Part shown: positions 1 through 12,660 of the stretch, in pieces
Layout of the letters: each line of letters opens with the position of its first letter
Position numbering within the stretch: the stretch's first letter is position 1
Source: a virus
Taxonomy: Duplodnaviria; Heunggongvirae; Uroviricota; Caudoviricetes
Direction: 5' to 3' (one strand)
Virus record (IMG/VR): IMGVR_UViG_2711768060_000001
Span: 1 to 12,660 of that record
DNA: 12,660 nucleotides
Made by a program: the position numbers and the translations under genes
The notes under the pieces: model-generated
What the model saw: the letters and a program-made list of their open reading frames with translations, nothing else
Database searches by the model: none
What the model was told of the DNA's origin: nothing

Positions 1-297
1 TACCGACACCACCGATACCAGCACCGCACACAGTGCATCCGCCGATGTACCGTCATAACCTGTTTTTGCTGCAATCCAGGCTGACAGCACGCGCGCTCCC
101 AGCACGCCGACAATGAACGACACCAGAAAATGTGCCGCCACCCGCCAGGCTGAAAGCGCCTGCGGCATCGTTGCCACAAACAACGCTCCGGCGAACGCCC
201 CAAACACAATCCCGAAATCCGTCCCGGTAAACAGTCCGAATACCGTCGCCCCGCCGAGCGCAGCGGCTGTACCAGAACCGGATAAGGGTTCAGACAT
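1..297 (-). CDS. Partial ORF (3' end beyond window edge) for a Gly/Ala-rich multi-pass membrane protein; possible holin at the start of a lysis cassette
   Basis: ATG at 297-295 preceded by AGGAGA (revcomp of 300-310). Translation MSEPLSGSGTAAALGGATVFGLFTGTDFGIVFGAFAGALFVATMPQALSAWRVAAHFLVSFIVGVLGARVLSAW... shows about three hydrophobic segments. Position is downstream of Q-like gene, morons and terminators. Holin call is inferred from position and topology only. Confidence 0.5.
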   Translation of the reverse strand, partial: MSEPLSGSGTAAALGGATVFGLFTGTDFGIVFGAFAGALFVATMPQALSAWRVAAHFLVSFIVGVLGARVLSAWIAAKTGYDGTSADALCAVLVSVVSV

Positions 298-459
298 ACT
301 TTTTCTCCTGTAAAGAAAAAAGGGCCACCAGCAGCCCGCAAAAAAAACGCCCACCAAAGGCACCCGCAGATGCCTTTGGTGTGGAGTTATTTGATGTGCG
401 CCGGTCGTGGCGCGAGGAAGTGAAATAAGACTTACCTGAAATTAAGGTTAATCTTAGGG

Positions 460-488
460 TTTAAACCATTTTTAATGCTTAGTAATAT
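460..488 (+). promoter_or_regulatory. Candidate sigma70 promoter (TTTAAA-N17-TAATAT) for a short plus-strand transcript
   Basis: -35 TTTAAA at 460-465, 17-nt spacer, -10 TAATAT at 483-488; no ORF with RBS follows; intrinsic terminator about 55 nt downstream. Confidence 0.25.
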
Positions 489-494
489 GAACTC

Positions 495-572
495 GTCCCC
501 AGAAGGGGCCAATACTTATTCTTCTTCACGGACTTTGTCCCGCGGCGTTAATCCGACAGCCGCGCTTTTTTT
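495..572 (+). ncRNA. Candidate small RNA of about 80 nt between the promoter above and the terminator at 541-572
   Basis: No coding potential; internal hairpin CCCC-AGAA-GGGG (about 500-511); ends in stem CGCGGC/GCCGCG plus T7. Purely structural inference. Confidence 0.2.
541..572 (+). terminator. Rho-independent terminator (plus strand)
   Basis: Stem CGCGGC (541-546) / GCCGCG (559-564), 12-nt loop, followed by T7 at 566-572. Confidence 0.55.
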
Positions 573-608
573 GCGCCATATTCATCGCTGACTTATATGG
601 CATTGCCA

Positions 609-643
609 CACGGACATTATCAGTGTCCGTGTTTTCTTTTTTT
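609..643 (+). terminator. Rho-independent terminator (plus strand), second of a tandem pair
   Basis: Stem CACGGACA (609-616) / TGTCCGTG (624-631), 7-nt loop, followed by TTTTCTTTTTTT (632-643). Confidence 0.55.
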
Positions 644-652
644 GAATTCAGA

Positions 653-681
653 ATAAAAAAAACCGCCCAGTGGAGGCGGTT
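653..681 (-). terminator. Rho-independent terminator (minus strand), downstream of the tRNA genes
   Basis: Stem AACCGCC (661-667) / GGCGGTT (675-681) with the plus-strand A-run 653-662 giving a U-run after the hairpin on the minus strand. Confidence 0.55.
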
Positions 682-843
682 GGTCAATGCATGAGATCAA
701 TCATTTTTATTGTAATAGAAATCGAGGTGTCGGGTGCCTCCCGAAATATCCATCCCTACAACAGATATTGTGATTCCCCGTTAAACCACTATATAAACCA
801 CCCTCGCACTGAGGAACACCTCTGCGGTGCTGTTTACAACACC

Positions 844-905
844 AGAATGATGCATCACCGACCCTGCCAGGAAATACAAAATCTCCACCGATAATGCATC
901 ATTCT
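844..905. repeat. Perfect 13-bp inverted repeat CAGAATGATGCAT / ATGCATCATTCTG separated by 36 bp
   Basis: Arms at 844-856 and 893-905 are exact reverse complements; spacer contains CACCGA ... CCACCGA. Lies in a non-coding stretch between the tRNA genes and the terminators. Confidence 0.6.
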
Positions 906-1045
906 GCTGCCGTAAAAATTCAGCACTGAGGCTACACCCGACCTCAAATCATAGCCAGAGAACAGAATACCATTTAAACACAATCCGCTCCCACGTAATA
1001 AAAAATACGCCAGTGCTGTAATACAATAAGGCTTATTACAAATGT

Positions 1046-1120
<75 letters not shown>

Positions 1121-1123
1121 ATA

Positions 1124-1199
<76 letters not shown>

Positions 1200-1260
1200 A
1201 TTGGTTCTTCGGGGGAGCGATATCACCGATGAACAGGAGTTCCCCTCAGAACCGTTGCGC

Positions 1261-1288
1261 ATAATAACGGGCAAAAAAATTACTTCAA
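1261..1288 (-). promoter_or_regulatory. Candidate promoter for the tRNA-Thr/tRNA-Gly transcript
   Basis: On minus strand: -35 TTGAAG (1288-1283), 16-nt spacer, -10 TATTAT (1266-1261), then GC-rich GCGC discriminator; about 55 nt upstream of the mature tRNA-Thr 5' end. Confidence 0.35.
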
Positions 1289-1376
1289 CCAAAATAATCC
1301 GAAAAATAATCCCGGATTTGTAAATATATGCATATTTTTTATTTTTTCTAAAATAAAGAAATTACCAAATACACAT

Positions 1377-2423
1377 TTAACGATTATTTTTTATTTCAGT
1401 TACAGTCTGATTAAATCTCTCTTCTTCCAGTTCCACGCCAATCGCACGGCGTCCCAGTGAAAGTGCCGCTTTTATTGTTGAGCCTGAGCCCATGAAAAAA
1501 TCAGCAACCAAATCACCCGGACGGCTGCTGGCAGTAATTATCTGGCGCAACATATCGGCTGGTTTTTCACAGGGATGTTTGCCAGGGTAATACTGCACAG
1601 GCTTGTGCGTCCAGACATCCGTATACGGAACGGCAGCCGATACGGAAAAATAACGCCGCAGGGATTTGTACTCTTCCAGCAGGCTGGCATATTGCTGGTT
1701 CAGTTCACTGTATGTGCTGACCAGCTGGTGGTGTGGCTTTTCCGGTTCCCCGCGCTGATGTTTTTCTGCCGCAACACGCGCAAACAACACCTGCAATTTG
1801 TTGTAATCACCCTCGTTCGGTAATTGCCACTGACTGGTACCAAACCAGTGCGAAGCCATGTTTTTCTTTCCGGTGGCTTCCGCTATCTGTTTTGACGTTA
1901 TCCCCAGTGATTCACGCGCATCGCGAAAGTAAGAAATCAGCGGGGCCATGACGTGCTGTTTTAGCTCGCGCCCCTTTGCCGCATAGCCGTCATTTTTGGG
2001 CTGGTATGGCCCCTGATAATGTTCTGCAAACAGAATGCGTTCTGTTGCCGGGAAATACGCCCGCAGGCTTTCCTTGCTGCATCCGTTCCAGCGTCCGGAC
2101 GGCTTCGCCCAGATAATGTGGTTCAGCACATTAAAGCGTTCACGCATCATGATTTCGGTGTCAGATGCCAGGCGATGACCACAGAACAGGTAAAGACTTC
2201 CGGCAGGCTTCAGTACCCGCCAGAACTGCGCCAGACATCGGTCCAGCCATTTCAGATAATCATCGTCGCCCTTCCACTGGTTATCCCAGCCCTCGGGCTT
2301 CACTTTAAAGTATGGCGGGTCTGTGACTATCAGATCGACAGAGTTTTCCGGTATGGTCTGGATAAATTCCAGGCAATCAGCGTTGATTAACTCACAACTG
2401 GATATTTTTACAGTATTAGCCAT
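1377..2423 (-). CDS. Orphan DNA methyltransferase (N6-adenine or N4-cytosine, DPPY-type, beta-class motif order)
   Basis: 348-aa ORF with ATG start; motif IV TDPPY near the N-terminus (LIVTDPPYF) and motif I FxGxG near the C-terminus (DFFMGSGST). No restriction endonuclease partner nearby. Confidence 0.85.
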   Translation of the reverse strand: MANTVKISSCELINADCLEFIQTIPENSVDLIVTDPPYFKVKPEGWDNQWKGDDDYLKWLDRCLAQFWRVLKPAGSLYLFCGHRLASDTEIMMRERFNVLNHIIWAKPSGRWNGCSKESLRAYFPATERILFAEHYQGPYQPKNDGYAAKGRELKQHVMAPLISYFRDARESLGITSKQIAEATGKKNMASHWFGTSQWQLPNEGDYNKLQVLFARVAAEKHQRGEPEKPHHQLVSTYSELNQQYASLLEEYKSLRRYFSVSAAVPYTDVWTHKPVQYYPGKHPCEKPADMLRQIITASSRPGDLVADFFMGSGSTIKAALSLGRRAIGVELEEERFNQTVTEIKNNR

Positions 2424-2559
2424 AGATCAATAAGCACTTCTCTGATAGGCTCATACCGCTTTTGCGCAAAGCAGATGGGCCTGAGGTTTGCTTGTGACCC
2501 CAACGCACGAGCAGATGGCTGGCAGGTGCCGCTAACACCCACCAGCCGCCCATTACCAC

Positions 2560-2587
2560 AAATAAAAAAGCCTTCGCTAAGGAAGGC
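2560..2587 (-). terminator. Candidate rho-independent terminator (minus strand) between the small ORF and the methyltransferase gene
   Basis: Stem GCCTTC/GAAGGC (2570-2587) overlapping the TAG stop of ORF 2577-2894; plus-strand A-run 2562-2569 gives the U-run on the minus strand. Confidence 0.45.
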
Positions 2588-2894
2588 GTCTGTAACAACC
2601 GAACTGATAATCTGCCAGACCCGCCATAACAAGCTGAGTCAGTATTAACTGGCAGCGTTCGCGTGAAAGGTAAGTATTCTGCGCAATTTCCCCGACGGTC
2701 GCCGGTTCGGTGACGCTTAATTCATTAAACACCACTCTGGCAGTTTCGGTCATATCCTGCTGTTTTAGCATGTCTTTTTCCCTTTTCTGGTTAACGTGAC
2801 ATACCATTAACTCTTGTCGGAACAGCCAGCAAGCTGAAAGACCAGTATTCGCAACCACCAGCGCGTTTAATGTTCTGTACCGTTTTTCTGACAT
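2577..2894 (-). CDS. Small hypothetical protein, possibly winged-helix/HTH-like; start uncertain
   Basis: 105-aa ORF; the ATG at 2894 directly abuts the terminator U-tract with no SD. Internal ATG at 2771 has AAGGGA 8 nt upstream and would give a 64-aa product (MLKQQDMTETARVVFNELSVTEPATVGEIAQNTYLSRERCQLILTQLVMAGLADYQFGCYRRLP). Confidence 0.45.
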   Translation of the reverse strand: MSEKRYRTLNALVVANTGLSACWLFRQELMVCHVNQKREKDMLKQQDMTETARVVFNELSVTEPATVGEIAQNTYLSRERCQLILTQLVMAGLADYQFGCYRRLP

Positions 2895-2925
2895 AAAAAA
2901 AAACCTGCCAGGCGACAGGTTTTTT
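2895..2925 (-). terminator. Strong rho-independent terminator immediately downstream of the Q-like gene (tR'-like)
   Basis: Hairpin ACCTG-CCAGGCGA-CAGGT (2903-2920) flanked by A9 (2895-2903) and T5 (2921-2925); on the minus strand the hairpin is followed by U9. Confidence 0.6.
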
Positions 2926-2975
2926 GCTTACTTTGCCATCGCGTAAAAAATCGGCAAAATATCAGATTTGCACGA

Positions 2976-3004
2976 AATATATGCCTTTTAATCTACTTTT
3001 GCAA
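2976..3004 (-). promoter_or_regulatory. Candidate late promoter (pR'-like) overlapping the 3' end of the Q-like gene
   Basis: On minus strand: -35 TTGCAA (3004-2999), 17-nt spacer, -10 TATATT (2981-2976); predicted transcript of about 70 nt ends at the terminator 2895-2925. Confidence 0.35.
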
Positions 3005-3677
3005 TACCTTGCCTGGACAATATCGTCTTTTGTTTCGAACGTGTTCTCGCCGCAAACAATAAAGCTTCGCTATCCAGCTGATGAAAAATGTGTTTCATTG
3101 CAACCCAGTGACCAGTAAATGTTTTGGACCAGTTTTTGGTTGTTATTCCCGCCAGTAATGCCAGATCCTGGTATTCATAACCTTCTCCACCAAAAAGTTC
3201 TGCTTTTACTGCCTGCGCCGCCAGCCAGATTAATTTTTTCAGGCGTTCCCGTGTTTTCTCTGCAATTTTCCTGTTGCCAGAATGAGCCTTAAACTCTTCC
3301 CATGCCCAGCGGGTTATGGTGACCTGATACTCCCAGCAAATATTTCCGCTGTAACACCACAACAACCAGGTTTTATGAGGTTCTTCAAGAGACAGAACAG
3401 CCCGTCGCCATGAGGATGTCGAAAACTCAACCTGACTTACCAGAGGAATTGACGTCCCCTTCGCCAGCGATTGTTTCCCCGGGATTGGTGGATTATCCCG
3501 CGTGATAATTTTTCCAGTCACTTCATCGCGGTACCGGATTTTTTTACGCCTGTAACGCCCTGTATCGAACATGGCATTCTTCTGCCAGGCTTCAAGCTGA
3601 CCTTTTGTTGCCCCACTCAAATCGGCGGTGGCGATAATGAGCTGCTCACGAACAAACTGTAAATACTGGTTATTCAT
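2988..3677 (-). CDS. Putative late-gene antiterminator (Q-like)
   Basis: ORF track start at 3683 is GTG; the ATG at 3677 overlaps the rusA stop (ATGA). Product about 229 aa. Q assignment rests on synteny (after rusA and a YdfU-like gene, directly before a promoter plus terminator) and on recalled size of Qin-type Q proteins, not on a verified motif. Confidence 0.55.
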   Translation of the reverse strand: MNNQYLQFVREQLIIATADLSGATKGQLEAWQKNAMFDTGRYRRKKIRYRDEVTGKIITRDNPPIPGKQSLAKGTSIPLVSQVEFSTSSWRRAVLSLEEPHKTWLLWCYSGNICWEYQVTITRWAWEEFKAHSGNRKIAEKTRERLKKLIWLAAQAVKAELFGGEGYEYQDLALLAGITTKNWSKTFTGHWVAMKHIFHQLDSEALLFAARTRSKQKTILSRQGIAKVD

Positions 3678-4039
3678 GCGCACTCCAGCTCTGTGATTTT
3701 TATCCCCAACCGACCACCAGGAACGACCTGACCGCGCACAATATTAATTTCATCAAACTGCTCGTCGTCTATGAGCAGCCCCGCATGCGTCAGCGCATCC
3801 AGTGGTGCTTTCAGGATATTGTCCAGATCACGACGGCGTTTATCCGGTGGCTCTGCAATAATCTTTATCGCCAGCCTTCCGGACAGATTTAATTTCAGCC
3901 GCTGCTGGCGAACAATTAGCGCCACATCACGGCGATAACGCTCACCGACTTTTGATACAAAATATGTGCTGCCACGACGCCGCCAGTAAGTATTCACCGT
4001 CGGCGGATAAGGCAAAACAAATTCTATGCGTTCGGTCAT
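3674..4039 (-). CDS. rusA: RusA-family Holliday junction resolvase
   Basis: 121 aa with RusA hallmarks: LPYPPTVNTYWRRRG near the N-terminus, PDKRRRDLDNILKAPLDALTHAG, C-terminal GGRLGIKITE; about the same length as E. coli RusA. Confidence 0.9.
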   Translation of the reverse strand: MTERIEFVLPYPPTVNTYWRRRGSTYFVSKVGERYRRDVALIVRQQRLKLNLSGRLAIKIIAEPPDKRRRDLDNILKAPLDALTHAGLLIDDEQFDEINIVRGQVVPGGRLGIKITELECA

Positions 4040-5095
4040 TTATGCTTTCCACTTCAGGACACCCGAATTTCTCGCGTGCATTAAAAAACGAATCAGCAAC
4101 AACAGCTGGCTGCCGTGTTTTTCTTCAAAATCTTTTACTCCGGCGTGCAGTTCGTTATGACATTTACGGCACAGCGGAATAACAAACAAATCATCAGCCT
4201 TTGTTCCCATCCCTCCCAGTCCATGACCAATGATGTGATGCGGATCATCTGCCTGATTGCCACACGTCAGGCATTTCTGTGTTTTTACCCAGCGCGTGTA
4301 TACAGGCATCTCTTCCCGTTGTGGTTTCTGGCGCTGGAGATACTGAGCCGGTGACTCCGGATCAACGGCAATGCTGACCACCGTCTTTTCCTGTGGCGGG
4401 TTTTGCTGGTGGGCGTGAGGCAGCGGCGCAAGATTTTTTGTGCGCTGTTTCAGTATGCTGGTGGCGGTCTGTTCTCCCGGTACGATGTCGCTTTCGCGGT
4501 ACACCGAGCGAATTTTTTCCGCACGCAACCCCAGAGAACGACGTAATACTACCTCCGGTAGTGCGTCCGCCACCTGATTGCAGACCGCCCACCAGGATAA
4601 TTCAGCCAGCGATAATTCCCGCTCCTGTGTGCCATTCACTGCATGGCGTATGACGTCAATCATCCATGCTGACAGGTTTTGGTGAGCAAGTTGCCCGAGT
4701 GATTCTGAGGTCTGGTCACGCAACTGGTTGTCGCAGTGCCAGCACAATACCATCGCGCCGGTGCCGTAACGATATATGACGGTTTCACTGTGATGATAAT
4801 CGCCGTGTGGCCACTGGCAGGATTTAATATGGCGCAACAGCCAGTCAGACAATGCACCAGCACCACCGGCAGCACGAATTACCCGCTCATCGCTGAAAAA
4901 TGGCAGTAATGATTTATCTTCCGCCAGCGGCTGGCGAACGGCAGGAACGACTCCGGACGGCAGACCGCGCATACTTTTCGGTTCCGGTTCCACCAGTACT
5001 CTGCCGTTATGGAATACCTGCATGGATTCACGGCCAGGCTTAACGATAACCAGTCCGAGTTCCGGTACCAGAACAGGTCGAAGCAATACCCGCAT
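4040..5095 (-). CDS. ydfU: YdfU-like prophage protein (DUF968-like) with a C-terminal Cys/His HNH-like motif
   Basis: 351 aa; ATG at 5095 with GGAGG 5 nt upstream; C-terminus CLTCGN...DPHHIIGHGLGGMGTKADDLFVIPLCRKCHNELH. Family name recalled from Qin-prophage YdfU (similar length), not searched. Confidence 0.7.
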   Translation of the reverse strand: MRVLLRPVLVPELGLVIVKPGRESMQVFHNGRVLVEPEPKSMRGLPSGVVPAVRQPLAEDKSLLPFFSDERVIRAAGGAGALSDWLLRHIKSCQWPHGDYHHSETVIYRYGTGAMVLCWHCDNQLRDQTSESLGQLAHQNLSAWMIDVIRHAVNGTQERELSLAELSWWAVCNQVADALPEVVLRRSLGLRAEKIRSVYRESDIVPGEQTATSILKQRTKNLAPLPHAHQQNPPQEKTVVSIAVDPESPAQYLQRQKPQREEMPVYTRWVKTQKCLTCGNQADDPHHIIGHGLGGMGTKADDLFVIPLCRKCHNELHAGVKDFEEKHGSQLLLLIRFLMHARNSGVLKWKA

Positions 5096-5096
5096 G

Positions 5097-5375
5097 TTAC
5101 CTCCAGATGCGTTGCTGGAATGTGCGGGATGGACGTGGTGGGCGTTCGGAATAAGGAAGCCTGACGGAAATTATCCAGTGTCGGAAGTCAAGACTGAGGT
5201 CTTTCCTGACCTCGCGTCCGCGCCTGCGATAACACTGAATCAGCCATTCGGCCTGTTCTTCAGTGCACGGATCATGCTGGTACCAGTCAGTTTTAAAGAC
5301 GTGTGAACGCCGCCCGTACCGGATGGCAGGGTCGGCTGAGTTATCAGAATTGTGAAATTTGGTCTTGTGCGCCAT
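5097..5375 (-). CDS. Hypothetical nin-region protein; start uncertain (ATG 5375 or TTG 5429)
   Basis: ORF track start at 5429 is TTG; first ATG at 5375 gives 92 aa (MAHKTKFHNSD...). The TAA stop at 5097-5099 lies 1 nt from the start of the next gene. Confidence 0.5.
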   Translation of the reverse strand: MAHKTKFHNSDNSADPAIRYGRRSHVFKTDWYQHDPCTEEQAEWLIQCYRRRGREVRKDLSLDFRHWIISVRLPYSERPPRPSRTFQQRIWR

Positions 5376-5444
5376 CTGTTTTCTCTGCTGGCGCAGCAGG
5401 TGCCAGTTGTTCAGGCTGGCGTGCGGCAATATTGTCTCTGATTT

Positions 5445-5475
5445 CTGTTGTCGTCAACAGGCAGCGTGCTATCAT
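5445..5475 (+). promoter_or_regulatory. Candidate promoter with overlapping palindrome for the parDE-like operon
   Basis: Palindrome CTGTTG-TCGT-CAACAG (5445-5460) overlapping -35 TTGTCG (5448-5453); 16-nt spacer; -10 TATCAT (5470-5475); about 35 nt upstream of the antitoxin ATG. Confidence 0.35.
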
Positions 5476-5510
5476 CGAATAGTGTTCTATCCTACTCCGT
5501 GAGGTTTACC

Positions 5511-5768
5511 ATGCGTACAACCCAACAATTCAGCATTACATTAACTAACGAGATGGCTGACATGGTGCGCGCCCGTGTGGCTTCCGGTGCCTATGCTTCA
5601 GAAAGCGAGGTCATTCGTGAAGGGCTTCGCGCACTGAATGAGCGCGATAAAGCAATCGAAGCGTGGTTAACGCATTCAGCCGCCCCCTCTCTTGATTCTA
5701 TCCGCGAAAATCCAAACAACGGACGCTCCATTTCACAGGTTCGCGCCGCGATTCGATCCGGGAAGTAA
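5511..5768 (+). CDS. parD: ParD-family (ribbon-helix-helix) antitoxin
   Basis: ATG at 5511 with GAGG 8 nt upstream (ORF track start 5448 is a non-ATG extension). 85 aa, motif YASESEVIREGLRALNERD typical of ParD antitoxins; directly upstream of a ParE-like toxin. Confidence 0.8.
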   Translation: MRTTQQFSITLTNEMADMVRARVASGAYASESEVIREGLRALNERDKAIEAWLTHSAAPSLDSIRENPNNGRSISQVRAAIRSGK

Positions 5769-5773
5769 TCTGC

Positions 5774-6073
5774 ATGACATATGAAGTCATCATTACTCCT
5801 GAGGCCGAACAACAAATAATCAACCTGCACAGATATATAACGGAGAAAGCAGGAAGCGTCATTGCTGACAATTATGCCAATGCGCTTCTTGATTATCTTG
5901 ATGGGTTTTCTACATTCCCGCATCGGGGCAATAAACGCGATGATATTCGCCAGGGGATGCGGGTAACTCATTTCCGCCACAGAACGATTATTGCTTTTGC
6001 CGTTGATGGCAGAAAAGTCTTTATTGTCGGTATCTATCATGGTGGGCAAAGTTATGAAACCGATTTCTTATAA
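5774..6073 (+). CDS. parE: ParE-family toxin
   Basis: 99 aa, 5 nt after the antitoxin stop; ParE/RelE-fold pattern (MTYEVIITPEAEQQIINLHRYI ... RKVFIVGIYHGGQ). Confidence 0.85.
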   Translation: MTYEVIITPEAEQQIINLHRYITEKAGSVIADNYANALLDYLDGFSTFPHRGNKRDDIRQGMRVTHFRHRTIIAFAVDGRKVFIVGIYHGGQSYETDFL

Positions 6074-6156
6074 ACTTTTACCCACATCATTCCGGTGTTA
6101 GAATAAACCGTCCGCCCCCTCTCTTACTGGCGGATTCGTAGGCTATATAAATCAAA

Positions 6157-6190
6157 GATCCCGGCTCATGTTTGTGCCGGGATCTTTTTT
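6157..6190 (+). terminator. Rho-independent terminator after parE, placed between convergent genes
   Basis: Stem GATCCCGGC (6157-6165) / GCCGGGATC (6176-6184), 10-nt loop, T6 at 6185-6190. Confidence 0.6.
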
Positions 6191-6197
6191 CGGCGAT

Positions 6198-6281
6198 TTA
6201 TCCCCAGCGGCAAATCGAATACACCACCAGCGCCACAGCCATTGCGATTCCTGCCGTTGTAAATGCCTCAGGCCAGGTCAT
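6198..6281 (-). CDS. 27-aa hydrophobic single-helix peptide, translationally coupled to the upstream 301-aa gene
   Basis: Not in the ORF track (under 60 aa). ATG at 6281-6279 overlaps the TGA stop of ORF 6278-7183 (ATGA); GGAGGA lies 10 nt upstream. Translation MTWPEAFTTAGIAMAVALVVYSICRWG, TAA stop at 6200-6198. Confidence 0.35.
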   Translation of the reverse strand: MTWPEAFTTAGIAMAVALVVYSICRWG

Positions 6282-7183
6282 CGTAAAACATCCTCCACAC
6301 CAACCAGTCCGTTCTGCTTCAGATATTCCATCGCCTTATCAGGTAGATTGCTTGATTTATTGACGCTTTTTAACGAACTGGCTAATCGCTTAACCAACAT
6401 TGTTAATTCGTTAACCTGTTTTCCGGATGCTTGTGGATTGTCAGTTTTACCAGAAGTGGCGGTACAGTCGGCGTTCCCACTCTTCACCTCCTGCGGCGGC
6501 TCCGGTAGCGGCATCCAGTACAAGGCGTTCCCTAACCACGATAAAGTGCCGTCGCTCAACTCCACGTATTCCCCTTGTACCTGTCCTGCCATATACTCGC
6601 CGTGCTTTGAATAAATTAAAACCCAATCATCTTGCGCGGGAATCCGCTCACTACAGCTTATCCAACCATCCTTAGTTGCCGGGGAGCTGGTTGACGAATT
6701 CTTATTTTCCCGAAAGTTTCCGGCCTGAAACATAGCGGCGCGGTGACACCAGATAATCCAGCCAATCGCCATATCCCATGCCATGTATTCGCTACCGCCA
6801 TTTTTTGCCCTGCGGCGATCTACAGAATCCCCGAAATGCTTCTCCATAAATAACTCATAGGCAGCCCGTTCATCCGGCACTACCAGCATTGGCGGCGTGG
6901 CGTATAGCTTACGGGTCTGAACACCTGCCCCCTGGCATTTCTCTTCCTCAACAAATCTTTCGAAAGCATATTCCCCGCAATCTTCCCATTCTCCCCATTC
7001 ATCATATTCTGCATCCCACTGGCGATACTGATATGCCACCGGTTCTGCTACCAGCGATGCCAGCGCGATACGAAACACATTAGCAAGCAGGCTATTTGAA
7101 GATTGGTTATCGTGCGCCGCGTCGCTCAGGAAGCCAGTGATGAACGATTTAATCTCCACGTTTTTTCTGGTAATAGTGGTCAT
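6278..7183 (-). CDS. Hypothetical prophage protein (301 aa); C-terminal half may be DUF551-like
   Basis: ATG at 7183 with GAGGA 8 nt upstream; start overlaps the stop of the upstream 69-aa ORF (ATGA). Trp/acidic-rich middle (YQYRQWDAEYDEWGEWEDCGEY); the domain guess is from memory and low confidence. Confidence 0.75.
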   Translation of the reverse strand: MTTITRKNVEIKSFITGFLSDAAHDNQSSNSLLANVFRIALASLVAEPVAYQYRQWDAEYDEWGEWEDCGEYAFERFVEEEKCQGAGVQTRKLYATPPMLVVPDERAAYELFMEKHFGDSVDRRRAKNGGSEYMAWDMAIGWIIWCHRAAMFQAGNFRENKNSSTSSPATKDGWISCSERIPAQDDWVLIYSKHGEYMAGQVQGEYVELSDGTLSWLGNALYWMPLPEPPQEVKSGNADCTATSGKTDNPQASGKQVNELTMLVKRLASSLKSVNKSSNLPDKAMEYLKQNGLVGVEDVLR

Positions 7184-7389
7184 TTGTTAATCCTCAAAAC
7201 TTTATGCCCGGGTGCAAAAGCACGCGTTTTGTCTTTGCTTATTCGCCAACCATCCTTGCGCGCCTCTTTTGCACAGCCAGCCCATGACGTACCGATATAC
7301 TCACCAAAGTCTGGCGACTGATATTTGCCATCCGTACACTGGCGGCAATCACAATAGAGATGCATGGTATAACTTGCGGCAATACCCAT
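7180..7389 (-). CDS. Small Cys-rich (putative zinc-binding) hypothetical protein
   Basis: 69 aa, MGIAASYTMHLYCDCRQCTDGKY...GTSWAGCAKE; ATG directly follows the upstream TGA stop (TGAATG) with AAAGGAGG SD. Confidence 0.65.
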   Translation of the reverse strand: MGIAASYTMHLYCDCRQCTDGKYQSPDFGEYIGTSWAGCAKEARKDGWRISKDKTRAFAPGHKVLRINK

Positions 7390-7749
7390 TCAGCCTCCTT
7401 TGATGCCAGTGTTTACAACCAGGCAGGCCTCTTTGAGTATCCAGTCAACAGCGTCTTTCCATGCTCCGGTTTCGACTGGCGGATTTTCACGCTTAACCTG
7501 TTCATAGAAGCGCACTGCTTTAACCAGTCCTTCTGATGTCACCGGGGCTGGCGTGGCAGTGAATAAGGCCTGAATCTCATAGCTCGGCCTGTCGTTGCAA
7601 TCCTCTTTTGTCGGTACATATTTCCAGTCACCAACCCACATCTTCTCCTGAAAGTCCGTAACGCCTTTTTTCACATAGCGATATCTCCATGCAACTGGTT
7701 TTGCCTGCCCTACCGTTTCATGCCCTTCCTGATAATTAATCTCGCTCAT
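7390..7749 (-). CDS. Hypothetical prophage protein (119 aa)
   Basis: ATG at 7749-7747 overlaps the stop of the upstream 58-aa ORF (ATGA); no recognised motifs. Confidence 0.7.
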   Translation of the reverse strand: MSEINYQEGHETVGQAKPVAWRYRYVKKGVTDFQEKMWVGDWKYVPTKEDCNDRPSYEIQALFTATPAPVTSEGLVKAVRFYEQVKRENPPVETGAWKDAVDWILKEACLVVNTGIKGG

Positions 7750-7922
7750 TCATCGCCCCACTCATCACAATATGCTTCGACAGGTGTTTTTCCTGCTTCG
7801 TAGTCATCACGCCAGGCTTCAGCATCAGCAGCACTTCCACCACGTAACTCTGCATAATCCATTAACAGTTCATGCCATTCTTCAAAACTGACGTTGTATT
7901 TAGTTGAACCAAAATCAGCCAT
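7746..7922 (-). CDS. Small acidic hypothetical protein (58 aa)
   Basis: Not in the ORF track. ATG at 7922 preceded by GAGGAGGAAG; translation MADFGSTKYNVSFEEWHELLMDYAELRGGSAADAEAWRDDYEAGKTPVEAYCDEWGDE; its stop overlaps the next start (ATGA). Confidence 0.5.
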   Translation of the reverse strand: MADFGSTKYNVSFEEWHELLMDYAELRGGSAADAEAWRDDYEAGKTPVEAYCDEWGDE

Positions 7923-8097
7923 TTTGTTCTTCCTCCTCGTCTTTTATTTCGTGATATGAGTAATTGCAGTAGTTAAAGAAAATTTCTTTTGCTTCGTCAT
8001 GAATTTCATCAGGTGTTGCGTCATCGTCCACTTCGAATACATCCTCAAAATCTCCACCAGCTATTCCCGTTTCAATAATTATTTTGAACTTTCGCAT
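7915..8097 (-). CDS. Small highly acidic hypothetical protein (60 aa)
   Basis: ATG at 8097; product is rich in D/E (…DFEDVFEVDDDATPDEIHDEAKE…KDEEEEQNG); 3' end overlaps the next ORF start by 8 nt. Confidence 0.55.
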   Translation of the reverse strand: MRKFKIIIETGIAGGDFEDVFEVDDDATPDEIHDEAKEIFFNYCNYSYHEIKDEEEEQNG

Positions 8098-8168
8098 TTC
8101 ACTACCGCCTTTTCGGGTGGCCTCCTGATGTTCTGAGGGTGCAGAAATCCCTCCTGTTAAGGATTAAT

Positions 8169-8185
8169 ATTTAGCAGTGCTAAAT
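8169..8185. repeat. AT-rich perfect palindrome ATTTAGCA-G-TGCTAAAT in the intergenic gap
   Basis: 8-bp arms around a central G at 8177; lies between the stop of ORF 8190-8936 and the start of ORF 7915-8097. Confidence 0.5.
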
Positions 8186-8189
8186 TTAA

Positions 8190-8936
8190 TTAACTGCGGG
8201 AAAAATCAGTAATCTGTCGAACAATATCCCGGTGCCTGTTCAACTCCCGCAGCGCGGCGCAGATACGCTCCCACTTCTGGACATGATTTTTCGCCCGACG
8301 CAGTTCGCGATTTGCCATATGCAGCGATGGCAAAACCAGGTCATCCGCTTGTGTTTCGGTGAACGATGGCAACGACTGCACAATGTCCGCCACAGTTTCT
8401 GTTTTAATATCTTCCTGTGTTGCAGCCTCCTGTACTGGTAACGCAACACCTGCGGGCTGAGGAAAGGCCTTACCATCAGTTTCCGCTACCGATGCTGCTT
8501 TCGGCTCTGCTGGTAAATTATCGCCCGGTATGCAGTAACGAAATTTACCGCCCTGATTTACGCGAATCAGACGACCTTTGCTGATTGCCATTGCCAGCGT
8601 TGAAGCCACTTTGCGGGATGTTGTACCGAACAGCGTAGCCAGTTCATCCGCCGTTTGTGGGCCACGTTGTTCAATCGTCGAAGTTAAATCGCTCTCCGAA
8701 ATTTTCGTCACTGTTGCCGTAGTGGTTTCTTCCGGCAGTACTGCCTGTGCTGGCTGTCCCTGCTGAACGTTGTTATCAGCCACACGCCAGGTGTATACGC
8801 TTCTATCAACGAAGCCAGCCTTTTTCAGTTCCCACAGCTCGTTCAGCACTTCTTCACGACTGATATCAAGTCGCGCTGCCAGTTCTACCGACGTGGCTTT
8901 TCCCATTGCTTTCAGTGCGTCAAAAACGGTCTCCAT
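8190..8936 (-). CDS. Prophage protein with N-terminal winged-helix-like region (DUF1627-like); start reassigned to internal ATG
   Basis: ORF track start 9002 has a poorly spaced SD and would overlap the P-like gene; the ATG at 8936 has GGGAGG 8 nt upstream and gives 248 aa ([45 protein letters not shown]...). Family name from memory. Confidence 0.7.
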
Positions 8937-8970
8937 TAAAATTTCCTCCCGGTAAAAATTACTTCTCAAC

Positions 8971-9636
8971 TCAAACAAACCCAGCCGCTTTCCGGCGTTC
9001 ATATTCCTGTTTCAGCAACTCAATTGGAGTTGGCCCCGACGGGCGTTCTGGTGCAGCCAGTTGCCGCCGTACGGGCGGAACACTGAAGCCGTCACCAACA
9101 TGCTTTGCCCATTTCGCCAGTTGCCGTTCTGCAAGTCGTTTTAACTCCCCTTCGGTCATCTGGCGCTCAATCCCCTTTGAACGCATCTCGAGGCAAATGT
9201 GATACAGCACAGGCTGAGACCACGGGTATTTATCGCTTCCGTCGTATCGCCAGGACTCGTTGCGCCAGCGGCGGTACTCCTCCATCACGGCATCCACAGT
9301 CAAACCAAACGGATTTGCCCCACTTTCCGAAATCAACGCCACAAACTCTGCCAGGTCAGGAGGCCATGTTTCACCCGCCCGACAACGCTCCATGCACTGG
9401 CGGCAGACCTGCCGGATTTGCTGCTCAGTCATCGCGCCAATCTGTGCAATCCAGAGCTTCGAAGGTGCGGCCCCGTTCTTCTGAGTCCAGCGGTTCGAAT
9501 AAACCTCCCCCATGAGTTCCCACAGCTTCCACGCCGTTTCCGTCGCTGATAAATCCGTTTTCACGTTCCCACTGCTCACGTGCTGCCCGAATTTCCTGAA
9601 CTGCCCGTGATGCGGTGCCACCTGGCGTTGCTGCAT
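8971..9636 (-). CDS. Lambda-P-like replication protein (helicase loader)
   Basis: 221 aa; ATG at 9636 with AAGGGGGTGA SD. Segments such as [27 protein letters not shown] and [20 protein letters not shown] parallel recalled lambda P segments (FVAWCREE, YPWKSNAHYWLVTNL, TDAELRRKAADELVHMTARI). Overlaps the O-like ORF by 212 nt in another frame. Confidence 0.75.
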
Positions 9637-10465
9637 GGCTCACCCCCTTGCTGACTGGTTTAACCTGCGCCCTGACGTGATTTACGTGACGGGCGAATTT
9701 CTGCTCCCACTGAACCTGCGTGAAAACTTTCCCCTCCGCTGCCCAGTAGTCCCGGAAGGCGGCAAGTTCAGCAGGTGTAAATTCCGGCTCCGGCAGAGCC
9801 ACTCCCCACAGTGCAGCCCGTTGTCGGAAATCGGGCGACGGATTCCAGCCGTCGGTCATCGGAAATTTTCCGATGGGTTCGCTCAGACCTTCCAGGTAAT
9901 CAGGTTCCGCTGCCTGCAACGGCGCGCCATTCGACTCACTGGTCGGAGCGATCTCGCGCACGCGCGCGCTATGTGTGGGGTTTAATTCTTTATCTGTATC
10001 TGTATCTGTCGTGACTCGTCGTGACATGTCGTGACATATGCGTGACTCGTCGTGACATTCCTCATTCTGTTTTCGTAATTTTTCCCTCTCACGCTGCGCT
10101 CTCTTGCGCTCTGCCGGGGATTTCGCGGTTTGAGAAACGTTACCGTTGTCCTCTTTCAGTACCTGGCGTTTTTCCCATCCAGTGATTAAATCTCCATCAA
10201 GCACCCGCCCCTGCATTGCTTGCAAAATTGAATCAATTACGTCTTCCGTCACATCAAGCGCACTTGCTAAATCTTCCGTCGTGACATCAATGTGACCCCG
10301 TAGTGACACGCCGTGACATGTCGTGACATTTCGTGACGCGCTAACCAGAAGGTGGATATACACCGCCATCACTGTTGCAATCGGCTGTCCTGACACCCTT
10401 GAAATTGTTCGCCACTTAGGGTCATTTGGCATGTCATGCCATAATCTGAGCCAGGCGTTGGCCAT
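9425..10465 (-). CDS. Replication initiator (lambda-O-like role) with iteron arrays embedded in its coding sequence
   Basis: ORF track start 10471 is GTG; ATG at 10465 has AGAGGTGA SD. Positioned directly upstream of the P-like gene. Contains two arrays of GTGAC-core direct repeats and a (TD)3 linker encoded by (TATCTG)3. Confidence 0.7.
   Translation of the reverse strand: MANAWLRLWHDMPNDPKWRTISRVSGQPIATVMAVYIHLLVSASRNVTTCHGVSLRGHIDVTTEDLASALDVTEDVIDSILQAMQGRVLDGDLITGWEKRQVLKEDNGNVSQTAKSPAERKRAQREREKLRKQNEECHDESRICHDMSRRVTTDTDTDKELNPTHSARVREIAPTSESNGAPLQAAEPDYLEGLSEPIGKFPMTDGWNPSPDFRQRAALWGVALPEPEFTPAELAAFRDYWAAEGKVFTQVQWEQKFARHVNHVRAQVKPVSKGVSHAATPGGTASRAVQEIRAAREQWERENGFISDGNGVEAVGTHGGGLFEPLDSEERGRTFEALDCTDWRDD
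9991..10056. repeat. (TATCTG)x3 tandem repeat followed by iteron array A: five (T)CGTGAC repeats at 10-11 bp spacing
   Basis: TATCTG x3 at 9991-10008; GTGAC cores at 10011, 10021, 10031, 10042 and 10052. An alternating CG tract (9951-9970) lies adjacent. Confidence 0.65.
10278..10337. repeat. Iteron array B: six GTGAC-core direct repeats at 10-11 bp spacing
   Basis: GTGAC at 10281, 10292, 10303, 10313, 10323 and 10333, same orientation as array A and about 225 bp from it; inside the N-terminal coding region of the O-like gene. Confidence 0.6.
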
Positions 10466-10536
10466 ACTCACCTCTTCTGATACCGAATCTTTTTACTCAC
10501 GAGTTTCCGGAAGCGATCCGGTATGAATATTGTCAG

Positions 10537-10962
10537 TCAATGTACCGCCACAGCATTTCCTGCCGGGCCACCACGATTCATCTGATCGAACAAAGTGATC
10601 GCTGATGCAACAAACTCGTCGATATCTTTCACCAGGCGCTCCCGTCGCTCGACAAGCTCCCGGTGATATTCCGAACTGTGGCTGCGCATCCAGGCCACCA
10701 GCGGAGGTGGCATTGCCTTTTCGATCGCTGGTAACAGCGCCTGAATTTTTTCAACAGCATCAGGAGTGTCTTTATCTAGCCAACGGAAAATCTTTTGGGT
10801 GTTGAGATAAAGTGCGTTGTGCTTGCTGTCGTTATGCAGAACCGGAAACGTCATACCCAGCTCAAAATAAGCCCTGGTTATTTCAGCTGCCGGAACTTTT
10901 TCACCGTCCGGATGCGCCCAGGCATTCATCGCCATGCGGATGTGTTCATGCTTGATTTTCAT
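10537..10962 (-). CDS. ydaT: YdaT-like protein (Rac prophage family; CII-like, toxic on derepression)
   Basis: 141 aa; begins MKIKHEHI and ends ...VH like recalled Rac YdaT; its start overlaps the stop of the upstream YdaS-like gene. Confidence 0.75.
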   Translation of the reverse strand: MKIKHEHIRMAMNAWAHPDGEKVPAAEITRAYFELGMTFPVLHNDSKHNALYLNTQKIFRWLDKDTPDAVEKIQALLPAIEKAMPPPLVAWMRSHSSEYHRELVERRERLVKDIDEFVASAITLFDQMNRGGPAGNAVAVH

Positions 10963-11218
10963 GAATCAACTCCGGCGCATTTGATGTGTTAGTCTTACAT
11001 CCAACAGGTAAACCGTCGGTTGGGTTAGGATAAATATCAGGGCGAATTTCATGCGGGGTAACTTCCCACTTCATTAACTGGCATAACGGAATTACCTGCT
11101 TTGGGGGAACGCCAAAGCTAAACCATTGCCAAACGGTCTGTTGAGCGACCCCCATATAGCGACCTATTTCAGCTTGAGTGTATTTCTGCCTAATTTTTTC
11201 GCGAGTGCTATCTAGCAT
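10946..11218 (-). CDS. ydaS: YdaS-like Cro-type HTH protein
   Basis: ATG at 11218 with GAGGAGGG SD (ORF track start 11272 is an upstream extension); motif GVAQQTVWQWFSFGVPPKQV...IRPD; divergent from the repressor gene. Confidence 0.7.
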   Translation of the reverse strand: MLDSTREKIRQKYTQAEIGRYMGVAQQTVWQWFSFGVPPKQVIPLCQLMKWEVTPHEIRPDIYPNPTDGLPVGCKTNTSNAPELIHENQA

Positions 11219-11253
11219 TTTGCCCTCCTCTGAAAACGATAAACAAAGCCTAC

Positions 11254-11288
11254 AATAAAAAACTGTATGCAATCAACAGTTTTTTATT
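11254..11288. promoter_or_regulatory. Operator-like perfect palindrome AATAAAAAACTGT-N9-ACAGTTTTTTATT in the divergent promoter region
   Basis: 13-bp arms at 11254-11266 and 11276-11288 are exact reverse complements; lies between the YdaS-like and repressor genes; the same CTGT/ACAG core recurs at 12288-12324. Confidence 0.5.
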
Positions 11289-11326
11289 GTGATGCTTTTA
11301 ACAGTATTTACCTGTAAAATTGAATA

Positions 11327-11728
11327 ATGATGAACGCCCTAGAAGTATCTATGTACAGAATCAGCAAGCTTCTTCAGGAAACTGGATGGAGCCAGGCTGA
11401 ACTTGCCCGTAGAATTGGTGTGACACAACAAACTGTTCAACAATGGGTCAGCGGTAAGGCCACACCTAAAGCCTCAAGTTTGGATAAACTGGTTGAGGTT
11501 ACAGGGCATCCATTGCATTGGTTTTTATTGCCTCCAGAAGAGGGGGAGCAAATTTTCACCCCTGACACGATGAAAATTGGTCCTCGCCAACGCGAACTGC
11601 TCCAAGCTTTTAGTGCGTTTCCAGAGGAAGACCAAGAAAAAATGCTTCAAGAAATCAAAGACAAGAAAAAATCAATGGAAGAAACCATTGCCCGGTGGTT
11701 GGCGGCACAAAAAAGCCGCCGGGCGTGA
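11327..11728 (+). CDS. Prophage repressor, XRE/CI-type HTH, lacking a LexA-like S24 protease domain (RacR-like role)
   Basis: 133 aa; N-terminal HTH (SQAELARRIGVTQQTVQQWVSGKATP); too short for a C-terminal autocleavage domain; divergent from YdaS-like; no SD, with -10-like TAAAAT (11315-11320) ending 6 nt before the ATG. Confidence 0.8.
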   Translation: MMNALEVSMYRISKLLQETGWSQAELARRIGVTQQTVQQWVSGKATPKASSLDKLVEVTGHPLHWFLLPPEEGEQIFTPDTMKIGPRQRELLQAFSAFPEEDQEKMLQEIKDKKKSMEETIARWLAAQKSRRA

Positions 11729-11755
11729 CCACTGTACAAGAAGAGGAGTTATGCC

Positions 11756-11947
11756 ATGAATACAGCCCTTTCTCCGATAGTTTCAGAATTCGAAACTACC
11801 GAACAAGAAAACAGTTACAACGAATGGTTGCGCGCTAAAGTGGCGTTAAGCCTTGCAGACCCTCGCCCCGCAATTCCACATGACGAGGTAATGGCTGAAA
11901 TGGAAAATCTTATTGCTCAAATTGCTGCAACTAACAGGAGCGAGTAA
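11756..11947 (+). CDS. Putative antitoxin of a RelE/ParE-type toxin-antitoxin pair
   Basis: 63 aa; GAGGAG SD; stop overlaps the start of the downstream toxin (TAATG). Assignment mainly by genetic context. Confidence 0.65.
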   Translation: MNTALSPIVSEFETTEQENSYNEWLRAKVALSLADPRPAIPHDEVMAEMENLIAQIAATNRSE

Positions 11948-12234
11948 TGTTACCCATTTTATGGCTACCATCTGCTCGCGATGATTTGCGTCAGATCGTA
12001 ACCTATATTGCTAAGGAAAACATTCCTGCAGCACGCAGACTAAAAATACGTATTGAAACGTCTGTTTTAGCCCTCTCTGAGCATCCATATCTATATCCGC
12101 TAAGTGATCGAGTATCCGGTTTGCGGGAAATTGTGGTTCACCCTAATTATATCGTGTTGTACCGAGTAGCAACTTCAAGCATTGAAATTGCGAATATTGT
12201 GCATGCCCGTCGACAATTTCCCTTCTCTATCTGA
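11947..12234 (+). CDS. RelE/ParE-superfamily toxin
   Basis: 95 aa; MLPILWLPSARDDLRQIVTYIAKENIPAARRL...EIVVHPNYIVLYRV...IEIANIVHARR fits the RelE/ParE pattern; translationally coupled to the antitoxin. Confidence 0.8.
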   Translation: MLPILWLPSARDDLRQIVTYIAKENIPAARRLKIRIETSVLALSEHPYLYPLSDRVSGLREIVVHPNYIVLYRVATSSIEIANIVHARRQFPFSI

Positions 12235-12250
12235 GCCGAACAATTTCCAT

Positions 12251-12277
12251 ACTCCCTCACTCGAGGGAGTTTTTTTG
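12251..12277 (+). terminator. Rho-independent terminator after the toxin gene
   Basis: Stem ACTCCCTC (12251-12258) / GAGGGAGT (12263-12270), 4-nt loop, T-run 12270-12276. Confidence 0.65.
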
Positions 12278-12287
12278 CCTAAAACAA

Positions 12288-12330
12288 CAATTAAAAACTG
12301 TTGACACAAAACAGTTTTTAATTGTAGATT
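12288..12330 (+). promoter_or_regulatory. Rightward early promoter overlapped by a 15-bp-arm operator palindrome (pL-like)
   Basis: Palindrome CAATTAAAAACTGTT-gacacaa-AACAGTTTTTAATTG (12288-12324); -35 TTGACA at 12301-12306 inside it; -10 TAGATT at 12325-12330 (18-nt spacer). Confidence 0.5.
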
Positions 12331-12509
12331 GTTTTTACCAACCCACCCCGCCCCACAGAACGCAGGGCAATACTTCGAGTTACCAGGCAGTGGTCAGGGG
12401 TTAAGTAGCCAGCCCGAGGCGTAAGAACATGACGGCAGGGTTCAACTTTAATAACTATGCAGCAGGTTTTTGTTCCGCTACCCCGGCGTTAAGGGGAAAT
12501 GAGGTCAAC

Positions 12510-12660
12510 ATGGATACTATCGATCTTGGCAACAACGAATCTCTGGTGTACGGCGTGTTTCCCAACCAGGACGGCACATTCACCGCGATGACGTATACCA
12601 AAAGCAAAACGTTTAAAACCGAAAATGGTGCCCGTCGCTGGCTGGAAAGAAACTCAGGTG
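12510..12660 (+). CDS. Partial ORF (continues beyond window), first gene of the rightward early operon; hypothetical
   Basis: ATG at 12510 with GAGG 6 nt upstream; open to the window edge (MDTIDLGNNESLVYGVFPNQDGTFTAMTYTKSKTFKTENGARRWLERNSG...). Confidence 0.55.
   Translation, partial: MDTIDLGNNESLVYGVFPNQDGTFTAMTYTKSKTFKTENGARRWLERNSG

Follow-up and report, generated by a model that had tools for sequence, protein, structure and literature searches.

A terminator-dense non-coding segment in the late region of a lambdoid prophage of E. coli is probably, to judge from its sequence and that of its relatives, a self-contained gene for a regulatory RNA of about 80 nt directed against the late operon. 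The segment (positions 460-690 of the window, by which we mean the whole 12,660-nt stretch analysed) lies inside a 750-bp non-coding gap in a late operon that runs on the minus strand in the order Q, DNA methylase, tRNA-Thr/Gly, gap, holin. A sequence-only reading of the window had proposed for this segment either an RNA of about 80 nt antisense to late-operon read-through or an insulator between tRNA cargo and lysis genes. Comparative evidence favours the former, an independent plus-strand RNA in the predicted orientation, because promoter and terminators travel as one cassette, because the promoter hexamers are conserved amid a variable spacer and discriminator, because compensatory changes mark the helices, together with wobble pairs that only the plus strand can form, and because a chromosomal relative has a mapped 3′ end at the matching U tract. 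The genomic setting given by that reading, with tRNA genes on one side (1046-1199, minus strand) and lysis genes on the other (holin from 298, minus strand), proved accurate. The candidate gene faces the late operon head-on and lies some 200 nt upstream of where the holin gene starts. The features discussed below are as follows.

3004-2976, minus strand: PR′-like promoter after Q
2988-3683, minus strand: Q
2925-2898, minus strand: tR′-like terminator after Q
1046-1199, minus strand: tRNA-Thr and tRNA-Gly
651-681, minus strand: terminator, stem 681-675/667-661, T run 660-655
608-643, plus strand: terminator T2, stem-loop 608-632 and tail UUUCUUUUUUU at 633-643 (in the scan, 11 pairs with the tail called as TTTCTTTTTT)
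575-601, plus strand: inter-terminator hairpin (CCAUAU...AUAUGG) in the fold of 573-643 (z = -5.9), class A loci only
541-572, plus strand: terminator T1, stem 541-547/558-564, conserved 10-nt loop UUAAUCCGAC, U7 at 566-572
530-540, plus strand: small hairpin H2 (GGAC UUU GUCC), present in the folds, invariant, also in the core relative
511-529, plus strand: single-stranded U/C-rich stretch AAUACUUAUUCUUCUUCAC, unpaired in both MFE and centroid folds
495-510, plus strand: 5′-terminal hairpin H1 (GUCCCC AGAA GGGGCC), supported by covariation
495-572, plus strand: predicted primary small RNA of ~78 nt, from the fold, covariation and a K-12 Term-seq 3′ end at the homologous U tract
460-488, plus strand: candidate sigma-70 promoter, -35 TTTAAA at 460-465, 17-nt spacer, -10 TAATAT at 483-488
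424-459, plus strand: conserved upstream block TAAGACTTAYC...AAATTAAGGTTAAT, from the alignments, common to the chromosomal yodB-serU relative
298, minus strand: start of the holin gene

The promoter proposed earlier, TTTAAA-N17-TAATAT, is present at 460-488, where its sequence is unique in the window and conserved in relatives. The looser pattern TTTAAA-N17-TANNAT likewise occurs once in the window, against 0.07 occurrences expected by chance. With its 17-nt spacer it agrees with the sigma-70 consensus at 8 of 12 positions, which is below the threshold of the promoter scan, and hence it was not called. Among 28 distinct sequences the -35 hexamer is 83% invariant and the -10 hexamer is invariant at its first, second, fifth and sixth positions (T, A, A and T), amid a spacer, discriminator and flanks that vary; this pattern of conservation fits a promoter. 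The block upstream of it (424-459) is possibly a UP element or a regulator site. A second promoter serving T2 was considered at 571-599 (TTGCGC-N17-TATATG) and rejected, as it is weak and is lost in ETEC relatives (TTACAT); T2 is instead taken to be a further terminator of the unit that T1 ends.

All three intrinsic terminators of the sequence-only reading were recovered as hairpin and T-run elements where it had placed them, by a consensus scan and RNA folding, with two on the plus strand (T1, 541-572; T2, 608-643) facing one on the minus strand (651-681) that lies 9 nt past the T2 tail. Each consists of a G+C-rich stem-loop directly before a U tract. The T1 stem is GC-rich and of 6-7 bp, followed by the U7 tract; the scan overlooked it, its 10-nt loop exceeding the scan maximum of 8 nt, and RNA folding recovered it. 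The minus-strand element was called by the scan at 681-661 with 8 pairs and the tail TTTTTTAT. Terminator-like sites are unusually dense in this part of the prophage, with 8 in window positions 1-1500 against 2.1 +/- 1.6 in shuffles, and the interval 322-681 contains the three strongest sites of the whole 12.6-kb window. The minus-strand terminator is found in all relatives with an invariant CCGCC/GGCGG stem and variable loops, and ends a sense-strand non-coding unit comprising the tRNA genes and, beyond tRNA-Gly, a structured RNA. As it belongs to that unit, the density of terminators marks the junction of two convergent units. The minus strand of 650-1045 is strongly structured (z = -5.8); a long hairpin is seen at 828-926. 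On the plus strand, T2 is retained in 48 of 63 distinct downstream sequences, and its stem shows double-sided changes at two positions as well as U-G wobble pairing available only to the plus strand. Class C loci keep promoter and T1 without T2, and the T1 U tract differs by class, being U7 in class A and CUACUUUUC in class B.

The predicted RNA would start at G495, a position deduced from the promoter, and would run to the last U of the U7 tract. Among the aligned relatives, H1 columns 45-55 hold U-A in 15 sequences and C-G in 12, and columns 43-57 hold U-A in 14 and U-G in 14, the latter pairing only on the plus strand. In T1, columns 95-108 hold C-G in 19 sequences and U-A in 9, and columns 96-107 hold C-G in 9, U-A in 7 and U-G in 1. 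In this analysis both partners change in three of the pairs, the fraction of paired cells is 97% as against 41-55% with the partners slid by 1-3 columns, and none of 500 shuffles equals the observed covariation score, though the sequences compared are close relatives, the double-sided changes are probably few events and the shuffle control overstates significance. H2 formed part of the search patterns, so that no covariation can be read from it; the patterns required 522-546, and conservation of that interval is thus partly by construction. Read from the minus strand, the U-G pairs of H1 (14 of 28 sequences), T1 and T2 would turn into C-A mismatches, and T runs follow the T1 and T2 stems on the plus strand only.

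Between the two small hairpins, the unpaired stretch 511-529 is a candidate seed or Hfq-contact region. Of its columns 74% are invariant (522-529 having belonged to the search pattern), and it is exchanged for other sequences in the loci L143 and L153 and in the core relative. The 5′ hairpin is kept in these seed variants and in the core relative, though built from unrelated sequence. In its layout the predicted RNA matches the Hfq-binding module described by Ishikawa et al. 2012, with UUAUUCUUCUUCA at 517-528 followed by H2 and T1 and then by U7. Seed duplexes with the other minus-strand RNAs of the window reached at best -15.8 kcal/mol against a shuffled-seed mean of -15.6 and were uninformative.

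Across about 50 distinct related sequences, the interval ~424-650 behaves as a cassette, comprising the promoter TTTAAA-N17-TAnnAT, the 5′ hairpin, the U/C-rich single strand, the small hairpin and T1 with its U7. In phage SerU-LTIIb, one of two tRNA-to-holin segments lacks ~430-650 with both flanks kept, and the minus-strand terminator is retained in that copy. The cassette is paired with different lysis modules, of the M15-peptidase type and, in phage 683R6, of the lambda S/R/Rz type. L143 and L153, which belong to other prophages, have, in the same slot, the same promoter and 3′ half with a different 5′ half. Phage-type copies occur in about 350 genomes, or about 6% of complete E. coli genomes, and their carriers include ETEC and EAEC strains and an LT-II toxin phage. 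A search outside Escherichia with a 28-nt degenerate pattern returned matches only in E. coli, Shigella, E. ruysiae and one Bacillota-labelled MAG, and the flanks of the latter read as the E. coli yodB-serU region.

That region holds the chromosomal relative of the cassette, which 5418 of 5426 E. coli genomes carry in the interval from yodB/zinT to serU. The K-12 copy is unannotated, at about 2043060-2043181 on the plus strand, with ~71% identity over 153 nt. It has in common with the window the upstream block, the -35/-10 layout (its -10 being TATGAT), the small hairpin, and the T1 stem, loop and U tract; it differs in having a 5′ hairpin and single-stranded region of unrelated sequence and in lacking a second terminator. 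The K-12 locus is convergent with the host tRNA gene serU, whereas the window cassette is convergent with the phage late operon. Term-seq data for K-12 from two of the three growth conditions used, LB at OD 2.0 and M63, contain an orphan 3′ end at 2043181 (+) (Adams et al. 2021, PMC7815308), and this position is the last U of the homologous T1 tract. This end could derive from read-through of yodB mRNA, the yodB stop lying 283 nt upstream, and not from the proposed promoter. No matching coordinates for a start site were found in the supplement text of Cappable-seq and SMRT-Cappable-seq, the parts of the EPEC RIL-seq tables examined contain no entry at the serU locus, and a permissive Rfam search of the K-12 locus gave chance-level matches only.

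On this evidence we picture ~424-650 as a non-coding ‘moron’ of the Q-dependent late region, its transcription opposed to that of the late operon. The sigma-70-type promoter at 460-488 would start an RNA near G495, T1 would end most transcripts at 566-572 to give the ~78-nt RNA, and T2 would act as a back-up terminator, catching read-through at 633-643 to give a ~149-nt isoform. Such an RNA would have the layout of an Hfq-type base-pairing small RNA, with a 5′ hairpin, a U/C-rich single strand serving as seed, and a double hairpin and 3′ poly-U tail that may bind the chaperone. Its own promoter would drive its synthesis in the lysogen, and it would act on mRNAs or other small RNAs. That this action would be in trans is argued from the chromosomal relative, which faces no late operon.

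The RNA might instead act in cis, pairing with complementary minus-strand transcripts that head for holin and so tuning leaky expression of the lysis genes or its timing; the partners would be read-through from the tRNA promoter in the lysogen or the Q-antiterminated late mRNA, with pairing or polymerase collision leading to cleavage or interference. We consider this unlikely. The gene does lie convergent with the late operon and only ~200 nt from the holin start, its complementarity to the late transcript is perfect (by construction), and AsxR is likewise antisense to stx2AB, but the chromosomal relative keeps promoter and 3′ module without a facing late operon, the 5′ single strand is swapped among members of the same slot, the pattern expected of trans seeds, and the holin gene is already guarded by three minus-strand terminators, which the consensus scan places at 681-661, 381-352 and 337-322. 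It is quite unlikely that no functional RNA is made and that the hairpins merely keep stray transcripts, whichever way they run, from passing between tRNA cargo and lysis cassette, the insulator of the sequence-only reading. Three terminators within 140 bp, two more at 322-381, and a minus-strand terminator kept where the cassette is absent could all be so understood, and the face-to-face terminators do separate convergent units; that role appears secondary, as they are explained as the ends of those units. Upstream there is no plus-strand gene or promoter for T1 and T2 to stop, the cassette’s own promoter excepted, and promoter and terminators are gained and lost together. An insulator, moreover, has no need of the conserved unpaired 511-529 and T1 loop, and class C loci retain the promoter and T1 without T2.

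That the structures instead serve the late or tRNA transcript of the minus strand, for instance in its processing or stabilisation, we regard as very improbable. Folding of 460-700 is equally good on the minus strand (z = -3.77, against -3.75 for the plus strand), and the strongly structured 650-1045 adjoins it, yet in that strand the U-G pairs of H1, T1 and T2 turn into C-A mismatches, the poly-T tails are confined to the plus strand, to which the K-12 3′ end also maps, and the promoter-like conservation is left without explanation. A decayed or mis-called protein-coding gene has a vanishingly small probability in our estimate. PGAP does place a protein, WP_064226585.1, over the homologous region in ETEC1732, and some genomes carry a 132-codon minus-strand ‘hypothetical protein’ here; that frame crosses homopolymer runs as well as three terminator hairpins, yields a low-information translation, and is interrupted by indels both in the window and in other relatives. 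The earlier statement that the segment has no ORF needs amending, as a 34-codon ORF (487-591, plus strand) and a 53-codon ORF (526-687, minus strand) exist, and it holds in substance, as neither is conserved. The 34-codon frame was rejected as a gene: its ATG is lost in ETEC relatives, it is shifted by indels in others, and the K-12 relative reads the common 3′ half in another frame. An RNA cassette explains the spurious ‘hypothetical protein’ calls over the region in RefSeq genomes.

The Rfam covariance-model search proposed as a check of the RNA was run, and segment 460-690 fits no family. At the gathering score nothing was found in the window beyond the two tRNAs; permissive searches of 280-1060 gave chance-level matches only (miRNA models on the 828-926 hairpin and terminator-only similarities), with nothing from AgvB, AsxR, Esr41 or any Pas-like family. 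Searches of the literature by gene names and by sequence returned no description of the cassette RNA. The predicted plus-strand RNA probably represents a new family of a known kind. In EHEC prophages the PR′ moron site is home to convergent small-RNA genes whose 3′ part is conserved and whose 5′ part varies, among them AgvB and AsxR, of which AsxR is reported to run antisense to stx2AB (Tree et al. 2014, PMC4104026). The window cassette resembles them in its slot downstream of Q/PR′ between cargo and lysis genes, in being convergent with the late operon and facing a sense-strand terminator, and in a 3′ part common to members that differ in their 5′ part; at the sequence level it also has a candidate promoter and terminators of its own, set against the late operon, as a moron-site gene should. 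It differs from AgvB and AsxR (RF02702, RF02703), for which membership means a match to models that include the conserved ~42-nt 3′ region, in that cmscan returned no match even at E <= 10 over 280-1060. AgvB and AsxR measure 51-60 nt against the 78 nt predicted for 495-572 from a promoter-derived 5′ end. The cargo consists of tRNA genes in the window and of toxin genes in the EHEC systems, and the window family has a core-chromosome relative.

Similar considerations apply to PasA and PasC, two prophage-encoded small RNAs that depend on Hfq in EPEC E2348/69 (Pearl Mizrahi et al. 2021, PMC8550237; see also Zhu, Shabalina and Storz 2026, bioRxiv 10.64898/2026.05.13.724894). PasA, of ~84 nt, also lies directly upstream of holin/lysozyme genes on the strand opposite to the late genes and ends in an intrinsic terminator, and its variants likewise have a common 3′ end and divergent first 40 nt. 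The Pas RNAs have other terminator and seed sequences, and by nucleotide similarity in blastn, the membership criterion of the 2026 survey, window 299-1045 had no match to the PasA, PasB, PasC and PasD loci of E2348/69 (word size 7, E <= 0.01). Pas RNAs are reported to be enriched in pathogenic lineages, in contrast to the universal chromosomal relative of the window family.

We tentatively suggest that the phage cassette and the yodB-serU locus may belong, as its two branches, to a single small-RNA family so far undescribed, whose members would have a common promoter and input signal, a common chaperone-binding 3′ module (loop UUAAUCYGAC) and exchanged 5′ seeds. If so, prophages would plug new seeds into a host circuit or compete with the host RNA for chaperone or partner, and K-12 would carry a small-RNA gene absent from its RefSeq annotation and from Rfam 15. 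Host regulation in EHEC and EPEC is known to be rewired by small RNAs from the late regions of lambdoid prophages, and the cassette would add a family that sits beside tRNA cargo instead of toxin genes. The serU-adjacent locus, near-universal, unannotated and with a mapped 3′ end, is a testable candidate for a new core small RNA, and the natural seed-swapped variants offer a route to ask how phages diversify host regulatory RNA.

The minus-strand unit, for its part, resembles STnc100/PasD (RF02076), a sense-strand structured RNA located between Q and the lysis genes and ending in an intrinsic terminator. Window 651-850 (minus strand) aligns over the full STnc100 model with 19.2 bits, against a gathering score of 47, which no relative of the window reaches, and 123.6 bits for the genuine STnc100 of E2348/69. 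The window sequence and genuine STnc100 have in common an 18-nt motif, identical at 17 of the 18 positions.

The window is an E. coli lambdoid prophage in which all late genes lie on the minus strand. Its positions 300-1050 show 99.5% identity to four chromosome records from the ovine strains ECL27977 and ECL27829, and ~87% identity to many ETEC and other genomes. The 460-690 region falls inside a gap in the late genes that corresponds to the Q-dependent 'moron' slot, which is occupied by the stx genes in Stx phages.

Late-region features of the window, in minus-strand order
2988-3683, minus: antiterminator Q
3004-2976, minus: PR′-like promoter (TTGCAA-17-TATATT), just after Q
2925-2898, minus: tR′-like hairpin following that promoter, 12 pairs, T runs on either side
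1377-2423, minus: DNA methyltransferase, preceded by a small ORF
1046-1199, minus: tRNA-Thr and tRNA-Gly
299-1045: gap free of annotated genes
681-661, minus: terminator (terminator scan)
608-632, plus: stem-loop of T2, the second plus-strand terminator (terminator scan)
541-547/558-564, plus: stem of T1, the first plus-strand terminator, with a U7 tract at 566-572 (folding)
381-352, minus: terminator, 13 pairs (terminator scan)
337-322, minus: terminator (terminator scan)
298, minus: start of the holin gene

The PR′-like promoter and tR′-like hairpin (2898-3004, minus) would give a short tR′-terminated leader RNA resembling lambda 6S RNA.

The sequence-only reading described 460-690 as terminator-dense, and scanning combined with folding recovered all three of its terminators; T1 was skipped by the scan because of its 10-nt loop and was found by folding. 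Window positions 1-1500 hold 8 terminator-like sites versus 2.1 ± 1.6 in shuffles, and the three best sites of the whole window all lie within 322-681. The tandem minus-strand terminators at 381-352 and 337-322, immediately upstream of the holin ribosome-binding site, are retained by every relative examined, even where the holin is of the lambda S type. The proposed promoter, TTTAAA-N17-TAATAT, is indeed present at 460-488; the looser pattern TTTAAA-N17-TANNAT has a single match in the window, where 0.07 would be expected. Only 8 of the promoter's 12 hexamer positions agree with the sigma-70 consensus, so taken alone it is weak. The statement that the region lacks an ORF needs qualifying: two short frames overlap it (34 codons, plus strand; 53 codons, minus strand), and both were rejected as genes, since neither survives comparison with relatives. 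A 132-codon RefSeq 'hypothetical protein' in ETEC1732 (WP_064226585.1, locus L002 4233-4631), equivalent to window ~526-925 on the minus strand, passes through all three terminator hairpins; the frame is interrupted in the window as well as in other relatives, which makes a spurious call probable.

About 50 distinct sequences, collected from two IMG/VR pattern scans, BLAST against the annotated collections and one further scan, of species-representative genomes, revealed that ~430-650 acts as a cassette. The LT-IIb toxin phage SerU-LTIIb carries two tRNA-to-holin segments, of which one has the block and the other lacks it while retaining both flanks, minus-strand terminator included; this duplication (3139-3708 and 4851-5614 of the phage locus, L003) is a natural presence/absence pair. 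The lysis modules beside the cassette vary among relatives. Its constant core spans ~424 through the T1 tail, and the sequence 3′ of T1 falls into three classes. Class A resembles the window and has T2. In class B the T2 stem differs, the small hairpin GGAC(G/T)TTGTCC occurs a second time ahead of T2, and the T1 U tract is interrupted. Class C lacks T2; it is bordered by a minus-strand terminator and an odd tRNA-like gene of 82 nt. This gene, situated between tRNA-Gly and the cassette, is called Val(aac) or Tyr(ata) by ARAGORN (L012 1469-1550; L048 2535-2616; L112 4964-5045; L118 3299-3380). Two IMG/VR sequences (L143 and L153), in which the cassette lies between tRNA-Thr/Gly and holin as in the window, keep the promoter and 3′ half with a different 5′ half.

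Across 28 distinct phage-type sequences, the -35 hexamer is 83% invariant and the -10 hexamer keeps T, A, _, _, A, T in every sequence, while the spacer (47%), discriminator (33%) and post-T1 sequence (14%) drift. The unpaired 511-529 stretch (74%) and the 10-nt T1 loop (80%) are also well conserved, though conservation over 522-546 is partly by construction, as the search patterns demanded it. The T1 loop (548-557, UUAAUCCGAC) hardly varies among phage copies and is nearly identical in the chromosomal relative described below (UUAAUCUGAC); terminator loops are not usually this constant, which points to a second functional site common to all family members.

From its 5′ end, the predicted 78-nt RNA forms a hairpin (495-510), then 19 nt of open U/C-rich sequence, a small hairpin (530-540) and the T1 terminator with its U7 tail; seed-variant members share this layout with unrelated 5′ sequence. 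Under the model 97% of cells pair; shifting the partners by 1-3 columns lowers this to 41-55%, and the covariation score was reached in none of 500 shuffles. Double-sided changes affect three pairs: columns 45-55 (U-A 15, C-G 12), 95-108 (C-G 19, U-A 9) and 96-107 (C-G 9, U-A 7, U-G 1), which represent a few events rather than many, the sequences being related. Two more changes of this kind distinguish the T2 of class A from that of class B. One 5′-hairpin pair is U-G in 14 of the 28 sequences, and U-G variants occur in T1 and T2 too; read on the minus strand, all of these become C-A mismatches. T runs follow the stems on the plus strand only. Together with the covariation, these strand-specific features argue for a plus-strand RNA as the carrier of the selected structures.

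A chromosomal relative (70-71% match) lies in the interval separating serU from yodB (or from zinT in genomes lacking yodB); 5418 of 5426 complete E. coli genomes carry it at ≥95% identity. It has the upstream block and small hairpin in common with the phage copies, as well as the stem, loop and U tract of T1; its putative promoter is TTTAAA-N17-TATGAT, and its 5′ half differs. No annotated feature underlies the match among the 12 records listed, nor is the position annotated in K-12, E2348/69, WEC or MRY15-131, and Rfam models gave no match. In K-12 (L131 3060-3182, NC_000913.3 about 2043059-2043181, plus) the predicted RNA is ~89 nt with a terminator. Term-seq reported an 'orphan' RNA 3′ end at 2043181 (+), flank AATTATGGACTTTGTCCCGCGGCTTTAATCTGACGGCCGCGTTCCTTTTTTGACTCAATTA, with 2241 reads in LB at OD 2.0 and 1864 in M63, undetected in LB at OD 0.4 (Adams et al. 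2021, PMC7815308). This position is the final U in the tract of the T1 homologue, which shows that the T1 homologue terminates a plus-strand RNA in vivo. Term-seq maps the end and not the start of this RNA, which may be read-through from yodB, 283 nt upstream. We consider this unannotated, universal relative beside serU the most valuable lead.

Lambdoid prophages of EHEC carry convergent small-RNA genes at the moron site downstream of PR′, with a conserved 3′ region and variable 5′ end among related RNAs; one, AsxR, is antisense to stx2AB (Tree et al. 2014, PMC4104026). EPEC PasA is an Hfq-dependent RNA directly upstream of a holin gene, and locating its published sequence in E2348/69 places it on the strand opposite to the late genes. 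PasA, PasC and PasD1 typically adjoin the holin/lysozyme operon (2026 survey, bioRxiv 10.64898/2026.05.13.724894). The cassette resembles these RNAs in position, orientation and modular design. Searches with AgvB, AsxR, Esr41 and STnc100 gave no hit to it, and blastn found no similarity between the Pas loci and the cassette region, which by sequence places it outside those families; it is probably a new family inside a known class and not a new kind of system. No O157:H7 strain is among the listed genomes with a phage-type copy and E2348/69 has only the chromosomal relative; this strain distribution may explain the family's absence from the EHEC and EPEC reports.

The comparative evidence favors the first interpretation offered by the sequence-only reading, an independent plus-strand small RNA, and we consider it likely that the cassette is a transcribed small-RNA gene. 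Such a gene would be expressed in the lysogen from its own promoter, with T1 yielding a main product of ~78 nt and T2 stopping T1 read-through; in class B, with its interrupted T1 U tract, T2 may set the main product. The layout, seed swapping and chromosomal relative point to a trans-acting RNA that uses its open 511-529 stretch together with Hfq, an assignment we hold tentatively, at slightly less than an even chance. A cis-antisense effect on transcripts bound for the holin gene is also conceivable and compatible with trans action.

On the opposite strand, the terminator at 651-681 would close a convergent sense unit comprising the tRNA genes, with promoter-like sites at 1352-1261, and a structured trailer. 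It would shield the cassette and holin gene from read-through in the lysogen; during lytic growth Q-modified polymerase would pass it, following established lambda biology. Downstream of tRNA-Gly, window 645-1045 (minus) is conserved and strongly structured (z = -5.8), including a ~95-nt hairpin (828-926), and may be the sense-strand partner in a convergent small-RNA pair. An STnc100 match at 651-850 (minus) is sub-threshold (19 bits versus 47 required), and an 18-nt motif at 743-726 (minus; CGGGAGGCACCCGACACC) is shared with a genuine STnc100. Elsewhere in the window, a 39-nt near-perfect palindrome at 12287-12325 (16 pairs, ACAATTAAAAACTGTT...AACAGTTTTTAATTGT) scores as terminator-like on both strands and overlaps a promoter-like site at 12301-12330 (10/12 consensus matches).

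Follow-up and report, generated by a model that had tools for sequence, protein, structure and literature searches.

The Q proteins of the phage 82 family (Pfam PF06323) make up one of three unrelated Q families (PMC9388147; PMC7171158). Their structure and mechanism are still open, and Q82 may not work as a closed nozzle (PMC9388147). The mechanism at the late promoter of phage 82, pR', has been described (bioRxiv 10.1101/651190; PMC4914094), and the Q-binding element (QBE) of pR' is located between the -35 and -10 elements (PMC4914094). For 82 pR', Bird, Strobel and Roberts describe a pause element that resembles a -10 and carries an extended -10 (PMC5001585). They also place GCC at +15 to +17, together with an AT-rich stretch ahead of the pause, a U at +25 and pauses at +25 and +26 (PMC5001585).

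Here we analyzed a stretch of 12,660 nucleotides, hereafter the window (positions 1 to 12,660 of IMG/VR record IMGVR_UViG_2711768060_000001), in which a Q gene, a promoter, a predicted pause element and a terminator all sit on the minus strand. This cassette very probably represents the late-gene control region of a lambdoid prophage with a Q of the phage 82 family. What we observed directly are the elements in the sequence, how they are spaced and conserved, and the family to which Q belongs, and these are described in turn below.

The Q gene, the pR'-type promoter and the predicted pause element

The gene content of the window is consistent with a lambdoid prophage right arm. A cI-like repressor gene lies on the plus strand, and the other genes before Q include Cro/YdaS-like and YdaT-like genes along with DnaT-domain and lambda-P-like replication genes, followed by a nin-type region with DUF968 and RusA genes and then by Q itself. 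The repressor, replication, nin and lysis genes near the cassette look intact. Complete E. coli genomes in our collection are at most 95.2% identical to the window over the cassette stretch, so the exact window sequence is not a described one. We also observed a ParD antitoxin/ParE toxin pair (5448-6073, plus strand) within the nin-type region, between the DUF551 and DUF968 genes, and encoded opposite to the strand of that region. The cassette comprises the following elements:

2988-3677, minus strand: Q antiterminator gene of the phage 82 family, 229 aa from the ATG at 3677
2999-3004, minus strand: -35 hexamer TTGCAA of the pR'-type promoter, within the last Q codons (promoter scan)
2982-2998, minus strand: 17-nt promoter spacer, AAGTAGATTAAAAGGCA, which holds the Q stop codon and is the presumed position of the Q-binding element
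2976-2981, minus strand: -10 hexamer TATATT of the pR'-type promoter (promoter scan)
2969, minus strand: putative +1, an A, placed by its spacing of 7 nt after the -10 hexamer
2956-2964, minus strand: predicted sigma-70-dependent pause element, extended -10-like, TGATATTTT
2964-2963, minus strand: TG of the pause element, at +6/+7
2961-2956, minus strand: TATTTT of the pause element, at +9 to +14
2955-2953, minus strand: GCC at +15 to +17
2952-2944, minus strand: GATTTTTTA at +18 to +26, with putative pause sites at +25 (T2945) and +26 (A2944)
2895-2925, minus strand: tR'-type intrinsic terminator, a hairpin with a U9 tract (terminator scan)

The product of the Q gene matches PF06323 (Phage_antiter_Q, E = 1.5e-87) over profile positions 1-215 of 220 and shares 73.9% identity with the Q protein of phage 82 (X92588). 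This was the sole Pfam match, and no match to the lambda Q family, PF03589, was found. An original prediction for this DNA, made from its letters alone, had called the gene Q-like, and the family assignment and the identity to phage 82 Q bear this out: it is a true Q antiterminator. In the ORF list the gene begins at a GTG (3683), two codons upstream of the ATG. A PDB sequence search for a solved structure of the window Q returned chance-level matches only.

The Q stop codon, TAA at 2990-2988, lies inside the promoter spacer, and the promoter therefore overlaps the 3' end of the Q gene. This overlap, and the TTGCAA-N17-TATATT arrangement itself, agree with the original prediction, while its term "near-consensus" was slightly generous for hexamers that match 9 of 12 consensus positions. 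On their own, the promoter hexamers do not exceed chance in the window, where 15 such sites were found and 15.5 were expected from shuffles. The composite pattern TTGCAA-N17-TANNNT-N10-16-TGNTANNNT matched once in the window and never in 200 shuffles, which is a weak test because the pattern was composed after the site had been seen. The weight for the cassette falls on the surroundings of the site and on the comparative evidence.

Several spacer positions are invariant across genera in an 11-locus alignment, as a QBE would lead one to expect. Repeats picked out by eye as candidate parts of a QBE, namely TGCAAA (at -34 and -3) and AGATT/AATCT, were rejected as inconsistent across genera. On the plus strand, antisense to Q, positions 2999-3012 (TTGCAATACCTTGC) match the lambda-type CII box TTGC-N6-TTGC perfectly, and this box has the palindromic TTGCAA in common with the pR' -35 hexamer. 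For its counterpart in phage 434 the annotation gives a CII binding site with a paQ -35. The E. coli-group loci retain the box; the loci of Klebsiella, Enterobacter and Gifsy-1 have lost it. The gene in the cII position of the window is YdaT-like, not lambda CII.

The pause element was absent from the original prediction and was found here in the initially transcribed region. Its -10-like TATTTT matches the consensus at only 4 of 6 positions, and the T-run in the transcribed region ends at +25. When these positions are set against the published description of 82 pR' (PMC5001585), they agree base for base, the comparison being one of described positions and not of aligned DNA. This agreement supports the assignment of the start site to 2969. 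At the level of sequence the pause element is present, with a putative +1 as its reference point, and the pausing itself is a prediction.

The terminator, the short RNA and the downstream genes

The terminator consists of an A6 run (2925-2920), a stem of CCTGTC and GGCAGG (2919-2914 and 2909-2904) closed by the loop GCCT, and a T9 run (2903-2895). Counted from the putative start, the hairpin occupies +51 to +66 and the U9 tract +67 to +75, and the stem begins 56 nt past the -10 hexamer. The strong hairpin with a U9 tract that the original prediction placed within 2895-3004 is thereby confirmed. With 12 pairs, counting the A/U extension, and its U9 tract, this is the strongest terminator of the compared set, and its hairpin sequence occurs nowhere else among the 95 compared loci. 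Being symmetrical (A6, T9), the hairpin also scores as a terminator on the plus strand, but no plus-strand gene ends there and we rejected this reading.

A transcript that starts at the putative +1 and ends in the U-tract would measure roughly 71-75 nt, about 73 nt, in agreement with the roughly 70 nt of the original prediction. Between this start and the U-tract the RNA has a predicted fold of -23.7 kcal/mol (z = -3.2 versus shuffles). An Rfam search of the window for known families returned two tRNAs only and no family for the short RNA. The short RNA is further predicted to form a second hairpin (UAUUUUGCC...GGCAAAGUA) at +9 to +41 (window 2929-2961, minus strand), which takes in the pause element and is kept in close E. 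coli relatives. As a conserved 5' feature of the RNA this hairpin was rejected: the consensus fold of the family does not support it and it is deleted in phage 434.

An ATG at 2894, directly after the U-tract, opens a mechanical ORF of 105 aa (2894-2577), which the original prediction had taken as the next ORF downstream. We find this to be an artifact of ORF calling. Relatives have GTG or GCG in place of the ATG at 2894, phiP27 has lost 1 nt within the supposed N-terminal extension, and in 5 of 10 homologues, including phiP27, the frame is shut 4-6 codons before the conserved ATG. The extension from 2894 to 2772 is thus non-coding, and a gap of 124 nt separates the U-tract from the first real downstream gene. 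The features downstream of the terminator are:

2577-2771, minus strand: first real downstream gene, 64 aa, beginning MLKQQD and preceded by AAAAGGGAAAAAGAC
2570-2587, minus strand: second terminator-like hairpin, with a T6 tail, at the end of the 64-aa gene (terminator scan)
1377-2423, minus strand: DNA methyltransferase gene (Pfam PF01555, E = 3.9e-45)
1199-1124, minus strand: tRNA-Thr (ARAGORN and Rfam)
1120-1046, minus strand: tRNA-Gly (ARAGORN and Rfam)
681-661, 381-352 and 337-322, minus strand: three terminator-like hairpins (terminator scan)
1-297, minus strand: start of a holin-like membrane protein gene, from the ATG at 297 and running off the window (translation)

Homologues of the 64-aa gene are annotated as 198 nt/65 aa, with a start about 210 nt past the Q stop, and carry the names "hypothetical" or "TrmB family regulator", the latter being the RefSeq name of the phiP27 copy. 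The 64-aa protein itself gives a weak TrmB match below the Pfam cut-off and is probably a winged-helix (TrmB-like) protein. Further downstream, the three hairpins sit in about 750 nt of non-coding DNA between the tRNAs and the lysis genes, and two of them, in tandem (322-381), lie directly upstream of the ribosome-binding site of the holin-like gene. The ORF list does not contain this gene, which runs off the window. The holin stretch is 99.6% identical to E. coli ECL27977, whose annotation lists a "putative holin", then a second holin and an M15 peptidase, and on this match the holin-like gene is the first of a lysis cassette. It is to pass such a series of terminators, ahead of the lysis genes, that a processive antiterminator is needed. 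Promoter-like sites were also found near the tRNAs (1352-1261, promoter scan), and downstream genes may own promoters as well. Expression downstream of the terminator likely depends on readthrough, as the operon layout and the homology suggest, and the 105-aa ORF plays no part in this argument.

Where transcription starts, that it pauses, and that Q binds and antiterminates are inferred by homology with phage 82, and we propose the following sequence of events. Host sigma-70 RNA polymerase would initiate constitutively at the promoter over the end of Q, with +1 at about 2969. Sigma-70 would then re-bind at TGATATTTT (+6 to +14) and the polymerase would be held in a scrunched pause near +25/+26. 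When Q is absent, the polymerase would escape the pause and terminate at the hairpin and U9 tract (+51 to +75), releasing an RNA of about 73 nt and leaving the downstream genes off. Once accumulated, Q would bind a QBE embedded in the promoter and load onto the paused complex, probably with the help of NusA. The Q-modified polymerase would resist the tR'-type terminator as well as the four further terminator-like hairpins, reading in order through the TrmB-like gene, the methyltransferase gene, the tRNAs and the lysis genes. For annotation, the value of the cassette is that it marks the likely start of late transcription and the terminator that would gate the lysis genes, and that it corrects the spurious 105-aa ORF.

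Conservation across related loci and alternative readings

We compared 99 sequences, which are the window and 98 loci, and 95 related loci were long enough to judge. The set includes phages 434, PPompW and PhiR47_2, three Klebsiella phages, two Enterobacter phages and Gifsy-1, as well as E. coli chromosomal copies, 80 IMG/VR contigs and four E. coli/Shigella flexneri loci. The promoter and a TGnTA pause-like element are kept in every one of the 95 judgeable loci, from Escherichia/Shigella, Klebsiella, Enterobacter and Salmonella. A stricter promoter-plus-TGnTAT pattern is matched by 86 of the 99 sequences; the 13 others are the phage 82 record (X92588), which stops at the Q stop codon, phiP27, which carries a different Q, two loci at a contig end and nine single-base variants.

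In the 11-locus alignment, which covers four genera, TTGCAAAA in the -35 region is invariant, and little or no variation is seen in parts of the spacer, in the -10 and in ATG(T/C)AAATCTGATAT. The -10 hexamer reads TATATT, TATACT or TACATT in all related loci. TGnTAT is invariant in this alignment and appears as TGATAT or TGGTAT in 86 sources, and a TGATAC variant is found in a few loci, including both Shigella flexneri loci. Over the 49 nt from the -35 to the pause element the window shares 80-84% identity with Klebsiella, Enterobacter and Salmonella phages, versus 62-69% for the adjacent Q coding DNA and 42-52% for the 60 nt after the pause element in the same comparison. In Gifsy-1 the promoter-pause-terminator block is intact, with 80% identity, although another gene separates it from Q, which argues that the conservation is not a side effect of Q coding. 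The comparison over 95 loci points to constrained positions of the Q82-type promoter (TTGCAAAA, parts of the spacer, the -10 and ATG(T/C)AAATCTGATAT), which could help to find the Q82 binding element, and to an RNA body and a hairpin sequence that vary freely.

The terminator is conserved in place and in pairing. A T-tailed hairpin starts at +47 to +52 in nearly every locus (+31 in phage 434), with at least four unrelated stem sequences at this position among the relatives. In the consensus terminator helix 96.9% of cells are paired, and 16 cells show double changes versus 5.5 in shuffles and about 0 in slid controls.

Apart from this general pattern, we observed decayed cassettes in Shigella flexneri loci and in some E. 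coli chromosomal copies (L015-L018 and L023-L025), where the pause element reads TGATAC. L016 and L017 lack 1 nt after the -10 and carry a mismatched stem (CCCTCC), and in L015, L018 and L023-L025 the terminator stem is shortened by the loss of one G. These changes suggest that some copies of the cassette are no longer under selection. In two other loci, from E. coli TUM1881 (L007:1213-2150) and A35 (L008:1189-2331), genes are inserted directly after tR', at about window position 2900; the inserted genes are of the PemK/MazF toxin family or the STM1630 family and are flanked by two copies of the terminator hairpin.

Could the hairpin merely end the early-right (Q) unit and act as a recombination linker, with promoter hexamers that are an inactive by-product of Q coding? 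A mosaic joint does lie at the hairpin, with PPompW-like DNA upstream and phiP27-like DNA downstream. Further, phiP27 has a near-identical hairpin after a GIY-YIG nuclease gene rather than after Q, some E. coli strains have moron genes bracketed by two copies of the hairpin, and the promoter hexamers alone do not exceed chance. However, only the -35 and part of the spacer are coding, and it is the non-coding -10, the +1 region and the pause element that are best conserved. The Gifsy-1 block, which is retained at 80% identity with no overlap with Q, speaks against a by-product in the same way, and the positions of the elements match those tested at 82 pR' (PMC5001585). Ending the Q unit and serving as tR' are not exclusive roles. 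The pattern of conservation contradicts an accidental promoter, and we consider it highly improbable that the hairpin is a unit end and linker only. Judged by the mosaic joint and the bracketed genes, the hairpin doubles as a module boundary, which is compatible with a role as tR'.

Loss of function is a separate concern, as the cassette might be an inactive relic of a cryptic prophage in which Q-dependent late transcription has been lost. Many related loci sit in bacterial chromosomes, and relatives show decay in the form of TGATAC elements, a stem mutation in Shigella flexneri L017 and its E. coli twin L016, and shortened stems. No complete E. coli genome matches the window at more than 95% identity over this stretch, so that its state cannot be read off a known inducible phage. 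Yet its Q is full length, all of its cis elements are intact and its terminator is the strongest of the set; the apparently intact repressor, replication, nin and lysis genes next to it also count against a relic, which we regard as unlikely. The short RNA might, in addition, be a trans-acting, Hfq-binding sRNA that alters host physiology in lysogeny, as StxS does. In Stx phages the pR'-tR' RNA functions as an sRNA, and other antiterminated late promoters have been proposed as sources of sRNAs (PMC7547250), and the predicted RNA has a terminal hairpin with a long U tail, A/U-rich single-stranded stretches and a stable fold. Against this, the RNA body, from the pause element up to the terminator, is less conserved than any other part (42-52% identity), the 5' hairpin shows no conservation and phage 434 has lost it by deletion, and the lack of an Rfam family match for the short RNA also counts against an sRNA role. 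A trans-acting function is thus decidedly unlikely; were it true, the rapid turnover of the RNA would mean that different prophages carry different regulators at the same position. We retain, as very probable, the reading of the cassette as a late-gene control region with a Q of the phage 82 family.

Comparison with known late promoters

StxS of the Shiga-toxin phages resembles the window RNA in being a constitutively terminated short RNA that follows a Q-controlled late promoter (PMC7547250), and the processed StxS, at 74 nt, is of similar size (PMC7547250). We saw no sequence similarity between StxS and the window RNA. Unlike in the window, a distance of 258 nt separates pR' from tR' in Stx phages, and RNase E processes the RNA.

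Phage lambda follows the logic proposed for the window, with a constitutive promoter beside Q, a sigma-70-dependent promoter-proximal pause, a nearby terminator that yields a short RNA, and Q-dependent readthrough into late genes, which in lambda are the lysis and morphogenesis genes. Its Q family, however, is unrelated (PF03589 versus PF06323). The 6S RNA of lambda has a length of 194 nt. Lambda tR' terminates at +193 (PMC4914094), which makes the lambda short RNA about 2.6 times as long as the roughly 73 nt of the window. In lambda the pause element lies at +1 to +6 and the pause at +16/+17 (PMC5001585), whereas the -10-like element of the window lies at +9 to +14. The window module thus has neither of the features that mark the lambda family, a PF03589 Q and a pause element at +1 to +6. 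The likeness to lambda pR'/tR' drawn in the original prediction therefore stands for the logic of promoter, short RNA and terminator, and the closest system is instead phage 82 pR', as seen in the PF06323 Q and the RNA of about 73 nt.

Phage 434 (OL657226), which has a Q82-like Q, can be aligned directly. Its promoter and pause element are 84% identical to those of the window over 49 nt, its terminator is annotated 49-74 nt past the Q stop, and it shares the antisense TTGC-N6-TTGC box over the -35. It differs from the window in that about 20 nt of the transcript body are missing, the terminator begins at +31 and GTA replaces GCC.

Phage 82 and the window have a Q of the same family (74% identity), a promoter that abuts the end of Q and a terminator before the late genes. 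About a quarter of the Q residues in the window differ from those of phage 82, and the TrmB-like gene, the methyltransferase gene and the tRNAs that stand between the terminator and the lysis genes of the window are counted as a further difference. The likeness to 82 pR' is drawn from published position descriptions and from alignment to Q82-like cassettes such as that of phage 434. By those descriptions (PMC5001585), 82 pR' has the same extended -10-like pause element, GCC at +15 to +17, AT-rich run and U at +25. The cassette calls for no new mechanism and its organization is as expected: it would be a new copy of a well-studied, experimentally dissected system, that of phage 82 pR'.

Follow-up and report, generated by a model that had tools for sequence, protein, structure and literature searches.

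In the canonical ParD/ParE systems, such as parDE of RK2, ParD1-ParE1 of Caulobacter (3KXE) and ParDE1 of M. tuberculosis (8C24), an RHH antitoxin of about 85 aa is encoded first and a toxin of about 100 aa second. ParDE2 of V. cholerae (7R5A) and ParDE of Mesorhizobium (5CEG and 6X0A) also belong to this set and have near-contiguous genes. DNA gyrase is the canonical target of ParE. Gyrase inhibition and toxicity upon expression of the toxin alone are heterogeneous within the PF05016 ParE family, and the relation of the ParE2 family to gyrase is unclear; PF05016 spans both the ParE and the RelE kinds of toxin. ParE-fold toxins with RHH antitoxins are also known from mobile elements, e.g. PfiT/PfiA of Pf4 in P. 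aeruginosa and PrpT/PrpA, and the functions reported for these pairs concern phage production and plasmid replication. In lambdoid phages, autonomous transcription units were reportedly described as morons by Hendrix and co-workers. Such a unit has one or two genes with their own promoter and terminator, is located between conserved phage genes and is variably present.

A ParE-fold toxin in the same type of lambdoid prophage as the one analyzed here is encoded by paaR2-paaA2-parE2 of O157:H7 prophage CP-933P (5CW7; PMC8630535). This system has three components: PaaA2 is disordered and lacks a DNA-binding domain, and a separate regulator, PaaR2, doubles as the prophage repressor, being a CI analogue whose operon belongs to the immunity region (PMC8630535). 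In prophage Qin of E. coli K-12, hokD/sokD and relBE-hokD are located upstream of a gene for a 92-aa protein and ydfU. The hok/sok locus is of type I, i.e. its antitoxin is an RNA, and it points in the same direction as the phage operon; relBE encodes an mRNA interferase. It has been argued earlier that relBE and hokD of Qin were horizontally acquired (PMC6379469).

Here we analyzed a parDE pair in a stretch of 12,660 nucleotides of viral DNA (the window), which represents the early region of an E. coli-type lambdoid prophage resembling Rac and Qin. The segment 5428–6196 is very probably a self-contained type II parDE cassette that replaces hok/sok (hokD) in a variable slot of this prophage. 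The pair agrees with the canonical systems in the order, sizes and near-contiguity of the genes and in the predicted topology of the toxin, for which both profile and top fold matches are ParE. It differs from them in belonging to a small clade with only 14–24% toxin identity to solved ParEs, mostly found in Enterobacterales and prophage- rather than plasmid-borne. PfiT (9W3A) and PrpT (7YCS) are among the top fold matches, but they share only about 17% identity with the toxin and come from another host and element type. The slot is the one occupied by hokD/sokD and relBE-hokD in Qin, although neither hok/sok nor relBE has sequence similarity to parDE. The cassette appears to be laid out like a phage moron, but differs from one in that it replaces another toxin-antitoxin locus and brings half of the isrK promoter with it. 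The kind of the pair is already known, and prophage-borne ParDE modules are common. RefSeq names the proteins of a near-identical locus ParD antitoxin and RelE/ParE toxin (WP_001260977.1 and WP_001297793.1), and the record of Stx2a phage ArgO145 labels the pair as a toxin-antitoxin system.

Genomic context of the pair

Between 2577 and 10962 every credible gene except parD and parE lies on the minus strand, and the pair is antisense to the early operon from the Cro-like gene to Q. The opposite orientation of the pair, which had been pointed out in the initial annotation, is borne out by the gene calls and by the RefSeq annotation of two near-identical loci (L001 and L004) with the same layout. 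The slot is bordered by the nin genes on one side and by the 92-aa/DUF968/rusA/Q genes on the other. On the latter side the 92-aa gene (5097–5375), DUF968/ydfU (4040–5095), rusA (3674–4039) and Q (2988–3683) are found, with a DNA methyltransferase gene (1377–2423) downstream of Q, all on the minus strand; Rfam places two tRNA genes at 1049–1199. The nin side begins with a 27-aa hydrophobic ORF (6198–6281, minus strand), whose ATG overlaps the stop codon of the DUF551 gene (6278–7183, minus strand) in the sequence ATGA. Its protein is kept in L001, L002 and L004 as well as in the hokD-type prophage L003, there with a GTG start, and the ORF belongs to the backbone flank outside the cassette. A string of small nin/ea22-type genes, a P-like (8971–9636) and an O-like (9425–10471) replication gene, a YdaT/cII-like gene (10537–10962) and a Cro-like regulator (10946–11272) complete this side, again on the minus strand. 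Any one complete E. coli genome covers at most 66% of the window and any phage record at most 41%, and the window is a mosaic.

parD and parE

The antitoxin gene parD (5511–5768, plus strand) encodes a protein of 85 aa. Its start is the ATG at 5511, which is preceded by a GAGG ribosome-binding site; the listed ORF (5448–5768) begins at an upstream TTG. The N-terminal RHH domain scores above the cutoffs of both family models, with 32.1 bits (cutoff 21, E 1.6e-7) for Pfam ParD_antitoxin PF03693 and 53.8 bits (cutoff 46.2) for TIGR02606. The protein further matches PHROG 6494 (1.7e-56), which is labeled antitoxin in the category “moron”, and residues 6–51 match ParD chains in the PDB (3KXE, 7YCV, 7B22, 8C24). 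The gene is located directly 5’ of the toxin gene with a gap of 5 nt, and this pairing is conserved at the E. coli, Yersinia and Enterobacter loci. The ParD protein is identical in L001, L002 and L004, and comparison with the Yersinia copy gave 40 synonymous and 18 non-synonymous codon changes. Both ORFs are unbroken in every full copy examined, and the cassette is intact and under purifying selection.

The toxin gene parE (5774–6073, plus strand) encodes a protein of 99 aa with a predicted ParE fold. Residues 5–94 are covered by PF05016 (E 2.1e-10, 41.5 bits, cutoff 23), and the protein matches PHROG 5232 (3.9e-43), labeled toxin and likewise in the category “moron”; a search of the NCBIfam equivalog models with the toxin gave no match. 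When a profile of 15 toxin homologues was compared with the PDB, exclusively ParE chains were found (6X0A, 5CEG, 7YCS, 8C24). The AlphaFold2 model (pLDDT 82.7) has an N-terminal strand (residues 4–7), a long helical hairpin (9–26 and 28–46) and a three-stranded sheet (61–67, 71–78 and 81–89). In a Foldseek search of the PDB the best 22 matches are all ParE-type toxins (TM 0.66–0.74), and the ribonuclease toxins RelE, YoeB, YafQ and HigB rank below (TM 0.40–0.55). ParE is thus a closer match to the modeled fold than the ribonucleases RelE, YoeB and YafQ are. Identity to solved ParEs is only 14–24%, too low to tell the biochemical target from the sequence. In all, 35 clusters were found for the toxin clade, with members in E. 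coli, Salmonella, Yersinia, Enterobacter and Erwinia and a single one in Desulfovibrio, and 23 residues are invariant in all 15 aligned toxins.

Boundaries of the cassette and exchange with hokD

We compared related prophages and found that otherwise homologous phages either have or lack the unit, whose boundaries are sharply defined at 5427/5428 and 6196/6197. For the hokD-type prophages L003 and L007–L012 homology to the window ends at 5421–5426, and for L003 it resumes at 6197. For ArgO145 (L002) and Stx2a_JNE (L005), homology starts at 5428. The whole exchangeable cassette on the plus strand (5428–6196, 769 bp) comprises the control region, parD, parE, the 3’ UTR and the terminator. The shared flanks are DUF968 and the 92-aa gene on one side and the 27-aa ORF and the nin genes on the other.

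All eight sampled related prophages without ParDE carry hokD in the slot. It is found alone in two O157/uropathogenic-type strains and one O141:H4 strain, accompanied by relBE (and rem) in Qin of K-12 and in strain 20AR0354, and in one sampled prophage each together with an AbiH-family gene, with QueH or with an HTH/unknown gene pair. In K-12 and 20AR0354 rem lies between the 92-aa gene and hokD; the K-12 annotation leaves the 92-aa gene uncalled. A tblastn search with HokD gave no match in the window and a 100% match in the control L003. We then counted both junctions in 5426 complete E. coli genomes using junction-spanning queries of 201 nt. The junction between flank and ParDE was present in 328 genomes and that between flank and hokD in at least 2395, which makes the hokD allele about 7 times commoner at the same junction. 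These counts therefore mark the segment 5428–6196 as the rarer allele of a cargo slot whose usual content is hok/sok.

The initial annotation had described the pair as a self-contained, independently acquired moron inserted at 5440–6195. The comparison of related prophages agrees with an autonomous and separately acquired unit, and the block is also found elsewhere. A discrete unit was confirmed, with its limits at 5428 and 6196, but it takes the place of hok/sok, so that one toxin-antitoxin locus is exchanged for another and the event is not a plain insertion. A plasmid origin was considered and rejected: in the plasmid collection a single E. coli record of 1.41 Mb, which is likely chromosomal, matched over the full length, and all other matches were weak and did not extend beyond the RHH region of parD.

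Control region

Upstream of parD a consensus scan identified a candidate promoter at 5448–5475 on the plus strand, consisting of the -35 element TTGTCG, a spacer of 16 nt and the TG-extended -10 element TATCAT. The scan itself performs at chance level (3 promoters found vs 2.4 expected), and the main support for this candidate comes from conservation across genera rather than from the scan. The region from -65 to -1 of parD is 69–74% identical to the Yersinia and Enterobacter homologues, compared to 43% at the third codon positions of parD and 47–57% further upstream. Three upstream blocks, GTCGTCAA, GTGCTA and AATAGTGTTCnATCCTACT, are invariant in the alignment of E. coli, Yersinia and Enterobacter, and GTGCTA together with a TAnnnT hexamer is retained in the copies of all three genera. 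This conservation speaks for the earlier suggestion that the pair may have a promoter of its own. The most conserved non-coding block in an alignment of seven sequences extends over 5466–5497 (plus strand), from GTGCTA to AATAGTGTTCtATCCTACT, and contains CTAT/ATAG half-sites. Judged by its conservation, it may be the best candidate for a ParD operator or a 5’ UTR element.

A palindromic operator had also been proposed for this region. Reading the sequence, we found the palindrome CTGTTG-TCGT-CAACAG (CTGTTGTCGTCAACAG) at 5445–5460; it is unreported by the repeat search because its arms are only 6 bp long. The core GTCGTCAA does not vary between genera. The symmetry, however, is lost in Yersinia and Enterobacter, and the operator reading was rejected because the symmetry is not conserved. 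Most simply, the palindrome would arise from the overlap of two -35 hexamers that face in opposite directions: TTGTCG would serve parD and TTGACG a leftward promoter. The scan also gave a promoter-like element on the minus strand at 5428–5457, with the -35 element TTGACG at 5457–5452, a spacer of 18 nt and the -10 element AATATT at 5433–5428.

The isrK neighborhood and orphan ParD

In Stx2a phage ArgO145 the block starts exactly at the homologue of 5428 in the leftward early region, where it lies between the antirepressor gene and ea22-type genes and antisense to its neighbors. The homologous pair of the Yersinia prophages L013 and L014 is found in an equivalent place, also antisense to the neighboring genes. 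An Enterobacter copy is located on an island that also harbors an integrase and IS66, and the Enterobacter copies are without isrK. The unit of the E. coli Stx phages and of the Yersinia prophages lies immediately next to, and divergent from, the series isrK, C4 antisense RNA and antirepressor. Rfam scores are 53–74 bits for isrK (gathering threshold 50) and 70–79 bits for the C4 antisense RNA, and the series is an operon of the type characterized in Gifsy-1 (PMC4825925). A tRNA or att remnant had been considered beside the cassette in the Stx phages (GGTTCGAATCC motif) and was rejected, as ARAGORN found none and Rfam assigned the sequence to the isrK sRNA.

In L002 and L013 a minus-strand -10 element, TATATT, is located 7 nt upstream of position 1 of the isrK model, and the isrK promoter in these contexts consists of TATATT, an 18-nt spacer and TTGACG. 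The left end of the cassette falls between the -10 element and the start site of this promoter. Therefore the isrK-adjacent position, which is shared across genera, is probably the older one and the copy in the nin slot derived. The leftward element in the window would then be a relic of the isrK promoter, possibly still active there, and this putative relic now faces the 92-aa/DUF968/rusA/Q genes.

We also noticed that an orphan ParD is kept in about 50 records of Stx-converting phages and occurs in many Stx2a phages. In the Stx2a_JNE phages parE is cut after codon 5, and the orphan ParD copies in Stx2a phages retain the promoter. Their RHH codons (1–48) show 9 synonymous and 0 non-synonymous changes, those of the tail 11 and 12, respectively. 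parD and isrK have a common control region.

Terminator and 3’ UTR

Downstream of parE an intrinsic terminator hairpin followed by T6 is located at 6154–6192. Its arms of 15 nt (6154–6168 and 6173–6187) are 93% complementary; the fold has a dG of -24.6 kcal/mol (z -5.3), and 0 of 200 shuffled sequences fold as well. The minus strand also folds (-23.0 kcal/mol, z -7.0) and is followed by a T-rich tail, so that the terminator looks bidirectional and could stop transcription from either side. The hairpin is shared by the ParDE copies L001, L002 and L004; the corresponding position of the hokD variant L003 lacks it. That the pair has its own terminator, as stated in the initial annotation, is in line with this strong hairpin.

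The 3’ UTR contains a further stem-loop on the plus strand (6110–6135) with a 7-bp stem and a C/U-rich loop of 12 nt, and the fold of 6108–6195 reaches -33.8 kcal/mol (z -4.6). Several assignments of this region to an sRNA were rejected. At the gathering threshold, Rfam gave only the two tRNAs (1049–1199) in the window. The anti-hemB sRNA (RF02837) scored 23 bits for 6108–6190 against a threshold of 49.5, a likeness in layout only, and the loci of the prophage Pas sRNA in the respective preprint are others, downstream of Q. A direct repeat of 14 nt with copies at 5680 and 6112 was considered as a deletion or duplication scar. This was rejected as well, since the Stx2a_JNE copies that have lost the toxin break off at 5787 and not at the repeat, whose conservation is not strict.

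A second ParE module in the window

The window contains another ParE module, separate from the parDE cassette, in the immunity region and starting 5.7 kb from the pair. An HTH regulator (11327–11728; HTH_3/DicA-like), a PaaA2 antitoxin (11756–11947; PF21217, 8.6e-22, 77.3 bits, cutoff 27) and a ParE toxin (11947–12234; ParE2 of PDB 5CW7, E 5.5e-37) are encoded in one operon on the plus strand, which classifies 11327–12234 as a three-gene paaR-paaA-parE operon, closely homologous to that of CP-933P. The pair starting with parD at 5511–5768 is not of this class, as it has an RHH ParD and no third gene. A second RelE/ParE-type pair at 11756–12234 had been noted before; two ParE modules within 7 kb are indeed present, but the second one is a three-gene operon and of a different kind. 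By analogy to CP-933P its first gene would be the CI analogue of the prophage, and the module is non-autonomous.

A BLASTP comparison of the two toxins gave no significant match (the best piece, of 9 residues, has E 0.037, and the one longer stretch reported is about 19% identical), and ParD and PaaA2 did not align at all by BLASTP. Since neither toxins nor antitoxins are detectably similar between the modules, cross-neutralization is unlikely, as far as can be judged from their sequences. The same combination of both modules is found in E. coli strain CFSAN004176.

Possible function of the cassette

The identities of the genes, the ParE-type fold, the boundaries of the cassette, its presence/absence polymorphism and the conservation of its control region are shown by our analysis. 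In a literature search for experimental work on this ParDE clade, the exact pair or the toxin-antitoxin genes of ArgO145, none was found, and what follows on autoregulation, lability of the antitoxin, gyrase as the target and the biological role draws on knowledge of the family. A sigma-70 promoter with an extended -10 element (approximately 5448–5475) would transcribe parD and parE rightwards, against the phage early operon, and the hairpin with T6 (6154–6192) would end this transcript and probably also block incoming antisense transcription. ParD dimers would bind the control region via the N-terminal RHH domain and thereby repress the operon, and the C-terminal tail of ParD would wrap around ParE and neutralize it. 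Upon loss of the cassette or segment, or when ParD synthesis is halted, the labile ParD would decay and ParE would poison the cell. This would favor keeping the prophage segment and may possibly interfere with other phages.

A main role in anti-phage defense by abortive infection or superinfection exclusion, with the slot as a defense hot-spot, appears somewhat unlikely in comparison to prophage stabilization. The slot elsewhere holds hokD with an AbiH-family gene, with relBE or with the HTH/unknown pair, and the hok/sok locus of prophage Sp5 affects phage release (PMC8621323). However, the PADLOC defense models gave no match to ParD or ParE, and the contents of the slot are mostly toxin-antitoxin loci, which addiction explains equally well. 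An inert or decaying remnant is suggested by the fact that many prophages of this type are cryptic and by the surroundings in L001, where an IS903B insertion splits a gene downstream of Q and several pseudogenes lie near the cassette. We regard this as very improbable in view of the intact ORFs in all full copies, the identical ParD of L001, L002 and L004 and the strong synonymous excess relative to the Yersinia parD; where decay does occur, it is obvious, as in the truncated parE of the Stx2a_JNE phages. Extremely unlikely is a pair ancestral to the nin region that is transcribed with or dependent on the flanking phage genes, the scenario named at the outset as the one that would speak against a moron. 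Phage genes flank the pair closely, and the change in GC across it is only mild (0.44–0.51 vs 0.50–0.55), but the opposite strand, the sharp homology breaks at both boundaries, the roughly sevenfold commoner hokD allele at the junction and the occurrence of the block in other phages contradict such a history.

It is also conceivable that ParD acts mainly as a transcription factor of a bidirectional region. In the older context it would regulate the divergent isrK-C4-antirepressor genes, which would link antitoxin stability to induction, and in the window the leftover promoter would face the 92-aa/DUF968/rusA/Q genes. In Stx phages of E. coli and prophages of Yersinia parD is the immediate, divergent neighbor of isrK, the -35 hexamers of both overlap, GTCGTCAA is invariant, and the orphan ParD of Stx2a phages has kept its promoter and an RHH domain with synonymous changes only (9/0, against 11/12 in the tail). 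On the other hand, the -35 element of isrK alone would explain the conservation of GTCGTCAA, the leftward -10 element in the window is weaker (AATATT) and isrK absent there, and the Enterobacter copies do without isrK. On balance we consider such a main function of ParD unlikely. An extension of this idea, in which the control region of about 90 nt is a bidirectional switch and ParD, including the orphan form, represses both its own and the divergent isrK promoter, is quite unlikely.

A self-contained parDE cassette in place of hok/sok is the reading that we prefer. The comparison documents a fixed slot of Rac/Qin-like prophages in which type I (hok/sok) and type II (relBE, parDE) loci and Abi-like genes interchange, and a ParDE clade that travels with half of the isrK promoter. 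The exact boundaries of the cassette are useful for moving or deleting the unit. If the control region were a bidirectional switch, proteolysis of the labile antitoxin would feed directly into prophage induction, and through the relic promoter in the window the 92-aa/DUF968/rusA/Q genes would come under this control as well. Should ParD control the antirepressor operon of Stx phages, which is a hypothesis only, this would have a bearing on the RecA-independent induction of Shiga-toxin prophages.

Mosaic composition of the window

The window is a mosaic. Along its entire length (1-12,660) at most 66% is covered by any complete E. coli genome and at most 41% by any phage record. Strain T309.Ta3 matches the parDE cassette (5428-6196 on the plus strand) with 99.9% identity.

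An orphan parD in Stx-converting phages

In Stx2a_JNE122398 (L005, 3084-3341) and about 50 further records of Stx-converting phages we noticed an orphan parD. Its nucleotide identity amounts to 86%, and its candidate promoter region is intact and 92% identical. In these phages parE is broken off after codon 5 (MAYEVPH*), and downstream of the truncated gene come a lipoprotein-like ORF and an ORF encoding a HigA-like HTH protein. We distinguished between the ribbon-helix-helix part of the orphan gene (codons 1-48), in which 9 synonymous and no non-synonymous substitutions are found, and the toxin-binding tail with 11 synonymous and 12 non-synonymous substitutions. The orphan ParD may have been retained as a DNA-binding protein or, alternatively, as an anti-toxin decoy.

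In the Stx phages (L002, the Stx2a phage ArgO145, 4059-4241; L005, 2812-2994) as well as in two Yersinia prophages (L013, 4456-4643; L014, 4461-4643) the parD unit is directly adjoined by isrK, a C4 antisense RNA and an antirepressor gene in divergent orientation. The -35 hexamers of the candidate parD and isrK promoters overlap. In the window the homologous hexamers of the leftward promoter are retained (5428-5457, minus strand) and isrK is absent.

Small elements in and around the cassette

The 3’ UTR of parDE (6077-6192, plus strand) is laid out like an sRNA. It comprises, in this order, a promoter-like site (TTTACC-16-TAGAAT with TG), a stem of 7 bp carrying a C/U-rich loop of 12 nt, a linker rich in A and U, and a terminator. 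When compared with Rfam, the only match was anti-hemB, which remained below threshold (23 bits vs 49.5). An exact 14-nt direct repeat, CCGCCCCCTCTCTT, is located on the plus strand once within parD (5680-5693) and once in the stem-loop of the 3’ UTR (6112-6125). Two matches were obtained in none of 200 shuffles; the repeat is not strictly kept in either of two near-identical ParDE loci (L001 and L004).

Next to the cassette, an unannotated ORF on the minus strand (6198-6281) encodes a hydrophobic peptide of 27 aa, MTWPEAFTTAGIAMAVALVVYSICRWG, with its ATG overlapping the DUF551 stop codon (ATGA). At the protein level this ORF is kept in ParDE-type prophages, hokD-type prophages and ArgO145, and was without match in NCBIfam, the sole library scanned. 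Elsewhere in the window, the gap separating Q (2988-3683) from the neighbouring minus-strand gene (2577-2894) contains a strong hairpin, AAAAAACCTG...CAGGTTTTTT (2898-2925), that resembles a bidirectional terminator.

A cargo hot-spot in Rac/Qin-like prophages

We compared the flanks of the cassette (5376-5427 and 6197-6281) with eight related prophages (L003 and L006-L012). In Rac/Qin-like prophages the slot that precedes the 92-aa gene, beside ydfU/DUF968, is a cargo hot-spot: it is occupied by hokD alone, by rem, hokD and relBE, by hokD together with AbiH, QueH or an HTH/unknown pair, or by parDE. The hokD-type relative from the O141:H4 strain P13-6 (L003) carries an additional toxin gene of the PemK/MazF family just downstream of Q (4284-4685, minus strand); toxin-antitoxin cargo is thus distributed across several slots of these prophages.

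Follow-up and report, generated by a model that had tools for sequence, protein, structure and literature searches.

The question raised by this locus is whether a reading frame of 27 codons, set between a much longer gene and a transcription terminator, encodes a protein and, if so, what a peptide of that size may do for the phage that carries it. The window is the whole stretch of viral DNA that was analyzed, 12,660 nucleotides in length (IMG/VR record IMGVR_UViG_2711768060_000001), and the frame lies on its minus strand at 6198..6281 (ATG at 6281-6279, TAA at 6200-6198), with MTWPEAFTTAGIAMAVALVVYSICRWG as its predicted product. The reading that we favor, to which we assign a probability of roughly 0.6, is that the frame is a genuine gene for a translationally coupled, 27-residue, single-pass inner-membrane microprotein that would pack against partner helices early in lysis.

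Organization of the Locus

The window is a lambdoid prophage, the gene order of which is read along the minus strand. A CI-like repressor gene (11327..11728, plus strand) is followed by genes for Cro/YdaS-like and YdaT-like proteins, an O-like protein with a DnaT domain, P, DUF1627 and several small genes. The order continues with a DUF551 gene, the 27-codon ORF, a terminator, parDE on the opposite strand, DUF968, RusA, antiterminator Q (2988..3683) and a DNA methylase. The ORF, which lies ∼2.5 kb upstream of Q, is the final cistron of one segment of the early rightward operon, and no sigma-70-like promoter was predicted on the minus strand between 6281 and 7600. The gene immediately upstream (6278..7183, minus strand) encodes a 301-aa DUF551 protein (Pfam PF04448, E = 1.6e-10) with an extra C-terminal module (...NGLVGVEDVLR); all of the PHROG matches to this protein were of unknown function.

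The original prediction stated that the ATG of the ORF overlaps the stop codon of the 301-aa gene in an ATGA arrangement, with GGAGGA upstream, and the coordinates of both elements were confirmed. The overlap, a putative coupling site, spans 6278..6281 on the minus strand and joins the ATG to the TGA at 6280-6278. The Shine-Dalgarno sequence GGAGGA (6291..6296, minus strand) lies 9 nt before the ATG, within the last DUF551 codons, and across the junction the minus strand reads ...GGTGTGGAGGATGTTTTACGATGACCTGGCCT.... A Shine-Dalgarno-to-AUG spacing of 9-10 nt is near the upper limit of what is usual. The predicted RNA fold partly pairs the Shine-Dalgarno region and is no better than the folds of shuffled sequences (z = -0.9). 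There is no alternative in-frame start between the preceding stop codon and the ATG at 6281.

Convergence of the ORF on a terminator shared with parDE had also been proposed, and a hairpin that fits this description, AAAGATCCCGGC...GCCGGGATCTTT (∼6149..6190), starts eight bases past the stop codon of the ORF. It has the character of a bidirectional intrinsic terminator common to the microprotein gene and the convergent parDE genes. The folding energy is -23 kcal/mol (z = -7.0) for the minus-strand transcript and -24.6 kcal/mol (z = -4.8) for the plus-strand transcript, and shuffled versions of either strand never folded as well. A U-run follows the hairpin on the minus-strand transcript and a better one on the plus strand; given U-runs in both directions, the hairpin would also terminate transcription of the convergent parD and parE. 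It was missed by a simple terminator scan because of its long loop. The parDE cassette (5511..6073, plus strand) comprises parD (5511..5768) and parE (5774..6073) and was assigned from a Pfam ParE_toxin match, from translation and from RefSeq annotation of homologous loci. This convergent cassette is context and lies outside the microprotein unit.

By itself, the 27-codon ORF is weak evidence for a gene. In the window, 205 ORFs reach 20 aa or more, and 107 of these fall in the range of 20-40 aa. A TM-like 17-residue stretch is present in only 3 of these 107, and among those three it is the 27-codon ORF alone that combines an ATG, a Shine-Dalgarno sequence and a stop/start overlap. The case beyond chance rests on comparison with other sequences.

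Conservation of the Frame and Evidence for Purifying Selection

The IMG/VR collection was scanned with a degenerate pattern for the first seven codons only (Thr ACN at codon 2), which left the remaining ORF free to vary. At least 119 loci were recovered. A 27-codon ORF ending ...YSICRWG is present in 106 of the 119 listed, an integrity that is in part shared ancestry given the close kinship of the E. coli-type copies. The exceptions among the loci listed include one in-frame 2-codon deletion, two stop-loss extensions, one frameshift and one copy cut by a contig end. Among the same listed matches, the overlapping TGA closes an upstream ORF of 50 aa or more in 99 of the 106 related loci. Conservation of frame and overlap in related elements, by which the original prediction proposed to judge the ORF, is thus strongly borne out, and the start/stop overlap kept across relatives marks the ORF as a probable translationally coupled cistron. 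Length variants in the protein databases (29, 31 or 35 aa) arise from in-frame changes of a 6-nt repeat within the helix.

The pattern of substitution was assessed over codons 8-27, using 53 to 89 distinct nucleotide versions. The pN/pS ratio was 0.36-0.40 in the frame of the ORF and roughly 0.9-1.7 in three other frames for the same variants. Site diversity at codon positions 1, 2 and 3 was 0.16, 0.09 and 0.29, respectively. The antisense frame that has its wobble positions in common with the ORF gave the same pN/pS and was open in 85 of 89 variants. Such an antisense ORF (6172..6363, plus strand) was considered as the true coding frame and was rejected. The sharing of wobble positions explains its pN/pS, it would start within variable terminators and end in unrelated upstream genes, and only ∼2 of its positions are able to create a stop codon. 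The comparison argues that ORF 6198..6281 is a real protein-coding gene under purifying selection at the amino-acid level and that, with 50 codons or fewer, it belongs with the microprotein genes.

A Discrete Module in Enterobacterial Phages

Together, the ORF and its Shine-Dalgarno sequence form a discrete module of ∼100 nt that recurs in different surroundings. The common sequence begins ∼20 nt before the ATG, behind three classes of upstream gene end: a DUF551 end (...PPQEVNQ at the stop), an end of the type found in this window (...NGLISVEDVLR) and that of an Ea22-like coiled coil (...IEQEVNR). ATGA is kept behind all three. A GGAGG-type element is kept in most of 30 upstream junction variants, with GAGG, AAGG or GGAG in a few. 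On the other side, the loci listed diverge immediately past the stop codon into 16 unrelated sequences. Downstream of the module, hok/sok was found in 45 and the parDE terminator in 14 of the 101 loci listed, and other neighbors were several other hairpin terminators and xis-proximal genes. The stop codon of the ORF lies 7-17 nt ahead of terminator stems in several of these contexts.

The module is present in phages ArgO145, TH18, Min27, Stx2-II, 933W, BP-4795, PhiR12_1, POCJ13 and VT2-Sakai. Its location is the leftward exo-xis region or the rightward operon, depending on the phage, and enterobacterial copies always lie directly after mosaic genes of the DUF551, Ea22 or EaA type. In the POCJ13 copy, codon 3 is a stop codon. 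Divergent enterobacterial versions, MNWPEAFTAVGVAIAVAFILYSLFRWG and MSWPDAIVTLGMVFAAAFVVYSICRWG, keep the length and pattern at ∼54% identity. No copy was found in lambda positions 20000-48502 or in the Qin and Rac prophages of K-12. A 181-nt region that includes the ORF matched 1522 of 5426 complete E. coli genomes (∼28%), at up to 8 places per genome, and strain T309.Ta3 carries it without a mismatch. The mosaic module boundaries of lambdoid phages would appear able to hide real cistrons.

Distant Members of the Family

Homologues were sought with a 45-aa in-frame translation from the window and with DNA patterns. The family pattern that emerged is M-[T/S/N]-W-P-E-A-F followed by one Ala/Gly-rich TM helix and a basic end, the motif columns of this census being partly imposed by the search patterns. 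IMG/VR scans in which codon 2 was ACN, AGY (Ser) or AAY (Asn) each returned at least ∼120 contigs. When codon 2 was Ser as TCN, only 5 contigs matched in the entire collection, ∼2 of which are plausible members. Since TCN destroys the upstream TGA, this scarcity implies that the second codon is constrained to begin with A, and the 5 matches place the chance level at a handful.

Among the matches listed, at least 48 further distinct peptides of 21-35 aa were found on contigs of 39-69% GC. In each of these peptides M[T/S/N]WPEAF leads into a hydrophobic stretch, and the C-terminal end is usually basic. A Shine-Dalgarno sequence precedes most of them, and most also follow an ORF of 50 aa or more whose stop codon lies in the ATGA. 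Distant members draw on the full set of synonymous codons for Pro (four), Glu (two), Ala (four) and Phe (two), which indicates that the motif is selected as protein and not as nucleic acid. A scan of bacterial genomes with the same pattern served as a null only. In this control, ∼2 of the ∼117 non-family matches listed precede a short hydrophobic ORF, and the matches listed were otherwise nearly all out of frame or random, an example being a conserved Atopobium gene.

A profile constructed from 20 members recovered 154 clusters (50% identity) at E<=1e-3 among 1.84 billion proteins, almost all of them 24-60 aa in length. The profile matches are unbiased at position 2, where N, T or S was found in 92 of 114 and G in 14 of 114. 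One subfamily carries an N-terminal extension of 6-12 aa. Conservation extends beyond the motif: in 102 representatives with <60% identity, V10 is present in 70, G11 in 76, A13 in 48, a small residue at position 15 in 95, A17 in 73 and W/Y/F at position 21 in 51. K/R occupies position 25 in 50 of 93 representatives.

Around distant members lie compact arrays of small early genes, and some of these arrays hold DNA ligase, DHH phosphoesterase, intein-containing ThyX or ATP-grasp genes. The genes directly upstream are mutually unrelated (by eye, MazG-like, GapR-like and some membrane proteins), and a neighbor-gene census revealed no conserved partner outside the enterobacterial DUF551/Ea22 context. 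A tblastn search of cultured phages with distant and consensus peptides gave no match, probably as a consequence of low-complexity masking.

Annotation Status

No model in Pfam, NCBIfam, PHROG or PADLOC was matched by the peptide. Profile matches to PTR2, DUF883_C, KdpF and PetL were dismissed as sub-threshold noise. The family, being in none of the four profile libraries searched, appears to be new and of a known kind of element.

The ORF had been described as unannotated, which holds for the RefSeq and phage records that were inspected. It is absent from the feature tables of four RefSeq E. coli loci and six phage records, including 933W, and no annotated feature corresponds to it in BP-4795, PhiR12_1 or POCJ13. 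The description fails for GenBank, where the exact peptide is carried by a minority of submissions as "hypothetical protein" or "bacteriophage protein" (e.g. AOM45384.1, 79 contigs). A relative with an upstream alternative start is 40 aa in length and has a RefSeq MULTISPECIES entry. Common gene callers apply a minimum of 90 nt, and the ORF measures 84 nt.

No relevant paper was found for the MTWPEAF or WPEAF motif. No ribosome-profiling or proteomic record of the peptide was found. It does not appear in the supplementary data of either the Sakai (EHEC) ribosome-profiling paper or the Enterobacteriaceae smORF survey, an absence that carries no information, given that lysogens keep their early operons repressed. 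The gene is nameless in 933W, VT2-Sakai, Min27, BP-4795 and roughly a quarter of complete E. coli genomes. Its N-terminal motif is one of the sharpest conserved in a microprotein, and it offers the phage microprotein field a concrete, easily tested candidate.

Predicted Helix and Membrane Topology

The best 17-residue Kyte-Doolittle window of the peptide has a value of 1.96. For the 30-aa homologue P0038, modeled by AlphaFold2 from the family alignment, one helix comprising residues 3-27 was returned (pLDDT 89). The two results agree with the single hydrophobic helix of the original prediction, and the modeled helix is predicted to be long enough to span a bilayer. Trp residues are found near both of its ends (W3 and W26). 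A Pro followed by a Glu, here Pro4 and Glu5, is a typical helix N-cap.

The N-terminal flank contains an acidic residue and no base (W3-P4-E5), and the C-terminal flank is basic (R25-W26). By the positive-inside rule a basic flank is cytoplasmic, so this distribution of charge predicts that the N terminus is outside and the C terminus inside. On a helical wheel, G11, A15 and S22 fall on one face and A6, A13 and A17 on another. With two small-residue faces the helix would be slim on two sides, a pattern used for tight helix-helix packing. Given that it has practically no soluble part, the peptide would be able to act only within the membrane.

We infer translation, coupling mechanism, topology, timing and mode of action of the microprotein as follows. 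Early lytic transcription of the rightward operon would carry the cistron, which would not have a promoter of its own. Ribosomes that end at the DUF551 stop codon would restart at the overlapping AUG, aided by the nearby GGAGGA. The peptide would then insert with W3-P4-E5 toward the periplasm and R25-W26 toward the cytoplasm, nearly all of it being buried, and its small-residue faces would pack against TM helices of a membrane partner of host or phage origin. By analogy with other bacterial small membrane proteins, helix packing is the most likely mode of action.

Comparison with Known Small Membrane Proteins

KdpF, AcrZ, MgtS, MgrB and CydX are, like the WPEAF microprotein, ∼25-50 aa in length with a single TM helix and almost no soluble part. 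They have small-residue packing faces in common and were historically missed by annotation. There is no sequence relationship to them (the KdpF model gave E = 0.034, below its cutoff), and, unlike these proteins, the WPEAF microprotein is phage-borne, is encoded by a stop/start-overlapped cistron of an early operon and bears an invariant N-terminal WPEAF.

The Pf3 coat protein and M13 procoat have the same short acidic N-tail, one TM helix and basic aromatic C-flank. Such features go with N-out insertion that needs no signal peptide and is typically YidC-dependent, and by analogy we infer that the acidic tail of the microprotein may behave like that of these coat proteins. In contrast to them, the microprotein is not a virion protein, is the product of an early gene in tailed phages, has far fewer residues and lacks sequence similarity to them.

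Alternative Explanations

The original prediction listed toxin, holin-like and superinfection-exclusion roles for the peptide. Each stands as a possibility and none gained support, given that the ORF has no promoter of its own, lies outside the lysis cassette and has toxin-antitoxin neighbors only in some enterobacterial contexts. The first of these would make the peptide a small membrane toxin or lysis-timing peptide, type I toxin-like or holin/antiholin-like, that depolarizes or permeabilizes the inner membrane. The type I toxins Hok/Gef, TisB, DinQ, ShoB and Ibs are likewise short hydrophobic inner-membrane peptides, and DinQ, ShoB and TisB are of the same size class as this short, very hydrophobic 27-aa peptide. 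The association with hok/sok or parDE in the enterobacterial counts given above also speaks for such a role, and in 933W-type phages hok/sok is the immediate neighbor of the microprotein gene. Unlike the type I toxins, however, the microprotein gene overlaps an upstream gene, and neither a promoter of its own nor a conserved antisense RNA was found for it. The loci part ways directly behind the stop codon, which leaves no sign of such an RNA, although one confined to the ORF would be possible. No toxin model in Pfam, NCBIfam, PHROG or PADLOC was matched at E<=1, and distant members are not adjacent to toxin-antitoxin genes. The conserved residues G11, A13, A15 and A17 are small and suited to helix packing rather than polar or charged and pore-lining, and the gene is carried intact at as many as 8 places in one genome.

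The holin-like variant fares no better against the gene order. Holins belong to the lysis cassette and to late, Q-dependent transcription; the ORF sits ∼2.5 kb upstream of Q in the early operon, between the replication genes and the parDE, DUF968 and RusA genes. There is no Hok or holin match in Pfam, NCBIfam or PHROGs, and in place of the charged hydrophilic C-terminal domain of a holin the tail consists of R-W-G only. Taken with the findings on type I toxins, this makes a toxin or lysis-timing role unlikely.

Small inner-membrane exclusion proteins are known in phages, and the peptide could be a superinfection-exclusion or defense factor that acts from the prophage by blocking incoming phage DNA at the inner membrane. 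A prophage-borne gene that adjoins moron-like cassettes behind terminators would suit this purpose. It is nevertheless located inside the repressor-controlled early operon, where no promoter of its own was predicted, and no PADLOC model was matched. Relatives in phages with ligase, ThyX and ATP-grasp genes, which are not temperate-looking, further weigh against exclusion, and we consider it quite improbable.

Also quite improbable in our estimate is that the peptide serves as a membrane tether or stoichiometric partner of the upstream DUF551/Ea22-type protein, made 1:1 with it by coupling. The invariable position directly after DUF551/Ea22/EaA-type genes in enterobacterial phages, in either operon, would be expected of a tether, and occasional in-frame fusions (P0114, P0140, P0144 and P0147) give the upstream protein a C-terminal tail anchor. 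The upstream C termini are nonetheless of three unrelated classes, and the upstream genes of distant members are unrelated to one another. The fusions are singletons on 1-3 contigs, and as Rosetta-stone clues to a partner they were set aside.

That the peptide has no function, its sequence being a recombination linker at a module boundary or a means of delivering ribosomes to the terminator, is very improbable. Mosaic junctions do lie on both sides, and in several contexts the stop codon is 7-17 nt before terminator stems. Purifying selection nevertheless acts on the amino acids, with variation at synonymous sites, and both motif and helix pattern survive in phages of 39-69% GC at 40-50% identity, where nucleotide similarity is gone. 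Many members, moreover, precede another gene and not a terminator. Ribosome delivery, as a variant of this explanation, would take the form of protection from Rho or of modulation of a hairpin 8-11 nt past the stop codon.

Possible Role in the Early Lytic Phase

A coupled inner-membrane microprotein that packs against partner helices is therefore the reading that we retain. The presence of relatives in the early arrays of quite different phages points to an early lytic function over prophage maintenance or exclusion. More tentatively, the WPEAF microproteins might be a widespread early host-takeover or anti-defense factor of phages of Gram-negative bacteria, in which a bare TM helix docks, via the invariant, periplasm-side W-P-E-A-F cap and a Gly/Ala face, on one conserved inner-membrane machine and alters its activity; we regard this wider proposal as possible and somewhat doubtful. 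Candidate machines under it are an insertase or translocon, a protease, a DNA-entry transporter and a membrane-bound defense effector.

The exo-xis/nin accessory genes (ea22, ea8.5, orf60a, orf61 and orf63; PMC10834534) have the same neighborhood and early transcription as the microprotein gene. Unlike the exo-xis genes described (PMC10834534), among which it does not figure, the microprotein gene would encode a membrane peptide and not a soluble protein. In Stx phages, the transcription of ea22 is reported to exceed that of N and of all other exo-xis genes (PMC10834534), and the microprotein gene lies directly after an ea22-type gene in these phages. Deletion or insertion alleles of ea22 or DUF551 in Stx phages may remove or uncouple the microprotein gene and so confound published pro-lysogenic phenotypes. 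If the peptide did act in host takeover or anti-defense, part of the ea22-deletion phenotype in Stx phages would be due to loss of the coupled microprotein gene.

Variation among microprotein copies

In-frame 6-nt repeat expansions were present within the transmembrane segment of several protein relatives (P0066-P0073 and P0059) of the microprotein encoded at 6198..6281 (-). In these variants, IAMAVAL is expanded to IAMAMAMAVAL, IAMAMAMAMAMAVAL, or IAMAVAVAVAL, which extends the helix and takes the peptide from 27 to 29, 31, or 35 aa. The frame was kept in every case, and this length polymorphism looks like the slipped-strand type. An N-terminally extended subfamily (protein relatives P0146, P0151, P0158, P0165, P0167, P0173, and P0182 and the matched nucleotide locus L503 468-581) carries xWPEAF without the preceding Met, behind a hydrophobic-acidic extension of 6-12 aa (for example, MINLLLAETISWPEAF...). 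These ORFs, too, overlap the gene upstream of them by 4 nt at their start.

The copy in Shigella phage POCJ13 (L254 2001-2084) contains a stop at codon 3, MT*PEAFAIVVAAISIALIVFAICRWG, and is an apparent pseudogene. Loss of the stop codon was observed in the metagenomic proteins P0113 and P0117 (74 aa), where the microprotein runs on into another small ORF, also hydrophobic (MSDDISLAMEGALVVIVVVGVYCLVVLLMERLGN). This ORF is found downstream of the microprotein in some contexts and may be another unannotated membrane peptide.

Alternative reading frames

Two long ORFs, of 63 aa (6172..6363, +) and 148 aa (6168..6614, +), run antisense to the microprotein gene and to the 3' part of the neighboring DUF551 gene. 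Both were judged to be shadow ORFs; the pN/pS of the 63-aa frame resembles that of the microprotein because wobble positions are common to both frames. Among the matches listed for bacterial genome contigs (L131-L250), many Atopobium/Lancefieldella genomes conserve, out of frame (MTWPEAFLAALPIV*), the degenerate 21-nt pattern that covers the first seven microprotein codons. These matches presumably represent a conserved gene read in a different frame, with no relation to the phage microprotein family.

Genes flanking the microprotein

Many other DUF551 genes terminate in ...PPQEVNQ*, at which point the microprotein starts, whereas the same point is internal in the DUF551 protein of the window (6278..7183, -), with ...LPEPPQEV at about aa 236. 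Here, an extra C-terminal module of roughly 65 aa, ending NGLVGVEDVLR, separates this point from the microprotein. The same module also forms the C-terminal end of 114-aa WP_000206826.1-type proteins. This arrangement suggests recombination inside the common CAGGAGGTGAA Shine-Dalgarno region. No Pfam match was obtained for the early-operon ORFs at 7180..7389 (-, 69 aa, overlapping the DUF551 gene start by 4 nt), 7390..7749 (-, 119 aa), and 5097..5429 (-, 110 aa).

On the other side of the gene, 933W-type phages carry the hokW/mokW/sokW locus within about 100 nt 3' of the microprotein stop (L251 2501-2950 in 933W), an arrangement observed at 45 of the 101 IMG/VR loci. Other phages have parDE or different cassettes at the same position, behind terminators. 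The site immediately 3' of the microprotein ORF seems to be one at which TA or moron cassettes are preferentially inserted.

Follow-up and report, generated by a model that had tools for sequence, protein, structure and literature searches.

Two phased iteron arrays within the coding sequence of a putative prophage initiator: a probable intragenic origin of replication

Short repeats that recur at a nearly constant distance within a gene raise the question of whether they serve the encoded protein or the DNA itself, and in the case presented here this question concerns the start of prophage replication. The window, as we call the whole stretch of 12,660 nucleotides that was analysed, carries on its minus strand a putative initiator gene whose coding sequence contains two arrays of such repeats, referred to below as array A and array B. 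A preliminary description had read them as a replication origin, and this reading is supported in silico: because the gene stands in the position of lambda O, the repeats are conserved beyond what the codons demand, the two arrays co-vary, an AT-rich tract of low stability is present, and phased clusters of this kind are unique to the initiator gene in phage Tritos, the prophage probably has its origin of replication here, within the gene of its own initiator. The features are listed with their coordinates in Table 1.

Table 1. Features of the putative initiator gene and its surroundings; positions refer to the window.
Feature	Position	Strand	Characteristics
Lambda P-like helicase-loader gene	8971..9432	-	Pfam Phage_lambda_P, E = 2e-16; PHROG 109 'P-like helicase loader'
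Initiator gene, 346 aa	9425..10465	-	N-terminal winged helix (aa 1 to ~100), linker, DnaT-like ssDNA-binding domain (aa ~193-267)
Alternating CG tract	9955..9969		CGCGCACGCGCGCGC
AT-/purine-rich tract directly 3' of array A	9979..10010	-	Coding strand ACAGATACAGATACAGATAAAGAATTAAAC; encodes TDTDTDKELN
Array A, five direct iterons	10008..10056	-	GTGAC cores on the + strand at 10011, 10021, 10031, 10042, 10052
Lone inverted core	10248..10252	+	GTCAC on the + strand, GTGAC on the coding strand; codons D-V-T
Array B, six direct iterons	10281..10337	-	GTGAC on the + strand at 10281, 10292, 10303, 10313, 10323, 10333

The gene order of the region is that of a lambdoid early-right operon, with a cI-like, a cro-like and a cII-like gene, the initiator in the O slot and the lambda P-like gene. 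The cI-like HTH repressor is encoded on the plus strand (11327-11728), with a PaaA2/ParE pair behind it, and the minus strand carries the cro/YdaS-like, cII-like/YdaT, initiator, P-like and DUF1627 genes, followed further on by DUF968, RusA, Q and a DNA methylase. The start of the P-like gene overlaps the stop codon of the initiator gene (ATGA); a longer open reading frame extends to 9636, and the RefSeq orthologue, 'replication protein P', comprises 153 amino acids. The C-terminal half of the initiator contains a DnaT ssDNA-binding domain (PF17948, E = 1.8e-18; PDB 6aep, E = 8e-20), which is the only Pfam match of the full protein, and the N-terminal ~135 residues (aa 1-136) gave no Pfam match up to E = 10, including Phage_rep_O and PF09681. 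The fold predicted for the N-terminal domain is a winged helix, to which the DnaD N-terminal domain and a RepA_N plasmid initiator are the closest structures, and there was no sequence-profile link from this domain to any solved structure. Among the PHROGs, the protein matches 'replication initiation protein' and, weakly, 'DnaD-like helicase loader' and 'replisome organizer'. An assignment as a DnaT orthologue was rejected, as the protein reached 95.4 bits with the DnaT equivalog model NF002770, for which the cut-off is 201, and could be aligned with it solely over residues 194-271; it shares with E. coli DnaT a homologous ssDNA-binding domain at the C-terminus, and its N-terminal two-thirds are unrelated to DnaT. 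An assignment as a homologue of lambda O was likewise rejected. The label of an O-like initiator, given in the preliminary description, holds for the position of the gene and for the logic of an intragenic origin, but not for the protein, since neither the full sequence nor aa 1-136 gave a Phage_rep_O hit up to E = 10 and the C-terminal domain is DnaT-like. The gene is a putative initiator by position and architecture, and O-like in that sense only.

As already reported in the preliminary description, the repeats amount to eleven GTGAC cores of a single orientation in two phased arrays (5 + 6), array B being oriented like array A, with a spacing of 10 or 11 bp (10, 10, 11 and 10 bp in array A) and a gap of 225 bp between the arrays (10056 to 10281). 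All eleven copies lie inside the ORF 9425-10465 (-), i.e., within the coding sequence of the putative initiator, as had also been stated. On the coding strand the pentamer reads GTCAC, mostly TGTCACGAC, and is found at gene nucleotides 129-185 (array B, six copies) and 410-455 (array A, five copies), where the core is GTCACG(A/C). Tandem Repeats Finder reported arrays of period 10 at 10008-10056 and 10303-10337, and an array of period 6, (TCTGTA)3.8, at 9987-10009. The hexamer CGTGAC occurs 13 times in the window as opposed to 5.1 expected occurrences (2.5-fold), a number reached by 0 of 200 shuffles; 9 of these 13 sites fall inside the two arrays, which are the only phased clusters within the 12.6-kb window. 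Array A codes for the interdomain linker (aa ~137-152, CHDESRICHDMSRRVT), a disordered segment of low pLDDT in the AF2 model. In the winged-helix domain, array B codes for aa 43-62 (ASRNVTTCHGVSLRGHIDVT), where helix 3 ends and a hairpin or loop follows; this hairpin or loop precedes the HTH in the AF2 model, and the pLDDT is lower at aa 41-60.

The tract that follows array A, (TATCTG)3 on the plus strand, has the lowest GC content in the gene (35%) and is its least stable 30-mer, with a dG of -32.1 kcal/mol at the 99.2th percentile of the window. In 50 homologues, the 40 bp after array A contain 66% AT vs. 44% in the whole gene (Wilcoxon p = 2e-9), and an AT-rich tract is kept at this place even in hosts with 31-39% AT. 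The consensus after array A across homologues is (C/A)YAGATAAAGATAAAGAT, which is of the (GATAMA)n type. We propose the tract at 9979-10010 as a candidate DNA-unwinding element; array B has no adjoining AT-rich tract. A search for DnaA boxes gave no TTATNCACA with at most one mismatch between 7857 and 10832, and their number in the entire window was not above chance. Between 9300 and 11500, no promoter-like sites were found and terminator-like hits were at chance level, and the Rfam and tRNA scans yielded nothing in the region.

The position of this tract is also of interest with regard to the mosaic structure of the gene. Its C-terminal half (window 9400-10007) shares 96% identity with the ydaU gene of phage Rac-SA53, whose N-terminal domain is DUF1376-like and whose sequence lacks GTCAC repeats, and for its N-terminal half (9987-10500) the identity is 87% with phages Evi and Tritos, in which the C-terminal domains differ. 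Since the BLAST alignments to both parental types have 9987-10007 in common, a segment that falls exactly on the (GATACA)n tract, this tract doubles as a recombination joint between the N- and C-terminal modules of the gene (domain shuffling). The (TATCTG)3 and the alternating CG tract had both been noted beside array A, and both are indeed present, but the CG tract is not conserved together with the arrays: it also occurs in the ydaU of Rac-SA53, where the N-terminal domain is unrelated and GTCAC arrays are missing, and it is absent from Tritos and other relatives with other C-terminal domains. By this distribution, the CG tract belongs to the exchangeable DnaT-type C-terminal module, outside the conserved core of the origin.

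The region was matched by 586 IMG/VR stretches, and the 1.1-kb gene region is covered to at least 80% in 658 of 5,426 complete E. coli genomes and partly in 2,564. The N-domain family comprises 1,384 clusters at 50% identity (E ≤ 1e-3) and includes Rac/Qin-like prophages as well as prophages located next to Stx phages; some relatives sit in modules of the type cI-cro-...-initiator-DnaB-type helicase. In a phage collection, the N-terminal domain was present in 24 records, with no well-studied phage among the carriers. Although this initiator family is common among prophages, its members are annotated as 'DnaT-like ssDNA-binding domain-containing protein' or 'pyocin large subunit', and the annotations mark no origin. 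For a comparison at the DNA level, the sequences of four metagenomic/Pseudomonas homologues were combined with 63 species-level genome loci from Gamma-, Beta- and Alphaproteobacteria and Acidobacteria, which had been retrieved by protein patterns outside the arrays. Two zones were defined, nt 96-240 for array B and nt 301-540 for array A, and at least two copies of one motif were demanded in each. The occurrence of the repeats in homologous initiator genes turned out to be the rule with exceptions: the same motif was present in both zones of 47 of the 59 genes, and almost nowhere else in the gene, but about 8 of the 59, including fusions of the N-terminal domain with HNH, have no clear arrays. 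Array A is near-universal in the family, the AT- and purine-rich (GATAMA)n tract always coming after it, and in four relatives it occurs without array B (array B/array A copies: L122 0/7, L140 0/5, L148 0/5, L132 0/3). Because of these four genes and the roughly eight without arrays, array B appears to be dispensable for the family as a whole.

The motifs fall into three classes, GTCACGC (27 loci), CGAACGC (25 loci) and GTAACGC (7 loci), which have ACGC in common and differ in the first three bases, and both arrays of one gene use one class throughout. The classes follow the N-domain tree, which was built without the residues encoded by array B; GTAAC appears at two separate places in it, so that at least three joint switches must be assumed. 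Within the arrays of 50 genes, a spacing of 10 bp was counted 169 times, one of 11 bp 38 times and one of 20/21 bp 18 times. The helical phasing between the arrays gave a Rayleigh R of 0.48 at period 10 and 0.45 at period 9, values that are dominated by related sequences and by the counting of degenerate copies. The number of array B copies is six in the window vs. four in Tritos and Shigella, relative to which the window has a 21-bp in-frame expansion (two iterons, 7 codons). The complete 46-kb genome of Tritos has no phased GTCAC clusters outside the initiator gene, which contains two. According to these comparisons, the repeats are conserved as DNA in hundreds of related prophages, and the arrays travel with the N-terminal winged-helix domain and share one recognition motif.

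Part of this layout extends to other initiator families. A search of IMG/VR with the exact 22-mer CAGATAAAGATAAAGATAAAGA returned 64 loci, of which 28 belong to the N-domain family of the window, and several of the others carry phased short repeats of their own directly upstream of the tract, in genes with other N-terminal domains. The domains that share this order of iterons and tract are Phage_rep_org_N (PF09681; with GTAACG repeats), DUF1376 (YdaU type), DUF6291 and Lin1244_N. In two PF09681-positive genes (L155 and L161), phased GTAACG repeats are followed by CAGATAAAGATAAAG, which is a layout identical to that of array A and its tract. A counterpart of array B was found in none of the eight genes of other initiator families that were examined, each of which has one array. 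Phased short iterons followed by (GATAAA)n in linker codons thus seem to form a shared origin design of replisome-organiser-type initiators. Array A with its tract would be of this kind, and the second array in the coding sequence of the DNA-binding domain appears to set the family of the window apart.

Before the arrays are discussed as an origin, other explanations have to be weighed. The repeats might be a by-product of a repetitive protein or of slippage, without any function in cis, and the encoded peptide does look repetitive (VTT, CHD, SR; TDTDTD). However, the period of 10-11 bp is no multiple of three, and translation of the core involves each of the three frames, giving A-SR, VT, CH, V-SL, GH and VT in array B and CH, E-SR, CH, M-SR and VT in array A. 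Synonymous resampling, in which the protein was kept fixed and the codon usage was taken from the minus-strand genes of the window (20,000 trials), gave a mean of 2.4 and a maximum of 9 GTCAC per gene vs. the 12 observed, a 5-fold enrichment over synonymous recoding; for array A the result was P = 5e-5, and the count of six in array B was reached by 0 of the 20,000 trials. A comparison between the repeats and the flanking codons in relatives, which had been suggested in the preliminary description, also turned out in favour of the DNA: among pairs with the same residue, the identity of synonymous codons in array B was 0.93 in the GTCAC class and 0.85 in the GAACG class vs. 0.41 for other conserved codons (Mann-Whitney 5e-6 and 2e-5), a test that is partly circular, as the classes were defined via motif counts, the loci having been retrieved via protein patterns outside the arrays and not via DNA. 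The synonymous sites of these codons are thus fixed across genera, and, in addition, the motif was switched jointly in both arrays, and the peptide of array B lies in a loop of lower confidence and that of array A in a disordered linker. A protein repeat as the source of the DNA repeats was rejected on the basis of the resampling, and together with the synonymous identity the by-product explanation is effectively refuted, its remaining probability being negligible. As the core occurs in three frames, is enriched over recoding and is retained at synonymous sites across genera, the arrays are DNA elements selected independently of coding. Such elements could nevertheless be bound by another protein, for example as a partition centromere of the R1 parC type, as a packaging or regulatory site or as a site for a host factor. 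The parC of R1 consists of two arrays of phased ~11-bp repeats, an architecture that two arrays of about five phased direct repeats of 10-11 bp resemble. This must be regarded as very improbable, since the N-terminal domain is the only gene constantly linked to the arrays, whereas the neighbours vary (a P-like gene in the window, DnaB-type helicases in other loci, neither of them in Tritos); the motif class follows the phylogeny of the N-terminal domain, and a host factor would keep the motif among relatives of the same host group. No ParM/ParR-like genes are present in the window, and a parC-type centromere was rejected, given arrays inside an ORF, no promoter-like site and no partition genes in the window.

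The role of array B is a question of its own. From the co-variation of the arrays we infer a second cluster bound by the same protein, and most likely it has an accessory or cooperative function in the origin complex, through looping or through the local concentration of the initiator. Its retention in about 80% of the family shows that it matters, and its occasional absence, together with the lack of an AT-rich neighbour, appears to favour an accessory or regulatory role. As the main alternative, it is conceivable, if on the whole unlikely, that array A and the tract form the origin and that array B is a control element outside the initiation complex. An initiator bound in the 5' part of its own gene could block or slow transcription, resulting in autoregulation and a throttled transcriptional activation of the origin, or array B could titrate or 'handcuff' the initiator, as do the extra iteron arrays incA of P1 and incC of F. 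Such a control function would agree with the absence of array B from L122, L140, L148 and L132 despite a strong array A and from the eight examined genes of other families with the design of array A and tract, with the missing AT-rich tract beside it and with a copy number that varies among close relatives (four in Tritos/Shigella, six in the window). Yet array B has its orientation, spacing and motif class in common with array A and is kept by about 80% of the family, features that are just as compatible with a structural role, and no promoter-like site was predicted in the region. A bipartite origin or switch, with array B as an obligatory second half specific to the family and with the initiator binding the sequence that codes for its own DNA-binding domain, is a reading that we consider doubtful. 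If this were true, the synthesis of the initiator, with transcription passing through array B, would be coupled to firing at array A, and a change in specificity would have to alter two arrays and the encoded protein loop together, which is a self-referential constraint and would account for the agreement between the loop peptide (SRNVTRGH, SNATERGRT) and the iteron class.

Returning to the reading as a replication origin with array B as an accessory part, array A is the predicted core site of initiator binding, and array A together with the tract looks like the core origin. Upon induction, rightward early transcription would lead to the synthesis of the initiator, and its winged-helix N-terminal domains would bind the 7-bp cores GTCACGA/C. 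With a repeat of 10-11 bp, the sites would lie on one face of the helix and could support a cooperative protein array on array A, and this complex would destabilise the adjoining 30-bp tract (GATACA)3GATAAAGAATTAAA. The DnaT-like C-terminal domain and/or the lambda P-like protein may then capture the single strands and bring in the host DnaB. The steps of binding, opening and loading in this scheme are derived by analogy with lambda and SPP1.

Several replicons with comparable repeats are known. In P1 (incC/incA) and F (oriS/incC), the same initiator-binding repeat is present in two separate arrays, the second of which is regulatory, and SaPI origins contain two sets of short iterons (6-8 bp) flanking an AT-rich region. 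The arrays of P1, F and SaPI are located outside the initiator coding sequence and flank the rep gene or the AT-rich region, whereas in the window the ORF encloses both arrays, and an AT-rich tract is found beside array A alone.

The intragenic iteron origin is itself a known kind. An experimentally proven example is the oriL of SPP1, embedded in gene 38, where the AB boxes bound by G38P adjoin an AT-rich DUE; in vitro, a fragment of 356 bp suffices (PMC5737612). As in SPP1 oriL and the PF09681 family, the putative origin described here lies in the initiator gene, with direct repeats beside an AT-rich candidate DUE, and binding is predicted in our case; as in the SPP1/PF09681 initiators, the protein is non-AAA+ and combines an N-terminal DNA-binding domain with an exchangeable C-terminal domain. 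The N-terminal domain of the window gene gave no PF09681 match at E ≤ 10, and the C-terminal domain is DnaT-like instead of Phg_2220_C. The examples of PF09681, DUF1376, DUF6291 and Lin1244_N that were examined differ from the window gene in its second array, in the region coding for the DNA-binding domain. In SPP1, the second G38P site, oriR, is a distant locus, whereas array B is 225 bp away.

In ori-lambda, the iterons are followed by an AT-rich tract in the direction of transcription (PMC7466680). As there, the predicted origin is situated in the middle of the initiator gene, between the regions for the DNA-binding and the loader-interacting domains, and the gene of the P-like loader comes next. 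As in ori-lambda and its Stx-phage variants with six iterons, the number of iterons varies by in-frame insertions that lengthen the protein. However, the initiator is not homologous to O, and the layout differs from that of lambda, as had been recognised from the start: instead of one cluster of about four ~19-bp iterons, units of 10-11 bp with an asymmetric 7-bp core are arranged in two clusters of 5 and 6.

In the searchable literature, covering ydaU/iterons, oriJ/Rac, replisome organizers, GTCACG iterons and a survey of Stx-phage replication regions, there was no description of this origin. Judged by the sequences compared, the two-array layout and the 7-bp cores with three co-varying specificity classes appear to be new, as do the uncharacterised winged-helix N-terminal domain fused to a DnaT-like C-terminal domain and the general rule of iterons plus (GATAMA)n. 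A defined origin would provide a sequence rule for the origins of temperate phages across several initiator families, namely phased NNNACGC cores followed by (GATAMA)n in linker codons, and it would explain the recurrent recombination joint at which initiator domains are shuffled. The three natural specificity classes lend themselves to the study of the co-evolution of initiator and iteron recognition, and the gene is a clean case of the overlapping coding of a protein and a cis-element.

Some minor observations concern individual sites. At 2-3 junctions of the window, neighbouring iterons form the palindrome GACATGTC, and these palindromic junctions are not conserved among the relatives compared. 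In a search for residues of the recognition helix that might determine specificity, columns specific to the motif classes were found at 28-33, 42, 72-74 and 103, an association that is confounded by phylogeny, and the 'DVT' codons hold an inverted iteron. Read in the direction of the gene, this inverted core follows array B at a distance of ~30 bp, and its Val codon (column 95) is GTG in 99% of the same-residue pairs of the GTCAC class, which suggests that the core at 10248-10252 may also be under constraint at the DNA level.

The initiator gene is a mosaic of two parental types. In BLAST searches its C-terminal half is about 96% identical to ydaU of phage Rac-SA53 (L002), while its N-terminal half matches phages Evi and Tritos (L001) at about 87% identity. 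Because the stretch shared by the two alignments is exactly the (GATACA)n tract that encodes 'DTDTD' (window 9987-10007), this tract looks like a conserved joint at which initiator domains would be shuffled. The layout of iterons followed by this kind of tract is also found with other N-terminal domains: in seven IMG/VR loci (L155, L161, L168, L189, L192, L213 and L166), phased short direct repeats are followed immediately by CAGATAAAGATAAAGATAAAG in the linker codons, and the N-terminal domains of these genes are PF09681 Phage_rep_org_N, DUF1376, DUF6291 and Lin1244_N. The seven genes carry just one array each, every gene with a repeat motif of its own.

The DUF1376-type ydaU of Rac-SA53 does not contain the GTCAC repeats, and shares the GATACAGATACAGAT tract with the initiator gene of the window. 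Just upstream of this tract (L002 3600-3680) it carries the inverted pair TGTTCAAACA / TGTTTGAACA, which may be an initiator site belonging to this ydaU itself and could bear on Rac oriJ, which is as yet unmapped.

Array B contains six iterons in the window, as opposed to four in Tritos (L001), Shigella flexneri (L088) and most of the family. The additional copies form a single 21-bp block at 10292-10312, comprising two iterons and seven codons ('TCHGVSL'). It is an in-frame expansion that the winged-helix domain tolerates in one of its low-confidence loops. A lone inverted core lies near this array (see table), and among the homologues whose arrays use the GTCACGC motif 99% of comparisons show GTG as its Val codon.

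The lambda P-like gene has more than one candidate start. In its longer reading it shares 212 nt with the initiator gene, in a different frame. The RefSeq orthologues use the start in the ATGA overlap (9432), but the match to Pfam Phage_lambda_P already begins 13 residues before it, and the 482 positions of the PHROG 15931 profile cover both initiator and P. A fusion or frameshift form may also exist.

Coordinates of additional features in the window
Feature	Position	Strand	Remark
Lone iteron core, inverted	10248-10252	+	about 30 bp from array B; codons D-V-T
P-like ORF, longer reading	8971-9636	-	ATG at 9636
PaaA2-type antitoxin (PF21217) and ParE toxin (PF05016)	11756-12234	+	directly after the cI-like repressor gene, on its downstream side
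Pair of neighbouring tRNA genes (Gly-TCC, Thr-TGT)	1046-1199	-	downstream of the genes for the Q antiterminator and a DNA methylase

In Tritos (L151 32105-33638), the two-array initiator gene is accompanied only by a 140-aa hypothetical protein. No P-like, DnaC-like or helicase gene lies beside it. The C-domain of the Tritos initiator must have some other means of recruiting the host loader. In some relatives (proteins P0051, P0081 and P0107; locus L149), the winged-helix N-domain is fused to an HNH nuclease domain, and both iteron arrays are absent from L149, the sole fusion examined at the DNA level; this domain is thus also in use outside replication initiators. Some E. coli RefSeq orthologues of the initiator (H24, H25 and H27) carry the name 'pyocin large subunit', apparently a misannotation.

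Follow-up and report, generated by a model that had tools for sequence, protein, structure and literature searches.

What does a phage gain from a pair of small overlapping genes whose products belong to families named as toxins? The question is raised by positions 10537-11218 of the 12,660-nt stretch analysed here (the window; positions 1 to 12,660 of the Caudoviricetes record IMGVR_UViG_2711768060_000001), where a ydaS-like and a ydaT-like gene are transcribed divergently from an immunity repressor. The first-pass annotation had taken this arrangement for a conditional toxicity module of the kind described in the Rac prophage. Every element that it named was confirmed at the coordinates given there. 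Our analysis points elsewhere: the pair very probably forms the head of the rightward early operon in a lambdoid immunity region of the CP-933M/Sp4 type, in which analogues of Cro and CII are combined with a PaaA-ParE addiction module. Such a layout has been described before for cryptic prophages of Escherichia coli O157:H7 and is already known, which makes the finding genuine but unremarkable. Its main value lies in the correction of annotation, as the Pfam and PGAP labels ‘YdaS_toxin’ and ‘toxin YdaT family protein’ invite a toxin reading.

Two predicted regulators and an operator at their junction

The ydaS-like gene (10946-11218, minus strand; 90 aa) opens the operon that runs divergently from the repressor gene and, by analogy, encodes a Cro-type helix-turn-helix (HTH) regulator at the head of a rightward (PR-type) operon. 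The program-made open reading frame for this gene covered 10946-11272 with a TTG start; the true start codon is the ATG at 11218, which is preceded by GAGGAGG, and the same 273-bp gene is annotated by PGAP in relatives. The protein matches Pfam YdaS_toxin (PF15943; 38.8 bits, cutoff 30) and PHROG 35 (E=1e-28). It has the recognition helix QQTVxQW in common with the window's own repressor (HTH 42% identical, E=2e-8), and, judged from this sequence likeness, would share the operator specificity of that repressor. No similarity to the characterised YdaS of CP-933P was detectable by BLAST, and the Cro role proposed for the protein therefore rests on its position, its family and the common recognition helix. 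A PDB sequence search returned nothing significant, the best relevant match being the Xylella Cro protein 3bd1 (E=0.13). A single-sequence AF2 model of four helices was of poor confidence (pLDDT 61), and the top Foldseek matches of this low-confidence model were all XRE/Cro/CI domains, every one of them with a non-significant E-value above 0.3.

The ydaT-like gene (10537-10962, minus strand; 141 aa) overlaps the ydaS-like gene by 17 nt and has its own GGAG 7 nt 5' of its ATG. Its product matches Pfam YdaT_toxin (PF06254; 35.3 bits, cutoff 21), PHROG 163 ‘CII-like transcriptional activator’ (E=1e-44) and, in a PDB sequence search, the YdaT of CP-933P (8bt1, E=1e-76) and 3c4r (E=3e-73); an NCBIfam search matched no model for either this protein or the YdaS-like one. 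Identity to the CP-933P YdaT, the structure of which is solved (8bt1), amounts to 83% over 141 aa. The alignment shows that R60 (the invariant Arg60) and W61 are kept, and that the tetramer core (positions 103/110/111/114/117/118/121) reads L/L/V/I/F/V/A here and I/L/V/V/F/V/A in CP-933P. By analogy, the protein is probably a CII-type transcription factor with a POU-like HTH and a C-terminal tetramerisation helix, and a YdaT homologue is indeed labelled ‘activator protein cII’ in phage records.

The predicted binding site for such a protein, a YdaT box or OM-type operator of the form TTGATT-N6-AATCAA, lies at 10952-10969, where it covers the 3' end of ydaS and the start codon of ydaT. The match is exact and occurs as a single copy in the window, with 0.04 expected by chance. 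The footprinted OM site of CP-933P has the same sequence (PMC9986795), and the Rac YdaT-box, ATGATTCATGAAAATCAA, is one mismatch away (PMC11879457). In an alignment of the junctions, the window, CP-933P and Sp4 share one sequence for the box and the first ydaT codons, from which Rac departs only slightly. A consensus promoter scan gave no candidate for the YdaT-dependent reverse (PRE-type) promoter, which was not placed in the window.

Repressor, predicted operators and promoters

The immunity repressor (11327-11728, plus strand; 133 aa; HTH_3, E=2e-13) is a CI analogue of the PaaR1/DicA type without an S24 peptidase domain. It is 100% identical to its counterpart in strain IHE3034 and 98% identical to that of O157:H7 Sp4, resembles the HTH of the 434 repressor (E=2e-5), and shows 42% identity to PaaR2 in the C-terminal 98 aa and 28% identity to DicA over the full length (BLASTP E=2e-12; the match to the DicA model NF007257 is below its cutoff). 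The first-pass annotation had described the locus as Rac-type, and its gene order, a repressor divergent from a ydaS-like and then a ydaT-like gene, is indeed that of Rac. Its repressor is not: aligned to RacR, it matches within the HTH (53 aa, 34% identity, pairwise E=1e-3) and nowhere beyond, and RacR orthology was rejected in favour of the PaaR/DicA type.

Between the divergent genes lie three 15-bp candidate operators, ACA(A/G)T-N5-A(C/T)TGT, at 11252-11266, 11276-11290 and 11301-11315, which with their 24/25-bp phasing are putative analogues of OR1-3. The first, read on the opposite strand, is identical to the second. The trio is conserved in IHE3034 and TW14359, whose repressor is the same, and is missing from the CP-933P intergenic region. 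We infer from these repeats that the repressor and the YdaS-like protein bind the ACA-N9-TGT operators.

A putative PR-like promoter for ydaS-ydaT occupies 11247-11276 on the minus strand (-35 TTGATT, the reverse complement of 11271-11276; 18-nt spacer; -10 TAGGCT, the reverse complement of 11247-11252), whereas a putative PRM-like promoter region spans 11315-11327 on the plus strand, with the -10 hexamer TAAAAT (11315-11320) seven nt from the repressor ATG at 11327. Inspection of the sequence before this ATG revealed no Shine-Dalgarno motif, and the repressor mRNA is probably leaderless, as are the mRNAs of PaaR2 of CP-933P and of lambda cI (PMC8630535). Beyond parE, an OL/PL analogue (12287-12330, plus strand) carries two further candidate operators (12287-12301 and 12311-12325) that overlap the promoter-like sequence TTGACA-18-TAGATT (12301-12330). 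This analogue is kept in IHE3034 and TW14359; its unit of 39 nt matches that at OR with 79% identity, and the PR-like promoter is an inverted paralogue of the PL-like one. The first open reading frame downstream of it encodes YdfA. CP-933P has an analogous promoter, PL933P, which is repressed by PaaR2 and YdaS (PMC8630535). The consensus scan caught the PL-like promoter only and missed the weak hexamers of PR, which fell below its threshold, and of PRM; these two were therefore assigned by eye and by symmetry with PL. An Rfam search of the window found two tRNAs only; within the immunity region it matched no known sRNA.

The PaaA-ParE module and the replication genes

The repressor gene is followed after 27 nt by a gene for a 63-aa PaaA-type antitoxin without a DNA-binding domain (11756-11947, plus strand; Pfam PaaA2 E=9e-22; PDB 3zbe E=3e-23), which overlaps by 1 nt with a gene for a 95-aa ParE-type toxin (11947-12234, plus strand; Pfam ParE_toxin E=3e-15; PDB 5cw7, ParE2, E=6e-37). 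An intrinsic-terminator-like hairpin with a T-run (12251-12270, plus strand), kept in relatives, closes the repressor-paaA-parE operon. The antitoxin is 77% identical to PaaA2 and 89% identical to its Sp4 counterpart; for the toxin, the figures are 67% (ParE2) and 86% (Sp4). With the HTH repressor, this antitoxin of the PaaA2 family and the ParE toxin make up a three-component PaaR-PaaA-ParE system. The earlier reading of a mosaic immunity region with a toxin-antitoxin (TA) pair behind the repressor was right.

Downstream of ydaT lie O/P-like replication genes, which had been called lambda-like. The 153-aa product of 8971-9432 (minus strand) is a member of the lambda P family (Pfam Phage_lambda_P E=2e-16). 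The 346-aa replication initiator encoded at 9425-10465 (minus strand), whose gene contains clusters of CGTGAC iterons, carries a DnaT domain (Pfam DnaT E=2e-18) and not Phage_rep_O; its membership of the lambda O family was rejected, and the label O is therefore positional.

A proposed lambda-style switch with an embedded addiction module

Experiments on CP-933P established that YdaS is an analogue of Cro and YdaT one of CII, and that the two are no TA pair (PMC8630535); YdaT was also shown to be a DNA-binding tetramer with a solved structure and a defined operator (PMC9986795). The reverse promoter for the repressor is activated by YdaT both in Rac (PMC11879457) and in CP-933P (PMC8630535). 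The homologies, the operator box and the repeat architecture found in the window, all conserved in relatives, fit the same plan. By analogy with experiments on CP-933P, Rac and lambda, from which DNA binding, promoter activities and bistability are carried over, we propose a mechanism in which (i) the YdaS-like protein would act as a Cro analogue and rival the repressor for the 15-bp ACA-N9-TGT operators; (ii) these contested operators would overlap the PR-like promoter of ydaS-ydaT-O-P, the leaderless PRM-like promoter of repressor-paaA-parE and the PL-like promoter beyond parE, so that competition between the two proteins would produce a bistable switch; (iii) YdaT, as a tetrameric CII analogue with a POU-like HTH, would bind the TTGATT-N6-AATCAA box at the ydaS/ydaT junction and activate a reverse promoter, thereby raising transcription of the repressor operon; and (iv) PaaA-ParE, co-transcribed with the repressor, would serve as an addiction module that stabilises the region. 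The locus thus reads as a CI/Cro/CII switch in the manner of lambda, in which a PaaA-ParE module is embedded, as shown for CP-933P.

The alternative put forward in the first-pass annotation is that loss of the repressor lets YdaS and YdaT kill or arrest the host, which would make the repressor essential. Both window proteins are homologous to those of Rac (for YdaS, 33% identity across 51 aa, E=7e-6; for YdaT, 32% along its whole length, E=8e-15), where RacR is essential because expression of ydaS-ydaT is toxic (PMC5700373, PMC5700377) and where over-expression of YdaT lowers CFU by four orders of magnitude (PMC11879457). The YdaT box is common to the window and Rac, and host targets such as rcsA are perhaps common too; growth defects also followed prolonged over-expression of PaaR2 and YdaS of CP-933P (PMC8630535). 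However, the identity to the Rac proteins is only 32-33%, a distance comparable to that of the CP-933P proteins from Rac (YdaS 26%, YdaT 31%; PMC8630535), and the repressor is not RacR-like. The YdaT of CP-933P, 83% identical to the one in the window, is not toxic, most cells with the CP-933P reporter plasmid grew with ydaST switched on, and a version of that plasmid with a stop mutation in paaR2 still gave a measurable, uniformly ydaST-on population (PMC8630535). Rac YdaT itself is now seen as a transcription factor of the CII type, and the toxicity of its over-expression arises in part through the host rcsA promoter (PMC11879457), and over-expression toxicity has been regarded by Jobling as a general side effect of Cro/CII-type regulators (PMC5917428). 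A repressor deletion could moreover be lethal through the PL operon, which carries dicB/kil in relatives, or through polar loss of PaaA; any toxicity on derepression could equally come from that operon or from disturbed paaA-parE expression. Support for the proposed conditional toxicity module is therefore partial, extending to the families and the gene order and not to the toxicity, because the relatives in CP-933P are Cro/CII analogues with a non-toxic YdaT and a measurable paaR2 stop mutant population. Toxicity on derepression in the window's host is not the best-supported function, and we consider it unlikely to be the main effect of the pair.

It is likewise improbable, to a slightly greater degree, that the pair is an inert relic, intact by sequence, in a region kept in the genome by PaaA-ParE alone. 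Both CP-933P and CP-933M are cryptic, and in the former the TA locus mediates post-segregational killing and stabilises plasmids (PMC8630535). The repressor in the window lacks the S24 autocleavage domain, so that no SOS induction route is visible. Nevertheless, both reading frames, the YdaT box and the five operators are intact and are kept in E. coli relatives, where protein identity is 84-99%, the regulators of CP-933P are functional despite the cryptic state of that prophage (PMC9986795), and close ydaT homologues are present in deposited Escherichia phage genomes. That YdaS and YdaT form a genuine type II TA pair, as the Pfam names YdaS_toxin and YdaT_toxin and the small, overlapping genes might suggest, is hardly credible and was rejected on the literature on relatives and the predicted DNA sites for both proteins: the ‘toxin’ names come from algorithmic prediction unconfirmed by experiments (PMC5917428, PMC8630535), YdaT is a solved DNA-binding tetramer whose defined operator is found in the window, and the YdaS-like and YdaT-like proteins are both HTH regulators.

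Within the Cro/CII reading that we prefer, the junction itself deserves attention. In many E. coli and phage alleles, homology to the window ends at about 10967-10973, just beyond the box, and such loci occur in one to six copies per genome in more than half of the complete E. coli genomes. We tentatively raise the idea, which we regard as rather doubtful, that the YdaT box and ydaT form a ‘public’ CII-type module of heteroimmune prophages, while the cassette of repressor, Cro and operators is ‘private’. If this were true, the YdaT of one prophage, or of a phage entering the cell, could activate the repressor genes of heteroimmune prophages resident in the same host, a form of cross-prophage lysogeny reinforcement, and the box could serve as a recombination joint for swapping immunity cassettes.

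Comparison with known systems

In lambda, three operators with approximately 24-bp phasing lie between the divergent promoters PR and PRM, a second operator set lies at PL, and a CII-type activator site is located at the cro/cII junction. The window has the same logic and geometry, with its OR trio, PL operator set, probably leaderless repressor mRNA and site at the cro/cII-type junction, and its operator half-site ACAAT and QQ-containing recognition helix resemble those of 434. In contrast to lambda, its repressor has no autocleavage domain, and paaA-parE takes the place of rexA-rexB. The dicA-dicC-ydfX region of the Qin prophage (E. coli K-12) is related through the repressor, which is DicA-like over its full length (28%, E=2e-12), through YdfX, a truncated YdaT homologue of 37% identity, and through YdfA, the first product of the PL operon, which is 100% identical; however, DicC is dissimilar to the YdaS-like protein, and no TA pair follows dicA. 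The racR-ydaS-ydaT locus of the Rac prophage, also of K-12, has the same divergent order of repressor, Cro-like and CII-like genes, products of the same Pfam families and a nearly identical YdaT box at the start of ydaT. It differs in the low protein identity of only 32-33%, in RacR, which is unrelated beyond the HTH, in the missing TA pair behind the repressor, in ydaS and ydaT being 22 nt apart rather than overlapping, and in its replication genes, ydaU/ydaV. Among the systems compared, toxicity is on record for Rac only.

The closest relative is Sp4 (Sakai ECs_1067-1071), the reported equivalent of CP-933M. It carries the window's five genes in unchanged order, again with a 17-nt overlap between ydaS and ydaT. 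The five-gene layout is found in both Sp4 and Sp12 of strain Sakai. Identities to the window are 130/133 for the repressor, 89/90 (99%) for the YdaS-like protein, 118/141 (84%) for YdaT, 56/63 for PaaA and 82/95 for ParE; divergence is greater in YdaT and the TA pair than in the repressor/Cro cassette. At the DNA level, Sp4 matches the window base for base in the three OR operators, one OL operator and the YdaT box, and is one base off in the second OL operator. The replication genes differ, with O/P-like genes in the window and a different replication protein with a DnaC-like ATPase in O157:H7. Hallez 2010 and Jurenas 2021 reportedly mention a paaR1-paaA1-parE1 homologue, the Sp4/CP-933M region, and we know of no experimental dissection of its switch.

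Among relatives that have been characterised, the closest is the paaR2-paaA2-parE2/ydaS-ydaT region of CP-933P (Sakai Sp12), which has been dissected and has the same architecture built from the same kind of parts (PMC8630535, PMC9986795). Judged by sequence, the window locus is a heteroimmune sibling of this region. The likeness comprises YdaT (83%), an identical OM box, PaaA (77%), ParE (67%) and the C-terminal region of the repressor (42%), as well as a leaderless-looking repressor start and an OL/PL analogue beyond parE. In contrast, YdaS is dissimilar by BLAST and the N-terminal HTH of the repressor is different; the candidate operators are ACA-N9-TGT in the window and GTTTAGTAA-type repeats in CP-933P, the intergenic region measures 108 bp as against 97 bp, and ydaS and ydaT overlap by 17 nt as against 4 nt. 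Our modest addition is a sequence-level map of predicted operators and promoters for the CP-933M/Sp4 immunity type, with ACA-N9-TGT repeats at OR and OL and a probably leaderless repressor start, which provides a heteroimmune counterpart for testing the CP-933P model.

Results

The window, which is the whole of the 12,660-bp contig CXYG01000041.1 (assembly GCA_001269325.1), carries a lambdoid prophage early region, and ORF and family searches of it returned the coordinates and gene order given in the first-pass annotation. A YdaS-like gene of 90 aa (10946-11218, minus strand; ATG at 11218 with GAGGAGG just 5' of it, the mechanical ORF list running out to a TTG at 11272) overlaps by 17 nt a YdaT-like gene of 141 aa (10537-10962, minus strand), which has its own GGAG 7 nt 5' of its ATG. 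To the left, also on the minus strand, lie the gene of a DnaT-domain protein in the O position and then that of a lambda-P-family protein. Divergent from the pair is an HTH_3 repressor gene of 133 aa (11327-11728, plus strand), and the toxin-antitoxin pair noticed behind it consists of a PaaA2-family antitoxin gene (11756-11947, plus strand), directly 3' of the repressor gene, and a ParE toxin gene (11947-12234, plus strand), with a terminator-like hairpin after the latter (12251-12270).

The YdaS/YdaT assignment was borne out, the 90-aa protein matching Pfam YdaS_toxin and the 141-aa protein Pfam YdaT_toxin above threshold. The former also matches PHROG 35 (E=1e-28). The latter aligns almost end to end with the solved structures 8bt1 (CP-933P YdaT; E=1e-76) and 3c4r (E=3e-73), is assigned in PHROGs to 'CII-like transcriptional activator' (E=1e-44), and has a homologue labelled 'activator protein cII' in phage records; Qin encodes a truncated YdaT homologue, YdfX. 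PaaA and ParE match solved PaaA2 and ParE2. The repressor is DicA-like along its length (28%, E=2e-12).

Alignment to Rac, proposed with the reading of the locus as Rac-type, showed that the pair is homologous to K-12 Rac ydaS/ydaT, distantly (YdaS 33% over 51 aa, E=7e-6; YdaT 32% over full length, E=8e-15). The repressor is not a RacR orthologue, since the match to RacR is confined to the HTH (34% over 53 aa, E=1e-3), and we do not retain the Rac-type designation.

Proteins were compared by BLASTP with those of Sakai Sp12, which is identical to CP-933P (PMC8630535), Sakai Sp4, the counterpart locus of TW14359, and IHE3034. Identical residues with Sp4, whose five-gene layout was confirmed in the fetched Sakai sequence, number 130/133 for the repressor, 89/90 for the YdaS-like protein, 118/141 for YdaT, 56/63 for PaaA and 82/95 for ParE. 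With CP-933P, identity is 83% for YdaT, 77% for PaaA and 67% for ParE, the repressor matches PaaR2 at 42% over the C-terminal 98 aa only, and BLASTP detects no similarity for the YdaS-like protein. These protein identities therefore place the locus, at the sequence level, in the CP-933M/Sp4 immunity type (we take Sp4 to be equivalent to CP-933M), with the CP-933P region as its heteroimmune sibling. It would correspond to the paaR2-paaA2-parE2 homologue that CP-933M carries (PMC8630535). Among the 5,426 complete genomes of E. coli, about 490 have this allele set nearly full length, and >3,000 have a ydaT allele.

The footprinted YdaT operator of CP-933P, TTGATT-N6-AATCAA (PMC9986795), occurs exactly once in the window (10952-10969; 0.04 expected by chance), where it covers the ydaS end and the ydaT ATG. 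Its coding strand, TTGATTCATGAAAATCAA, is the same in CP-933P and Sp4, whereas the Rac YdaT-box, ATGATTCATGAAAATCAA, which YdaT needs to activate the reverse promoter for racR (PMC11879457), differs by one base. Most ydaT alleles of E. coli and phages are homologous to the window only as far as about 10967-10973, directly past the box, and beyond it they carry varied cro genes annotated as DicC, Cro/CI family or YdaS family, in agreement with the mosaic region suggested earlier. The C-terminal IHENQA is common to otherwise unrelated Cro-position proteins, such as that of Sp11, because those codons overlap both the box and the start of ydaT. The pattern suggests a mosaic joint at the box, where a common ydaT module meets interchangeable cro/repressor cassettes; mosaics of this sort are common and already described.

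Several further observations concern ydaT. In three phage records the match shrinks to the 35 nt that surround the box and the start of ydaT. In Sakai Sp11 (fetched sequence L004, 38556-39937), a 77%-identical YdaT adjoins an unrelated 80-aa Cro-position protein, the 112-aa repressor has no BLAST similarity to ours, the TA pair is absent, and the left half of the box is degenerate (GGGATT). YdaT differs from its CP-933P counterpart at 24 residues, and eight of these changes (E41V, Y43H, D44N, H47K, P48H, E49N, A52Y, R53L) crowd into residues 41-53, which make up the hypervariable alpha2-alpha3 loop and the first part of the recognition helix. Species-representative genomes contain no exact match to a 50-mer taken from this part of the gene. 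Antisense to ydaT and inside it are two terminator-like hairpins with T-runs (10694-10711 and 10726-10739, plus strand), which had no Rfam match; they may have arisen by chance or may mark where an oop-like antisense RNA ends.

Within the 108 bp between the divergent genes lie three 15-bp ACA-N9-TGT sites (putative OR; 11252, 11276 and 11301), phased 24/25 bp, the first and second being perfect reverse complements. A 39-bp unit recurs, 79% identical, just past the parE terminator (putative OL, 12287-12325), overlapped by a good PL-like promoter (TTGACA-18-TAGATT) directed away from parE. Because of the symmetry with PL, TTGATT-18-TAGGCT (11276-11247, minus strand) is the candidate PR-like promoter. 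Among solved structures, the HTH nearest to the repressor's comes from phage 434, whose operators likewise begin ACAA. All five operator sites are kept in IHE3034 and TW14359, a base change in IHE3034 falling in a spacer with the arms intact; the CP-933P intergenic region has none of the five, its operators being GTTTAGTAA-type repeats (PMC8630535). A PRM-like TAAAAT (11315-11320) likely sets the first transcribed base at the A of the repressor's ATG start codon (11327), which has no Shine-Dalgarno; this predicted leaderless arrangement resembles PaaR2 and lambda cI, whose mRNAs are leaderless (PMC8630535). Over the HTH, identity between the YdaS-like protein and its own repressor is 42%, and both have the recognition helix QQTVxQW, which fits competition for the same operators.

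Elsewhere in the window, two 10-bp-phased CGTGAC(A/T) repeat clusters in the O-position replication gene (9998-10068 and 10278-10339; about 250 bp apart, with seven overlapping 30-nt copies) are probably origin iterons. A ParD-type antitoxin and ParE-type toxin pair (5448-5768 and 5774-6073, both plus strand), distinct from PaaA-ParE, sits among nin-region genes of the opposite strand. The late-early region (1377-5095, minus strand) is ordinary lambdoid in content: an N6/N4 DNA methylase (1377-2423), antiterminator Q (2988-3683), RusA (3674-4039) and a DUF968/HNH protein (4040-5095), all on the minus strand. Near the Q/methylase end of the contig is a phage tRNA islet of tRNA-Gly(tcc) and tRNA-Thr(tgt) (1046-1199, minus strand), whereas O157:H7 prophages carry Ile/Arg tRNA sets. 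Taken as a whole, the window aligns with E. coli prophages over about 65% of its length, at an identity of only about 89-92%.

Discussion

From homology, position and cis-element architecture, we infer binding, promoter activity and bistability, and propose that the locus is a lambda-type bistable immunity switch in which the repressor would act as the CI analogue, the YdaS-like protein as the Cro analogue and YdaT, from the junction box, as the CII analogue, with PaaA-ParE as an addiction module in place of rexAB.

The alternative is the conditional toxicity module of the first-pass annotation. In Rac, derepression of ydaS-ydaT is toxic and RacR essential (PMC5700373, PMC5700377; for YdaT toxicity also PMC11879457), and Rac YdaT is itself a tetrameric CII analogue (PMC11879457). 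While the families were named correctly, toxicity is not the best-supported function, the 83%-identical CP-933P YdaT being non-toxic (PMC8630535). With a paaR2 stop mutant on a CP-933P reporter plasmid the population was still measurable, the majority of reporter-plasmid cells grew ydaST-on, and growth was slowed only by prolonged over-expression of PaaR2 or YdaS (PMC8630535). Jobling's critique, that regulators of the Cro/CII type are not toxins simply by being toxic when over-expressed (PMC5917428), applies to this pair. Should the repressor prove essential to this host, the PL operon and polarity onto the antitoxin gene would be confounders: the first PL ORF (12510-12660, plus strand), which leaves the contig end, encodes YdfA (product 100% identical to residues 1-50 of 51 of the E. 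coli K-12 Qin protein YdfA, DUF1391), and genes 3' of parE in the relatives examined include dicB and kil.

The proposed immunity switch belongs to a kind of locus already known. Its experimental groundwork comes from CP-933P, in which PaaR2 and YdaS footprint on operators that overlap, both repress PRM, PR and PL, PRM is activated at low PaaR2, YdaT activates a reverse promoter, the immunity locus is bistable and the TA pair stabilises plasmids (PMC8630535). To this our analysis adds a sequence-level map of putative operators and promoters in the Sp4/CP-933M immunity type; it also picks out the YdaT box as the likely marker of the mosaic joint.

Follow-up and report, generated by a model that had tools for sequence, protein, structure and literature searches.

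Comparison of the 12,660-bp stretch of DNA analysed here (the window) with related loci suggests that it holds a lambdoid prophage immunity module of the PaaR/DicA type, in which the two long palindromes are the control regions OR/PR-PRM and OL/PL, built from 434-type operators of 15 bp. We give this reading a probability of roughly 0.75. The 133-aa repressor encoded between the palindromes is most likely the protein that binds both sites, probably together with a YdaS-like Cro analogue. Operator binding, promoter activity, cooperativity, looping between OR and OL and the route of induction are what we infer from the sequence throughout.

Two palindromes flank a repressor and toxin-antitoxin cassette

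The palindromes and the genes around them are as follows.

11252-11290: site 1 palindrome, ACAATAAAAAACTGT-ATGCAATCA-ACAGTTTTTTATTGT, 15-bp perfect arms and a 9-nt spacer
12287-12325: site 2 palindrome, ACAATTAAAAACTGT(T)-GACACAA-(A)ACAGTTTTTAATTGT, 16 paired positions, perfect 16-bp arms and a 7-nt loop
10537..10962, minus strand: YdaT, CII analogue (Pfam YdaT_toxin)
10946..11218, minus strand: YdaS-like Cro analogue, 90 aa (Pfam YdaS_toxin, 8e-10)
11327..11728, plus strand: 133-aa CI-like repressor, 434-type N-terminal helix-turn-helix (HTH), PaaR2-like C-terminal domain
11756-11947, plus strand: PaaA antitoxin (Pfam PaaA2, 8.6e-22)
11947-12234, plus strand: ParE toxin (Pfam ParE_toxin, 2.5e-15)
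12251..12278, plus strand: intrinsic terminator, 8-bp stem with 5 GC pairs and a T-run (folding z = -4.9)
12510 to window end: ydfA, downstream of PL (YdfA/DUF1391, 1.6e-28, Pfam)

The initial annotation had described two perfect palindromes with arms of 13 and 15 bp. Both exist and are slightly larger, with arms of 15 and 16 bp, and site 1 does lie between the divergent repressor and YdaS-like genes, in a gap of 108 bp. The CTGT-N9-ACAG core that had been ascribed to both sites was recovered in a window-wide motif search, in which AAAAACTGT-N9-ACAGTTTTT matched exactly twice in 12,660 bp, even with three mismatches allowed, against a chance expectation of 0.02 matches (200 shuffles). When one site is inverted the similarity between the two extends over 51 nt at 78% (11240-11290 versus 12287-12337), and the single base that distinguishes the OR arms from the OL arms is mirrored in both arms. 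Both sites are kept in all 44 of the related IMG/VR loci examined, whose repressors are 69-100% identical to that of the window.

The HTH_3, PaaA2 and ParE_toxin genes are consecutive open reading frames on the plus strand in the order regulator, antitoxin, toxin, and PaaA-ParE is predicted cargo that is co-transcribed with the repressor. The terminator at 12251-12278 closes this operon just before OL, 10 bp upstream of site 2. An E. coli prophage that is 96.5% identical carries dicB and an exonuclease gene after ydfA.

Each palindrome is a pair of 15-bp units

The arms of both palindromes, together with a further stretch beside site 1, fit one 15-bp motif, to which no strand is assigned. The third OR unit had been overlooked in the initial annotation.

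11252..11266: OR1, ACAATAAAAAACTGT, left arm of site 1, in the spacer of leftward PR, -75 from the repressor ATG
11276..11290: OR2, ACAGTTTTTTATTGT, right arm of site 1, just upstream of the PR -35, at -51
11301..11315: OR3, ACAGTATTTACCTGT, covering the core of the repressor's own promoter, -26 from the ATG
12287..12301: OL2, ACAATTAAAAACTGT, left arm of site 2, abutting the PL -35
12311..12325: OL1, ACAGTTTTTAATTGT, right arm of site 2, in the PL spacer

OR1 and OR2 are 24 bp apart centre to centre. The strict motif ACA[AG]N7[CT]TGT has five matches in the window against 0.77 expected, and at least five were found in 0 of 200 shuffles. All five are confined to OR (three, in the gap that separates the repressor gene from the YdaS-like cro gene) and OL (two, beyond the PaaA-ParE cassette). 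The fuller predicted operator consensus is ACA[A/G][T/G]-(A/T)5-[A/C][C/T]TGT, a pseudo-symmetric 15-bp sequence with half-sites ACAGT, ACAAT or ACAAG and A or T at 100 of 105 central bases. The 14-bp form ACAA-N6-TTGT is absent at the OR and OL sites of the window.

This layout recurs in the related loci. Three OR units at -75, -51 and -26 were present in 44 of 44, with two downstream units 23-25 bp apart, and beyond these 3+2 units the motif matched just four more times in 223 kb of these loci. The unit is 15 bp long in every locus examined and the spacers between units measure 8, 9, 10 or 11 bp. Among the 19 distinct OR alleles, variation affects 1 of 45 positions in the operators and 28 of 63 elsewhere in the intergenic region (Fisher p = 3e-7); OR1 is invariant and OR3 varies at one central position only. 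Judged from this variation, purifying selection is acting on the operator units and not on the spacers. A scan of genome contigs returned one distant locus only, from Arsenophonus (repressor 49% identical), in which the layout is retained with one unit degenerate. No record with this immunity region was found in the phage collection, where the matches were limited to the flanks and to repressors with a partial-length identity of 53% or less, and the operator sequence ACAATAAAAAACTGT had 0 occurrences in the literature library searched.

Putative promoters overlap the operator units

11271..11276, minus strand: putative PR -35, TTGATT, read from the sequence, in the 9-nt spacer of site 1
11247..11252, minus strand: putative PR -10, TAGGCT, after an 18-bp spacer, overlapping the last base of OR1
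11315..11320, plus strand: putative PRM -10, TAAAAT, 6 nt before the repressor ATG
12301..12330, plus strand: predicted PL (dicBp-equivalent), TTGACA-N18-TAGATT, reading into ydfA, 10/12 matches in the promoter scan

Site 2 had been proposed to overlap the -35 hexamer of a rightward promoter, and this agrees with the TTGACA at 12301-12306, which is followed after 18 bp by TAGATT. Both hexamers (the -10 at 12325-12330) are kept in all OL alleles. The putative PR -35 occupies the position in site 1 that TTGACA holds in site 2, and homologues keep its TCAA part, with variation in the remaining spacer. Through the 51-nt inverted similarity the PR -10 is homologous to the TAGATT of PL, and a TAnnnT hexamer is kept in loci L041-L050. 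The PR hexamers TTGATT and TAGGCT are weak and fall below the threshold of the consensus promoter scan. All homologues keep the putative PRM -10, in the form TAAAAT or TATAAT and 6-7 nt ahead of the ATG; there is no recognisable PRM -35 and no Shine-Dalgarno sequence ahead of the repressor ATG. Due to the placement of this -10 only 6 nt from the start codon, the repressor mRNA is putatively leaderless or near-leaderless. For the PL leader (12337-12512), folding did not exceed that of shuffled sequences (z = +1.46).

The repressor and the Cro analogue share a 434-like recognition helix

The repressor matched HTH_3 (1.7e-13) and Phage_CI_repr in Pfam, and the same search found no Peptidase_S24 domain in its 133 residues. 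In a phmmer search against PDB its HTH domain matched the 434 repressor (2r63/1per) at E values of 2e-5 to 5e-5, and the recognition helix TQQTVQQW aligns with TQQSIEQL of the 434 protein. Three glutamines of the 434 repressor, Gln28, Gln29 and Gln33, recognize ACAA, and each is conserved here. Residues 37-133, the C-terminal 97, are 39% identical (E 7e-22) to a protein (METKEIRRL...) of locus L054 that differs in its N-terminal DNA-binding domain and was typed as PaaR2-like by the published GTTTAGTAA repeats adjoining it. Identity to phage genes annotated dicA is about 29%. More than 1000 contigs carry a repressor of identical sequence and more than 500 complete E. coli genomes have the cassette, yet the current annotation is only "helix-turn-helix domain-containing protein".

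The YdaS-like protein is 42% identical to the repressor in the HTH and shares the helix QQTVxQW (QQTVWQW in the Cro analogue, QQTVQQW in the repressor). Repressor and Cro helices also change together in other immunity types, AQQSVQKW occurring with PQQVVSRW and SYLSQLMSG with SFLSQMASG. Loci L046 and L053, which have a different recognition helix, carry different repeats in the same architecture. Phage phi467 and an Stx phage served as a negative control. Their CI proteins (helix SAQSVQYW) have only the HTH scaffold in common with the repressor, their repeats are unrelated and no ACA-N9-TGT units were found there; they do not inform on the operator of the window. At 10952-10969 the window contains a YdaT box, TTGATTTTCATGAATCAA, with 0 mismatches to the published recognition sequence (PMC9986795). 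This box (TTGATT-N6-AATCAA) occurs once and lies away from the palindromes, and YdaT was rejected as their binder.

Alternative explanations for the palindromes

The initial annotation had taken CTGT-N9-ACAG as the recognition element, such that each 39-bp palindrome would be one operator at which a single repressor dimer reads this core with its A/T flanks, giving a one-operator-per-side switch. The perfect 15-16 bp dyads and the core common to both sites fit this, as does the near-palindromic relation of OR1 and OR2 in three diverged lineages (15/15 positions in the window, 14/15 in L042 and 13/15 in L043). We nevertheless regard it as unlikely. Nothing in the region varies more than the N9 (6 of 9 positions among the 19 OR alleles of site 1), which measures 8-11 bp in relatives. 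The outer ACAA/TTGT ends, which stand 39 bp apart, show the same degree of conservation as the inner ones, and in a single operator the half-sites would be oriented with ACAG reading away from the dyad, opposite to the homologous 434 repressor. OR3 furthermore stands alone at a fixed position without a CTGT-N9-ACAG partner, and L041 and L042 retain both units around TTGACA in OL pairs that are not palindromic (9-11 of 15 positions match when inverted). The core is thus better described as the junction of two adjacent 15-bp operators. A third unit, whose position is conserved, covers the promoter of the repressor itself and makes OR tripartite, as it is in lambda and 434. Since the palindromy of the pairs is dispensable as well, the switch is not simpler than that of lambda, contrary to what had been proposed. 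Only two units were seen at OL, which is therefore not tripartite. A reading in which the operators are recognized by the YdaS-like Cro alone or by the repressor alone, and not by both, has slightly less in its favour. The YdaS-like protein had no significant 434 Cro match in PDB (the best match was a Xylella prophage Cro at E 0.13), yet the QQTVxQW helix is found in both proteins, and in CP-933P the stretches protected by PaaR2 and by YdaS overlap and both proteins repress PR, PRM and PL (PMC8630535).

It is very improbable that the palindromes act as nucleic acid structures, be it cruciforms or a hairpin downstream of parE that terminates transcription in both directions. Single-strand folding is strong (-13.4 and -14.0 kcal/mol, z about -6) and a terminator scan flags site 2 on both strands. 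Against this, the stems are nearly pure A/T with 3 GC pairs, a strong GC-rich terminator already stands ahead of site 2, the predicted PL start is downstream of site 2, divergent promoters flank site 1, and the OL regions of L041 and L042 lose the hairpin potential but keep two units. No Rfam family reached threshold, the sub-threshold matches being miRNA-like hairpins only. Direct control of both promoters by LexA, the cores being SOS boxes, is barely credible. The E. coli LexA box has CTGT and ACAG as its conserved ends and the repressor has no RecA-cleavable domain of its own, but the inner half-sites become ACAA or TTGT in relatives. The LexA box as such (CTGT-N8-ACAG) was rejected, as the sites have N9 and neither gave an N8 match with up to one mismatch.

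Comparison with known immunity systems

The 15-bp units resemble the operators of phage 434. The 434 operator ACAAT-N4-ATTGT (ACAA-N6-TTGT) is 14 bp long, one central base pair shorter than the units here. Shared with 434 are the homologous HTH (E 2e-5) with its QQ...Q recognition helix, ACAA(T) or ACAG(T) half-sites at the outer ends of each unit around an A/T-rich centre, three tandem operators at OR and similar recognition helices in repressor and Cro. In the reference operator ACAATNNNNATTGT the outer 5+5 bp are contacted and the centre is not, with AAAA as the predicted best centre (PMC1636474). The systems differ in that 434 has three operators at OL, its repressor carries a RecA-cleavable S24 peptidase domain in place of the PaaR2-like helical C-terminal domain, and the Cro analogue found here belongs to the YdaS family.

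The gene order O - ydaT - ydaS <> repressor - paaA - parE - PL is that of the PaaR2 region of CP-933P, which has operators between the divergent genes as well as at PL beyond parE, as predicted here from sequence. A leaderless repressor start, likely in the window, and the perfect YdaT box are further likenesses, along with a C-terminal domain that is probably homologous (39% identity to the PaaR2-type protein of L054). PaaR2 and YdaS give footprints in the intergenic region of paaR2 and ydaS, they repress a PL located beyond parE2 as well as PR and PRM, and paaR2 is leaderless (PMC8630535). The CP-933P operators are four 18-bp inverted repeats with the consensus GTTTAGTAA (Jurenas et al. 2021, PMC8630535), whereas the intergenic region here has three 15-bp ACAR-N7-YTGT units, and the DNA-binding domains differ. 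A distinct immunity specificity is therefore expected.

The Qin prophage of E. coli K-12 is similar in its short CI-like repressor without a cleavage site, its divergent Cro-like gene and its PL-type promoter just upstream of ydfA that leads to dicB, the counterpart of the PL predicted here. DicA represses dicBp upstream of ydfA (PMC10448788), and earlier work cited in that paper places three operators at each side. The recognition helix and the operators differ from those here, and here a toxin-antitoxin cassette separates the repressor from the PL-type promoter. Divergent PR and PRM with three operators and a distant OL/PL are shared with lambda. The centre-to-centre distance of OR1 and OR2 in lambda is 24 bp, equal to that observed here. 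Its operators are 17 bp long and unrelated in sequence, its repressor is RecA-cleavable, and its OR and OL are 2.4 kb apart as compared to 1.0 kb in the window. As the architecture matches the PaaR2/YdaS/YdaT (CP-933P) and DicA/DicC/dicBp (Qin) switches, the module reads as a tripartite lambda-like switch and not as a simpler or new kind of switch, while the immunity type itself is new.

Proposed mechanism

One repressor had been proposed to control both outward promoters in the manner of lambda CI. The two OR/OL-type regions are supported by comparison and analogy; the CTGT-N9-ACAG core and the single-operator layout of that proposal are not. Each 15-bp operator would presumably take one repressor dimer, which we assume since we know of no precedent for a 434-type dimer on a 15-bp rather than a 14-bp site. 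At each outward promoter two operators would bracket the -35 hexamer, OR1 and OL1 lying in the promoter spacer with their last T shared with the -10 and OR2 and OL2 sharing theirs with the -35, so that occupied operators would exclude RNA polymerase from PR and PL. PR would drive ydaS-ydaT-O-P...Q, and PL would drive ydfA followed by dicB and the exonuclease gene. OR3 would overlie the weak, probably leaderless promoter of the repressor, allowing negative autoregulation, and through OR3 the YdaS-like Cro would shut the repressor off. Repressor bound at OR2, about -44 relative to the putative PRM start, may activate PRM. As the repressor-PaaA-ParE operon ends just before OL, the toxin-antitoxin pair would occupy the cargo slot between cI and OL that holds rexAB in lambda. 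Induction probably needs an antirepressor, since the repressor has no autocleavage domain.

The retained OR1/OR2 symmetry and the mirrored OR/OL base hint that the composite dyad may have a significance of its own. It is conceivable, if rather doubtful, that the 39-bp dyads are themselves functional, with a PaaR-type tetramer or octamer reading OR1+OR2 and OL2+OL1 as symmetric composites centred on the -35 hexamers and looping the 1-kb repressor-toxin-antitoxin cassette, and with the 434-type Gln-Gln-Gln code adapted to a 15-bp operator. The mirrored base difference and the symmetry kept in three lineages are the only hints of this. If true, it would show how a natural system copes with one additional central base pair, and toxin-antitoxin expression would be hard-wired into the prophage switch.

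For the 3+2 layout of separate 15-bp operators, the units are ready oligonucleotides for probing a 434-like recognition helix on a 15-bp site. The predicted operator ACAR-N7-YTGT and the layout together would allow heteroimmunity to be predicted among E. coli prophages, in which this immunity type is common, and the layout would explain how PaaA-ParE is transcriptionally tied to the lysogenic state.

Organization of the immunity region

Pfam gene assignments identify the window as part of a lambdoid E. coli prophage, namely its immunity and early region. This agrees with an E. coli prophage of 96.5% identity, in which dicB, a DUF1482 gene and an exonuclease gene come after ydfA. The features are listed below.

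5511-5768, plus strand: ParD antitoxin of a second toxin-antitoxin pair
5774-6073, plus strand: ParE toxin of the second pair
9425-10471, minus strand: O-like protein with DnaT domain; further downstream on this strand, lambda P, RusA, antiterminator Q and a DNA methylase
10537-10962, minus strand: YdaT (CII analogue)
10946-11218, minus strand: YdaS-family HTH protein (Cro analogue)
11327-11728, plus strand: HTH_3/CI-type repressor, 133 aa
11756-11947, plus strand: PaaA2-family antitoxin
11947-12234, plus strand: ParE toxin
12251-12278, plus strand: strong intrinsic terminator
12287-12325, listed on the plus-strand map: site 2
12510 to window end, plus strand: YdfA (DUF1391)

Over 500 complete E. 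coli genomes contain at least 80% of 10900-12660, and over 1000 contigs carry the exact repressor sequence, annotated with generic names. Two 10-bp tandem repeat arrays within the O-like replication gene, GTCGTGACTC x4.8 (10008-10056) and GTGACATGTC x3.5 (10303-10337), are probably origin iterons, as in the lambda ori. The second toxin-antitoxin pair is independent of the first and lies on the plus strand inside the minus-strand early-right operon (5445-6073). Ahead of it lies a perfect palindrome, CTGTTGTCGTCAACAG (5445-5460), with LexA-like spacing and a G/C-rich centre, which is probably the pair's own operator.

Fifteen-bp units as probable operators

Both palindromes that the initial annotation placed on either side of the immunity cassette were present and slightly longer than described. 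Site 1 (ACAATAAAAAACTGT / ATGCAATCA / ACAGTTTTTTATTGT, 11252-11290) has perfect 15-bp arms, while site 2 (ACAATTAAAAACTGT / TGACACAAA / ACAGTTTTTAATTGT, 12287-12325) has 16 paired positions, counting the first and last spacer bases. The common core AAAAACTGT-N9-ACAGTTTTT was likewise recovered, with exactly two matches in the window even at up to three mismatches (0.02 expected). Site 1 and inverted site 2 are 78% alike over 51 nt (11240-11290 and 12287-12337), which suggests two outward-pointing copies of one promoter-operator unit.

The repeat unit emerged from an alignment of the DNA preceding the repressor gene in IMG/VR relatives with repressor identities from 100% to 49%. The conserved elements were three 15-bp units, ACA[A/G]-N7-[C/T]TGT, and not one long palindrome. 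Two further units follow the toxin-antitoxin cassette.

11252: OR1, ACAATAAAAAACTGT
11276: OR2, ACAGTTTTTTATTGT
11301: OR3, ACAGTATTTACCTGT
12287: OL2, ACAATTAAAAACTGT
12311: OL1, ACAGTTTTTAATTGT

Centre-to-centre distances are 24 bp (OR1-OR2), 25 bp (OR2-OR3) and 24 bp (OL2-OL1), and OR and OL are 1035 bp apart. The strict motif matched these five units and nothing else in 12.66 kb (0.77 expected), a number reached in none of 200 shuffles. Each of the 44 loci whose repressor identity was 69% or more had three units before the repressor ATG, at -75, -51 and -26, and a downstream pair spaced 23-25 bp; other matches across these loci amounted to only 4 in 223 kb. The arrangement was retained in an Arsenophonus locus (repressor 49% identical), with one unit degenerate and with 8-bp and 11-bp spacers.

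Each arm of the two palindromes is one unit, and the CTGT-N9-ACAG core spans the boundary between neighbouring units. That recognition is of the 15-bp unit, and not of one long palindrome per side as first proposed, is favoured by five observations. Unit length was always 15 bp, whereas the inter-unit spacer was 8, 9, 10 or 11 bp among relatives and, at OL, polymorphic (9/10) among near-identical alleles. In 19 distinct OR alleles, variation was confined to 1 of 45 positions within units (a central base of OR3), against 28 of 63 other intergenic positions (Fisher p = 3e-7), and within the N9 of the core 6 of 9 positions varied. OR3 stands alone. In two related loci, L041 and L042, the OL pair is non-palindromic (9-11/15 when inverted), yet a unit still lies on each side of TTGACA. 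Finally, the half-sites of 21 distinct units read ACAGT, ACAAT or ACAAG; positions 1-3 hardly vary, and 100 of the 105 bases at the five central positions are A/T. The proposed analogy to lambda OR and OL, with the repressor as binder, is upheld on comparative grounds; the simpler single-palindrome switch and its core are not.

It is unlikely that the palindromes act as a hairpin or terminator, as their stems are A/T-rich, a real terminator already lies 10 bp upstream of site 2, OL pairing is lost in relatives and no Rfam family reached threshold. A LexA box at either palindrome was ruled out by spacing. The symmetry itself may still matter: the OR1/OR2 pair is near-palindromic in three diverged lineages and the single base separating OR arms from OL arms is mirrored in both arms, so the composite dyad may have a secondary role, e.g. 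in symmetric tetramer binding. Alternatively, its symmetry may be maintained by templated repair.

Candidate binding proteins

The N-terminal domain of the repressor matched structures of the phage 434 repressor (E 2e-5), and TQQTVQQW, its recognition helix, aligned to TQQSIEQL of 434. Gln28, Gln29 and Gln33 of the 434 repressor read the ACAA half-site, and their equivalents are all conserved here. The 434 binding site (reference ACAATNNNNATTGT) is 14 bp, with the outer 5+5 bp contacted and the centre uncontacted, and an AAAA centre is the predicted best binder (PMC1636474). Judged by sequence, the units are the 434 operator with one extra central base pair, the ACAA ends taking the same outward position. 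Across the HTH, the YdaS-like protein (helix QQTVWQW) and the repressor share 42% identity; both probably recognise one set of operators, in the manner of CI and Cro.

Among heteroimmune relatives, a change in the repressor helix goes with one in the Cro helix and with different repeats. Helices AQQSVQKW and PQQVVSRW accompany units like AACTTTwwAAGTGT (L046/L053 type), and SYLSQLMSG and SFLSQMASG accompany GTTTAGT repeats (PaaR2 type). With CI of phi467 and CI of an Stx phage (helix SAQSVQYW) the similarity is limited to the HTH scaffold, and ACA-N9-TGT units are absent there. The OR and OL regions of the sister type (L046-L049 and L053; repressor 65-67% identical, helix AQQSVQKW) have the same unit-TGACA-unit architecture with other units (ACACTTTwAAAGT / AACTTTwwAAGTGT), a possible natural specificity switch linked to a Gln-to-Lys change. 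In another E. coli prophage (L054, 669-1532) two tandem repressor genes lie upstream of paaA-parE, namely a PaaR2-type gene adjoining the cro-like gene and a gene for a repressor 54% identical to that of the window, which suggests recombination between immunity types.

Putative promoters and the repressor-OL interval

Promoter anatomy was inferred from sequence. The putative PL is TTGACA (12301-12306)-N18-TAGATT (12325-12330), the first T of its -35 being common to OL2 and that of its -10 to OL1. Site 1 is built alike on the minus strand, where TTGATT (11276-11271)-N18-TAGGCT (11252-11247) would be PR, ~22 nt upstream of the ydaS Shine-Dalgarno and ATG; its TCAA and TAnnnT elements are retained among relatives. 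The OL2-OL1 spacer is polymorphic in length (TGACACAAA versus TGACACAAAA; OL regions of L028, L029, L032, L036, L038 and L039), which stretches the PL spacer from 18 bp to 19 bp in otherwise near-identical prophages. A leader of 173 nt separates PL from ydfA (12337-12510; ACCCACCCCGCCCCACAGAACGCAGGGCAATACTTCGAG...); it is conserved across immunity types (L053, L054), has no Rfam match and its predicted fold is not unusual.

Every relative carries TAAAAT or TATAAT as putative -10, 6-7 nt before the repressor ATG (in the window TAAAAT, 6 nt; 11315-11330) and a Shine-Dalgarno sequence before this ATG is absent, so the repressor mRNA is probably leaderless. Lambda cI mRNA is leaderless, and paaR2 mRNA was shown to be (PMC8630535). 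RefSeq entries disagree on the repressor start (133 aa or 125 aa); the long form is favoured by an L046-type relative that lacks the internal Met. No good -35 was found for PRM. OR2 would be centred near -44 of PRM, compatible with activation by OR2-bound repressor, and OR3 sits between the notional -35 and -10.

Between repressor and OL, relatives carry PaaA-ParE, unrelated ORFs or nothing (in L042, L043 and L050 an unrelated 120-aa ORF, 123-aa and 69-aa ORFs, or nothing). In L031 and L034 an internal deletion (+400 to +610) fuses the 5' end of paaA to the 3' end of parE and leaves OL intact. The slot thus resembles that of lambda rexAB.

Relation to known immunity systems

The CP-933P immunity region has the same architecture; in that prophage both PaaR2 and YdaS gave footprints in the intergenic region, their targets of repression being PR, PRM and a PL beyond parE2, and YdaT activates a PRE-like promoter (PMC8630535). 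The repressor shares its C-terminal domain with a PaaR2-type protein (39% identity, E 7e-22) but has a different DNA-binding domain, and the operator is unlike the 18-bp GTTTAGTAA repeats published for CP-933P. A perfect YdaT box, TTGATTTTCATGAATCAA (TTGATT-N6-AATCAA, 0 mismatches; recognition sequence from PMC9986795), spans the ydaS stop and ydaT start at 10952-10969 and is a candidate PRE-like site where the CII analogue would drive repressor synthesis. The PL side has its counterpart in Qin dicBp, a promoter upstream of ydfA that is kept off by DicA, a short uncleavable repressor, until an antirepressor relieves it (PMC10448788). Like DicA, the repressor has no S24 domain and, as it is also ~33% identical to the Gifsy-1/2 repressors, antirepressor-mediated induction would be the likeliest route. 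The operator sequence did not occur in the literature searched. The window thus holds a previously uncharacterised immunity specificity with 434-like operators, of the well-known lambdoid CI/Cro kind (PaaR/DicA class).

Follow-up and report, generated by a model that had tools for sequence, protein, structure and literature searches.

Within the window, that is, the whole 12,660-nucleotide stretch of DNA that was analysed, three co-oriented ORFs encoding a repressor, an antitoxin and a toxin lie on the + strand just where the initial annotation had placed them, and an intrinsic terminator follows. The features of this unit are:

11327-11728, + strand: repressor ORF (133 aa; paaR1-type, CI/DicA analogue)
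11756-11947, + strand: antitoxin ORF (63 aa; paaA-type)
11947-12234, + strand: toxin ORF (95 aa; parE-type)
12251-12277, + strand: intrinsic terminator (hairpin plus T-run) at the end of the three-gene unit
11700-11721, + strand: RNA hairpin at the repressor-antitoxin junction, within the last codons of the repressor
11722-11729 pairing with 11748-11755, + strand: second stem at the junction, around the antitoxin Shine-Dalgarno

All three ORFs are genuine genes rather than products of chance, as judged by their protein-family matches to HTH_3 (1.7e-13), PaaA2 (8.6e-22) and ParE_toxin (2.5e-15), respectively. The 27-nt gap between repressor and antitoxin genes (11729-11755) carries the antitoxin Shine-Dalgarno (GAGGAG, 11743-11748), and an AGGAG (11936-11940) lies ahead of the toxin ATG. 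The last A of the antitoxin stop codon TAA (11945-11947) is the first base of that ATG (11947-11949), which confirms the TAATG overlap described earlier at 11945-11949 and from which translational coupling of toxin to antitoxin was read. The terminator stem (12251-12270) is formed by 8 bp, including five G-C pairs, followed by seven T's; none of 200 shuffles equalled its fold (−13.7 kcal/mol; z = −3.8), in agreement with the strong terminator first proposed there, and the stem is kept in E. coli IHE3034 and in prophage Sp4 of E. coli O157:H7 Sakai, with differences confined to the loop.

From the repressor start to 12251, neither a + strand terminator-like site nor, in the consensus scan, a promoter-like site was found, and the earlier remark that nothing separates the repressor from the pair thus held. 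The G+C hairpin at 11700-11721 was rejected as an internal terminator, as it has no U-tract and was not flagged by the terminator scan. The junction RNA (11700-11755) folds at −28.3 kcal/mol (z = −3.0); z is −2.5 for the Sp4 junction and, at −0.3, falls short of significance for that of the PaaR2 type. The short gap, the absence of any + strand terminator or consensus promoter within the unit, and the terminator after parE all fit a one-operon reading, and the repressor and toxin-antitoxin (TA) genes are probably co-transcribed here, as in the O157:H7 paaR systems, whose three genes are co-transcribed from a promoter upstream of paaR (PMC4803016, PMC8630535).

The repressor combines an N-terminal HTH with a short C-terminal helical region. 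Apart from HTH_3, it matched Phage_CI_repr in Pfam (9.7e-06) and the DicA subfamily model (4.1e-14 over residues 11-130, with a score of 52.6 that is below the cut-off of 101); the profile search also returned weak HipB, MqsA and HigA matches. It is 100% identical to WP_001329851.1 of IHE3034 and 97.7% to ECs_1069 of Sakai Sp4 (‘phage repressor protein'). The 17 Pfam and 20 NCBIfam matches include no Peptidase_S24/LexA-type domain and the repressor is only 133 aa long, which bears out the claim that a LexA-type protease domain is missing; PaaR2, the repressor of the paralogous paaR2-paaA2-parE2 system, reportedly has no autocleavage motif either and does not respond to mitomycin C (PMC8630535). 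Among PDB sequences there was no solved PaaR structure, the best matches being the 434 repressor HTH. The repressor is 34% identical to PaaR2 overall: its N-terminal DNA-binding half is unrelated to that of PaaR2, and residues from about 86 to 133 are roughly two-thirds identical to the C-terminal part of PaaR2, with the common block ELLQxFSAFPE...SME..IARW.AAQK.RRA. Homologous repressors occupy the CI position in Gifsy-2 (33% identity over 104 aa; E = 4e-20) and in phages of Klebsiella and Salmonella, all without the TA pair and with other small genes in the slot downstream. The C-terminal region was also considered as exclusive to TA loci and this was rejected, as LLxxF...PE is found in the TA-less CI of Gifsy-2 and Klebsiella phages as well; the PaaR-specific part is only the last 25 or so residues.

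The antitoxin matched Pfam PaaA2 (PF21217) as the only family above cut-off, NCBIfam NF050103 (3.1e-27) and solved PaaA2 (PDB 3zbe/5cw7; 2.8e-23), and is 88.9, 93.7 and 68% identical to Sp4 ECs_1068, the IHE3034 variant and PaaA2, respectively. Pfam and NCBIfam revealed no DNA-binding domain and no ParD/RHH match in its 63 aa, and it is not the RHH ParD antitoxin of canonical parDE (RK2 type). A separate pair in the window, at 5448-6073, does match ParD. The toxin, a Pfam ParE_toxin (PF05016), matched ParE2 of the crystallised PaaA2-ParE2 complex (PDB 5cw7_B) at 5.5e-37 over residues 1-93, and its identities to Sp4 ECs_1067, the IHE3034 variant and ParE2 are 86.3, 96.8 and 65%. All four of its matches among solved chains are ParE or ‘plasmid stabilization' proteins, with no RelE chain among PDB matches at E <= 1e-3, and the generic RelE_StbE subfamily model was barely passed (30.0 bits versus 27.9). 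For the pair first put down as RelE/ParE-type, the profile searches upheld ParE for the toxin, whereas the antitoxin proved to be PaaA2 and not ParD. PADLOC defence models matched neither antitoxin nor toxin and gave only generic HTH matches for the repressor, and assignment of the pair to a catalogued defence system was dropped.

The three genes are flanked by the elements of a putative genetic switch:

10537-10962, − strand: ydaT-like gene, CII analogue (141 aa; Pfam YdaT_toxin, 1.6e-08)
10946-11218, − strand: ydaS-like gene, Cro analogue (90 aa; Pfam YdaS_toxin, 1.2e-09)
10952-10969, ydaS/ydaT junction: putative YdaT operator TTGATT-N6-AATCAA (published OM site)
11247-11276, − strand: PR-like promoter into ydaS (TTGATT at 11276-11271, 18 nt, TAGGCT at 11252-11247)
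11252-11266, 11276-11290 and 11301-11315: three predicted OR operators of 15 bp, ACART-N5-AYTGT
11292-11320, + strand: PRM-like promoter (ATGCTT, 17 nt, TAAAAT at 11315-11320; score 8.46)
12287-12330, + strand: predicted OL/PL, with operators at 12287-12301 and 12311-12325, 24 bp apart
within OL, + strand: PL promoter, TTGACA (12301-12306), 18 nt, TAGATT (12325-12330), whose score of 13.9 is the best of the region

The ydaT product matched PHROG 163 (‘CII-like transcriptional activator'; 1e-44) and is 82-84% identical to YdaT of Sp4, IHE3034 and the CP-933P type, while the ydaS product, with its start (ATG 11218) taken from the RefSeq annotation of IHE3034, matched PHROG 35 (‘transcriptional repressor'; 1.1e-28) and is 98.9% identical to Sakai Sp4 ECs_1070. 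A DnaT/O-type replication gene (9425-10471) lies on the ydaS-ydaT side. The neighbours are the same in IHE3034, Sp4 and Sp12 and agree with the published locus, with divergent ydaS-ydaT and the DnaT/O-type gene on one side and DUF1391/dicB/kil on the other. For the YdaT operator, whose motif and role, with OM overlapping a PRE-type alternative operon start, have been reported (PMC9986795), one exact match was found in the window versus 0.04 expected by chance.

In the position-weight promoter scan (window-wide 99.9th percentile, 6.3), the PR-like promoter, which presumably is used for ydaS, scored 8.75 and is the same in IHE3034 and Sp4. The −10 of the PRM-like promoter ends 6 nt before the A of ATG 11327 and no Shine-Dalgarno is present; from this spacing and absence, a leaderless repressor mRNA is predicted. 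The geometry equals that of paaR2 (GATAAT at 2097-2102 and ATG at 2109 in the paaR2 locus sequence), for which a leaderless start was found by 5′ RACE (PMC8630535). An extended −10 at the PRM-like promoter was rejected, as TG abuts TAAAAT instead of lying one base upstream.

All five matches to ACART-N5-AYTGT in the 12.66-kb window fall at OR or OL, with 1.35 expected anywhere. The start-to-start spacing of the predicted OR operators is 24 and 25 bp, and both their arms and OL/PL are unchanged in IHE3034 and Sp4. The predicted sites are thus multipartite (three OR plus two OL, 24-25 bp apart) and overlap the PR, PRM-like and PL promoters, of which PL reads rightward to the DUF1391/dicB/kil side. 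Because the DNA-binding half of the repressor is unrelated to that of PaaR2, operator assignments are not transferable from PaaR2 and rest on motif statistics, which suggest the operator binding and promoter use proposed here; PL933P, the analogue of the window's PL, is experimentally repressed (PMC8630535). The conserved leader of PL (12337-12500) was also considered as a structured RNA or nut/put-like element; this was rejected, as it folds no better than its shuffles do (z = +1.3), and Rfam over the whole window found only two tRNAs.

Collectively, a ParE-family toxin, a PaaA-family antitoxin without a DNA-binding domain, an upstream PaaR-homologous HTH gene and a lambdoid immunity region as the setting, with ydaS-ydaT in divergent orientation, identify the unit as a paaR-paaA-parE system. 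We are highly confident that it is a known three-component TA system, carried by a lambda-like prophage within its immunity region and of the immunity type (system 1) that occurs in E. coli O157:H7 prophage Sp4/CP-933M and in IHE3034, a confidence that extends to the whole explanation including switch and addiction. The unit had been called uncharacterised, yet its proteins are 86-98% identical to those of the O157:H7 Sp4 copy. There are exactly two copies in Sakai: one of the PaaR2 type in Sp12 (ECs_2279-2281), and one in Sp4, which we take to be CP-933M of EDL933, an equation that agrees with elimination between the two copies. A homologue of the paaR2 system has been located in CP-933M (PMC8630535). 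The three-component architecture was described by Hallez et al. 2010, as summarised in passages of PMC4803016, PMC8630535 and PMC3141249, and paaR2-paaA2-parE2 is an addictive operon under a CI-like non-cleavable repressor that opposes YdaS (Cro-like) and YdaT (CII-like) (PMC8630535; Jurenas 2021). The 1.2-kb unit was found at a coverage of at least 80% in 509 of 5426 complete E. coli genomes, and homologues of the TA pair in 842. A species-representative search for three-gene relatives yielded 17 loci, none of them enterobacterial and most of them two-gene modules.

The closest named system, paaR1-paaA1-parE1 of O157:H7 (CP-933M/Sp4), has the same gene order, lengths (133/63/95 aa), 27-nt gap and TAATG, and its operators and promoters are identical to those of the window. 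Divergence from Sp4 is greater in the antitoxin (89% identical) and the toxin (86%) than in the regulators (repressor 97.7%, YdaS 98.9%), with nucleotide identity falling to about 71-77% across parE, and the TA pair is nearer to the IHE3034 variant (94 and 97%). The paaR2-paaA2-parE2 system (CP-933P/Sp12; PDB 5cw7, 5cze, 3zbe) shares with the window the three-gene order in the cI-rexAB slot, a ydaS-ydaT pair in divergent orientation, a YdaT operator, OR together with OL/PL, the −10/ATG spacing of the leaderless type and a repressor that is non-cleavable, but is of a different immunity type: the N-terminal half of its repressor and its YdaS (18%) are unrelated, and its operators are GTTTAGTAA-type repeats (PMC8630535) instead of ACART-N5-AYTGT. 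Antitoxins of systems 1 and 2 are reported not to cross-neutralise (PMC4803016).

A comparison with lambda cI-rexAB has been drawn for the family (PMC8630535, PMC9986795). Both lambda and, as predicted, the window have a repressor gene followed by two accessory genes on one transcript, a three-operator OR with spacing of about 24 bp, OL/PL, divergent cro-cII and a leaderless repressor mRNA. However, the window repressor has neither homology to lambda CI beyond the HTH nor an S24 autocleavage domain, the cargo is a TA pair instead of RexAB, and OL has two operators, not three. The omega-epsilon-zeta operon of pSM19035 also combines an antitoxin lacking a DNA-binding domain with a separate upstream regulator (PMC8138530, PMC4803016), yet its proteins are unrelated, it is plasmid-borne and its regulator is not a phage switch repressor. 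DicA of Qin and the Gifsy-1 and Gifsy-2 repressors resemble the window repressor in size, two-part architecture and genomic position, but are not followed by a TA pair in their loci. In the Gifsy phages, antirepressors under LexA control inactivate the repressor; no antirepressor gene was found in the window.

We propose that the repressor binds the predicted 15-bp operators that flank its operon, three in OR and two in OL. It would thereby shut off PL and PR, the latter serving ydaS/ydaT (Cro/CII analogues) and then the replication genes, and would autoregulate its own promoter, which is weak, of the PRM type and probably gives a leaderless mRNA. Antitoxin and toxin genes would be carried on the repressor transcript, each with its own Shine-Dalgarno, and a second start of the PRE type, activated by YdaT at the ydaS/ydaT junction, is probably another source of operon transcripts. 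PaaA would be an unstable antitoxin that wraps and neutralises ParE, a nucleoid-associated, SOS-inducing toxin; if so, loss of the locus would kill or arrest the cell, and such addiction would stabilise the prophage immunity region. For paaR2-paaA2-parE2, the operon structure, repression (of both PR and PL by PaaR2), bistability, leaderless start and addiction have been shown, as have toxicity and neutralisation for ParE2/PaaA2 and plasmid stabilisation by post-segregational killing that depends on ClpAP/ClpXP (PMC8630535). For system 1, toxicity and the lack of cross-neutralisation with system 2 are summarised in a review (PMC4803016), and by analogy the toxin of the window is likely toxic.

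The initial interpretation was partly supported. Its anatomy was right, and a post-segregational safeguard, as had been suggested, agrees with the killing exerted by the paralogue; the idea that toxin activity is tied to the lysogenic state sits poorly with the paralogue, whose TA genes are transcribed in both switch states and whose ParE2-dependent SOS induction was seen in neither (PMC8630535).

The pair sits in the rexA-rexB position between cI and OL/PL (PMC9986795; window layout), and could mainly serve phage exclusion or abortive infection, as a stand-in for rexA-rexB, and not addiction or prophage stabilisation. That TA-less relatives fill the slot with other small genes is as expected of a slot for accessory genes. 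In general, phage defence is among the functions that type II TA systems can have. Given that PADLOC matched neither PaaA nor ParE, and that post-segregational killing with plasmid stabilisation is the sole phenotype reported for the family (PMC8630535), we regard exclusion as the main role as unlikely. An autonomous two-gene module, driven by a promoter of its own and adjoining the repressor gene without functional coupling to it, is in our view very unlikely: the 27-nt gap without + strand terminator, the consensus scan that passed no promoter at 11327-11756, the co-transcription of the O157:H7 systems from upstream of paaR, and the three-gene order kept across heteroimmune loci, with a mosaic block made of the repressor 3′ end plus the TA genes, all argue for coupling, even though the PaaA-ParE modules of Bartonella, Sphingomonas, Rhodobacterales and other taxa consist of two genes and lack a co-oriented upstream regulator, and a reporter behind the paralogue's TA genes was active in either state of the switch (PMC8630535). 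Within the repressor gene there are weak promoter-like matches, such as TGGAGC-17-TAGAAT at 11387/11410, which leave room for some repressor-independent TA transcription. Finally, that the upstream gene is a dedicated TA regulator, a DNA-binding half split off from an antitoxin and acting on its own operon only (raised and discussed in PMC8630535, and suggested by PaaA lacking a DNA-binding domain and by HTH-XRE being common in antitoxins, as in the weak HipB, MqsA and HigA matches), is most improbable, as the operator motif recurs about 1 kb away at OL/PL around an outward promoter, the gene is divergent to Cro/CII analogues beside replication genes, its homologues in Gifsy-2 and in Klebsiella and Salmonella phages are CI-position repressors with no TA pair, and PaaR2 represses PR and PL.

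The mosaic block common to heteroimmune PaaR1-type and PaaR2-type loci consists of the last 45 or so repressor codons, paaA and parE. A functional tie between this conserved tail of the repressor and the TA pair is highly doubtful; were there one, the state of the labile antitoxin or the freed toxin could, for instance, feed back on oligomerisation or stability of the repressor, non-cleavable repressors would gain an input for induction or switching, and the TA pair would join the lysis-lysogeny decision instead of being a passive passenger.

The architecture, operon nature, embedding in a lambda-like switch and addiction of such systems were published from 2010 to 2021 and hence are known, and the locus carries little weight as a discovery; the initial annotation is a clean example of a three-component TA unit rebuilt correctly from raw sequence. 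What is new here is only the predicted operator set of the system-1 immunity type. This operator and promoter map of system 1 is explicit and testable, and could serve in comparisons between heteroimmune switches with a shared TA cargo.

The three genes are co-oriented on the + strand, as the initial annotation had them, and are followed by one terminator:

11327-11728, + strand: repressor ORF (133 aa; stop TGA at 11726-11728)
11756-11947, + strand: antitoxin ORF (63 aa)
11947-12234, + strand: toxin ORF (95 aa)
12251-12277, + strand: terminator (8-bp hairpin at 12251-12270, then a run of seven T's to 12277; terminator scan and folding)

The 27-nt gap between the repressor stop and the antitoxin gene contains GAGGAG (11743-11748), with the ATG seven bases downstream; the claimed TAATG (11945-11949), where the antitoxin stop overlaps the toxin start, is present, with AGGAG at 11936-11940. 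The terminator hairpin (−13.7 kcal/mol, z = −3.8) is the only + strand terminator-like site detected by the scan from the repressor start to the next promoter. A consensus promoter scan of 11327-11756 returned zero promoters and a position-weight scan weak candidates only, in agreement with the claims of a single closing terminator and of no internal terminator or obvious promoter.

Two neighbouring RNA hairpins span the repressor/antitoxin junction (11700-11755, + strand; −28.3 kcal/mol, z = −3.0):

11700-11721, + strand: hairpin within the final repressor codons
11722-11729 paired with 11748-11755, + strand: hairpin enclosing the antitoxin Shine-Dalgarno

As no U-tract follows them, they were rejected as a terminator; they might set the repressor-to-TA expression ratio. 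The equivalent fold is similar in prophage Sp4 of E. coli O157:H7 Sakai (z = −2.5) and not significant at the PaaR2-type locus.

The 63-aa product matches Pfam PaaA2 (PF21217, 8.6e-22) and NCBIfam NF050103 (3.1e-27), and the 95-aa product Pfam ParE_toxin (PF05016, 2.5e-15), bearing out the toxin-antitoxin assignment. A search of solved structures pairs the toxin with ParE2 of E. coli O157 (5cw7_B, 5.5e-37) and the antitoxin with PaaA2 (3zbe/5cw7, 2.8e-23), while the sole match of the repressor is the 434-repressor HTH. The repressor is an HTH_3/XRE protein that also matches, less strongly, the phage CI HTH family and the DicA subfamily. Pfam and NCBIfam profile searches found no S24 peptidase domain in it, so induction cannot proceed via RecA-stimulated autocleavage, as had been argued from the lack of a LexA-type protease domain. 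Gifsy prophages are induced through an antirepressor route; by analogy such a route is plausible for this prophage, and no antirepressor gene lies within the 12.66-kb window.

The unit had been called uncharacterised, yet it is already known as a paaR-paaA-parE system common in E. coli. Three-component systems of this kind in O157:H7 are credited to Hallez et al. 2010 in PMC4803016, PMC3141249 and PMC8630535; according to these accounts, a sigma-70 promoter upstream of paaR drives co-transcription of all three genes, full repression needs PaaR, ParE2 is nucleoid-associated and SOS-inducing, and the O157:H7 strain carries two paralogous systems, the antitoxin of neither neutralising the toxin of the other. 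Jurenas et al. 2021 (PMC8630535) described paaR2-paaA2-parE2 of prophage CP-933P as a bistable locus with a PL/OL module beyond the TA genes, in which PaaR2 is a CI analogue translated from leaderless mRNA, YdaS a Cro analogue and YdaT a CII analogue; PaaR2 is without an autocleavage motif and unresponsive to mitomycin C.

In Sakai, the TA pair occurs twice:

ECs_2279-2281: Sp12 trio (372/192/279 nt), PaaR2 type, annotated 'phage repressor protein CI'
ECs_1069-1067: Sp4 trio (402/192/288 nt)

The O55:H7 counterpart of the Sp12 repressor begins MQKKE, matching the sequence in PMC8630535, and over 92 residues the counterpart toxin does not differ from the PDB ParE2 chain. The repressor, antitoxin and toxin of the window are 97.7, 88.9 and 86.3% identical to those of Sp4, 100, 93.7 and 96.8% to those of E. 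coli IHE3034, and 33.8, 68.3 and 65.3% to the PaaR2 type; judged by this closeness to the first two and distance from the last, the unit belongs to the system-1 (paaR1-paaA1-parE1) immunity type. Sp4 presumably corresponds to CP-933M, consistent with the report of a homologue in CP-933M and of the identity of Sp12 to CP-933P (PMC8630535). Among 5426 complete E. coli genomes, 509 contain the 1.2-kb unit at a coverage of at least 80%, and 842 contain TA-pair homologues. Coverage of the whole window at a single place reaches at best ~66% (91.7% identity) in these genomes. Each module has close E. coli relatives, and by these comparisons the prophage is a mosaic, as such unrepresented among the 5426. 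Escherichia phage Evi (LR597642.1) is a deposited genome with a PaaR2-type trio, including an unannotated ParE homologue 67% identical to the window toxin (24917-25192, or 2501-2776 of the extracted locus L021).

Left of the unit lie genes on the opposite strand:

10946-11218, − strand: YdaS-like gene, Cro analogue (98.9% identical to Sp4)
10537-10962, − strand: YdaT-like gene, CII analogue (profile match)
left of ydaT, − strand: DnaT/O-type replication gene (profile match)

The Pfam names 'YdaS_toxin' and 'YdaT_toxin' (10537-11218, − strand) are misleading: the two are Cro and CII analogues, not a TA pair (PMC8630535, PMC9986795), and PHROGs labels them 'transcriptional repressor' and 'CII-like transcriptional activator', respectively. 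A second, canonical TA pair separates the DUF968/RusA/Q genes from the early region:

5448-5768, + strand: ParD-type RHH antitoxin (TIGR02606, 2.9e-14)
5774-6073, + strand: 99-aa ParE toxin (PF05016, 2.1e-10)

The true start of this antitoxin is probably an internal ATG. The pair occurs in 365 of the 5426 genomes, where it is annotated ParD/ParE, and a search of solved structures at E <= 1e-3 gave no homologue. Adjacent tRNA-Gly (tcc) and tRNA-Thr (tgt) genes (1046-1199, − strand) are found close to a DNA methyltransferase gene (1377-2423) and to the region of the Q-type antiterminator; in Sp12, a similar group of tRNA genes (Arg, Arg, Ile) adjoins the Q gene.

Nucleotide identity to the CP-933P type is about 80-90% in ydaT, about 33-45% across ydaS, OR and the repressor 5′ half, about 54-82% from the repressor 3′ end through paaA, and uneven (about 40-71%) in parE, and the window repressor and PaaR2 have in common only the C-terminal block ELLQxFSAFPE...SME..IARW.AAQK.RRA. 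These two features indicate that the immunity determinant is swapped between types and that the TA cargo and repressor-gene tail are retained. The Gifsy-2 repressor (33% identity, E = 4e-20) and a Klebsiella phage CI share the HTH, LLxxF..PE motif and slot of the window repressor, but have no TA pair downstream; on these sequences the small-repressor architecture is not specific to TA-bearing loci. PaaA-ParE in Bartonella, Sphingomonas, Rhodobacterales and others is mostly a two-gene pair without a co-oriented upstream regulator. The existence of both TA-less repressor loci and regulator-less TA pairs fits the published view of paaA-parE as an insertion into the accessory slot downstream of cI in a lambdoid immunity region. 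In the Bartonella loci (L006-L012 and L020), an XRE-type HTH gene lies ~0.3-0.9 kb from the pair, upstream divergent in some and downstream co-oriented in others, and L011 and L020 have a truncated or frameshifted toxin gene.

The divergent intergenic region contains a 39-nt perfect palindrome (11252-11290), of which a 79% identical copy lies just past the terminator (12287-12325); the 15-nt arms are pseudo-palindromes in their own right. Scanning of the whole window with the derived motif ACART-N5-AYTGT, one mismatch allowed, gave three matches at the putative OR (starts 11252, 11276 and 11301; spacing 24 and 25 bp), two at the putative OL (12287 and 12311; 24 bp) and zero elsewhere in the window, against 1.35 expected anywhere by chance. 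Three promoter candidates overlap these sites:

− strand: PR-like, TTGATT-18-TAGGCT
+ strand: PRM-like, weak, ATGCTT-17-TAAAAT
12301-12330, + strand: PL-like, TTGACA-18-TAGATT, the strongest promoter match of the region

Putative operators and promoter candidates are unchanged in IHE3034 and Sp4. From the PRM-like −10 end to the A of the repressor ATG is 6 nt and no Shine-Dalgarno precedes this ATG, the −10-to-ATG geometry being that of the experimentally leaderless paaR2; the operator, promoter and leaderless assignments are predictions from sequence. The predicted layout follows the OR/OL logic demonstrated in CP-933P, with other operator sequences. The published YdaT operator TTGATT-N6-AATCAA (PMC9986795) has one exact match in the window (10952-10969, ydaS/ydaT junction; 0.04 expected by chance). 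Two promoter-like matches inside parE, ATGATT-17-TATATT (11981-12009, + strand; score 10.3) and the antisense TTGCTA-15-TATAAT (12172-12146, − strand; 11.1), score above the PRM-like site and may be chance hits in A+T-rich coding sequence. The G+C-rich PL-leader (12336-12460, + strand) is nearly invariant in IHE3034 and Sp4, with 93-98% identity over its first 55-65 bases in 11 deposited coliphages (query ended at 12400); its RNA structure was not significant (z = +1.3) and Rfam gave no match.

Observed directly at this locus were the identity and synteny of the genes, the motif positions, and conservation; that the operators are bound, the promoters used, the three genes co-transcribed and the toxin toxic is inferred. 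Repressor dimers on OR and OL would silence PR and PL and tune the repressor's own weak promoter, whose transcript, ending at 12251-12277, would also supply PaaA and ParE by coupled translation; upon loss of the locus, proteolysis of PaaA would free ParE, resulting in addiction. A phage-exclusion role for the TA pair is possible given its position, which in lambda is the rexA-rexB slot, but finds no support from PADLOC or published phenotypes. An autonomous TA module simply adjoining the repressor gene, to which the weak promoter-like sites inside that gene would point, is the less likely reading: the gap measures 27 nt, internal signals are lacking, and the three-gene block is conserved. Two findings contradict the idea that the regulator is part of a 'split antitoxin': a second operator/promoter module lies at OL, and the regulator is homologous to CI-position repressors.

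For the preferred repressor-TA operon, the available accounts (PMC8630535, PMC4803016, PMC9986795) document operon structure, repression, leaderless start, YdaT activation, bistability and addiction in the paralogue only. The proposed tie of toxin activity to the lysogenic state is at odds with CP-933P, where TA transcription occurs in both switch states and ParE2 activity is undetectable (PMC8630535), while a post-segregational safeguard fits the stabilisation of an unstable plasmid by the paaR2-paaA2-parE2 locus (PMC8630535). Beyond what is known, this locus contributes one thing only: a predicted operator map of the system-1 immunity type, which can be tested.
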